Positions 1 through 32,000 of a DNA stretch of 32,000 bases are shown here, one piece after another. The position numbers were made by a program, and so were the translations under genes. Where the stretch lies: assembly GCA_964640155.1 (NCBI GenBank), contig CAZXEQ010000002.1, positions 60,001 through 92,000 of the forward strand, given 5' to 3'. Numbering within the stretch: position 1 is the stretch's first letter; each line of letters begins with the position of its first letter. The stretch comes from an uncultured bacterium. Lineage in GTDB: Bacteria > Auribacterota > JACPWU01. Under the pieces are notes generated by a model. The model was not told the origin of the DNA. It made no database searches and saw only the letters and a list, made by a program, of their open reading frames with translations.

Positions 1-1031
1 GCCCCTTCATAAAAAGCTTTATACCAGGAAATCGTTTTTTTAATTGAATCTGTAAAATTATACTGAGATTTCCAATGAAGAACTTTTTGAGACTTCGTTG
101 TATCAAGTTTTAATAAATGCGCTTCGTGGGGATGTTTAACTCCATCTATTTTATACTTTCCACTCCCCCAAGTTTGAATGGCTAATTTCACTAATTCCTC
201 CACTGAGGCATGACTCTGACTTCCATCATTTGGACCAAAGTTCCATGCATCCCCATATTGAAGGCCATCTTGATACATCAAAGAACCCAACAAGAGATAT
301 CCTCCCAAAGGGTCCATGACATATTGCCAAGGACGAATGGCTGAAGGATGGCGAATCACAAGGGTTTCGTTCTTTGACAAGGCTCTCACACAATCAGGGA
401 TAATTCTATCTTTACTCCAGTCCCCTCCTCCAATAATATTGCCCGAACGAACAGAAGCTAAGACAACGTCGTGCTTCTTACGATAATCTTCCGGATTAAA
501 AAAAGAGCTGCGATAAGCACTTGTTACAATTTCTGCACATCCCTTACTAGAACTGTAAGGATCATACCCTCCCATGGGGTCTGTCTCTTTATATCCTTGA
601 AGCCATTCTTTATTTTCATAACATTTGTCACTTGTTACAATACAACAAACTTTCACACAAGGCGTTTTCCTAACGGCTTCTAAAACATTGACTGTTCCCA
701 TCACATTTGTTTCATAGGTCATTTTAGGATGATCATAGGAAAAACGAACCAAAGATTGGGCAGCTAAATGAAAAACAAATTCTGGCTGAAATTCATTAAA
801 GATTTTTATCAATCGTTCTTCGTCTCGAATATCAGCTTCTTCGTGGCGTATCCTGTTCTTAAGATCAATCGCCTGAAATAAATTTGGATCTGTTGATGGC
901 CCCAAAGCATATCCTAAAACTTGTGCCCCTAATTCACTCAACCATAAGGAAAGCCAACTTCCCTTAAAACCCGTATGTCCAGTAACTAAAACTTTCTTAT
1001 TCTTATAAATAGACCCCAAGGACTCACCCAT
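1..1031 (-). CDS. rfbG: CDP-glucose 4,6-dehydratase (C-terminal end lies beyond the window edge)
   Basis: The gene runs off the window edge, so it is absent from the ORF track. My translation of the minus strand from the ATG at 1029-1031 gives MGESLGSIYKNKKVLVTGHTGFKGSWLSLWLSELGAQVLGYALG..., and further on ...DPMGGYDPYSSSKG.... These are the TGHTGFKGSW Rossmann N-terminus and YxxxK motif typical of CDP-glucose 4,6-dehydratases. It overlaps the next ORF by 8 nt, and an rfbF-like gene lies in the same operon. Confidence 0.85.
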   Translation of the reverse strand, partial: MGESLGSIYKNKKVLVTGHTGFKGSWLSLWLSELGAQVLGYALGPSTDPNLFQAIDLKNRIRHEEADIRDEERLIKIFNEFQPEFVFHLAAQSLVRFSYDHPKMTYETNVMGTVNVLEAVRKTPCVKVCCIVTSDKCYENKEWLQGYKETDPMGGYDPYSSSKGCAEIVTSAYRSSFFNPEDYRKKHDVVLASVRSGNIIGGGDWSKDRIIPDCVRALSKNETLVIRHPSAIRPWQYVMDPLGGYLLLGSLMYQDGLQYGDAWNFGPNDGSQSHASVEELVKLAIQTWGSGKYKIDGVKHPHEAHLLKLDTTKSQKVLHWKSQYNFTDSIKKTISWYKAFYEG

Positions 1032-1482
1032 GTTTTAAACTCCAATCATACGGAATCTCTTTGGTGAAAGGATCCTTCCTTGTAATTTCATGAGGATCAT
1101 GCGGAATAGTCGAACAATTAGCAACAATAGCTGGATTTACTCCAATATTTTTAAAACCATTCCAAATTCCAGGAGGGATTTTAACCAGGCTATAATTCTC
1201 CTCACCAATAAAAAGTTCTATAAGATTTCCTTGAGTCTTAGAATCCTTTCTATCATCGTAGAGCGCTAATTTTATCATTCCTTGAACCACTGCATAATTG
1301 AGAGTCATTTTCTGATGCAAATGCCATCCTTTGATCACTTCAGGATAAGCCACTGAGAAATAAATCTCTCCAAATTTCTCAAAGAGAGAATCATCGCATC
1401 TGAGCATATGATAGATACTGCCCCTCTCATCCGGAATTTTTCTCAAAGGTTTTACCACAACCCCTTCAATGCTATTGTTCAC
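1024..1482 (-). CDS. small cupin-fold NDP-4-keto-6-deoxyhexose epimerase/isomerase (RmlC-like short form)
   Basis: 152-aa ORF with a GTG start preceded by AGGAGG. The cupin-like strands (...VIKGWHLHQ..., ...IPPGIWNGF...) resemble RmlC-type 3,5-epimerases or sugar ketoisomerases. It sits between the dehydratase and an SDR. Confidence 0.65.
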   Translation of the reverse strand: MNNSIEGVVVKPLRKIPDERGSIYHMLRCDDSLFEKFGEIYFSVAYPEVIKGWHLHQKMTLNYAVVQGMIKLALYDDRKDSKTQGNLIELFIGEENYSLVKIPPGIWNGFKNIGVNPAIVANCSTIPHDPHEITRKDPFTKEIPYDWSLKHG

Positions 1483-2455
1483 ATTTCCCTCCTGCCTTTG
1501 CTAAATATTCTTTGAACCATGTAATGGTAAGATTCAATCCATTTTCTAGAATTTTAACTTCTGGTTCCCATCCTAAAACCTTTTTGGTTTTACTGATATC
1601 TGCACAAGCAAAACCAACTTCATTCTTTCTACTGGAAATAGCACCCCACAAAGGATTCAATTTACTATCCAAAATTTCTTTTATTCTCTCCACTACTTTT
1701 CTAATAGTAACCACCTGTCCTGTGCCTATGTTAAAAATCTCATGACCATTTAATATAGGAGACAAAGATAAAGCTTTCATATAAGCATTAACAATATCTC
1801 CAACATAAACAAAATCCCATTCTTGAGTGCCTAATGTCATTTTGGGTGCTTTTTCATCTAAAAAAGACTGAATAACATATGGAATCAGTCGTCTCTTATG
1901 ATCCTCAGGTCCATAAGGAGGGAAAAGGCGAAACGTCATGATATTCAACCCATACTTCTGAGCATAAAAACTGCAAGCCTCCTCAGCACTGCATTTACTG
2001 AGGGCATACAGATTAAAAGGCTCCAAATCATTCGTTTCTTTTAATTTCTGTTTACTTTCCTTATAAACAAAAAGAGTGCTGGTATTGATAAAAGCTTTCG
2101 TCTGAATTGCCCTTGAAGCCTCTAACAAATTAATCGTTCCAAGTACATTTGTTTTAATTATTTCGGAAACTTCATGCGGTTGATGATCTACAGCATAATA
2201 GGTTGCCAAATGGCAAACAGCTTCAGGTTTGAAATCATTAAAAGCATCAAAAACTTCTTTTGTATCCTGTAAATCTGCTTCAAAAACAATCAGTTTCTTT
2301 AATACATCTTCAATTCTTCTAAGATCCGATTTTCCTCTCTTAAGAATCCCAACCTCATAGTGTTCTTCTATTAATTTACGAATGAGATGAGATCCAATAA
2401 AACCATTCGCTCCCGTCACTAAGACTTTTTTGACCAAAGTTTCCTTCTTAATCAT
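1472..2455 (-). CDS. NAD(P)-dependent epimerase/dehydratase-family SDR (probable NDP-4-ketohexose reductase/epimerase)
   Basis: 327 aa with a VLVTGANGFIGSHL Rossmann motif and a YALSK (YxxxK) catalytic motif. It overlaps the downstream ORF by 11 nt. Confidence 0.8.
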   Translation of the reverse strand: MIKKETLVKKVLVTGANGFIGSHLIRKLIEEHYEVGILKRGKSDLRRIEDVLKKLIVFEADLQDTKEVFDAFNDFKPEAVCHLATYYAVDHQPHEVSEIIKTNVLGTINLLEASRAIQTKAFINTSTLFVYKESKQKLKETNDLEPFNLYALSKCSAEEACSFYAQKYGLNIMTFRLFPPYGPEDHKRRLIPYVIQSFLDEKAPKMTLGTQEWDFVYVGDIVNAYMKALSLSPILNGHEIFNIGTGQVVTIRKVVERIKEILDSKLNPLWGAISSRKNEVGFACADISKTKKVLGWEPEVKILENGLNLTITWFKEYLAKAGGKCEQ

Positions 2456-3230
2456 TCCAAACCTTCCAAAAAGCCTTATTCTCCTTCCATAATTTTTCTA
2501 AATAATTTACATCTCTCAAAGTATCCATACAGGCCCATTGTCCTTTAAAGTCGTACACCATAAGCTGCCCGTCTCTAGCTACCTGTTCTAAAGGACCAAT
2601 CTCAAAATCGCAAGTGTCATCTTCAGACAAATAATTAAAAATCCTATGATCAAAAACAAAAAATCCACCATTAATCAATCCTTCAGACAGCTGAGGTTTC
2701 TCTGTAAAAGAAAGAACTTGATGACCTTTGACTACCAATTCACCAAAGCGAGAAGGGGGGCGCATTCCTGCCACTGTCCCAATTCGACCATGTTCCCTAT
2801 GAAATTTCAGAAGATCCTTTAAATTAATATCTGCAACACCATCTCCATATGTCACCATAAACAAATCATCATCAAGATATTTCTGTACTTTCTTTATTCT
2901 TGCCCCTTTTAAAGCCTGTTTCCCTGTATCTACAAGTGTTATTCGCCAACCCACCTCATTGTGACTATGATGAATTTCAAGAGTTTTATGATCTCCTAAT
3001 TCTATCGTAAAATTATTGTTTAAAATTTCATAATTATAGAAATAACTTTTTATTGTCTCTCCCTTATACCCTAAACAAACAACAAAATCTTTAAATCCAT
3101 AATAAGAATAAATTTTCATAATATGCCAAAGCACTGGACGATCCCCAATCTCAACCATAGGCTTTGGTTTTAACAAGGTTTCTTCACTTAATCGCGTTCC
3201 CAATCCCCCAGCAAGAATAACAACTTTCAT
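2448..3230 (-). CDS. rfbF: glucose-1-phosphate cytidylyltransferase
   Basis: 260 aa. MKVVILAGGLGTRLSEETLLKPKPMVEIG...LWHIMKIYSYYG...VVCLGYKG matches the RfbF/DdhA signature. It overlaps the downstream SDR by 8 nt. Confidence 0.85.
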   Translation of the reverse strand: MKVVILAGGLGTRLSEETLLKPKPMVEIGDRPVLWHIMKIYSYYGFKDFVVCLGYKGETIKSYFYNYEILNNNFTIELGDHKTLEIHHSHNEVGWRITLVDTGKQALKGARIKKVQKYLDDDLFMVTYGDGVADINLKDLLKFHREHGRIGTVAGMRPPSRFGELVVKGHQVLSFTEKPQLSEGLINGGFFVFDHRIFNYLSEDDTCDFEIGPLEQVARDGQLMVYDFKGQWACMDTLRDVNYLEKLWKENKAFWKVWND

Positions 3231-3285
3231 CGTATGTACTTATCCTCTTAAAAGCTTCTGGCAAAAAATGAGCCATCACCGGTTT

Positions 3286-4305
3286 CTATAACACTAAATG
3301 GGACAAAACTAAATCTGCCTCTTTTTTTAGTTTTTTAAACATGATGTTTCTCTTAAAAAAATCAATCCCTCTTATTAAAAGAGTCCGAGGAACAAGCATA
3401 CTCCCCATGCTGTAAATCCAAAATCGAAAATTAAAAAGATTCTGCCAGCGATATTTTAAAAGCACATAAATTTCTCTCAATAGAATTCTATAAGAAGCGT
3501 AATTCTTAAGTTGTGCAAGCCCCACAAGATTATTTGTTGTAATATATCGAATACATTGTCTACGAAGACTTTCACATTCATCCCCTGCATACACAGTATT
3601 AAACATTTTTATCCAACTCATAGTCGGAGAAATATCATAAATTTGAGGTCTATGCCGCGTCATACTACTTTCAATACGAACAGCCACTGTATAATCCTTC
3701 AAATAAACAATTTTATATTTCTTGAGAATAGAGGCAAAGGGATAGATATGAGCTGGAAATATCTCTTCATGAAAGGGAATATCTATACAGCTCTTACGAT
3801 ACGCAAGTCCAGAAAGCTGTCCTGCTGATTCAAAAATAGAATTAATTACTTTTTGTCCTTCAAAAACAGAAAGAATACTGTCTTTTTTCGAGTTGAAAGG
3901 GCGTACAACCCTCACAGGATTTTCTACACCGTCATAAAACCAATAATAGGGTCTGGTAACAACACCAATATCATTTCCTAAATCAAAAGCTTTTACTGTC
4001 TTATCCAAAGTATCTTTTAAAAGAATATCGTCATGCCCTAAAAGAAAAATAAATTCTCCTCTAGCTTTTTCAAAGCATGCATTCAAATTATTACCATACC
4101 CCAAGTTCTTAGAATTTCTAAAATATCGTATGGATGAAGATGGAAGCATTTTCACAACTTCTGCGGTATCATCTGTCGAACAATCATCTCCCACAATAAT
4201 TTCATAATCCTTGAAACTCTGAGCTAAAACACTTGTAATCGTTGGACCAATCAATGAAGCTCCATTATAAGTCGGAATTAAAATGCTTAGTTTTGGATCA
4301 TTCAT
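3286..4305 (-). CDS. GT2-family glycosyltransferase
   Basis: 339 aa with the GT-A N-terminus LSILIPTYNG...YEIIVGDDCSTDDT. GAGGA lies upstream of the ATG. Confidence 0.8.
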   Translation of the reverse strand: MNDPKLSILIPTYNGASLIGPTITSVLAQSFKDYEIIVGDDCSTDDTAEVVKMLPSSSIRYFRNSKNLGYGNNLNACFEKARGEFIFLLGHDDILLKDTLDKTVKAFDLGNDIGVVTRPYYWFYDGVENPVRVVRPFNSKKDSILSVFEGQKVINSIFESAGQLSGLAYRKSCIDIPFHEEIFPAHIYPFASILKKYKIVYLKDYTVAVRIESSMTRHRPQIYDISPTMSWIKMFNTVYAGDECESLRRQCIRYITTNNLVGLAQLKNYASYRILLREIYVLLKYRWQNLFNFRFWIYSMGSMLVPRTLLIRGIDFFKRNIMFKKLKKEADLVLSHLVL

Positions 4306-5441
4306 ACAAAAATCTCTTTTTTTTGAAAAGCGCTGCTTATCAAATTAAATTCCCGCTCGGCAATTTCATCCCAATCATATTTTTTTGAAATATTGCTCGT
4401 TTCTTTAGCAATTTTTTCGTGTAAAGAAGAATCGTTCAACAAACTTAAGATAGCACCAGAAAAATTTTCTTGATCCCCCATAAGAACTCTCAACATCCCT
4501 TTTGGGAAAACTTCTCTAAAAACTGGCAAATCCCAAGCTACAGCAGGAAGGCCACATGCCATTGCCTCTAAAATGACTATTCCAAATCCTTCTTCTCTAC
4601 TGGCTAAAACAAAAATCTTACTTGATTTTAGAATTTTATGGACTTCAGAATCATCCAAGTATCCTAAAACATCAATACAGTTCTGTAAACCTAACTTTTG
4701 AATATGATTTTTTAAATCTTGTTTTACTTTCTCTGATCCTCCTCCAATCATTGCAAGTTTATATCCTGGCCTGTCCTTACAAACCAACTTCCATATTTCA
4801 ACTAATTCAAAGATTCCCTTAGAAGGATGAAGCCTACTTAAAGAAACTGCATCGTATTTTAAACCAGGGGTACAATCAATATTTTGAAAATGAGCTAGAT
4901 CAATTCCTGGATAATTTACTTCGATTTTTTCTTTTTTGAAGCCCAAACTTATAAGTTCTTCCTTTAACAATTGATTATCCACAATAATAAGATCTGCTAA
5001 TTTCTTTATTAAAAAAAAACTGAACTTCTGTGCAAAACAGGAGACTTTTCGAGCTTTAGGAATTAAATGAAAAATTCGTTGAACCCAAAGCACCTTTTTT
5101 TTAAGTCTTATTTTGAATAAAAATGCAGGCAGGACATCTGGCAAAAAATCAGAAGTTGAATAGACAACATCCTCTTTTCCTACTTTCAAGCCTAACCCAA
5201 AAACTTTCAAAATCCTTTTCAGATAAATCCAAGCAACATTTTTAAAAATAGTTTCTTTCGTCGTAGTTCTAAAATCTGCTTCAAGTCCTCTTGCCCGACA
5301 AATCTCTTGCCCCATTTGAGACGTAACAACAATCTTTTGAAAATCTTTGATTCTTTTGGCAATCTCGATAAAACAAGCATCTCCACCGCTCATGCCTTGA
5401 GAATAGGAATTTATGAAAGCAACCAATCGTCTTTTAACCAT
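4302..5441 (-). CDS. GT4-family (GT-B fold) glycosyltransferase
   Basis: 379 aa with the C-terminal motif REEGFGIVILEAMACGLPAVAWD typical of GT4. A 4-nt ATGA-type overlap joins it to the downstream GT2. Confidence 0.8.
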   Translation of the reverse strand: MVKRRLVAFINSYSQGMSGGDACFIEIAKRIKDFQKIVVTSQMGQEICRARGLEADFRTTTKETIFKNVAWIYLKRILKVFGLGLKVGKEDVVYSTSDFLPDVLPAFLFKIRLKKKVLWVQRIFHLIPKARKVSCFAQKFSFFLIKKLADLIIVDNQLLKEELISLGFKKEKIEVNYPGIDLAHFQNIDCTPGLKYDAVSLSRLHPSKGIFELVEIWKLVCKDRPGYKLAMIGGGSEKVKQDLKNHIQKLGLQNCIDVLGYLDDSEVHKILKSSKIFVLASREEGFGIVILEAMACGLPAVAWDLPVFREVFPKGMLRVLMGDQENFSGAILSLLNDSSLHEKIAKETSNISKKYDWDEIAEREFNLISSAFQKKEIFV

Positions 5442-5476
5442 TCAACATCTTATCGTAAAAAATTTGTCGAGTTTGT

Positions 5477-6145
5477 TCACTTTATACAGCGTGTCCCAAT
5501 ATTAATATAGAACTGTCCTGCTCTCTCTCCATATTGATCAAGACGTCTAAGCATTGAATGAGTAAAAGAGAGTTGAAATGGAAAGAGATGAAAACCAAAA
5601 TACTTTTGAACAGAAAAGCTTATTGCGCCCAACTTTCTGTACAATGTTCTATAACCCATCCAATTTTCCAATCCATTGTAGGGTCTCAGCTTTAGAAAAT
5701 TTGCGAGATGACACGACCATTTCCAGAAGCGATTTGGTACAGTCAGGGCTAATGTCCCACCAGGCTTCAATATCCGATATAGTTCTTCAATCGCTTTAAA
5801 AGGATCAGGGGTATGCTCAATTACTTCTGAACAAACAATCAAATCAAATGTATTTTCTTTAAAGGGAATATCCAGAGCAGAAGCTACAACTAATTCACTC
5901 TTACATTTCTTAGATACTTTTTTTAATAATTGAGGGCCTAAATCTATTGATATTACGTTTGCCCCTCTTTCATAAGCCCATCTAGAAAAATGCCCCGTAC
6001 CACATTTTAAACCACGAATATTGGCAGGCAAAAGTTCCTCAAACACGATTTTCAATCGAGTATGAAGGTCATATTTATTCATTTTAACATCAAAATCATT
6101 AGCAAATTTTTCGTAAAACATCTCTTTATCAAAGAATTTTTTCAT
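5477..6145 (-). CDS. class I SAM-dependent methyltransferase
   Basis: The ORF track gives 5477..6265, but that start would overlap the upstream gene by 88 nt. An internal ATG at 6143-6145 is preceded by AAGGAAG and gives MKKFFDKE.... Motifs CGTGHFS, DLIVCSEVIEHTPDP and LKPGGTLALTVPN are Methyltransf_11/23-like. Motif I looks slightly degenerate (LKCGTG instead of LDxGCGxG). Confidence 0.7.
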   Translation of the reverse strand: MKKFFDKEMFYEKFANDFDVKMNKYDLHTRLKIVFEELLPANIRGLKCGTGHFSRWAYERGANVISIDLGPQLLKKVSKKCKSELVVASALDIPFKENTFDLIVCSEVIEHTPDPFKAIEELYRILKPGGTLALTVPNRFWKWSCHLANFLKLRPYNGLENWMGYRTLYRKLGAISFSVQKYFGFHLFPFQLSFTHSMLRRLDQYGERAGQFYINIGTRCIK

Positions 6146-6177
6146 GCACTTCCTTACTATAAAATAGTTCTTATTAA

Positions 6178-7077
6178 CTATCTTTTTTGAACGATGATAA
6201 ACATAATATCCCAAAGATTCATGGGAAGGACTATCTTGCTTAATGATTTCCTTAAACTTGACCATTTAAGATAAATTTGTCCTAAATTAAAAGATTTAAT
6301 TAATCTTTCCAAGAGATAATCAATCGTAAAATGAGCAGATGGGTAAGAAACAGATACAACACTAAATCCTTCTTTCTGAAGCAGATCAATAAGACCCTCT
6401 TTAGAAAAAAAATATAAATGGTCTGGCAATGTCATTAAATGCCATTTTTTACCACAAAACCGTGCACAAAGACTTGAAATATCTCCTGTTGTTAGAATTA
6501 ACATCCCGCTAGATCTAAGGAGACGATAGGTTTCTTTGACAATGCTAACAGGATCTATAAGATGCTCGATCGTATCGAACATTGTAATCACGTCAAAAGA
6601 TCCTGACTCAAAAATACCTGGCCGAAACTCCCCTTGAAATACATTTAAACCTAAAGTATTTTTTGCATAGTCTACTGATTGCCGAGAAATCTCAATACCC
6701 GTCACTTTAAAGTAATCTTGAGCAAGTTTCAGAAAGAATCCTGGGCCACAACCAATATCAAGTAAATTTCTTTCTTTAAGATATTCCTTGGATTCTAAAC
6801 AATTAAGAATTTTTTTTAAACGTTTATGAAAAGTCTTTTCAAATGCATCTTTAGAAGCATAGTAGTCGTCATATCCTGTTAAAATTTTATTTTTATCTGT
6901 ACGTTTATGATAATCTTCCTCATAAAGATTAACGAGATTCATCGGAAGATTAGATTGATCTAGAAATCCATTACCACAAGAATTACATCGATAAATCTTA
7001 AACCCATCTTTTTCACAATAGAGATCAATTTGTATATTTCTACAAAGCCGACAGGAAATTCCTTCAAAACTGTTCAC
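6178..7077 (-). CDS. SAM-dependent methyltransferase with N-terminal zinc ribbon
   Basis: 299 aa with a GTG start and AAGGGA upstream. It has a CRLC...CNSCG zinc ribbon, the LLDIGCGPGFFL motif I, FDVITMFDTIEHLIDP and SSGMLILTT. Confidence 0.75.
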   Translation of the reverse strand: MNSFEGISCRLCRNIQIDLYCEKDGFKIYRCNSCGNGFLDQSNLPMNLVNLYEEDYHKRTDKNKILTGYDDYYASKDAFEKTFHKRLKKILNCLESKEYLKERNLLDIGCGPGFFLKLAQDYFKVTGIEISRQSVDYAKNTLGLNVFQGEFRPGIFESGSFDVITMFDTIEHLIDPVSIVKETYRLLRSSGMLILTTGDISSLCARFCGKKWHLMTLPDHLYFFSKEGLIDLLQKEGFSVVSVSYPSAHFTIDYLLERLIKSFNLGQIYLKWSSLRKSLSKIVLPMNLWDIMFIIVQKR

Positions 7078-7095
7078 AATATTCCCTTTTCAAAA

Positions 7096-8034
7096 CTAAC
7101 TCTCGTTCAATGATTCTTCTTTTACAATAAAATCGGGTCTTTGTTTGGTTTGCGCATAAGTACGCCCTATGTACTCTCCCAAAATTCCTATCCCAATTAA
7201 TTGAACAGATCCTAAGAATAAAATACTTACAGTCAATGTTGCCCAACCAGGCGGAAATAAGATTTTAGCAGAAGAAAAAAAACCCATAACAACTAGCATT
7301 ATCATGAATACTGCATACATAACACATAAAAAAGCAATGAGTAGTCCTGTCCATAAAAAAACTCTAAGGGGAATCGTCGAAAAAGAGAAAATGCCATCCA
7401 GAGCAAAACCTAAATAATTTTTAAGAGAGAATTTTGATTCCCCTCTTTTTCGAGCCTCAACTTTATATTCTAAAGCTATTTTTTGAAAGCCTACCCAATC
7501 CACTAATCCTCTTAAGAATTTATGCCTTTCAGGAATACGATTAAGCGTATCCACCACTTTACGATCTAACAATCTGAAATCAGATTGTCCTCTTGAAAGA
7601 TCTAATTCGGACATGAAACTCATCAAACGGTAAAATATTTTTGAGAAAGAAGAATATCTTTGATGTTCCCCTGAAGCTTTGACGGTATAAACAATTTCAT
7701 GACCCTTCTTCCAAAGTCTAATCATCTGAGGAATAAGCTCAGGAGGATGCTGTAAATCCCCATCCAAAGAAATGACTGCATCTCCAGAAGCATAGGCAAG
7801 GCCAGCAAGAAGCGCCCCTTGATGACCAAAATTTCTTGAAAGGCTTAAAAATTTTATACGGCCATCTTTCTTTCTTAATTCTTTAATAGTCAAAAGAGAG
7901 TTATCCGTACTCCCATTATCTATAAGAATCAATTCAAAACTATCCTCCATATATGAAAGAGTTTTTACAACTCTCTCATATAGCTCAAGCAAATTTTCTG
8001 CCTCATTATAAATAGGAGAAATAAGGGAAATCAT
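7096..8034 (-). CDS. polyprenyl-phosphate glycosyltransferase (GT2; GtrB/ArnC/DPM1/CsbB-like)
   Basis: 312 aa with ISLISPIYNEAENL...LILIDNGSTDNS and ISLDGDLQHPP. Two C-terminal hydrophobic helices follow (LRVFLWTGLLIAFLCVMYAVFMIMLVV and ATLTVSILFLGSVQLIGIGILGEYIGR). This is the hallmark layout of lipid-phosphate sugar-charging GT2 enzymes. Confidence 0.75.
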   Translation of the reverse strand: MISLISPIYNEAENLLELYERVVKTLSYMEDSFELILIDNGSTDNSLLTIKELRKKDGRIKFLSLSRNFGHQGALLAGLAYASGDAVISLDGDLQHPPELIPQMIRLWKKGHEIVYTVKASGEHQRYSSFSKIFYRLMSFMSELDLSRGQSDFRLLDRKVVDTLNRIPERHKFLRGLVDWVGFQKIALEYKVEARKRGESKFSLKNYLGFALDGIFSFSTIPLRVFLWTGLLIAFLCVMYAVFMIMLVVMGFFSSAKILFPPGWATLTVSILFLGSVQLIGIGILGEYIGRTYAQTKQRPDFIVKEESLNES

Positions 8035-8039
8035 AGAGG

Positions 8040-8909
8040 TTAAAATAATTTTCCTATCTTCATATTAGAAATCATTTCTTTTAAGCCCTTATCTAAAGAA
8101 TACTTTGGTTTCCAATTAAATGTCTTCTTAACGAGATCTGTATTAACGGTGCAATCAAGAATATCTGCCTTTCTGCGCTGAGACATCACTTGAACAGGTC
8201 TTTTTTCCCCAACTAAATCACGAACCATATGGGCTACTTCTAAATTCGAATAACTTTTCCCATATCCCACATTGTAAATTCCTGTTTTCACAGGGTTTGT
8301 AAGGAGAATTTTTTCGATTAAAGAACAAAAGTCTTTACCATAAAGGTAATCCCTTTTGGGCTCAGGATCGTTGATCATCAAAGAAAGTCTTTTTCGGGCC
8401 AATTCTAACAAATCCGAGATAAGTCGACCAGGTATAGAATGCAAGCCATAAACATGAAACCCTCTTAGGATGACTAAAGGCATATTTGTAAAAGAAGCGA
8501 TTTGTCTACAAAGATCCTCACAGATTATCTTGCTTCCCATATAGGGATTGGCCGCATGCACAGGGTGAAGTTCATCAATAGGAAGGTATTGTGGGACTCC
8601 ATAAGCATACGAACTCATAAATAGAAATGCAGCTTTGGACTTTTGAGCAATTTCTAATGCCTTTAGCGTCACTCCAATGTTATTTTGATAAAAAAGAAGC
8701 GGATCTTTTTGGCTTTTTTCAATCGATGTTTTTGCAGCAAAATGCAAAATCCAATCTAACTTTTCAGGCAACCGTGTTTCTGTTTTTTTTTCTTCGCTAG
8801 AATCTCTTAAATAAGAATCTAATGAAAAGACCTCATGCTGTTTCTCTAATAGATAACTCAAAACACAAGAACCTAGTGCACCCGAAGACCCCGTAATTGC
8901 AATTTTCAT
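8040..8909 (-). CDS. NAD(P)-dependent SDR (RmlD/reductase-like)
   Basis: The track ORF begins at a TTG (8916-8918). The ATG at 8907-8909 gives MKIAITGSSGALG (Rossmann fold). A YMGSK YxxxK motif is present. Confidence 0.7.
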   Translation of the reverse strand: MKIAITGSSGALGSCVLSYLLEKQHEVFSLDSYLRDSSEEKKTETRLPEKLDWILHFAAKTSIEKSQKDPLLFYQNNIGVTLKALEIAQKSKAAFLFMSSYAYGVPQYLPIDELHPVHAANPYMGSKIICEDLCRQIASFTNMPLVILRGFHVYGLHSIPGRLISDLLELARKRLSLMINDPEPKRDYLYGKDFCSLIEKILLTNPVKTGIYNVGYGKSYSNLEVAHMVRDLVGEKRPVQVMSQRRKADILDCTVNTDLVKKTFNWKPKYSLDKGLKEMISNMKIGKLF

Positions 8910-8920
8910 AATGATCAAGA

Positions 8921-9889
8921 CTAAAGCTGATTAAGTTGAGAGCCTTTCTTATAAAAAAGCTCGTAATAACGTTTAAACCATTCGATCGTCTTAACAATGC
9001 CTTCTTCAAAAGAAATTTTTGATTTCCAGTTTAAATTTTTCTGTGCCTGATAGGAAGATCCAGACATCCTCCAAATTTCAGTAGGTCGATTGGGCAAAGC
9101 TCCTATCTTTAATTTAGAAGAAGAATTTGAAAGTTGATGAATCTTCCTAACCAAATCACAAATCGCAATTTCCTCCCCAGAGCATAAATTGATAACACCT
9201 CCATGTGCAGGTTTAGCTTCAGCAGCAGCTATGAATCCTTCTACAAGATTTTCTACATAATTAAACTCGCGCGTTTGCTTCCCTTCCGTTGTCTCAACAG
9301 GCACACCTTTAAGACATTTAATGATAATTTCAGGGATAACCGCTTTTTCACTTTGATAAGGGCCAAAAGCATTAAAAGCTCGTACACATACAATTTCTTT
9401 TCCGCTTTGTGTGCGTTTCATTCTTGAATAAAGTTCTCCAGCATATTTTCCAATCGCATACGGCGAAATCGGAGCTGGAAGAAAATCTTCTTTAAAAGGA
9501 ACTTCTTCCTGATATCCATAAACTTCGGAAGATGAGATATAAACAAAACGCCCATAATCTGGAGCAAACTCTAGAAGATTTGCCGTGGCTACTGTATTTG
9601 ACATTAATGCTTCATTAACATGTAGAAAACTATCCCCAACATGATTATAAGCCGCCAGATGAAAGATCACATCATAGCTTTGTCCATTGAATTGACGAAG
9701 AGAATCAATATTTTTTAAATCTGCCTCTATCGGAGTGATTTGATCCCATACCGAGCTTAAGCGAATATTATCATTAATGCTCTTATAGCGTACGACTACG
9801 GAGACATCCGCACCCTCAGAAATAAGGTGTTTTACCAAATGAGACCCGATAAAACCTGCACCTCCTGTTACTAAAAATCTTCTTTTCAC
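8921..9889 (-). CDS. NAD-dependent epimerase/dehydratase-family SDR (epimerase or decarboxylase-like)
   Basis: 322 aa with a GTG start preceded by GGAGGAG. Motifs are FLVTGGAGFIGSHL, SSSEVYG and YAIGK. Confidence 0.8.
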   Translation of the reverse strand: MKRRFLVTGGAGFIGSHLVKHLISEGADVSVVVRYKSINDNIRLSSVWDQITPIEADLKNIDSLRQFNGQSYDVIFHLAAYNHVGDSFLHVNEALMSNTVATANLLEFAPDYGRFVYISSSEVYGYQEEVPFKEDFLPAPISPYAIGKYAGELYSRMKRTQSGKEIVCVRAFNAFGPYQSEKAVIPEIIIKCLKGVPVETTEGKQTREFNYVENLVEGFIAAAEAKPAHGGVINLCSGEEIAICDLVRKIHQLSNSSSKLKIGALPNRPTEIWRMSGSSYQAQKNLNWKSKISFEEGIVKTIEWFKRYYELFYKKGSQLNQL

Positions 9890-10605
9890 TTCTCCTCCAT
9901 AGCAGTATAAAATTTTAGTCTTCTCTCCGCCTGCTTTAATTCATCTTGAGTATTGAAGGTTACTTGAAGACCCGAATAATAAAATGCCCCCAGCTTCTCC
10001 ATGCCCATCAAAATTTTATAAAAGGTTATGAGTCCTTCTCCATCAGGCAAATCAATCACTTTGGATGACACATAATCTAAAGCTGTATGACTAATCACAG
10101 CATACCCCATGTAATAATTAAGAATAGGCTTTTCCTTAAAAAATGTAACTTTATACTCGTGGTCAAATTCAACAAGACCAAAAGGACTCTCAATAGGTGC
10201 CACAACAATCGTAACTTCGTTTTTACTTTTATGATGAACATTTAGAAGTTTTTTTAGATTAAGATCTGCATAGGTATCACCGTAAGTCATAATCACTTCT
10301 GAACTAAAAAGGTCTCTTGCATGATGAATACGCTTTAAGATTCCAACATTTTCGCCTGCATCAGAAAACTCAATCCGAGCATTCCTATTAAAACGTTTCG
10401 CAGATTTTTGAATCATTTCCCCCTTATAGCCAGTACATAAAACAAAACGATCAAATCCTTGTTGAATATAATTCTCAAGTTTTCTCTTCAAAATCGTCTT
10501 GCCGTTCACTTTCAGAAGAGGCTTCGGGAGCCCTTCACCTACCTTACCCAAACGTCGCCCTCTGCCTCCACACATGATAAGTATCTTTGGCAAACCTGAT
10601 TTCAC
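9886..10605 (-). CDS. sugar-1-phosphate nucleotidylyltransferase
   Basis: 239 aa with a GTG start and GGAG upstream. ILIMCGGRGRRLG...LPKPLL is the nucleotidyltransferase signature, and CTGYKG is also present. It overlaps the downstream SDR by 4 nt. Confidence 0.75.
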   Translation of the reverse strand: MKSGLPKILIMCGGRGRRLGKVGEGLPKPLLKVNGKTILKRKLENYIQQGFDRFVLCTGYKGEMIQKSAKRFNRNARIEFSDAGENVGILKRIHHARDLFSSEVIMTYGDTYADLNLKKLLNVHHKSKNEVTIVVAPIESPFGLVEFDHEYKVTFFKEKPILNYYMGYAVISHTALDYVSSKVIDLPDGEGLITFYKILMGMEKLGAFYYSGLQVTFNTQDELKQAERRLKFYTAMEEK

Positions 10606-10633
10606 TCTTCACTCCATTGTTAAATTTAAACGT

Positions 10634-13393
10634 CTAATGATCATTGCGAGAAATTTGAGAGAAAGCACATTTCAATATTAAAAATGAAACTAAAAAAATG
10701 TAAGTTAACATCCCTAAATAAGTAATTATATGGCTCGATTTTAAGTGATTAAATTGAATTTGTTGAGCAAAAAATATTCCTAAATTTTTACCCATTATAA
10801 GATTAAAAACTACATATTGGGCAAGGGTTAAGAATAACATTATTCTTCGAAGAGGAATCCTTTTTATCGATGCAATGTAGGAGATGCAGAACGCTAATGT
10901 TATGGGGATTAAAAGGTAATAACCAAACATAACAAGTTCAGAATATTGTGTGTTTGGTAATGCAAGAATAATGCATGGAAAGAAGGCCAATAGAAATAAG
11001 ACTTTATGCTTGTTAAAAGAACTCATTACTCCCAAGAAAAATATGATAAATAACAAGGGAGAAAGAGTTAAGAATAATCCAAGATTATTCTTAAGCAAAA
11101 TTGAAGGAAGAACTGGGAGGAATATCCCAATTAACCTCAGGAAGAGATGAGTTTTGGAAACAGTGTGATCTAGGATAAGACCAGCGTAAGAACTTTCTAC
11201 TAGAGGGAGTGAAAATTTATAATGATAATAAAGCCAAAAGAGTAGCCAAGGAATACTGACACAGAAGAAAACTCCGAAACTAACAAACATCCATTTTAAA
11301 GATCGAAATTTTAGCGCAATGTAAATGAACAAAGATATCAAGTAGACAACGGCCACTGCGGGATGAATTAAAAAACTAATTGCCGCAATAAAACCTAATA
11401 GAAAATTAGTTTTTAGATTCTGTATCCCTCTCTTCTCAATAAGAAGAAGTATTAAGAATATAGGAAAGAGAGCACAGTATTTGTAATAAACTTCAAAACT
11501 TAAGGGAAGAAAAAAAAAGAAAAAGTTGAGCAGAATAGTATAAATGGTTAGTTGGGCAGTGAGCTTATTAAAAATTCTTTTGATGACAGTGTAGATGGGC
11601 AAAAGAAAAAGCCCCCCTAGGAGGGTTAGCAATTTTTGATATATAAAATGACTCTCTCCAAAAACATGAAGAAAGGGAACTGTCAACAACGGGAGTAGTG
11701 GCGTTCTTCTGAAAACGGCAAAACGATCTCCTAGAAATTCTTGCATATACGTGGAGGCAGGATCTAAATGATGCAGAAATACTTTGGCAATTCGCCAAGG
11801 GAATAAATTATCAGCGTGATACCCATAATAAGGCATCGGAGGAATGGTTACAGTGTCTAAGTAACTTTCAATATAAGGCAATGAAAACATCAAATCTCGA
11901 TGATGTTGATACAAAATGCTAAAAACTAAAAATAAAGGAAAAACGATTAATAATGCACGGTCTTGTTGTATGACCTTCTTCCACCACCCTTTGTACAAAA
12001 AGACTAAAAAACCTACGATGCTCATCAGCAAGATAAGATTATAGATGCCTAGTATTTTACTGATTAACCCTCCTAAACTCATAATCACATACAAAATGAT
12101 GCTAAAGAAAAAGCTAAATACAAACTTATCTTCTTCATCCAATATCCTCTCTGAAAAGGCTTGTGCAATGCAATATCCGGGGAAAAAGAGCATGATTAAA
12201 AAAAGAAAGGTGTATAGAAATGATGCTGGTAATGATTTGTTGTATTGTTTGAGATAGTGTACCATCCCCTTTAAAAGTGATACTTTCTCTCTCTCATATA
12301 AATAGACTTCTCCCACTTGGACCATGTGATCTAAAAAGGCCTTTGTAAATTCAATCTTGACCTGTGTTGGTTGATATTTCGGATTGATGTAATGCGTTAC
12401 TAGCGGTTCTCGATTATCCTTCCCTTCTCCTATGCTTATCCACTCTCCATTACATAATATCTCTATTCTGTACTCTGTCGCATGATACGATGTCGCACGA
12501 TGCAAATCTCCCCAAAAAAATATTCCCACTTTCCCAATCGGCCTTGGTTTCTCAAAATCAAACACTATTACCGCTTCATGCAGAGGATTATCTGGAATGG
12601 CCACTGGCCTCATCGTCAAAGGACTTCCATCTATAATATTCTTTGCCTTCTTGGCACTTTCACATACCACCTTAGCTTCATTTGCAATATTATGATATCG
12701 ATACCTCAATCGATTATTAATCCATCTCCCCTTCGATCCCTCTTTCCAAGTATTTTCTCTCGTTCTCTGAATCCCTTCCCACAGCATCCCCACCAAAGAC
12801 TGCTTCTTCCATACCTTTATTCCCCATTGTTCAACCAATATCCCATTATCCTCGGTCCGGCAAGCTCCTGAGAATCTTATATATAGCTTGTCCTTTAAAT
12901 ATTTACCCGGAATCGGAAGATCATGCTTTCCTTCAAACCATTCCTCTTTCTTTTCTTCTTCATCTTTCTCTAATCTCCAATCTATACCCTCCTCTACCAA
13001 TGTCTTCCAACACTTTTGATCTGAAGAAACAGACACCTTTACATACCCATTGTTCCCACATCTCTTTGTGAAAACATGTAATTTCCCTGTCTTAAATCCT
13101 TTGGGAAGCTCATACCCATAAATTATTTCTGTCTCTTCAGCTTTTCCTGGTGAAAACTTATCTCCTAGCGTTTTCCAACCTCGATTAACAAGTGCCAATG
13201 CAGTTTGATCCACTTTCTTCTCTTCAAATCCTTGAAAGAGTATCTTTGACTGTAACGGATTCCAGTCCCCTCCCCCATACATAAATTCACATCCTACGTC
13301 TTTATACAAAATGGGAAGAAATAAACCTGCGAGAATGAGAAAAATAAAGAAGATTAATTTGATAAGAGGGTATGCTGTTTTAGATAAAGTCAT
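10634..13393 (-). CDS. large polytopic membrane protein, tandem copy A: signal-anchor, ~200-aa unassigned domain, discoidin (F5/8 type C)-like domain, multi-TM GT-C/YfhO-like module
   Basis: 919-aa ORF.
- N-terminal hydrophobic helix: LIKLIFFIFLILAGLFLPIL.
- Soluble region: YKDVGCEFMYGGGDW....
- Discoidin-like segment, roughly 12290..12631: FDFEKPRPIGKVGIFFWGD...YHATEYRIEILCNGEW...VKIEFTKAF...VGEVYLYE.
- About a dozen hydrophobic segments by eye, with a conserved long loop: HHRDLMFSLPYIESYLDTVTIPPMPYYGYHADN...FRRTPLLP.
The coding call is strong; the functional call is inference. Confidence 0.85.
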   Translation of the reverse strand: MTLSKTAYPLIKLIFFIFLILAGLFLPILYKDVGCEFMYGGGDWNPLQSKILFQGFEEKKVDQTALALVNRGWKTLGDKFSPGKAEETEIIYGYELPKGFKTGKLHVFTKRCGNNGYVKVSVSSDQKCWKTLVEEGIDWRLEKDEEEKKEEWFEGKHDLPIPGKYLKDKLYIRFSGACRTEDNGILVEQWGIKVWKKQSLVGMLWEGIQRTRENTWKEGSKGRWINNRLRYRYHNIANEAKVVCESAKKAKNIIDGSPLTMRPVAIPDNPLHEAVIVFDFEKPRPIGKVGIFFWGDLHRATSYHATEYRIEILCNGEWISIGEGKDNREPLVTHYINPKYQPTQVKIEFTKAFLDHMVQVGEVYLYEREKVSLLKGMVHYLKQYNKSLPASFLYTFLFLIMLFFPGYCIAQAFSERILDEEDKFVFSFFFSIILYVIMSLGGLISKILGIYNLILLMSIVGFLVFLYKGWWKKVIQQDRALLIVFPLFLVFSILYQHHRDLMFSLPYIESYLDTVTIPPMPYYGYHADNLFPWRIAKVFLHHLDPASTYMQEFLGDRFAVFRRTPLLPLLTVPFLHVFGESHFIYQKLLTLLGGLFLLPIYTVIKRIFNKLTAQLTIYTILLNFFFFFLPLSFEVYYKYCALFPIFLILLLIEKRGIQNLKTNFLLGFIAAISFLIHPAVAVVYLISLFIYIALKFRSLKWMFVSFGVFFCVSIPWLLFWLYYHYKFSLPLVESSYAGLILDHTVSKTHLFLRLIGIFLPVLPSILLKNNLGLFLTLSPLLFIIFFLGVMSSFNKHKVLFLLAFFPCIILALPNTQYSELVMFGYYLLIPITLAFCISYIASIKRIPLRRIMLFLTLAQYVVFNLIMGKNLGIFFAQQIQFNHLKSSHIITYLGMLTYIFLVSFLILKCAFSQISRNDH
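10765..13243. repeat. identical core of tandem direct repeat, copy A (partner 13707..16185, period 2942 bp)
   Basis: Every line I compared by eye is identical at an offset of 2942. Examples are 10765 vs 13707, 11161 vs 14103, 12001 vs 14943 and 12901 vs 15843. Four antisense ORFs recur with identical proteins at the same offset. Identity breaks at 10764/13706 (t vs g) and at 13244/16186 (c vs t). Confidence 0.9.
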
Positions 13394-13406
13394 AATAATT
13401 TGGCGT

Positions 13407-13435
13407 ATTTTAGCCTTTTTCTTTTTTTATTTACA
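13407..13435 (-). promoter_or_regulatory. candidate promoter of copy A (TGTAAA-17-TAAAAT)
   Basis: The minus strand reads ...TGTAAATAAAAAAAGAAAAAGGCTAAAATacgccaaattattATG. The -10 is good, the -35 is weak, there is no SD, and only 13 nt separate the -10 from the ATG, so the mRNA would be near-leaderless. The same arrangement is conserved upstream of copy B. Confidence 0.3.
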
Positions 13436-13560
13436 GTCTTTTTAGAGAAGGGGACAAAGAGGGGAGACAAAAATGAGGGGAAACCGTTTTATTCCATAAC
13501 CGTTACATTATTGTATTATAAGTATTTTTGATAACCCTGATTTCATCCTTCACTTCTTTT

Positions 13561-16335
13561 CTAAAAAACACGTCTTAAATTCTCATTTTGAAGATTTTGA
13601 GAGAAAGCACATCGCGCTATTAAGAATGAGACTAAAAATACATAAATCAACATCCCAAAATAAGTAACGATATGATCTGACTTCAAATAGATTAATTGAA
13701 TTTGTGGAGCAAAAAATATTCCTAAATTTTTACCCATTATAAGATTAAAAACTACATATTGGGCAAGGGTTAAGAATAACATTATTCTTCGAAGAGGAAT
13801 CCTTTTTATCGATGCAATGTAGGAGATGCAGAACGCTAATGTTATGGGGATTAAAAGGTAATAACCAAACATAACAAGTTCAGAATATTGTGTGTTTGGT
13901 AATGCAAGAATAATGCATGGAAAGAAGGCCAATAGAAATAAGACTTTATGCTTGTTAAAAGAACTCATTACTCCCAAGAAAAATATGATAAATAACAAGG
14001 GAGAAAGAGTTAAGAATAATCCAAGATTATTCTTAAGCAAAATTGAAGGAAGAACTGGGAGGAATATCCCAATTAACCTCAGGAAGAGATGAGTTTTGGA
14101 AACAGTGTGATCTAGGATAAGACCAGCGTAAGAACTTTCTACTAGAGGGAGTGAAAATTTATAATGATAATAAAGCCAAAAGAGTAGCCAAGGAATACTG
14201 ACACAGAAGAAAACTCCGAAACTAACAAACATCCATTTTAAAGATCGAAATTTTAGCGCAATGTAAATGAACAAAGATATCAAGTAGACAACGGCCACTG
14301 CGGGATGAATTAAAAAACTAATTGCCGCAATAAAACCTAATAGAAAATTAGTTTTTAGATTCTGTATCCCTCTCTTCTCAATAAGAAGAAGTATTAAGAA
14401 TATAGGAAAGAGAGCACAGTATTTGTAATAAACTTCAAAACTTAAGGGAAGAAAAAAAAAGAAAAAGTTGAGCAGAATAGTATAAATGGTTAGTTGGGCA
14501 GTGAGCTTATTAAAAATTCTTTTGATGACAGTGTAGATGGGCAAAAGAAAAAGCCCCCCTAGGAGGGTTAGCAATTTTTGATATATAAAATGACTCTCTC
14601 CAAAAACATGAAGAAAGGGAACTGTCAACAACGGGAGTAGTGGCGTTCTTCTGAAAACGGCAAAACGATCTCCTAGAAATTCTTGCATATACGTGGAGGC
14701 AGGATCTAAATGATGCAGAAATACTTTGGCAATTCGCCAAGGGAATAAATTATCAGCGTGATACCCATAATAAGGCATCGGAGGAATGGTTACAGTGTCT
14801 AAGTAACTTTCAATATAAGGCAATGAAAACATCAAATCTCGATGATGTTGATACAAAATGCTAAAAACTAAAAATAAAGGAAAAACGATTAATAATGCAC
14901 GGTCTTGTTGTATGACCTTCTTCCACCACCCTTTGTACAAAAAGACTAAAAAACCTACGATGCTCATCAGCAAGATAAGATTATAGATGCCTAGTATTTT
15001 ACTGATTAACCCTCCTAAACTCATAATCACATACAAAATGATGCTAAAGAAAAAGCTAAATACAAACTTATCTTCTTCATCCAATATCCTCTCTGAAAAG
15101 GCTTGTGCAATGCAATATCCGGGGAAAAAGAGCATGATTAAAAAAAGAAAGGTGTATAGAAATGATGCTGGTAATGATTTGTTGTATTGTTTGAGATAGT
15201 GTACCATCCCCTTTAAAAGTGATACTTTCTCTCTCTCATATAAATAGACTTCTCCCACTTGGACCATGTGATCTAAAAAGGCCTTTGTAAATTCAATCTT
15301 GACCTGTGTTGGTTGATATTTCGGATTGATGTAATGCGTTACTAGCGGTTCTCGATTATCCTTCCCTTCTCCTATGCTTATCCACTCTCCATTACATAAT
15401 ATCTCTATTCTGTACTCTGTCGCATGATACGATGTCGCACGATGCAAATCTCCCCAAAAAAATATTCCCACTTTCCCAATCGGCCTTGGTTTCTCAAAAT
15501 CAAACACTATTACCGCTTCATGCAGAGGATTATCTGGAATGGCCACTGGCCTCATCGTCAAAGGACTTCCATCTATAATATTCTTTGCCTTCTTGGCACT
15601 TTCACATACCACCTTAGCTTCATTTGCAATATTATGATATCGATACCTCAATCGATTATTAATCCATCTCCCCTTCGATCCCTCTTTCCAAGTATTTTCT
15701 CTCGTTCTCTGAATCCCTTCCCACAGCATCCCCACCAAAGACTGCTTCTTCCATACCTTTATTCCCCATTGTTCAACCAATATCCCATTATCCTCGGTCC
15801 GGCAAGCTCCTGAGAATCTTATATATAGCTTGTCCTTTAAATATTTACCCGGAATCGGAAGATCATGCTTTCCTTCAAACCATTCCTCTTTCTTTTCTTC
15901 TTCATCTTTCTCTAATCTCCAATCTATACCCTCCTCTACCAATGTCTTCCAACACTTTTGATCTGAAGAAACAGACACCTTTACATACCCATTGTTCCCA
16001 CATCTCTTTGTGAAAACATGTAATTTCCCTGTCTTAAATCCTTTGGGAAGCTCATACCCATAAATTATTTCTGTCTCTTCAGCTTTTCCTGGTGAAAACT
16101 TATCTCCTAGCGTTTTCCAACCTCGATTAACAAGTGCCAATGCAGTTTGATCCACTTTCTTCTCTTCAAATCCTTGAAAGAGTATTTTAGAATGTTCAGG
16201 TCTCCAATCTCCTCCCCCATACATAAATTCACATCCTACATCTTTATACAAAATGGGAAAAAATAGACCTGCGAGAATAAAGAAAAGAAAGAAAATTAAT
16301 TTGATAAGGATCTGAGGTTTTTTAGTTGGGGTCAT
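13561..16335 (-). CDS. large polytopic membrane protein, tandem copy B (same architecture as copy A)
   Basis: 924-aa ORF. In the ORF track, its protein is identical to copy A from residue ~51 to ~876. It differs only in the first ~50 and last ~45 residues. Confidence 0.85.
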   Translation of the reverse strand: MTPTKKPQILIKLIFFLFFILAGLFFPILYKDVGCEFMYGGGDWRPEHSKILFQGFEEKKVDQTALALVNRGWKTLGDKFSPGKAEETEIIYGYELPKGFKTGKLHVFTKRCGNNGYVKVSVSSDQKCWKTLVEEGIDWRLEKDEEEKKEEWFEGKHDLPIPGKYLKDKLYIRFSGACRTEDNGILVEQWGIKVWKKQSLVGMLWEGIQRTRENTWKEGSKGRWINNRLRYRYHNIANEAKVVCESAKKAKNIIDGSPLTMRPVAIPDNPLHEAVIVFDFEKPRPIGKVGIFFWGDLHRATSYHATEYRIEILCNGEWISIGEGKDNREPLVTHYINPKYQPTQVKIEFTKAFLDHMVQVGEVYLYEREKVSLLKGMVHYLKQYNKSLPASFLYTFLFLIMLFFPGYCIAQAFSERILDEEDKFVFSFFFSIILYVIMSLGGLISKILGIYNLILLMSIVGFLVFLYKGWWKKVIQQDRALLIVFPLFLVFSILYQHHRDLMFSLPYIESYLDTVTIPPMPYYGYHADNLFPWRIAKVFLHHLDPASTYMQEFLGDRFAVFRRTPLLPLLTVPFLHVFGESHFIYQKLLTLLGGLFLLPIYTVIKRIFNKLTAQLTIYTILLNFFFFFLPLSFEVYYKYCALFPIFLILLLIEKRGIQNLKTNFLLGFIAAISFLIHPAVAVVYLISLFIYIALKFRSLKWMFVSFGVFFCVSIPWLLFWLYYHYKFSLPLVESSYAGLILDHTVSKTHLFLRLIGIFLPVLPSILLKNNLGLFLTLSPLLFIIFFLGVMSSFNKHKVLFLLAFFPCIILALPNTQYSELVMFGYYLLIPITLAFCISYIASIKRIPLRRIMLFLTLAQYVVFNLIMGKNLGIFFAPQIQLIYLKSDHIVTYFGMLIYVFLVSFLIARCAFSQNLQNENLRRVF
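13707..16185. repeat. identical core of tandem direct repeat, copy B
   Basis: See copy A. The flanks beyond the core (13561..13706 and 16186..16400) are homologous to copy A's flanks but clearly diverged, with substitutions and indels. Confidence 0.9.
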
Positions 16336-16347
16336 AAAATTGGGTGT

Positions 16348-16376
16348 ATTCTATCTTTTTTCTCTTTTTATTTACA
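16348..16376 (-). promoter_or_regulatory. candidate promoter of copy B (TGTAAA-17-TAGAAT)
   Basis: The minus strand reads ...TGTAAATAAAAAGAGAAAAAAGATAGAATacacccaattttATG. It is homologous to the copy A upstream region, has no SD, and has 12 nt between the -10 and the ATG. Confidence 0.3.
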
Positions 16377-16400
16377 CTTTTTAGAGAATGGGGGGGAGTT

Positions 16401-19400
16401 TTATTCTGTAATCACAAGGTTGTCATGAGTTATGCTACCTGCGGAATATCCGCTTGCAAAGCCCACTGACTTTTTAGGGAAACTGGAGACTTCGACAGAC
16501 TCATTAGAAAAAATGGTTGCTCCATCCATTACGAGTGTCATCGTCGCATAGGGACTCGCATTTGTAATAGTTACTCTCACGTGATGGCTAACTCCTTTGG
16601 TCATCGTACTTGTATACCAGCGGTAACTGCCTGCATAACCTTCATAAGGGCCATCCCTTATTCCATAGCGATTTGGGCAAATATCAACATGAATGCCCCG
16701 ATATACCAATCCTCCCCAACCATCACTTGTATTACTAAACGTCACATCATAGTCAATCGTGATATTGCGCCCACTCACATCTACGTCATAGGGCCAAATA
16801 AAGCTATATCCACCAGATCCCACAACTGAACCTATTAAAGCTCCCGAACTAAGAGCCCAATTGATATTTGTTAAAGAACCGCTGATAATCCAATTGCTGA
16901 TGCTACTAAAATCAAAACTTGAAGTGATTGTCCCTACCGGCTGTAACTGAGTTATATCTTTAATCATAATATTATCTATTTGATAATTGTTCCCAACTCC
17001 ACTGTGAGGAGAAAGGAAACCCATCCCTGTACTTGCAAAACTTCCCACTTGTATAGGTTCATTTGTAAAAATAGGTTTGCCATCTACATATAAATCACTC
17101 AGATAATAAGGGCTTGCCTGTCGAATAAGTAAAATCACATGATGCGTTGCACCGCGAGAGACCCCACTGAACCAACGATAAGTTCCTGGATATCCTTCGT
17201 AGATTCCATCTCGCCATCCAATTCGATTAGGATTGAGATCCAGTGAAATTCCACGAAAGCGTACGCCACCCCACCCATCTGAATTATTAAAAACAACATC
17301 ATATTCTATAGCAAGTTCACTGAAGCTCGCTAAATTTAATCCCGTATTATCAAGCATAGAATAGCCCCCCGTTCCTACAACTGACGCTTGAAGCTTGTTG
17401 GATGCAATCGTCCAATCTATATTACTCACTGCACCGCTCTCAACCCATCCCGAAGGAAGAGAAGCACCATCAAAGCTCTCTTGATAAATCAATCCTGGAT
17501 TAGAACTCGGAACAACAACTGCAATAGTAATTGTTTCTGTATCCGTAAGACTCCCATCACTCGCTCTAATAGTTACTGTATAGGTTCCTGCATCTGATTC
17601 TATTGTTGTCCAAGTAAACACTCCAGTATTCGTATTAATACTTGCTCCTGTAGGTAGGCCTGTAGCACTATAAGTAATCGTACCAGCATTCATATCAATA
17701 GCTTTAGCCTGAAAAGTCAAGGTTCGTCCAGCCGTGACTCTTTGATTGCCAATGGCGTCTAAAACAGGAGCAAAATTAGCTCCAGCAGTAGCTGTAGTAA
17801 TATTTAAACTATCATTGGTTGTGCTCCCTGTGAAATAATTTGAAATGAATCCAACAGTTGTATCAGGATAACTGTTAACTTCAATCGCTTCACCGGTAAA
17901 AATAGCCGTTCCGTCGACATAAAGATTTGCAAGATCATAAGGACTATTTCTTTGAATCAATATCATCACACGATGGCTTCCTGCACTAAGACCTGTAAAC
18001 CATCGATAAGTTCCAGGATGTCCTTCAAAACTTCCATCCCTAAATCCTATTCTGGTTGTATTGAGATCAAGCCCTACTCCTCGAAACAACAACCCTCCCC
18101 AATTTTGAGGCGTGACATCATATTCCAATAACACATCTTTTCCACTCACATCCAAAAGAGCATGTTTTAAATAGCCGTAGCCTGTCCCTGATACACCGCT
18201 TACCACAGTTGATGTTAGAGCCCCTGAACTTACTGCCCATGCAATATTGGCATTTCCACTTGCTATCCAGGCTCCAAAATCTCCAGCATTAAAATTTTCT
18301 GTTAAAGGAAGAAGCATGGGATTAGGTTTAGGCCAAATTACAAAATTATCGTAGGTAACAGTTCCTGTAGAATAATTTGATACAAGTCCAACTGTATTAT
18401 TTAAGAAATTTCCGATCTGGATGGGTTCATTTGTAAAAATAGGTTTACCATCAATATAAAGATCACTTAACCAATAGGGACTGGCCATACGTAAAAGAAC
18501 TAAAACGTGATGTTGAACGCCTTTGGTCACTCCACTAAACCAGCGATAACTGCCTGTGAAACCCTCAAAATTTCCATCCCGCCAACCACTCCGATTCGCA
18601 TTTATATCCAGTTGCACGCCTCGAAACAACAACCCTCCCCACCCATCACTGTTATTACTAAAAGTGACATCATACGCAATAGCCAAAGAATTTATATTGC
18701 TTAGATTCAAACTACCGGGAGAAATAAAAGAATATCCTGCTCCTGCAGGTGTCGAAACCAGAGCATTGCTGTTTGCTGACCAATTTACCGTAGCTGCCCC
18801 ACTCGCGCTCCATCCCGTATAATTTCCATCATTAAAATTATCACTAAAAAGAGAACTGCTATAAGAAGCGGCATTGGAGGGATTAGTCCCTGCAACAATT
18901 TCATATAAATCGTTCATCCCATCACTATCCGTATCTGTATTATTTACATTCGTTCCATAAGTGGTCTCTTGCGTATTTGAAAGGCCATCCCCATCTGAAT
19001 CTGCAGCTGTTGCTCCTGAAATAATATTTGATATAAGTGCCGTATTACCTTTTTCATCTATTGTCTTAACTGCAAAATAATAAGTCGTCCCCTGACTCAA
19101 AGCATTAACTGTGAAATTTTCTGTAGAACCTCCAGATAAAGGAGAAGTCATTCCTATGATTCTTGTCGCTGAAGAAAAATTCCCTGCGGTAATGGCGGAG
19201 GTGGAATATCTTAAATCATAAGAAGAAGCTGTTCCAGAAGTAGCATCATCGCCTGGAGCTGTCCAGCGAAGCGTCATAGAACTTACACCTGAAGACGAGA
19301 TTGATAGATTTGAAACAGCAGCAGGTGGAATACCATCAAACATAGCAATTAAATCACGATATCTGTAATACTCTGGACGAAGTTGAAAAGGAGGAGTTGC

Positions 19401-20477
19401 TAAAAAATCTGTAATCAAATTAATCATAATCGAATACATATACCCATCTAAGCCATAGGAGATAATCTTGTCTCTTGTCCAGGAAGGCGTTTGATCAATC
19501 CCATTAAACGTGTTCAAAGCTGACTCAACCCAACCATAAATTCCATTTTGATGAGCAACTTGAGCTACTTTCTGACTTCCATCAGAAGGCTGAGCCAGAG
19601 GGCCTCCAAAACTAATCACTTTAAGATTTCGAGATAAAACTGCTTGGACTTGTTCTTCCATAATTTGTCCAATCCCAGGATTATGAGAAATTTTCAATCC
19701 CAATGGAATATCAGGTCTTCTCGTGTTTGCCAAAGTATAAATGGCTCTCATATAATCGTACATTTTTCCGTACCACCAACTGATGAAAACGTTGTAACTA
19801 GCTCCTGACCCATCACCGCTATTGGGACCTGAATAAGGCATTGCGCTTGGATTGCCTGTGTAAGCTCGCCAAGCTGCAATGGTATTAGCGTCAAATGCAC
19901 AATAATTGGCTCCATCAGGATAATAGGTTTCTCCCAAACTTCCTGTAGAAAGATAAATCACGGGAAAACTTTCTCCTGAAAATTCATTATAGAAAGCATT
20001 AATCAAACGATTCACGTAAAACAAAGTTTGTGGATGAAAAATATTGGGAGGATTAGCATCATTGTCAAAAACAGAATAAGAACCATTCTTTTTAATCCAA
20101 TGATAATTCGAATCTGAGTTTATCAACCAATTGGGAGGATAATGAATCGCAATATGAGGAATCCAAGTTAGACCTGCAGCTCTAGCTCTATTCATACATA
20201 AGCGAGCTGCTGCAAAATTAAAAGAACCATTTGATGTTTCAACTAATCTCCAAGGAATAGCATCAATAACAGCTTGCACTCCTATGTTTTTTAAATTTTG
20301 AAAAGAGGATTGATCATAGAACCAATCGCTTTGAGTCATGACAACCCAATGAATATTTGCAAGCTCATCGTCTGAAAAGGAAGTTTTAGAACTAAAAAAA
20401 AACAGAACAAGCAGTCCTAGAGCAACATGCTTTAAAAAGCTATTTTTTAAATTTTTTGCATCCTTAAGATTAAACAT
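16401..20477 (-). CDS. giant secreted multidomain protein: signal peptide, GH-A-clan-like TIM barrel (GH14/GH42-like), FN3, TSP3-like Ca-binding repeats, 2x ConA/LamG-like, cadherin/Ig-like, 2x ConA/LamG-like
   Basis: 1358-aa ORF; ATG at 20475-20477 with GAGG 6 nt upstream.
- Signal peptide (aa 1-35): a lysine-rich n-region, then VALGLLVLFFF, then SFS/DDE.
- GH-like domain (aa ~41-380, nt 19338..20357): ...GVQAVIDAIPWRLVE...NF..., PPNWL, and STGSLGETYYP, which recalls the GxxGELRYPSY catalytic-acid motif of beta-amylases.
- FN3 (aa 384-491, nt 19005..19328): LRWTAPGDD...YDLRYS...TYYFAVKTID.
- Ca-binding repeats (nt 18873..19004): DSDGDGLSN...DTDSDGMND.
- Ig/cadherin-like domain (aa 899-990, nt 17508..17783): APVLDAIGNQ...TYSATGLPTGASINTNTGVFTWT...GTYTVTIRASDG. 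Confidence 0.85.
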   Translation of the reverse strand: MFNLKDAKNLKNSFLKHVALGLLVLFFFSSKTSFSDDELANIHWVVMTQSDWFYDQSSFQNLKNIGVQAVIDAIPWRLVETSNGSFNFAAARLCMNRARAAGLTWIPHIAIHYPPNWLINSDSNYHWIKKNGSYSVFDNDANPPNIFHPQTLFYVNRLINAFYNEFSGESFPVIYLSTGSLGETYYPDGANYCAFDANTIAAWRAYTGNPSAMPYSGPNSGDGSGASYNVFISWWYGKMYDYMRAIYTLANTRRPDIPLGLKISHNPGIGQIMEEQVQAVLSRNLKVISFGGPLAQPSDGSQKVAQVAHQNGIYGWVESALNTFNGIDQTPSWTRDKIISYGLDGYMYSIMINLITDFLATPPFQLRPEYYRYRDLIAMFDGIPPAAVSNLSISSSGVSSMTLRWTAPGDDATSGTASSYDLRYSTSAITAGNFSSATRIIGMTSPLSGGSTENFTVNALSQGTTYYFAVKTIDEKGNTALISNIISGATAADSDGDGLSNTQETTYGTNVNNTDTDSDGMNDLYEIVAGTNPSNAASYSSSLFSDNFNDGNYTGWSASGAATVNWSANSNALVSTPAGAGYSFISPGSLNLSNINSLAIAYDVTFSNNSDGWGGLLFRGVQLDINANRSGWRDGNFEGFTGSYRWFSGVTKGVQHHVLVLLRMASPYWLSDLYIDGKPIFTNEPIQIGNFLNNTVGLVSNYSTGTVTYDNFVIWPKPNPMLLPLTENFNAGDFGAWIASGNANIAWAVSSGALTSTVVSGVSGTGYGYLKHALLDVSGKDVLLEYDVTPQNWGGLLFRGVGLDLNTTRIGFRDGSFEGHPGTYRWFTGLSAGSHRVMILIQRNSPYDLANLYVDGTAIFTGEAIEVNSYPDTTVGFISNYFTGSTTNDSLNITTATAGANFAPVLDAIGNQRVTAGRTLTFQAKAIDMNAGTITYSATGLPTGASINTNTGVFTWTTIESDAGTYTVTIRASDGSLTDTETITIAVVVPSSNPGLIYQESFDGASLPSGWVESGAVSNIDWTIASNKLQASVVGTGGYSMLDNTGLNLASFSELAIEYDVVFNNSDGWGGVRFRGISLDLNPNRIGWRDGIYEGYPGTYRWFSGVSRGATHHVILLIRQASPYYLSDLYVDGKPIFTNEPIQVGSFASTGMGFLSPHSGVGNNYQIDNIMIKDITQLQPVGTITSSFDFSSISNWIISGSLTNINWALSSGALIGSVVGSGGYSFIWPYDVDVSGRNITIDYDVTFSNTSDGWGGLVYRGIHVDICPNRYGIRDGPYEGYAGSYRWYTSTMTKGVSHHVRVTITNASPYATMTLVMDGATIFSNESVEVSSFPKKSVGFASGYSAGSITHDNLVITE
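16404..18851 (-). repeat. four intragenic ~170-180-aa beta-sandwich (ConA/LamG-like) repeats R1-R4
   Basis: Repeat coordinates are R1 18330..18851, R2 17802..18308, R3 16956..17492 and R4 16404..16925. All share ...YDVTF.N.SDGWGG..FRG..LD.N.NR.G.RDG..EG..G.YRWF.G...H.V......SPY...LY.DG..IF..E.I.V..F.... R1 and R3 are also visibly similar at DNA level, e.g. ggttcatttgtaaaaataggttt at 17056..17078 and 18424..18446. Confidence 0.8.
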
Positions 20478-20487
20478 AATTAGCCTC

Positions 20488-20528
20488 TAAAAATAAAAAC
20501 CCGTCTTTCGATAAAGGACGGGTTTTTA
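20488..20528 (-). terminator. intrinsic terminator hairpin immediately upstream of the giant gene's RBS
   Basis: Minus strand: AAAAACCCGUC-CUUUAUCGAAA-GACGGGUUUUUAUUUUU. The stem pairs 20500..20505 with 20517..20522 and is extendable through A-U pairs. The U-tract runs straight into AGAGG-N6-AUG. Confidence 0.75.
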
Positions 20529-20539
20529 TAATTTTTGCT

Positions 20540-20579
20540 AAAACGCAAAAATCGCCGAATATTTTCGGTGGATCGGCGA
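20540..20579 (-). terminator. second terminator-like hairpin in the leader
   Basis: Minus strand: CGCCGA-UCCACCGAAAAUAU-UCGGCG-AUUUUUGCGUUUU. An alternative inner stem is CCGAA-AAUA-UUCGG. The U-tract can instead pair with a downstream A-run (UUUUUGC-GUUUUA-GCAAAAA, 20532..20551), so its terminator status is uncertain. Confidence 0.35.
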
Positions 20580-20583
20580 GCAT

Positions 20584-20712
20584 AAAACCTAAAGGATCTT
20601 ACATCTTTCAGGTTTTGTAGCCCCGTATCTTTGCAGGCACGTGAATTCTAACTTAGTGCCTCTCAACAAGTTGAGGTCCCATTCTTTCGAATGGTTTGCC
20701 CTTATCGCATAT
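20584..20712 (-). promoter_or_regulatory. candidate c-di-GMP-I (GEMM-I)-like riboswitch aptamer with non-canonical block order
   Basis: The minus strand from 20705 reads AUAAGGGCAAACCAUUCGAAAGAAUGGGAC CUCAACUUGUUGAG AGGCACUAAGUUAGAAUUCACGUGCCU GCAAAG AUACGGGGCUAC, then a long hairpin AAAACCUGAAAGAU-GUAAG-AUCCUUUAGGUUUU.
- It contains a GAAA-capped hairpin inside a 26-nt block that is nearly identical, from memory, to the Vibrio cholerae Vc2 aptamer.
- It also contains GCAAAG and GGGGCUAC blocks, and CUAAG inside the second hairpin.
- The region lies between a strong promoter and terminator hairpins. Confidence 0.55.
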
Positions 20713-20756
20713 TCATTAAAACGATTCGAGACTTCTCAAAGAACTTCTACGCTCTA

Positions 20757-20785
20757 ATTATATTTTAAAAGGGCCATCAGGTCAA
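20757..20785 (-). promoter_or_regulatory. sigma70-type promoter, TTGACC-17 nt-TATAAT
   Basis: The minus strand reads TTGACC (20785..20780), a 17-nt spacer tgatggcccttttaaaa, then TATAAT (20762..20757). The predicted TSS is near 20750, giving a leader of roughly 270 nt before the ATG at 20477. Confidence 0.75.
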
Positions 20786-20867
20786 GGATTTATAAGGCTT
20801 TGAGGGGATACGAAAAATTGAAAAACTAAACTTCAAAAAGAATAGTCTTAATAAATTTAAAACTATT

Positions 20868-21875
20868 TTATTGTTTCCATTTATTTCTTGTGAGACCTTT
20901 TATTCCAAAAAAATTTAAGATTGTTCCAGAACCATACTCGATGAAAGTTAACCAACAAGCTAACGGGTGAAAGAACCAAGCATTATCTTTCTTTTTAAAA
21001 TATCCTCTAAAAGACTGAACAATCAAAGGAAAGACCAAAAAGCAGGAAAGCAAGAACTTGAACAACCCCTTCTTTTGGCTTTTCCAAGGGTATTTTCGAA
21101 CACCTAATTCATTGTAATAAAGATAATCTCTAATCCTTCTCTTCTGCTTGCGCATAAATTGACGGACACTGTTCCCACAAAAGAGATGAATAATACCTAT
21201 TTTTACTTTTGCAAAGTGAATGGGATGCTTCTCCATAAAACATGCCAGAATATCAATGTCAAAAAAATAGTCTCCAGCTAATTCGCCTTGCATGATTTGA
21301 CGTCGAAATATTGTCCCATTTGCTCCAATCGTTGGTATCGGATGAGATGAAAGCGTCACCTTAATCCAATTACCCTGATCATCCTGTTGAATAGGAAGCT
21401 CTGTCCATACTCCTGAGAGTAGATTGCGTTTATCATAATTTCCAAAGAAGAAACATATGGGGTCATTCACTCCCAATAAAGCGCAATAGCGATCAATAAA
21501 ACCATCTTCAGATCGATAAGTAAATTCCCAGGGTTCAGCTCCTAAAACATCCTTATCTTCAAAAGGTTGGGTCATTTTCAGAAGCCAGTCTTTTTGAGGG
21601 AGGAGATTATCAGAGTCAATAAAAGCAACCAAATCTCCTTGAGCTTTTTTAAGACCCACTGCTTTTCCTGCTTCTCCTGTTTTTAATGGATTTTGAAATA
21701 TTTTGGCGTTATATTCGCGAGCGATGTCAAGCGAGCGATCTTTGGACCCACCATCAGCAATGATCACTTCTACAAGATGAGCAGGATAATCTTGACTACG
21801 AATAGATTCTAAACAGCCTTGGAGAACACGCTCGCTATTAAGAACAGGGATCACAATTGAAATAGAAGGAAGCAT
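20868..21875 (-). CDS. GT2-family glycosyltransferase
   Basis: 335 aa with ISIVIPVLNSE...VEVIIADGGSKDRS and FIDSDN (DxD). Confidence 0.8.
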   Translation of the reverse strand: MLPSISIVIPVLNSERVLQGCLESIRSQDYPAHLVEVIIADGGSKDRSLDIAREYNAKIFQNPLKTGEAGKAVGLKKAQGDLVAFIDSDNLLPQKDWLLKMTQPFEDKDVLGAEPWEFTYRSEDGFIDRYCALLGVNDPICFFFGNYDKRNLLSGVWTELPIQQDDQGNWIKVTLSSHPIPTIGANGTIFRRQIMQGELAGDYFFDIDILACFMEKHPIHFAKVKIGIIHLFCGNSVRQFMRKQKRRIRDYLYYNELGVRKYPWKSQKKGLFKFLLSCFLVFPLIVQSFRGYFKKKDNAWFFHPLACWLTFIEYGSGTILNFFGIKGLTRNKWKQ

Positions 21876-21884
21876 AGAGTTAAT

Positions 21885-23375
21885 TTACAAGGAAGCAACT
21901 CGCTCAACAACGTTCTTTTTTCTAAAATCCAGTAGATGCCCCACCAACTGTTTACCCCCTCTGAGAAGAAATTTGACATCATCGAGATCTCGAACACTGA
22001 AGATTTTTCTCATGATAAATTTCGGGCTCATGAAAGATTTATAAATCCCTTGGGTTAATGCTAAAATTTCTTGTTCAGGCACAGAAGTTTTCATAACGGG
22101 GGTCCTCATATCATAGTGATCCCAGTCACGGGTTTTAAGCCATCCATTTTGCTCGCATTGTTTAAAAAGTTCTGTCCCAGGATAAGGAATAACAATGGTT
22201 GCTTGCAATGTATCAATCCACCCACGACTAAAAAGTTCATGCGTTAACCGAATCGTATTTTCGGCTTCTTCTTTGGTCTCCCATGGGTAACCCACCATAC
22301 ATGTCACATGAGGTTCAAGTCCAGCTTGTTTGGCCATACGAGCCGACTCCCACATCGCATTTTCTTTTTGCCCTTTGTTAATTCTTTCTAAGGTACTGAA
22401 ATTGGCCGATTCTAGTCCGTATAAAATAAATCTGAAATTAGCTTTCCCCATAAGATTATATTCTTCTTGGGTTAAAGCGCCTGGCCTCATATTGCAGCCC
22501 ATTGTAACTTTCTTATGCCACCCTCTTTTAATGAGTTCCTCGCAAAACTCCTTCAGCCATTTTCCTATCATGAAAGTACCGGTATCATCAAAAATTTCTC
22601 GAATACCCAAACGAATACAATTCTCAACTTCAGCCAACATTTGCTGAACAGTACCCACTCTAAAGGTAGGGAAAGTGTTCGTCCAAGAGCAAAAAGTACA
22701 TCCTCCATCTTTTCGCCACCAGCAGTCCCGGCCAATCATTGTATAAGTTCCAGGAGTATACTTAAAGTTGCCATTGTTATAGGCATAAAGCTCATACTTA
22801 GTAAGTTCACGGTCAATCACTGGAAGTTTTTTCAAATCACCATTGGCTTCAAATTTCCCAGTGTTAACAACCTCCCCTTTTTCATTTCTGAAATAGAAAC
22901 CTGGCTTAAGTTTCTCTCCCTTTGAAAAATGATTACAAAAATTAAGAAGCATAAAGTCAAAATCACCACCCGTAATGCAATAGTCTACAGGGGAGTTTTC
23001 AAAAGACTCTTCTGGAAGAGCAGTGATATGGTCTCCCATGAGAACAACTTTTATTTTTTGCAGAGACTTTTCAGATTTTAAACGTCTAATAAATTTCCAA
23101 AACGACTTAACTGTTGGAGTCTTGGTTTCAATAGCTAAAATATCAGGGTTTTCTCTCTCCAAGATCTCCAAATATTGATCTGTTGTTTGTTGCTCCGCAA
23201 CTCCATCCATCCAACGCACATCGTAGCCGTTTACTTTAAGCAAACTAGCTGCATAAGCAGGAACCACAGGATAGATATAAGTGGGACTGTTGAAAAACTG
23301 AAATTGCCGATTCTGAGAAATAAGTGCAGCTCCCTTACCTGTTTCAACGGGGGGATATCCAATACAAATTTTCAT
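21885..23375 (-). CDS. B12-binding-domain radical SAM enzyme (class B-like; possible sugar C-methyltransferase or other radical modification)
   Basis: 496 aa. The N-terminal Rossmann-like cobalamin-binding-type domain reads ...YDVRWMDGV...NPDILAIETKTP...VVLMGDHIT. A cysteine triad follows at GRDCWWRKDGGCTFCSW (C218, C226, C229; nt 22689..22724), then a TIM-barrel-like region (...IFDDTGTF..., ...FILYGLESA...). Its start overlaps the upstream stop by 1 nt (TAATG). Confidence 0.7.
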   Translation of the reverse strand: MKICIGYPPVETGKGAALISQNRQFQFFNSPTYIYPVVPAYAASLLKVNGYDVRWMDGVAEQQTTDQYLEILERENPDILAIETKTPTVKSFWKFIRRLKSEKSLQKIKVVLMGDHITALPEESFENSPVDYCITGGDFDFMLLNFCNHFSKGEKLKPGFYFRNEKGEVVNTGKFEANGDLKKLPVIDRELTKYELYAYNNGNFKYTPGTYTMIGRDCWWRKDGGCTFCSWTNTFPTFRVGTVQQMLAEVENCIRLGIREIFDDTGTFMIGKWLKEFCEELIKRGWHKKVTMGCNMRPGALTQEEYNLMGKANFRFILYGLESANFSTLERINKGQKENAMWESARMAKQAGLEPHVTCMVGYPWETKEEAENTIRLTHELFSRGWIDTLQATIVIPYPGTELFKQCEQNGWLKTRDWDHYDMRTPVMKTSVPEQEILALTQGIYKSFMSPKFIMRKIFSVRDLDDVKFLLRGGKQLVGHLLDFRKKNVVERVASL

Positions 23376-24340
23376 TATTGCACCAGCTCCTTCTTAAACA
23401 GACCTATGAGAAAACCCGCGCCGTAAGTGACATGGCTCAAAAAAAACAAAAGAGGCAACATAAAGAATATTTTGATATTCCTAAGATTCATGGCCTCGAT
23501 CAGCGAAAAAATCACAAGCAAAACAAGATATATCCATAAAAGAGTAGTATACCATCCTCCCAAGATAGGATCAATTCCAAAAGACAGCAATAGAATCGAA
23601 AGACAATATAAAAGAAAAACGCTAGGAATTAAATAAATAGGTTTGAGAGAAGTTTGAGGATATTTTTTGGCAAAAAAGCCTCGATGAACAGAATACTTAA
23701 AAATTTGTATCAAATGTTTTTTGAGAGAGTTTCTACGATGATGCCAAACAAAAATCTCAGGATCATAAATAATCTTGTAACCCTTTTTAATAACTTCTAG
23801 ACATAATTTTGTGTCTTCTCCTGGCCAGTAATGCGTATCAAAACCTCCCATTTCTTCAAAAACTGATTTACGGATAAACAGATTAACTGAAGGATAATCC
23901 CCCACTTCCTTTATTTTCCCTGATGGCCAATATCGAAAACGCTCGGTTCCAGATCCCATGTACGAAGTATAAAAAGCCCCTGATAACTTCGCCCAAAAGG
24001 GATCTGAAGAAGGTGTTACAGCGGGGCCACATACAGCCGCTACTTGACTAGAGTTAAACTGTTTTAACGCCTTCGTTAACCAATCTTTCTTTGGATACGC
24101 ATCATCGTCCAAAAAAGCTAAGATTTCTCCCTGAGCATGTTCAATCGACATGTCTCTTTTATAAGAAGGCCCTACAGGACCTGATGAAATAATTCTTGTT
24201 TTTGGAAAAGAGCCCATCTCTGGATAATCCGTAATAATAAGAACTTCAAAATCTTGCATATCTAAATTGAGAAGATACGACATGGATTCATGAATATAAT
24301 CATTTATTGCTTTAACTGGGATAATAATTGAAAATTTCAT
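23375..24340 (-). CDS. GT2-family glycosyltransferase with C-terminal transmembrane helices
   Basis: 321 aa with FSIIIPVKA...FEVLIITD and FLDDDAYP (DxD). The C-terminal hydrophobic segments are IYLIPSVFLLYCLSILLL, LLWIYLVLLVIFSLI and FFMLPLLFFLSHVTYGAGFLIGL. Confidence 0.8.
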   Translation of the reverse strand: MKFSIIIPVKAINDYIHESMSYLLNLDMQDFEVLIITDYPEMGSFPKTRIISSGPVGPSYKRDMSIEHAQGEILAFLDDDAYPKKDWLTKALKQFNSSQVAAVCGPAVTPSSDPFWAKLSGAFYTSYMGSGTERFRYWPSGKIKEVGDYPSVNLFIRKSVFEEMGGFDTHYWPGEDTKLCLEVIKKGYKIIYDPEIFVWHHRRNSLKKHLIQIFKYSVHRGFFAKKYPQTSLKPIYLIPSVFLLYCLSILLLSFGIDPILGGWYTTLLWIYLVLLVIFSLIEAMNLRNIKIFFMLPLLFFLSHVTYGAGFLIGLFKKELVQ

Positions 24341-24358
24341 GAGAGAATTATTCCATAA

Positions 24359-25159
24359 CTATTTTTGACTTTTTTGAAGAGCTTTCGCATTGAGCCATTC
24401 TATAAAAGAGGGAAACACACCATGAATCTTATCTATGATTTGTGCTCTACGAGTTAAGATTAAATCTTCTCCTTTTCCTCTCTCAATCACTTTAAGGATT
24501 TCTTTTGCTACTGTTTCTGGATCCATCACTTGGGTATATTGATGACGCTTTTCATAATCAGGACTGCCTGCTTTTTCAAAAAAAGGGGTCCGTGTTGCTA
24601 CAGGACAGATTTGAGAAACCTTCACAGCAGGACAAGCTTCCTTCAAGTCCTGGCGAAGTCCTTCTCCAAAACCTCTTAAAGCAAATTTAGAGGCACAGTA
24701 GGCCGAAACATCTGGAAACGCCCTTCGACCTGCGACAGAAATCACATTCACAATATGTCCACTTTCTTGCTTCATAAAAACAGGTAAAACTTCCTGTATT
24801 AATCGCACTGCTCCAAAAAAATTTACATTCATCAGATGCTGATATTCTTCAATAGAAGTATCCCAACTTTTTCGAAAAAGACCAATCCCTGCGTTGTTGA
24901 TCAAAACATCAATACGTTCATAGCGTTTTAAGACTTCAGAAATCAGAGAAGAACAATCTTGAGATTGAGTAACATCTCCAGAATAAACCAAAACACTTTT
25001 AAGCCCTCTTTCCTGACAATTTTTTTGAAGAAATTCCAACTGTTTCTGATTGCGTGCGAAAACAGCAACATCCGCTCCCTCCTCTAAAAGAGAAACTGTA
25101 CATGCTCTGCCAATTCCACTTGAAGCGCCTGTTATCACAATAACTTTTTCAGAAAGCAT
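24359..25159 (-). CDS. classical short-chain dehydrogenase/reductase
   Basis: 266 aa with VIVITGASSGIGRA (TGxxxGxG), NNAG and YCASK (YxxxK). Confidence 0.85.
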   Translation of the reverse strand: MLSEKVIVITGASSGIGRACTVSLLEEGADVAVFARNQKQLEFLQKNCQERGLKSVLVYSGDVTQSQDCSSLISEVLKRYERIDVLINNAGIGLFRKSWDTSIEEYQHLMNVNFFGAVRLIQEVLPVFMKQESGHIVNVISVAGRRAFPDVSAYCASKFALRGFGEGLRQDLKEACPAVKVSQICPVATRTPFFEKAGSPDYEKRHQYTQVMDPETVAKEILKVIERGKGEDLILTRRAQIIDKIHGVFPSFIEWLNAKALQKSQK

Positions 25160-25232
25160 ATCTCTCCAAAATTACAAAATTAGTGTCCATCCAGATAATA
25201 TGCATCAAGACTTCGAGAAGTCTTTTTGAAGC

Positions 25233-26273
25233 CTATCGAGACCGAACAAGCCATAAAAAATTCCAAAACAAAATCCTCCACGGAATAGGAACAATTTTAT
25301 TTTTAAAAAGATCTTTATCCGAAAGCATGCGAATTTTTTCTTGAACTATTCTACGTTTTCGAAGCGTTTCTTTTAAATGCGAAATATTCCACCACAAGGC
25401 GTTCAATAAAGTAAAAATTTTTTTAAACTTAAAAGTAACCAAAAAAATAGGGGTGGGTAAAAAATAAAATACTAAATGTAAAGGTAAAAACCATATCAAT
25501 TGGAGTACTTCCAAATTTTTAAGAAAGGAACAGATTTTGTTTTTATGCGCATGGTACTGAAGAAATTCGAAATTCATTTTTTCACAAGTTGCCCCCATTT
25601 TATGATAAATCACTGCCTGTGAGGCAAGAGTAATTCGATACCCACCCAACCAAATCCTCCAAGCAAGATCTGTCTCTTCGAAATAGCAAAAAAAATCTGA
25701 ATCAAATCCTCCCATTTTTTCAAATACATTCTTTCTTATTAAAACACATGCTCCCTTTGGAGAGAAAATATCTCCTAGACGATCATACTGCCCTTGATCC
25801 TTTTCAAGGTGCCCGAGATGGTACAAAAAGCCAGAAAGAGTTGGGAAAGAACCTACCGAATCAATTTTTTCTTTCTCCTGTAAGAATCTGATTTTAGGTT
25901 GACAAGCTGCGATTTGAGGGCTTTCTAATATTTTTTGAACTAAAATAGAAAGAAAATCTTTCTTAACTTCTGTGTCATTATTCAAAAAAAGCAACAATTC
26001 TCCAGAAGCTTGTTCTGCACCTTGATTCCCAGCCATAGCGTAGCCTAAATTATGATCATTTTCGATAATTTTAACTGTGGGATAGGAACACTTGATAAAA
26101 TCAATACTCTTATCTTCTGAGCCATTGTCTATAAGAATAAGTTCTATATGAGGATAATCTTGTTCCTTGAGTGAGCTAAGACAATTTTTCAACCATTCTT
26201 CCCCATTCAAGTTAGAAATGATAATTGAAACAAGGGGAAGTTTAAATAAGTTTGGATTCATATATCTTTTCAT
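25233..26273 (-). CDS. GT2-family glycosyltransferase
   Basis: The track ORF extends to a TTG at 26318, overlapping the upstream gene. ATGs at 26273 (MKRYMNPN...) or 26261 (MNPNLFKLPLVSIIISNLNG...) are more plausible starts. Motifs are VSIIISNLNGEE...LILIDNGSEDKS and FLNNDT. Confidence 0.75.
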   Translation of the reverse strand: MKRYMNPNLFKLPLVSIIISNLNGEEWLKNCLSSLKEQDYPHIELILIDNGSEDKSIDFIKCSYPTVKIIENDHNLGYAMAGNQGAEQASGELLLFLNNDTEVKKDFLSILVQKILESPQIAACQPKIRFLQEKEKIDSVGSFPTLSGFLYHLGHLEKDQGQYDRLGDIFSPKGACVLIRKNVFEKMGGFDSDFFCYFEETDLAWRIWLGGYRITLASQAVIYHKMGATCEKMNFEFLQYHAHKNKICSFLKNLEVLQLIWFLPLHLVFYFLPTPIFLVTFKFKKIFTLLNALWWNISHLKETLRKRRIVQEKIRMLSDKDLFKNKIVPIPWRILFWNFLWLVRSR

Positions 26274-26287
26274 TTTTAAATGAGCAA

Positions 26288-27232
26288 TTAGTTTTTTTGA
26301 ACAGTAACAGAAACGCAATCCCCTAGTTTAAGCAAGTTAGAAATAATATCCAAAGGATAAAATAACAAGAAAAAAAATGTCTTATTAATAAGATTATATT
26401 TTTTCCCCAATTTGCTATTTATAAAATGTTGAAGACTCCCTAGACATCCTCCAGCACTCATATATTTAACTCGCATCACCCGTAACCCATATTTTTCTAA
26501 TAATTGCCGAAGATTCTGGAGATTATAATTAAAAATATGGCGAGGAATATCCCGATTGTACCAGTATCGTCTAAAAATGCGCGCGTAAAGACTCCCCGTG
26601 TTAGGAATCCCAATCACTAATATTCCTTGAGAGCTTAAAAGAGTATTCAAGGTAGTTATTAATAGATCCGGAGAGCGAACATGTTCTAAAACATGCCATA
26701 CCCGAATGTAATCGAATCGGTCCCCATCAAACCTGACAGATGTAATATCTTGATCATAATAAATGTTACCTTTTCGATCTACGGGACCAAATTCAAATCC
26801 CGAAGTATGCCAACCATATTTTTCAATAAGCCTTAAATTATAACCATCCCCACAACCTACATCGAGAAAACGACAAGCACCTATTTTTTTTAAGGGTAAT
26901 CCTTCAAAAATATTTTTAGCTAAAAGTGCTACGAAAAAATAAAAATCCCTTGAAGTATTTTTATTATACGCCCGATCAACTACTTTTTGACGCAAACGGT
27001 GAAAAAAACTTTTCTCCTCAGAGATAGAATACGAATAGTAATGTTTCGGATAGAAAGAAAATATTTCTTCCACAGAAGGCAAAGGATAAATCATTTCTAA
27101 TCGACAATGCGGGCAACGATACACGTCAAAAAGCTTATCTGTTGTGTAGTAAAGGAAGTCCTTTCCCTTCAAAAGGAAATGCATTGAATAATTGCAAATA
27201 AGGCAAAAAGGTTTTTTCTCTACTAAAAGCAT
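26288..27232 (-). CDS. SAM-dependent methyltransferase with N-terminal zinc ribbon
   Basis: 314 aa with CLIC...CPHC, the FLDVGCGDGYNL motif I and FDYIRVWHVLEHVRSP. It is a paralog-like counterpart of 6178..7077. Confidence 0.75.
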   Translation of the reverse strand: MLLVEKKPFCLICNYSMHFLLKGKDFLYYTTDKLFDVYRCPHCRLEMIYPLPSVEEIFSFYPKHYYSYSISEEKSFFHRLRQKVVDRAYNKNTSRDFYFFVALLAKNIFEGLPLKKIGACRFLDVGCGDGYNLRLIEKYGWHTSGFEFGPVDRKGNIYYDQDITSVRFDGDRFDYIRVWHVLEHVRSPDLLITTLNTLLSSQGILVIGIPNTGSLYARIFRRYWYNRDIPRHIFNYNLQNLRQLLEKYGLRVMRVKYMSAGGCLGSLQHFINSKLGKKYNLINKTFFFLLFYPLDIISNLLKLGDCVSVTVQKN

Positions 27233-27322
27233 ACTTTGTTATTATATCCATAGCCTAACAGATAGGAAAAATATTTTTTAAATTAAAGAACGCGCATACT
27301 AAAATAGTGCTAAGTTTTTCTT

Positions 27323-29518
27323 ATGAAGCATTTAATTCTAAAAACTCTTGGTCTAATATTTTTTATCGTTGTCCTTGTTTGTATATTTAACCCTTATTTG
27401 TTTCAATCTCTTCAAAAAAGATTTTGCTATCGTTATCACAACATCGCTTCACAAAGCCAAATCATCTTATCGCAAGATCACAATGATTTAAAAAATTTTT
27501 CAGATGAGAACCCTCTTACCATTAAAGGTTTAAAAGTTCTACCGCCTACAGGGACAGCTGATCTTGTTTTTGATTTTGGTCGACCTCGATCCATTAGCAA
27601 GGTTAGCATCTTTTTCTGGGGAGACCTACACCGAGCAATGTCCTATCATGCGACCGAATATAAGATCGATTTTTTATATAGAGACAAATGGGTTAGAATC
27701 ATTGAAAATAAACATCATCGAGGGCCATGGGCTGCCCATCATATTACTGCCATTGAAGCTAAACAAATACGTTTTATTTTTTCAAAACCGTTTTTAGACG
27801 AACATATCTATATCGCTGAGATCGGCTTGTATGAGGCAGAAAAAGTACCGTTGTGGACAGGCCTGACATCTTTTTTAAAATTACATTGTAAGTCTTTACC
27901 CGCTTGCTTCTTCTATATTTTGATATTTCTCTGCTTTTTGTTTTTTCCAGGATACTGCTTCACTAAATACGTTTTTAAAAAAAATCTTGATAAAGAAAGT
28001 ATGTTCGTATTTTCTTTTTTCTTTAGTTTTTTTATATATTCTGCACTTAGCATATTTGGTTTGCTGACAGGGCAGAACTGGATTTATTATTTGATTCTTC
28101 CCATTTCTATTGCTGCAATTCTTATTTTTATCTGTAAAGGAGGATTAAAAGAAATAAGGGGTTTAGATAAAAATTTATGGATGATACTAATTTTATTTTT
28201 GTTTTTTAGCACTCTTTATCAATATCATAGAGATCTTGTTTTTTCATTGCCTTACATTGAAAGTCATTTGGATACACTCACGATTCCTCCCTTACCTTAC
28301 TACGGTTATCATGCCGACAACTTTGTGCAATGGAGGATTTCAAAAGCTTTTCTTCATCATTTAGATCTAACGTCCCCTTATATGAAAGAGTATTTGGGCG
28401 ATTCCCAATTCAGCGTCTTTCACCGTACTCCCTTGCTCCCTATCTTGAGTGTTCCTTTCTTGAGTTTTTTTGGAGAAAGCCATTTTATTTATCAGAGACT
28501 TTTAACCATCCTGGCTGGACTTTTTCTCCTACCTCTTTATCTTGTTTTAAAAAAAGATTTTAATAAACGTACCGCTCAGCTAACCCTCTACACGCTTCTC
28601 ATTAACTTTTTTTTCTTTCTTTTTTCATTTAGCTTTGAAATGTATTACAAGTATTTTGCACTTTTCCCTGTATTTTTATTTTTGCTTTTAATTGAACAAA
28701 ATAACTTACAAAATAAAAAAGTTTTTATTTTATGCGCCTTGGTTGCAGGCACTGCTTACTTAATCCATCCTGGCATTGGCCTCGTTTACCTCTCTTCTTT
28801 ATACATCTACGCCTTGCTCAAATTTCGTTCATGGAGATGGTTATTTTTGAACATTGGGGGTTTCTTGCTGATCATTACTCCATGGTTGCTCTTCTTGCTC
28901 TATTATCATCATCAGCTTTCTTTCCCTTGGATAAAAGGGCCTTATGCAACTATCGTTTCTGACTGGAATCTTCCAAGACCCTCCTTTTTAATGAGACTTA
29001 TCGCAATATTCATTCCTGTTATTCAGTCCCATGGAATGTTTCCAAAAAACTTAAGCTTGTGGATGGCTATTTCTCCTTTAATTTTTATAATTTTTATTGC
29101 TGCATGTATAAAACGCTTTCTCACCTACAAAAAATTTATTTTGCTTTCTTTTTTGCCGTGCCTTATTTTAACACTACCTAAATCGTTCGAACTTTTCACC
29201 TTTGGTTACTTTTTTTTAATTCCCATGGCCCTAGCATTTTCTTTTTTTGAGATCTCTTCCATAAAAAGACCTGGCTTACAAAAGATAATTTTCTATATGA
29301 TCTTAACTCAATATATTATTTTTAATTTAATCATCGGGAAAAAGGTTGGATCTTTCTTTTACAAACAAATTCAATGGAGTTCGATAACCCTTGTTCATGC
29401 CTTTACTTTTATCGGAATGGCGATTTATATTCTCACCATTGTTTGGCTTCTTTTCAGAATTGCTTGCGAAGTCCCTTCTGATCTTGCAATCAAAAAGAAG
29501 TATGAGAATATGGATTGA
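27323..29518 (+). CDS. polytopic membrane protein, third paralog of the tandem pair (lacks their ~200-aa N-terminal domain)
   Basis: 731 aa and the only plus-strand gene in the window.
- Signal-anchor: LGLIFFIVVLVCIF.
- Discoidin-like domain, about 27506..27841: LVFDFGRPRSISKVSIFFWGDLHRAMSYHATEYKIDFLYRDKW...IRFIFSKPF...IAEIGLYE.
- The multi-TM module shares the loop HRDLVFSLPYIESHLDTLTIPPLPYYGYHADN...FHRTPLLP with copies A and B. Confidence 0.85.
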   Translation: MKHLILKTLGLIFFIVVLVCIFNPYLFQSLQKRFCYRYHNIASQSQIILSQDHNDLKNFSDENPLTIKGLKVLPPTGTADLVFDFGRPRSISKVSIFFWGDLHRAMSYHATEYKIDFLYRDKWVRIIENKHHRGPWAAHHITAIEAKQIRFIFSKPFLDEHIYIAEIGLYEAEKVPLWTGLTSFLKLHCKSLPACFFYILIFLCFLFFPGYCFTKYVFKKNLDKESMFVFSFFFSFFIYSALSIFGLLTGQNWIYYLILPISIAAILIFICKGGLKEIRGLDKNLWMILILFLFFSTLYQYHRDLVFSLPYIESHLDTLTIPPLPYYGYHADNFVQWRISKAFLHHLDLTSPYMKEYLGDSQFSVFHRTPLLPILSVPFLSFFGESHFIYQRLLTILAGLFLLPLYLVLKKDFNKRTAQLTLYTLLINFFFFLFSFSFEMYYKYFALFPVFLFLLLIEQNNLQNKKVFILCALVAGTAYLIHPGIGLVYLSSLYIYALLKFRSWRWLFLNIGGFLLIITPWLLFLLYYHHQLSFPWIKGPYATIVSDWNLPRPSFLMRLIAIFIPVIQSHGMFPKNLSLWMAISPLIFIIFIAACIKRFLTYKKFILLSFLPCLILTLPKSFELFTFGYFFLIPMALAFSFFEISSIKRPGLQKIIFYMILTQYIIFNLIIGKKVGSFFYKQIQWSSITLVHAFTFIGMAIYILTIVWLLFRIACEVPSDLAIKKKYENMD

Positions 29519-29521
29519 AAA

Positions 29522-30610
29522 TCATCGCAGAAGTTTTGAGAGAAAAGCATCACTGATGGATGCCCACTGATGGGTTTTGGATAAATTCATGGCCTGATTC
29601 GCAAGCATTGTCCAATCTTTCTGTGATTCAAGAAGAGAAAGAATTTCTTCAGCCAAAGCACTAGGATTATTTTGAGAAGTAACCCGTCCCGTGACATTAT
29701 GCTGCACAGAATCAACCAGTCCGGGCACATTATAGACGACCGCTGGAGTTCCTTGAGCAGCAGCCTCCATAATAATCATTCCCCATCCCTCTCGTACCGA
29801 CGTCACTAAAATCAAATGCGCACGTTTCATCAATTCTACTTTTTTTTCTTCATCTAAATACCCCCAAAAAGTTACTCCCTGAATTTCTTTTTTTCGAATA
29901 TATTTTTTTAGAAATGATTCGTACGCCTCATCTCCAGTACCTACAATCCACAACTTTGCGTTTGGTTCTTTTCGCTGGACGAGAGAAAGTGCTTTTAATA
30001 TATGATGGATACGTTTTGATTTTTTCAATCGACCTAGATAAATAAACGTAGGAGAAATTTCTTTAGTGGGTAGACTGTCCTGTGCAGCAGCAAAAACACC
30101 AGGAGAAAACACAGGAATTTCTCTCTTAACCCCTAATCGCATTAAATCCTTTTTTGAACTCTCAGAGATGGTCACACAATGTTCTTTACGATAAAAGCGA
30201 AGATAAAGAAGCTCTGACATATATCCAACAAATGCGATTAAAAATGGAGTTTCATAAAACCATACTTCTCTCGCAAGCTGAAAAAAAAGCGTGATTCTCT
30301 TTCCGCGAACATAAAAAGGGGTAAAAAAGGGGATCGTATTGATGCTATCAATCACACAATCATAGTAGGCATGTCCCCTTTTTCGATAATAACGGTAAGC
30401 CTTCCAAACCACGGTAAGGCGATTACCTCTACGAATAATTTTGATTCCATCAATATCTTCTTCTGCAAGAGCTCCTGGGAAAGAGGAACAGAAGAAAGTT
30501 ACTTCATGTCCTTTTTGAACCCATCTTTTGGCGATTTCATAAATATAAATTTCCGCACCTCCTCCAAAAGGATTACGGATATCTCGCCAATTTAAAATAA
30601 GTATTTTCAT
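29522..30610 (-). CDS. GT4-family glycosyltransferase
   Basis: 362 aa with MKILILNWRDIRNPFGGGAE... and REGWGMIIMEAAAQGTPAVVYNVPGL. Its stop lies only 3 nt from the stop of the convergent gene 27323..29518. Confidence 0.8.
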   Translation of the reverse strand: MKILILNWRDIRNPFGGGAEIYIYEIAKRWVQKGHEVTFFCSSFPGALAEEDIDGIKIIRRGNRLTVVWKAYRYYRKRGHAYYDCVIDSINTIPFFTPFYVRGKRITLFFQLAREVWFYETPFLIAFVGYMSELLYLRFYRKEHCVTISESSKKDLMRLGVKREIPVFSPGVFAAAQDSLPTKEISPTFIYLGRLKKSKRIHHILKALSLVQRKEPNAKLWIVGTGDEAYESFLKKYIRKKEIQGVTFWGYLDEEKKVELMKRAHLILVTSVREGWGMIIMEAAAQGTPAVVYNVPGLVDSVQHNVTGRVTSQNNPSALAEEILSLLESQKDWTMLANQAMNLSKTHQWASISDAFLSKLLR

Positions 30611-30652
30611 AAATGAAGATTTAGAAGGAAGACATCTTAATTAATAAATTTT

Positions 30653-31567
30653 CTAGCGATGCGTGACTATTCTAAGCTGAGTTTGAGTGGAAGAAGGATG
30701 TTTTACTGTGTATTTATTCTTCATCAGAAAGAATGTATTTTCTTGAAGATCCAGACTCCCAATAAAATATCCAAAACCACCCATAGCAAACTTTAAAAAG
30801 TGATAGAGAATAAAACCAATTCCAACGAAAGGATGCATCAAAAAGGTTTTCCAATGTCTAAAATATACACCTCTAAAAAAACTTAATTGCTTTTTAGATT
30901 CAACTTTATTTTCTTTTCTAAAATGAACTAAATCTTTACCATAATGATAACATTTCATCATATGTTCCCAAATTCCTCGTGCCTCTCCCAGGTGCAATGC
31001 TTCTGCTTCTATATAACCTGTCTTATATCCAGCACGATTAAGCCTGTTCTGAAAATCATAATCCTCTCCAGCAATCATGTTTTCATTAAAACCATTCACT
31101 TTTTTGAAAATCTGTTTCTTGACAAATCTTGCGGAAGAATGAACTGGATCGTATTTGTACATATCTACTTCAAATTTTCGTATTTTGGCTATCCATGAGA
31201 TAGTCGGCTCTGGAGAATTATGAACAATGATTGCGTCGAATTCTTCTTGAATTTTCAGGACACACTCCTTTACAATATTCTTATCCAAAGCGAAATCTGA
31301 ATCTACTTTATAAATATATTTTCCTTTTGCTTTATTCACTCCAAAATTAACTTGTGCACTTCTTTCAGATCCTATCCGATAGATTTTTTTTGTATATTTC
31401 CTAGCAATTTCTAAAGTCTTATCCGTAGAATAATTATCTACAACAATTAACTCGATAAAGGGATAAGTTTGTTCACGAATGCTATTGAGACACTTTTCCA
31501 ACAATCTCTGAGAATTAAAGGTGGGAACAATGATAGAAACCAAAGGAGTTGATTGAGATGCTTGCAT
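30653..31567 (-). CDS. GT2-family glycosyltransferase
   Basis: 304 aa with VSIIVPTFNSQ...LIVVDNYSTDKT and VDSDF (DxD). Confidence 0.8.
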   Translation of the reverse strand: MQASQSTPLVSIIVPTFNSQRLLEKCLNSIREQTYPFIELIVVDNYSTDKTLEIARKYTKKIYRIGSERSAQVNFGVNKAKGKYIYKVDSDFALDKNIVKECVLKIQEEFDAIIVHNSPEPTISWIAKIRKFEVDMYKYDPVHSSARFVKKQIFKKVNGFNENMIAGEDYDFQNRLNRAGYKTGYIEAEALHLGEARGIWEHMMKCYHYGKDLVHFRKENKVESKKQLSFFRGVYFRHWKTFLMHPFVGIGFILYHFLKFAMGGFGYFIGSLDLQENTFFLMKNKYTVKHPSSTQTQLRIVTHR

Positions 31568-31600
31568 ATAAAAAAACTTTCTTTCAAGTTAAAAAGAGAA

Positions 31601-32000
31601 TCAAAATAGTAATTTCTCACAAAGCTTTGAGTATGTCTCTTTCATTTTTTGAGCAACTTTATAGCCTGTGAAGTGACTTTCTGCTAATTCTTTACTGTTC
31701 TTCCCCATTTTCATTCTTAAATCTGTATTTGTTGCCAAAAGTACAATGGCTTCAACTAATGCTTCTGTATCCATGGCATTTACAACCAAACCTGCATTTT
31801 TATTAGTGACTTCTGTATGGATGCCAACACCATCAGACACAATTAATGGCAAACCACAATACATAGCTTCAGCAGCCGCAATACCAAAACTATCATACAA
31901 TGACGGTTGAACAAAAACATCCGTATCATGCTTTAAAAGCAACTCCTTTTGTTCCCCCTCAATAAAACCTCTAAAACTCACTCGAGAGTCCATTTGATAT
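31601..32000 (-). CDS. GT4-family glycosyltransferase (C-terminal part; N-terminus beyond the window edge)
   Basis: The reading frame stays open through 32000 (..YQMDSRVSFRGFIEGEQ...). PSLYDSFGIAAAEAMYCGLPLIVSDGVG is the GT4 C-terminal motif. The M at 31993 is internal. Confidence 0.75.
   Translation of the reverse strand, partial: YQMDSRVSFRGFIEGEQKELLLKHDTDVFVQPSLYDSFGIAAAEAMYCGLPLIVSDGVGIHTEVTNKNAGLVVNAMDTEALVEAIVLLATNTDLRMKMGKNSKELAESHFTGYKVAQKMKETYSKLCEKLLF

Follow-up and report, generated by a model that had tools for sequence, protein, structure and literature searches.

A tandem pair of genes encoding predicted lectin-bearing membrane proteins of the GT-C class, distantly related to ArnT and the protein mannosyltransferases

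Glycosyltransferases of the GT-C class are membrane enzymes that add sugars from lipid-linked donors outside the cell. ArnT, the lipid A 4-amino-4-deoxy-L-arabinose transferase (Pfam PMT/PMT_2; PDB 5EZM/5F15), whose active site faces outward, is paired with an undecaprenyl-phosphate sugar synthase, ArnC, and in the GtrA/GtrB/GT-C systems and the streptococcal GtrB/PgtC2 and PgfS/PgfM1 systems a GT2 synthase likewise lies beside the GT-C enzyme. That a GT-C enzyme is accompanied by a GT2 that makes polyprenyl-phosphate sugars is an established pattern (PMC11127046; 10.1101/2024.05.05.592596). In the mycobacterial arabinofuranosyltransferases EmbA/B/C and AftD, the GT-C fold is combined with extracytoplasmic carbohydrate-binding modules (CBMs) that are thought to hold the acceptor. 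Three related genes lie in a 32,000-nt stretch of bacterial DNA (hereafter, the window):

10634..13393, minus strand: copy A, whole gene; 919 aa from an ATG start, comprising an anchor, an orphan domain, a CBM32 domain and a predicted 15-TM GT-C module
13561..16335, minus strand: tandem copy B; 924 aa, 97% identical to copy A
27323..29518, plus strand: paralog C; 731 aa, with anchor, CBM32 domain and predicted GT-C module, lacking the orphan domain

Taken as a whole, the evidence given below suggests that copy A is probably the transferase that acts on the outer side of the membrane in a glycosylation pathway of GtrB/GT-C type, and that its CBM32 domain holds a glycan acceptor.

An earlier sequence-only reading had placed the ORF at exactly these coordinates and strand, and every peptide that it quoted was found in the translation; the divergent third paralog that it mentioned is paralog C, which is 50% identical to copy A. 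Copies A and B are exactly identical over 2,479 nt (10765-13243 versus +2942), with differences confined to both ends, and the junction between the unique 5′ end of copy B and the shared sequence also occurs in a contig of an independent Logan assembly. The ORF, 2.76 kb long in DNA of 35% GC, is not due to chance: copy A has homologs down to E = 7.5e-71. A look-up of its exact sequence returned no record. Two antisense plus-strand ORFs, 12482-12871 and 15424-15813, lie within the two copies and were dismissed as shadow ORFs rather than genes. An Rfam scan of the window gave no match.

All parts of the architecture proposed in the sequence-only reading (anchor, orphan domain, discoidin domain and polytopic module) were recovered in copy A, in the following order from the N-terminus:

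13298..13372, minus strand: N-terminal signal anchor, aa 8-32 (hydropathy peak of 2.76; helix 8-32 in the model)
12719..13297, minus strand: orphan extracytoplasmic domain, aa 33-225 (~195 aa), probably beta-rich
12278..12712, minus strand: discoidin/CBM32-like carbohydrate-binding domain, aa 228-372 (Pfam, profile and Foldseek)
11993..12232, minus strand: three extra TM helices a-c, aa 388-467 (AlphaFold helices 388-413, 420-445 and 448-467)
10637..11959, minus strand: predicted GT-C core, aa 479-919, with 12 TM helices (AlphaFold model and Foldseek)
11651..11905, minus strand: outer loop EL1, aa 497-581, with D500, D513, invariant D528, R563 and F578-G579-E580
11249..11710, minus strand: PMT_2-equivalent stretch, aa 562-715, with invariant H677-P678 (from homologs P0005, P0006, P0009 and P0011)

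The signal anchor leaves the N-terminus inside. In line with the earlier reading, the ~200-aa domain that follows it is not assigned to any family, with no match in Pfam, NCBIfam or the PDB. Its AlphaFold model has a pLDDT below 50, and its sole distant relative is in a homolog of the same architecture (P0070). The idea that it might be a second discoidin domain was rejected upon comparison with the family discoidin profile (hhalign probability of 1.4%). The layout of paralog C, without the orphan domain, is the usual one in the homologous family.

The soluble domain beside the membrane belongs, by sequence and predicted fold, to a known family, CBM32, in agreement with the carbohydrate-binding type of discoidin domain proposed earlier. 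In copy A, Pfam F5_F8_type_C scored 27.0 bits, just under the cut-off of 28.2; the family profile matched CBM32 chain 4a42 of the PDB with E = 2.9e-9, and Foldseek superposed the model of the domain on 4a42_A with a TM-score of 0.82 and an rmsd of 2.3 Å. The shared fold is that of CpGH89 CBM32-6 (PDB 4A42), a module of a clostridial glycoside hydrolase. Clostridial CBM32 modules, however, are carried on secreted hydrolases, whereas that of copy A is attached to a putative membrane transferase. The presence of this lectin domain points to an acceptor that contains sugar.

The multi-TM module (aa 385-919; 535 aa) has 15 TM helices in the AlphaFold models, 12 of them in the core, for which about 11-13 are expected in a GT-C enzyme, and the prediction suggested earlier for this module was confident (pLDDT 88, pTM 0.91). 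Helices a-c sit between the CBM and the core and are followed by a K/R-rich inner loop (KGWWKKVIQQD). The predicted inner loops are richer in lysine and arginine (10 among 47 residues) than the short outer loops (5 among 73), which supports the outward orientation that had been proposed for the soluble domains and the conserved loop. In one homolog, a GT4 domain of the cytoplasmic type is found at the C-terminal end, in keeping with a C-terminus that lies in the cytoplasm.

An exhaustive HMM search of 1.84 billion proteins recovered only 73 cluster representatives of the family. Genome loci of homologs were located with a 10-sequence alignment, and all five were in Patescibacteria. Word-index searches with the full protein, the soluble region or alignment A3 returned only the query itself and its paralog, or nothing, probably because hydrophobic words swamp the candidate list. 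That the sequence-only reading placed the membrane module in no family is understandable, since the window proteins lie below every Pfam and NCBIfam threshold for it and one homolog is named "hypothetical protein" by NCBI. In addition, phmmer found nothing in the PDB with the single protein, and the family profile retrieved only CBM32 chains, and no GT-C chain, from the PDB sequences.

The link to known enzymes came from the homologs. Pfam PMT_2 was matched by 26 of 50 aligned homologs at E ≤ 0.01 (best E = 3.6e-13), and the close homologs P0030 (37.4 bits), P0005 (30.8) and P0009 (26.1) lie at or above the gathering threshold of the model (PF13231; 26.1 bits), for which the score of E. coli ArnT is itself no higher than 37.1 bits. 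When the matches of P0005, P0006, P0009 and P0011 were mapped onto copy A via alignment A3, aa 562-715 fell in the same PMT_2 register as residues 61-222 of E. coli ArnT. Copy A and paralog C gave no PMT_2 match even at E ≤ 1, and ArnT has no direct sequence match to the window proteins; an hhalign comparison of the family profile with E. coli ArnT as a single sequence was insignificant (probability 0.08). The short alignment that it returned agreed in register with the PMT_2 mapping. TMEM260-like, DUF4999 and YfjL_N each gave one weak match in one homolog, and the YfhO, Wzy_C, O-antigen ligase and EpsG models gave none in the window proteins.

Structural comparison led to the same class. The top 22 Foldseek matches of the module in the PDB were all GT-C enzymes (probability 0.97-1.00), with ArnT first and ALG12, AglB, PglB, STT3, ALG9, Pmt4 and AftA also among them, and with DPY19 and EmbA/B further down the list. 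These matches were moderate, with TM-scores of 0.34-0.44, E = 3e-3 to 0.6 and high rmsd. Judged from the model and the family alignment, then, the module has a GT-C fold rather than a new fold, and no new mechanism is revealed; the PMT_2 matches, some of them above threshold, place it, as a highly diverged branch, in the GT-C clan of ArnT/PMT type. The new family that had been suggested is thus divergent and unannotated, but it has relatives. A confident match to a characterized family such as PMT_2, together with known CBMs at the N-terminus, had been named as evidence against novelty, and this was seen in part: some homologs pass the PMT_2 threshold and CBM32 is a known family, whereas the window proteins give no PMT_2 match.

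In the model of the module, all conserved polar residues are on the outer face, and the loop at aa 497-568 is the most conserved stretch between the paralogs, with 75% identity compared to 52% for the whole module, so that its description as nearly invariant was overstated. GT-C enzymes are expected to have a conserved acidic residue in the outer loop that follows TM1; D528 fits this pattern and, like H677, is invariant in 62 sequences. R563 is conserved in 94%, F578, G579 and W716 in at least 90%, and the acidic residues D500 and D513 of EL1, also on the outer face, in 76% and 64%, respectively. Invariant residues of this kind (Asp, Arg and His), predicted to face outward, are typical of a catalytic site. 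We therefore propose EL1 as the putative active site and lipid-phosphate site, and the earlier view of this loop as the likely active-site region gains from its holding the invariant D528 and the near-invariant R563.

ArnT is the best structural match of the module and the most informative comparison at the residue level. Via the PMT_2 model, R563 of copy A is aligned opposite K61 of E. coli ArnT, which equals K85 of the C. metallidurans enzyme (the numbering differs by a constant 24, judging from D55/E56 and E84/K85). K85 is described as a contact of the lipid-carrier phosphate (PMC7801869). The family motif x-[D/R]-R-T-P-L-L, followed after 16 residues by F-G-E, parallels F-E-K-P, followed after 16 residues by F-G, in ArnT. 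The position of D500 comes nearest to that of the canonical Asp following TM1, yet this residue is only 76% conserved. The active site of copy A is predicted to face outward as in ArnT. EL1 is ~30 residues longer than in ArnT. Copy A also differs in what precedes the core, namely an N-terminal anchor, the orphan domain, CBM32 and three additional TM helices, and it lacks the C-terminal periplasmic domain of ArnT. Lipid A is an unlikely acceptor for copy A, given its relatives in Patescibacteria and the presence of a CBM.

The genes around copy A match the pairing seen with ArnT:

7096..8034, minus strand: ArnC/GtrB/PgfS-like polyprenyl-phosphate glycosyltransferase, which probably makes the lipid-linked donor
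8040..10605, minus strand: three nucleotide-sugar genes (Pfam NTP_transferase, GDP_Man_Dehyd and Epimerase)
20868..23375, minus strand: 335-aa GT2 with C-terminal TM helices, and a B12-binding radical SAM protein (Pfam and NCBIfam)

The product of ORF 7096-8034 is 31% identical to E. coli ArnC over its full length (E = 8e-54), matches the NCBIfam models PgfS (291 bits) and ArnC (167 bits) at full length and has two C-terminal TM helices. A GtrB-type synthase encoded with the GT-C enzyme, as in the GtrA/GtrB/GT-C systems, is therefore present in the operon-like array of copy A; copy A and the gene of this downstream synthase share a strand and are 2.6 kb apart, with only the nucleotide-sugar genes between. 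Those three genes are of NTP transferase, 4,6-dehydratase and epimerase/reductase type. Neither a GtrA-type flippase, the third component of those systems, nor an ArnE/F-like one was found in the window, in which the largest gene-free gaps, 390 and 167 bp, leave no room for such a gene; small TM proteins in the related loci had no Pfam match. The Gtr* and YfhO-type enzymes differ further from copy A in having no N-terminal CBM32, and Pfam YfhO or Gtr was not matched by the window proteins or the homologs.

A survey of homolog neighborhoods, as had been advised, showed that the glycan-cluster context is kept in five Patescibacteria genomes. In three of these loci (L002-L004), orthologs of the 335-aa GT2 and the B12-radical-SAM protein, 46-55% identical, adjoin the homologs, and the locus in the window is a surface-glycan gene cluster of a kind typical of Patescibacteria. 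No clear ArnC ortholog was seen within 10 kb of the five homologs, and it may be the conserved 335-aa GT2 with TM helices that makes the donor instead.

In the pathway that we infer, covering donor, flipping step, residue roles and acceptor alike, the three genes just downstream of copy A would yield a modified nucleotide sugar, and the ArnC/GtrB/PgfS-like GT2 would transfer the sugar to undecaprenyl phosphate. A polyprenyl-phosphate-linked sugar is the putative donor, as suggested by this neighbor and by the alignment of R563. A flippase would then move the lipid-linked sugar across the membrane, where the GT-C core would bind the lipid phosphate through R563, probably with help from K638 and H677. 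An acidic residue of EL1, either the invariant D528 or D500 just after TM1, would activate the acceptor, while the membrane-tethered CBM32 and the orphan domain would hold or select it; this acceptor would be a polysaccharide of the cell surface or a protein that already carries glycans. Among the three paralogs, either the position at which the sugar is added or the acceptor itself probably differs.

We consider it unlikely that the same GT-C enzyme is a protein O-glycosyltransferase (PMT/PgfM1/TMTC-like) that decorates secreted or surface proteins. The sequence link is to PMT_2, a model that also covers protein mannosyltransferase relatives, and the TMEM260-like match of one homolog is in keeping with this; a candidate substrate also exists in a secreted multidomain protein of 1358 aa (19% Ser+Thr), encoded 65 bp upstream of copy B in the same orientation. 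That protein, however, is not a conserved neighbor in the five homologous loci, and the lectin domain favors an acceptor with sugar. The best match of the ArnC-like gene is to PgfS, of a streptococcal protein-glycosylation pathway, but its score is well under the equivalog cut-off of 500 bits, and PgfM1 and PgfM2 are of YfhO type, for which the copy A family has no match.

A processive extracytoplasmic glycan polymerase, with Emb/AftD-like chain extension and CBMs that hold the growing chain, is quite unlikely. The combination of CBM and GT-C does recall EmbA/B/C and AftD, and the analogy to EmbA/B/C drawn in the sequence-only reading is apt, given the GT-C fold of the module and structural matches that include Emb, AftA, ArnT, PglB, STT3 and PMT; moreover, no recognizable Wzy, Wzx or ABC exporter occurs in the cluster. 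Fold matches to Emb and Aft (GT53 and relatives) were nevertheless weak (8if8, E = 0.11; 7bvc_B, E = 0.59), so that Emb/AftA, at E = 0.1-0.6 against 3e-3, rank below ArnT, ALG12 and the oligosaccharyltransferases. The CBM of Emb is C-terminal and of a different family, whereas the CBM32 of copy A is N-terminal, behind its own anchor, and neither the window proteins nor the homologs matched an Emb-type Pfam domain. Cytoplasmic GT2 and GT4 enzymes, which could build the backbone, abound in the window, and no sequence feature bears on processivity; the wording "polymerase" was not favored over "transferase".

That copy A is no glycosyltransferase at all, being a polytopic transporter, flippase, Wzy/WaaL-type polymerase or ligase, or scaffold that resembles GT-C enzymes through its helical, hydrophobic nature, is most improbable: the modest Foldseek scores, an EpsG match in one homolog only (21.7 versus 30.1 bits) and TgpA_N in paralog C (27.3 bits against a cut-off of 30, in one sequence only and rejected as compositional) speak for it, but both of these matches are single and below threshold, MFS and other transporters reached Foldseek probabilities of only 0.06-0.23 with no WaaL, Wzy or SEDS protein listed, and the all-GT-C top matches, the single consistent PMT_2 register and the outward-facing conserved residues speak against it.

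For the preferred reading of copy A as an outward-facing transferase, a broader setting can be suggested only tentatively. The family may be an unclassified, Patescibacteria-specific GT-C family (a candidate CAZy family) with an N-terminal lectin arm, made up of CBM32 and here also of the orphan domain as a carbohydrate-binding domain of new fold. This arm would hold a methylated glycan or glycoprotein of the surface, specific to the lineage, in place for glycosylation outside the cytoplasm and, with the conserved B12-radical-SAM, SDR and GT2 neighbors, would define an undescribed envelope-glycan pathway.

Patescibacteria (the candidate phyla radiation) are ultra-small, mostly episymbiotic bacteria whose surface mediates attachment to host cells, and to our knowledge little is known of how they build it. 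Standard annotation misses this rare family. Its members add an unusual architecture to the GT-C class, with an N-terminal lectin domain and three extra TM helices before the core. With the GT-C placement, a candidate donor synthase and the candidate catalytic residues D528, R563 and H677, three genes that had no annotation become a testable step in a conserved glycan pathway.

Copy A, the gene at 10634-13393, is an ORF whose coordinates agree exactly with those of the sequence-only reading, and two further members of its family are encoded in the window, where GC content is ~35% and co-directional genes are densely packed:

10634-13393, minus strand: copy A, ORF with an ATG start, 919 aa
13561-16335, in tandem, directly upstream of copy A: copy B, 924 aa
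27323-29518, plus strand: paralog C, 731 aa, 50% identical, without aa ~33-225

Copies A and B are exactly identical over 2,479 nt (10765-13243 versus 13707-16185; offset +2942), with differences confined to ~50 codons at the start and ~45 at the end of each gene. This perfect core suggests that the genes recently duplicated or underwent gene conversion, or that the assembler collapsed the repeat into one consensus. Since a contig from an independent (Logan) assembly links the unique 5′ end of copy B to the shared core, two genes with distinct ends do exist. That contig terminates within the repeat, at a point corresponding to 15119, and the diverged ends of the two copies match at 70-96% per 50 nt. 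Local sign flips of GC skew (+0.13) and AT skew (+0.25) at 11001-12000 and 14001-15000 coincide with the TM-coding parts of copies A and B; we take them to reflect the codon composition of Phe/Leu/Ile-rich sequence rather than replication.

The anatomy of copy A was derived from hydropathy and two AlphaFold models:

aa 8-32: signal anchor (hydropathy and AlphaFold)
aa 33-225: N-terminal soluble domain, here called the orphan domain (pLDDT below 50, no usable AlphaFold model)
aa 228-372: beta-sandwich, the CBM32-like discoidin domain (AlphaFold)
aa 388-912: 15 TM helices of the membrane module (hydropathy and AlphaFold)

Searches with the window proteins alone placed none of the membrane module, as the sequence-only reading had anticipated in calling it unassignable. 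The sole Pfam match in copy A was F5_F8_type_C (aa 247-351; 27.0 bits, cut-off 28.2), paralog C showed an additional sub-threshold TgpA_N match, and neither NCBIfam nor a PDB sequence search returned a match to these proteins. An exhaustive search of 1.84 billion cluster representatives with a profile of the three paralogs retrieved 73 proteins at E ≤ 1e-3 (29 at E ≤ 1e-30), most of them 720-760 aa long, with an alignment spanning the discoidin domain through the C-terminus; paralog C has this architecture. All five homologs located in species-representative genomes belonged to Patescibacteria, including Saccharibacteria and Woesebacteria; NCBI names one homolog "hypothetical protein [Patescibacteria group bacterium]". 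Among 62 aligned family sequences, D528 and H677 are invariant and G406, R563, F578, G579 and W716 show 90% conservation or more.

A Pfam scan of 50 family members detected PMT_2 (PF13231), the GT-C model of ArnT/PMT type, in 26 (best E = 3.6e-13) and F5_F8_type_C in 10. Three close homologs, P0005, P0009 and P0030, scored 30.8, 26.1 and 37.4 bits against PMT_2 (cut-off, 26.1), and E. coli ArnT itself scored 37.1. The family matches project onto aa 562-715 of copy A, with HMM position 2 corresponding to the family's R563 and to K61 of E. coli ArnT. The latter protein has D31-E32 after TM1 and E60-K61 ahead of "P...FG", and is related to C. metallidurans ArnT by a constant offset of 24 (D55/E56, E84/K85). 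In C. metallidurans ArnT, D55 is the active-site Asp common to GT-C enzymes and K85 contacts the lipid carrier's phosphate (PMC7801869). Because the PMT_2 register places R563 opposite K61/K85, this transitive alignment makes R563 a probable lipid-phosphate ligand; the 16 residues from R563 to G579 equal the spacing of K61 to G77 in E. coli ArnT. An hhalign comparison of the family profile with a single ArnT sequence was insignificant, and it is the Pfam model and structure that link the family to ArnT.

The AlphaFold model of aa 380-919 (62 sequences) had a pLDDT of 88 and a pTM of 0.91, and its top 22 Foldseek matches in the PDB were all GT-C enzymes (probability 0.97-1.00). ArnT came first (5f15 and 5ezm; E = 3e-3, TM 0.40-0.43), followed by ALG12, which gave the lowest rmsd, AglB, PglB, STT3, ALG9, Pmt4 and AftA and, lower in the list, DPY19 and EmbA/B; transporters appeared only at probability 0.2 or less. 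GT-C is a good assignment for the modeled fold, although its subclass is less certain because the Foldseek scores are moderate. The earlier analogy to EmbA/B/C was thus a good call, EmbA/B being among the fold matches. The full-length model best matched CBM32 modules (4a42_A; TM 0.82, rmsd 2.3 Å), and the family profile matched the 4a42 chain by sequence (E = 2.9e-9).

Short inner loops of copy A are K/R-rich (e.g., KGWWKKVIQQD, KRIFNK, EKRGIQNLK, KFRSLK, NKHK and IKRIPLRR), with 10 K/R among 47 residues versus 5 among 73 in short outer loops. In addition, one Patescibacteria homolog carries a GT4 domain, a cytoplasmic nucleotide-sugar enzyme type, at the C-terminus of its module, and a cytoplasmic C-terminus therefore fits. 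These features support a predicted topology in which the N-terminus is inside, the loop at aa 497-581 and the two soluble domains face outward, and the C-terminus lies in the cytoplasm, bearing out the outward orientation proposed from sequence. The loop had also been described as nearly invariant; it is the most conserved stretch, but copy A and paralog C share only 75% identity over aa 497-568 (52% over the whole module). The GT4-bearing homolog is a single 1125-aa ORF (L005, 297-3674; SAG AM-311-K10) with a complete GT4 (Glyco_transf_4 plus Glycos_transf_1) fused C-terminally to the GT-C module, and would, if not a sequencing artefact, act as a transferase on both the cytoplasmic and the extracytoplasmic side.

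The orphan domain had no match in Pfam, NCBIfam or PDB and no word-index homolog. The exhaustive search yielded one distant relative, P0070 (E = 2.8e-4), which has the domain order of copy A (anchor, orphan domain, discoidin domain, first TM helix) and shares the motifs V-x-V-x-V-S-x-D-x-x-W and I-P-x-x-[YF]-L...[LI]-Y-[IL]-R. A diverged discoidin copy was rejected on profile comparison with the discoidin domain. As P0030 carries two discoidin domains instead, an extra N-terminal binding module is a recurring theme in the family, and carbohydrate binding is a plausible predicted role for the orphan domain. The orphan domain's only relatives, P0070, P0080 and P0081, are 405-537-aa proteins that stop just past the module's first TM helix, despite lying on long ENA metagenome contigs (76-135 kb); their genes may be truncated or split, or they may represent a lectin-anchor form that stands alone.

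The window as a whole forms a glycan-biosynthesis cluster, with seven GT2, three GT4, four SAM methyltransferases, two nucleotidyltransferases, several NDP-sugar dehydratases and epimerases, one SDR and one B12-binding radical SAM protein. Directly 3′ of copy A, on the same strand, follow an NTP transferase, a 4,6-dehydratase-type enzyme, an epimerase/reductase-type enzyme and ORF 7096-8034. From its 31% full-length identity to E. coli ArnC (E = 8e-54) and end-to-end matches to the PgfS and ArnC models, the last is identified as a polyprenyl-phosphate glycosyltransferase, the enzyme type that provides lipid-linked monosaccharide donors for GT-C enzymes in the GtrB/Gtr*, ArnC/ArnT and PgfS/PgfM1 pathways (PMC11127046; 10.1101/2024.05.05.592596). 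Other neighbors include:

16401-20477, minus strand: secreted protein, 1358 aa, 65 bp upstream of copy B
20478-20867: largest non-coding gap of the window, 390 bp
20868-21875, minus strand: 335-aa GT2 with two C-terminal TM helices
21885-23375, minus strand: B12-binding radical SAM protein (best NCBIfam match HpnJ, 159 bits, far below cut-off)

Five related Patescibacteria loci have a similar array (GT4, methyltransferase, family gene, B12-radical-SAM, SDR, GT2 with TM helices), with orthologs of window genes 46-55% identical. The radical SAM protein and the 335-aa GT2 are the family's most conserved neighbors there (46-55% identity), and may act, for example, in C-methylation or ring chemistry on a sugar. 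No clear ArnC ortholog was seen within 10 kb of the family gene in these five loci, and no GtrA-like flippase was found in the window or the related loci. Related Patescibacteria loci also encode further, very large polytopic proteins (L003 12013-15087, L004 18294-21977, L005 7437-10997, L006 5651-7921; 756-1228 aa, 8-11 TM helices) that match nothing in Pfam, or only YfhO faintly, and may be additional unannotated GT-C-like enzymes.

The 1358-aa protein has faint GH42/GH35-like N-terminal matches with fn3, bacterial TSP3 repeats and a He_PIG domain after them, and four copies (46-53% identical) of a ~170-190-aa module without a Pfam match (aa 540-730, 725-893, 997-1159 and 1184-1356); it might serve as acceptor or as a partner in glycan processing. 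In the gap upstream, the minus strand carries a strong sigma-70-like promoter (20785-20757; 11/12 matches), and a hairpin (20493-20529; 16-bp stem, T-runs flanking on both strands) stops 16 bases short of the 1358-aa gene's annotated start and looks like a leader/attenuator or bidirectional terminator; Rfam gave no match in the gap.

The best-supported mechanism for copy A is that of an outward-facing GT-C transferase with an undecaprenyl-phosphate donor. The ArnC-like enzyme would make the undecaprenyl-phosphate sugar donor, from which the GT-C module would take the sugar on the outer face, while the tethered CBM32, plus the orphan domain in this genome, would bind the glycan acceptor. Candidates for this acceptor are a polysaccharide, a lipid-linked glycan and a glycoprotein, for example the 1358-aa secreted protein encoded next door; sugar addition may be single or processive. 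As to the proposal of a new family, the family is real, rare and unannotated, but belongs to a well-known class with a well-known logic, and it counts as new only as a divergent subfamily and in its domain architecture.

Follow-up and report, generated by a model that had tools for sequence, protein, structure and literature searches.

How can two neighbouring genes be identical, base for base, over most of their length and still differ strongly at their ends? The question is raised by a tandem gene pair, here A and B, in a 32,000-nt stretch of DNA from an uncultured bacterium of the Auribacterota (the whole stretch analysed, hereafter the window; Table 1). In the account of PMC6053082 (and of Santoyo and Romero, 2005, as cited there), gene conversion and concerted evolution of bacterial paralogs, tandem pairs included, are established—with tufA/tufB and the tandem mtrA and fla pairs as examples—and RecA-type non-reciprocal exchange is treated as the accepted mechanism. 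An initial annotation of the window proposed a homogenisation of this kind for A and B, with an assembly artefact as the alternative. At issue is whether the pair is a recent duplication, an old duplication with a recombining interior, or a product of metagenome assembly.

Table 1. Features of the tandem pair and its surroundings (window positions unless residues are given).
Feature	Position	Strand	Detail
Copy A gene, 919 aa	10634..13393	-	ORF and translation
Copy B gene, 924 aa	13561..16335	-	Architecture as A; residues 51-876 identical to A
Copy A domains	residues 10-28; ~29-225; ~247-370; ~388-910		Signal anchor; orphan domain; CBM32/F5_F8_type_C-like; GT-C-type polytopic membrane domain
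Identical core, copy A	10765..13243	-	2479 nt without mismatch (codons 51-876 and one further base)
Identical core, copy B	13707..16185	-	0 mismatches against the A core
Diverged 3' end of A, codons 877-919	10634..10764	-	Codon tables, dN/dS
Diverged 5' end of B, codons 1-50	16186..16335	-	Against A: 30/150 nt differ, dN 0.15, dS 0.65
Inter-core segment, 463 nt	13244..13706	-	B 3' end 13561..13706, 167-nt spacer with putative junction, A 5' end 13244..13393
Downstream NTP-transferase gene, remnant of its start	13515..13546	-	26/32 identical to 10574..10605; 3' end of unit
Filler between the two remnants, 13 nt	13502..13514		
Upstream 1358-aa gene, probable remnant (final codons with stop)	13486..13501	-	13/16 identical to 16398..16413; 5' end of unit
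Leader block just upstream of the A ATG	13394..13453	-	82% identical to 16336..16394
Leader block upstream of B	16336..16394	-	Occupies nearly all of the 65 nt that separate B from the stop (16401) of the upstream gene
Paralog C, 731 aa	27323..29518	+	50% identical to A residues 225-910

The 2479-bp core that the initial annotation had described as base-perfect is exactly so: ungapped comparison at an offset of 2942 nt gives one clean identical tract with no scattered internal differences, the next-longest identical runs, in the flanks, being 29, 19 and 17 nt. The sharp loss of similarity claimed for its edges is equally real, in that mismatches rise from 0 per 50 nt inside the core to 9–16 directly beyond it (a divergence of ~20–35%), and at flank-like divergence (~17%) the probability of an identical run of this length would be ~1e-200. 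Codons that differ between A and B are confined to codons 1–50 and 877 to the end, in line with the diverged first ~50 and last ~45 codons reported earlier. The core occupies 84% of the unit and lies roughly in its centre (flanks of 189 and ~267 nt); at both ends the homogenised tract stops ~150 nt inside the ORF. Both the long tract with discrete boundaries and the uniformity of synonymous sites are what is looked for in interlocus gene conversion. Specifically, dN = dS = 0 over the 826 core codons, as against a dS of 0.65 and ~1.0 in the two ends, which excludes a simple recent duplication, as the initial annotation had argued. Since the identity extends to synonymous sites, selection on the protein sequence was also rejected as an explanation for the core.

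The ends themselves look unremarkable in their mode of evolution. Over codons 877–913, A and B differ at 26 of 111 nt (dN 0.17, dS ~1.0), beyond which their C-terminal tails carry the 5-codon length difference already reported (919 vs 924 aa); the substitutions and indels described for the upstream regions are likewise present in the alignments. With dN/dS of ~0.2, the diverged ends are under ordinary purifying selection and bear no sign of diversifying selection. The suggestion that the ends are kept distinct under selection is therefore not borne out. Their escape from conversion would be topological, since homology stops at the ends of the unit and the ends are thus expected to be spared; with such an edge effect as the explanation, selection for distinctness need not be invoked. 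As both genes lie on the minus strand, the “first ~50 codons” of the initial annotation are on the high-coordinate side of each copy.

Evidence on the age of the duplication comes from the spacer between the genes. Downstream of B lies a truncated copy of the start of the NTP-transferase gene that follows A (ATG AAA TCA GGG ..., with a stop after 12 codons), and this remnant points to a genuine, old tandem-duplication junction within the spacer; at 19% divergence, its age would match that of the diverged ends. About 16 nt of the end of the upstream gene are probably also preserved there, though this second remnant, being short and AT-rich, is the weaker evidence. The two remnants together show about the level of divergence seen in the coding ends, and A, B and the junction remnant sit on the same 501,885-bp NCBI contig, as expected of two paralogs in one genome. 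The earlier proposal of old paralogs with a core homogenised by recombination is thus upheld by the dS contrast and by the decayed NTP-transferase start. One might still suppose a recent duplication in which the inter-core segment was later replaced, through homologous recombination, by a diverged allele from a relative; both inner diverged ends are contiguous (13244..13706), and a single replacement could in principle suffice. We hold this to be extremely improbable: the donor would have to be tandemly arranged in the same way, the import would bring diverged donor core on both sides, where none is seen, and the comparable divergence of the remnants and the coding ends is that expected of ageing in place.

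The source is a metagenome assembly, and both the “base-perfect” identity and the count of “exactly two copies” are possibly inflated by bubble popping or loop traversal. Because a graph assembler walks one core edge two times and removes SNP bubbles, the absence of divergence and the count of two may in part be built in. Logan contigs of two runs (SRR8893623 and SRR35242003) recover, at 99.9–100% identity, the right flank with the B 5' end and core, and the left flank with the A 3' end. Among them, L004 (SRR8893623) corresponds to 15119..24741 at 100% identity and joins the B 5' end to 1066 nt of core, passing 16185 without the break expected were the edge from the inter-core segment to the core present in that run's k=31 graph. 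Two others, L002 and L003 (one from each run), end at 10741 and 10772, a spacing of exactly k = 31 that brackets the A/B-discriminating site 10742. Look-ups with two candidate partial products of the adjoining Logan contig (B residues 407–924 and 397–924) gave no match, so that the inter-core segment was not recovered in an independent assembly; an exact-product look-up of A matched no contig, and no full-length A or B was found among Logan-assembled products.

These observations bear on two readings in which the assembler has a part. In the first, duplication and near-identity are real, but the perfect identity was made by the assembler from a few flattened sites, and the true copies are maybe more than two. 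For this speak the 100% match of the window to Logan contigs of a metagenomic run (the NCBI contig being a MAG), the end of L004 at 15119, inside the core, the k = 31 spacing of contig ends at 10742, which is the pattern of unresolved variant sites, and the lack of an assembled full-length A or B in Logan; on the other hand, low-coverage contig ends can be random, and the contrast between 0% and 20–35% lies far beyond the reach of bubble popping. Perfect identity and exact copy number could still be assembler products, a possibility to be taken seriously though we doubt it, and one that alters the degree of identity, not the interpretation. In the second, the extra copy itself is false: the single genes of two strains, one with A-type and one with B-type ends, were concatenated head to tail, or a repeat was falsely multiplied. 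The metagenome source, the failure of the look-ups to find the inter-core segment in another assembly, and the unbranched run of L004 from the right flank into the core, compatible with just one hybrid gene in that run, all lean this way. Yet the segment has a coherent junction, in which all that is left of the two neighbouring genes is a pair of truncated and decayed fragments (32 nt and ~16 nt) joined through the filler; for two strains to be fused, the flanking genes would have to be present in full, in diverged form, with an overlap in common for the join, and there is no such overlap. Moreover, strains 20% apart in their flanks but with a 2479-nt identical core would themselves need a recent transfer, and, for the 463 unique nucleotides of the segment to be assembled, there must have been reads that ran into core at either side. 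Given this junction anatomy, a wholly artefactual second copy is unlikely, and stitching or spurious expansion seems to us very improbable. As a general matter, perfect long repeats in MAGs may be partly assembler-made and call for read-level validation before rates or copy numbers are inferred from them.

We therefore favour, with a probability of about three in four, an old tandem duplication in which gene conversion or unequal crossing-over still keeps the core uniform, while an edge effect has spared the ends. On this account, an ancestral segment of ~2.9 kb, comprising the CBM32 + GT-C gene between a few terminal codons of its upstream neighbour and ~11 initial codons of the downstream NTP-transferase gene, would have been duplicated in tandem long ago. 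We infer that RecA-type homologous recombination between misaligned copies then repeatedly overwrote one with the other, either by non-reciprocal gene conversion or through rounds of unequal crossing-over in which a third copy is gained and lost again; in either mode, no differences would build up in the central 2479 bp. The terminal ~190–270 bp of the unit would rarely be included because homology stops at its ends, and, once these had diverged, mismatches may have blocked strand exchange, making the boundary sharp and self-reinforcing. A 2.5-kb perfect direct repeat is easily deleted; that both copies are kept intact implies selection for two genes, which might act on dosage or on the copy-specific anchor and tail.

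A simpler history would be a single, very recent conversion between paralogs that had diverged over their full length, with no long-running concerted evolution. One tract would indeed give what is observed, namely abrupt boundaries and no gradual rise in divergence as the unit ends are approached. However, mismatches abort strand exchange (RecA/MutS barriers), and a 2.5-kb tract is disfavoured between genes at ~80% identity, where the longest identical runs would be ~20–30 nt, as in the present flanks. A near-centred tract spanning 84% of the unit is what a steady-state edge effect would produce, not one random tract between 80%-identical genes. We regard the single event as rather unlikely.

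Comparable systems are known. Edge effects, in which the termini of a duplicated unit escape conversion, are reportedly a feature of interlocus-conversion models of the Teshima and Innan type, which were mostly built for eukaryotic segmental duplications; A and B match these models in that divergence is confined to the unit termini, with a sharp step to an undiverged interior, but present a compact case, a bacterial unit of 2.9 kb. As in the concerted evolution of bacterial paralogs, A and B are identical at synonymous and non-synonymous sites, and the age of the duplication is deduced from context; unlike tufA/tufB-type systems, they are directly tandem and each keeps its own N-terminal anchor and C-terminal tail. 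The process is well known, and this instance of it is unusually clean.

A more active role can be imagined for the core. In a long-maintained, concertedly evolving two-gene system it might serve as a recombination substrate that yields, within the population, a single hybrid (B 5' end with A 3' end) through deletion or at least three copies through amplification, and so switch the dosage of a surface-glycan GT-C enzyme with a lineage-unique orphan domain, or its anchor/tail combination; we raise this only tentatively and consider it improbable. Possible hints of such variants are the unbranched passage of L004 over 16185 and the contig ends of two runs bracketing site 10742. The 90% cluster has two members only, with no full-length hybrid protein among them.

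Upstream of both start codons lies a leader block of ~60 nt. The claim that each copy retains its own promoter-like element holds as far as the block itself, which is 82% conserved between the copies, but not as to a promoter: the block contains no Shine-Dalgarno-like motif and no convincing promoter consensus, sigma-70-like sites are at chance level (24 vs 20.6 +/- 4.9 in shuffles), and Rfam gave no match over 10400..16700. Terminator-like matches number 10 vs 4.6 +/- 2.0, all of them within the duplicated ORFs and as duplicated pairs, and for this reason were not taken as functional.

What the two genes encode was read from Pfam, hydropathy, AF2 models and Foldseek. The N-terminal signal anchor claimed earlier is supported by a hydropathy-predicted TM segment at residues 10–28. 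It is followed by an orphan domain (residues 29–225) that has no Pfam match and no likeness to the CBM32 module, the window or family members, and whose AF2 confidence is < 50. The next module has the profile match and beta-sandwich fold of the CBM32/F5_F8_type_C family, the Pfam score lying just under the cut-off (F5_F8_type_C, 27.0 bits vs 28.2); a profile search of PDB sequences found 2xqx_A (E 1.7e-6), and Foldseek found 4a42_A (E 6e-6, probability 1.00, TM 0.72; C. perfringens CBM32, 4a42 and 2v72). While it shares the beta-sandwich with CBM32 modules, at residues ~247–370, its fusion partner is a membrane glycosyltransferase instead of a glycoside hydrolase.

The membrane domain, of ~14–15 helices, has the polytopic core and GT-C fold of that class, the best PDB matches of its AF2 model being GT-C enzymes, if weak ones (E 4e-3 and above, TM 0.35–0.43). 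Pfam PMT_2 (PF13231) matched none of A, B and C at its curated threshold; it did match 9 of 28 homologs (best E 3.6e-13; P0007 with 30.8 bits, cut-off 26.1), over the region aligned to A residues ~560–720, and D528 (in a YYGYHADN motif) and H677 are invariant across 28–36 family members. D528 is a candidate for the acidic catalytic residue that GT-C enzymes conserve in an extracytoplasmic loop close to their first helices. The polytopic membrane domain and the many GT2/GT4 enzymes and sugar-nucleotide genes of the locus recall GT-C glycosyltransferases (PMT_2/ArnT-PMT-like; PglB/STT3, ALG9/12, DPY19, AftA), from which A and B differ in the extracytoplasmic CBM32-like module N-terminal to the membrane domain and in the ~200-aa orphan domain, found in no other protein. 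From sequence and models, A and B are predicted to be membrane glycosyltransferases in a large glycan-biosynthesis locus.

Relatives are few. Within the window, a third and apparently older paralog, C, is inverted, 11–14 kb away and without the orphan N-terminal domain; as a conversion donor it was rejected, since its DNA identity is at most 74% over 211 nt. Word-indexed searches of 5.8e9 proteins, run with A and with a family profile of 28 sequences, brought up A/B and C alone, and the nearest other proteins are at most 31% identical. Scanning GTDB genomes and JGI metagenomes with A gave no relative, and the family profile found four distant single-copy relatives in GTDB (27–34% identity); no orthologous locus turned up in these collections (5.8e9 proteins, GTDB, JGI metagenomes).

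The pair would offer a textbook-clean case of concerted evolution within a tandem gene pair, in a CBM32 + GT-C family that is rare and uncharacterised (68 cluster representatives among 1.84 billion) and to which A and B add a unique domain of ~200 aa. Retained duplicates are uncommon in uncultivated, genome-reduced lineages such as Patescibacteria; should the organism be of this kind, both copies presumably matter for surface-glycan synthesis.

In the tandem membrane glycosyltransferase genes A and B, ungapped comparison at an offset of 2942 nt yields one run of exactly 2479 identical bases (the core; see the table), whereas the longest such runs within the flanks measure 29, 19 and 17 nt. Mismatches rise from 0 per 50 nt within the core to 9–16 directly outside it, with 12 differences within sites 10733–10764 alone, and at the ~17% divergence of the flanks a 2479-nt identical run has a probability of about 1e-200. 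A repeat search placed the gene pair 2942 nt apart and the upstream blocks 2941 nt apart. The initial annotation had located and described this tract and its sharp edges correctly; its layout holds in position, with the addition that A and B are both minus-strand genes.

Features of the duplicated locus and matching contigs (positions in the window)
Feature	Position	Strand	Remark
Gene A	10634..13393	-	intact ORF, 919 aa
Core in A	10765..13243		
Orphan domain in A	12704..13309		
Inter-core segment M	13244..13706		463 nt, unique
CGGTTTCCCCTCATTTTTGTCTCCCCTCTTTGTCCCC	13454..13485		upstream of A
GGTTATGGAATAAAAC	13501..13486		probable remnant of upstream gene
ATGAAATCAGGGTTATCAAAAATACTTATAAT	13546..13515		remnant of downstream gene
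Gene B	13561..16335	-	intact ORF, 924 aa
Core in B	13707..16185		
Orphan domain in B	15646..16251		
CTCCCCCCC	16395..16398		upstream of B
1358-aa gene	16401..20477	-	directly upstream of B
Paralog C	27323..29518	+	731 aa, inverted
Methyltransferase ORF	5477..6265	-	
Methyltransferase ORF	6178..7077	-	
Logan contig L002	7844..10741		SRR8893623, 100% identity
Logan contig L003	9016..10772		SRR35242003, one mismatch
Logan contig L004	15119..24741		SRR8893623, 100% identity
Logan contig L001	25783..32000		SRR8893623, 100% identity

Every codon that differs between A and B falls in codons 1–50 or from 877 to the end, which bears out the earlier description of diverged first ~50 and last ~45 codons. 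Codons 1–50 carry 30/150 nt differences (dN 0.15, dS 0.65) and codons 877–913 carry 26/111 (dN 0.17, dS about 1.0), against 0/2478 (dN 0, dS 0) in core codons 51–876, so that the pairwise check suggested initially returned a clean tract with no scattered differences. As synonymous sites are identical too, protein-level constraint is excluded as the source of core identity. The dN/dS of about 0.2 in the ends shows only that both are functional; the data can be explained with no selection for distinct ends, and the proposal that they are kept distinct, possibly under selection, finds no support here.

Directly past B's stop, ATGAAATCAGGGTTATCAAAAATACTTATAAT matches the start of the downstream NTP-transferase gene (10605..10574) at 26/32 positions, and its remnant reading frame is cut short by a stop after 12 codons. 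A further 13 bases on, GGTTATGGAATAAAAC resembles (13/16) the terminal codons, with the stop, of the upstream 1358-aa gene (16413..16398). These two neighbour-gene remnants indicate that the duplicated unit began just within the end of the upstream gene and extended about 11 codons into the downstream one, which places the junction at about 13502–13514. The remnants have decayed about as far as the coding ends of A and B. A ~60-nt block directly upstream of both ATGs is 82% conserved; a promoter-like element of each copy's own, as initially suggested, is unsupported, since a consensus scan found sigma-70-like sites at chance level and an Rfam search of the repeat region gave no match. Upstream of A lies a ~30-nt extra C/T-rich stretch, CGGTTTCCCCTCATTTTTGTCTCCCCTCTTTGTCCCC, for which the B counterpart is only CTCCCCCCC; this polypyrimidine tract has expanded or contracted since the duplication.

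The junction remnant and the dS of the ends show that the duplication is old, and an old duplication with an undiverged core implies that core divergence was erased by recombination between the copies; the contrast in dS, together with the remnant, thus supports the initial reading of old paralogs with a homogenised core. We favour recurrent homogenisation over one recent event. Recurrent recombination between A and B would keep the core uniform, and where just two copies stand in tandem, the unit termini escape homogenisation by either conversion or unequal crossing-over because homology ends there; sharp, self-reinforcing tract boundaries would be the expected steady state. RecA exchange depends on perfect-match seeds, and mismatch-repair barriers oppose diverged partners. 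A single recent conversion is less favoured: these barriers speak strongly against one 2.5-kb tract between ~80%-identical sequences (identical runs in the present flanks reach at most 29 nt), and the single event would also demand a core that happens to be near-centred and to cover 84% of the unit (flanks of 189 and ~267 nt), and boundaries that edge-limited homogenisation already predicts. The long retention of two copies despite a deletion-prone perfect repeat leads us to infer selection for keeping both.

A and B are recorded together on one NCBI contig of 501,885 bp, and a genome that contains M, unique sequence with core on either side, must have two cores or more. An artefactual second copy is unlikely: a chimera of two strains would need full-length diverged neighbour genes and a joining overlap, and M has only short decayed stubs with a 13-nt filler. 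Given these stubs and flanking cores, we judge the tandem duplication real with a probability of about 0.9. It is possible that the assembler inflated the perfection of the core, as graph assemblers traverse a single core edge for both copies and pop SNP bubbles; base-perfect identity and an exact copy number of two are assembly-level rather than read-level figures. In the Logan contigs, L004 runs from the high-coordinate flank through 16185 into the core unbranched and ends inside it, where a branch at 16185 would be expected if the M-to-core edge were present in the k=31 graph of SRR8893623. The ends of L002 (10741) and L003 (10772), contigs of two different runs, lie exactly 31 nt apart (k = 31) around site 10742, which discriminates A from B 23 nt outside the core. 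Full-length A or B was never assembled in Logan. Such features are consistent with low coverage; variant sites, shifting conversion boundaries or copy-number heterogeneity are other possible causes.

Genes in the surrounding 32 kb code for GT2 and GT4 transferases, epimerases and dehydratases of sugar nucleotides, two NTP-transferases, methyltransferases, a B12-radical-SAM enzyme and a large surface protein rich in repeats. The product of the 1358-aa gene, a secreted or surface protein, combines fn3, TSP3 and He_PIG domains with four internal ~180-aa repeats (DNA families at 16613, 17168, 17996 and 18536, 62–71% identical), the repeat domain having no Pfam annotation. The 88-nt overlap listed for the adjacent methyltransferase ORFs is probably not real but the result of an upstream start that the first ATG/GTG rule sets too far out. 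A third, older paralog, C, is 50% identical to A residues 225–910 and at most 74% identical to A/B DNA over 211 nt (28192..28402 vs 11726..11936 and 14668..14878); the family has thus expanded at least twice within the locus.

The sole Pfam match, F5_F8_type_C at residues 247–351, is near-threshold (27.0 bits vs a cut-off of 28.2), and hydropathy gives a signal anchor at residues 10–28 and about 14–15 further TM helices from residue ~388 onward. AF2 models A confidently from residue ~225 onward (pLDDT below 50 for residues 24–222), and the model's best PDB matches are CBM32 modules (4a42_A, E 6e-6, TM 0.72). Modelled separately (pLDDT 85.5, pTM 0.90), the membrane domain best matches the GT-C enzymes PglB, AglB, STT3, ALG12, ALG9, DPY19 and AftA, weakly (E 4e-3 and above, TM 0.35–0.43). 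An orphan extracytoplasmic domain of ~200 aa (residues ~29–230) lies between anchor and CBM32-like module; it has no Pfam match and is absent from paralog C and every other family member. From these domain matches and the glycan-gene neighbourhood, A and B are best read as putative GT-C glycosyltransferases that face the extracytoplasmic side, carry a CBM32-like module as well as an extra domain unique to the lineage, and act in a surface-glycan pathway.

Among 1.84 billion representatives searched exhaustively with HMMER there were just 68 relatives (E up to 0.001), typically 720–760 aa and aligning to A from about residue 225, and no match to residues ~29–225; PMT_2 is matched in 9/28 aligned relatives (best E 3.6e-13; A residues ~560–720). 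The GTDB genomes with family members are all Patescibacteria MAGs (Shapirobacteria, Saccharibacteria and others; 27–34% identity), and JAHIFH010000049.1, JBDRHA010000007.1, CAZQFB010000001.1 and JBMORU010000001.1 from such Patescibacteria/CPR MAGs each hold one copy within +/-10 kb. With 68 representatives at 50% identity, the CBM32 plus GT-C family appears rare and confined to the CPR; by inference from these relatives and the contig matches, the window very probably derives from a CPR genome assembled from a metagenome. No A/B orthologs were found in protein databases, GTDB genomes or JGI metagenomes.

Prokaryotes offer established examples of concerted evolution through gene conversion, among them the tuf, mtrA, fla and amo genes, and long-lasting cases are considered rare (PMC6053082). 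The A/B locus differs from these in that its copies are directly tandem, its tract ends inside the ORF on both sides, and its host genome is probably of the reduced CPR type. None of the defining tests of gene conversion run at this locus failed, and it is a fresh instance of an established process: a clean, instructive example of well-understood concerted evolution, in a glycosyltransferase family that is itself rare and uncharacterised.
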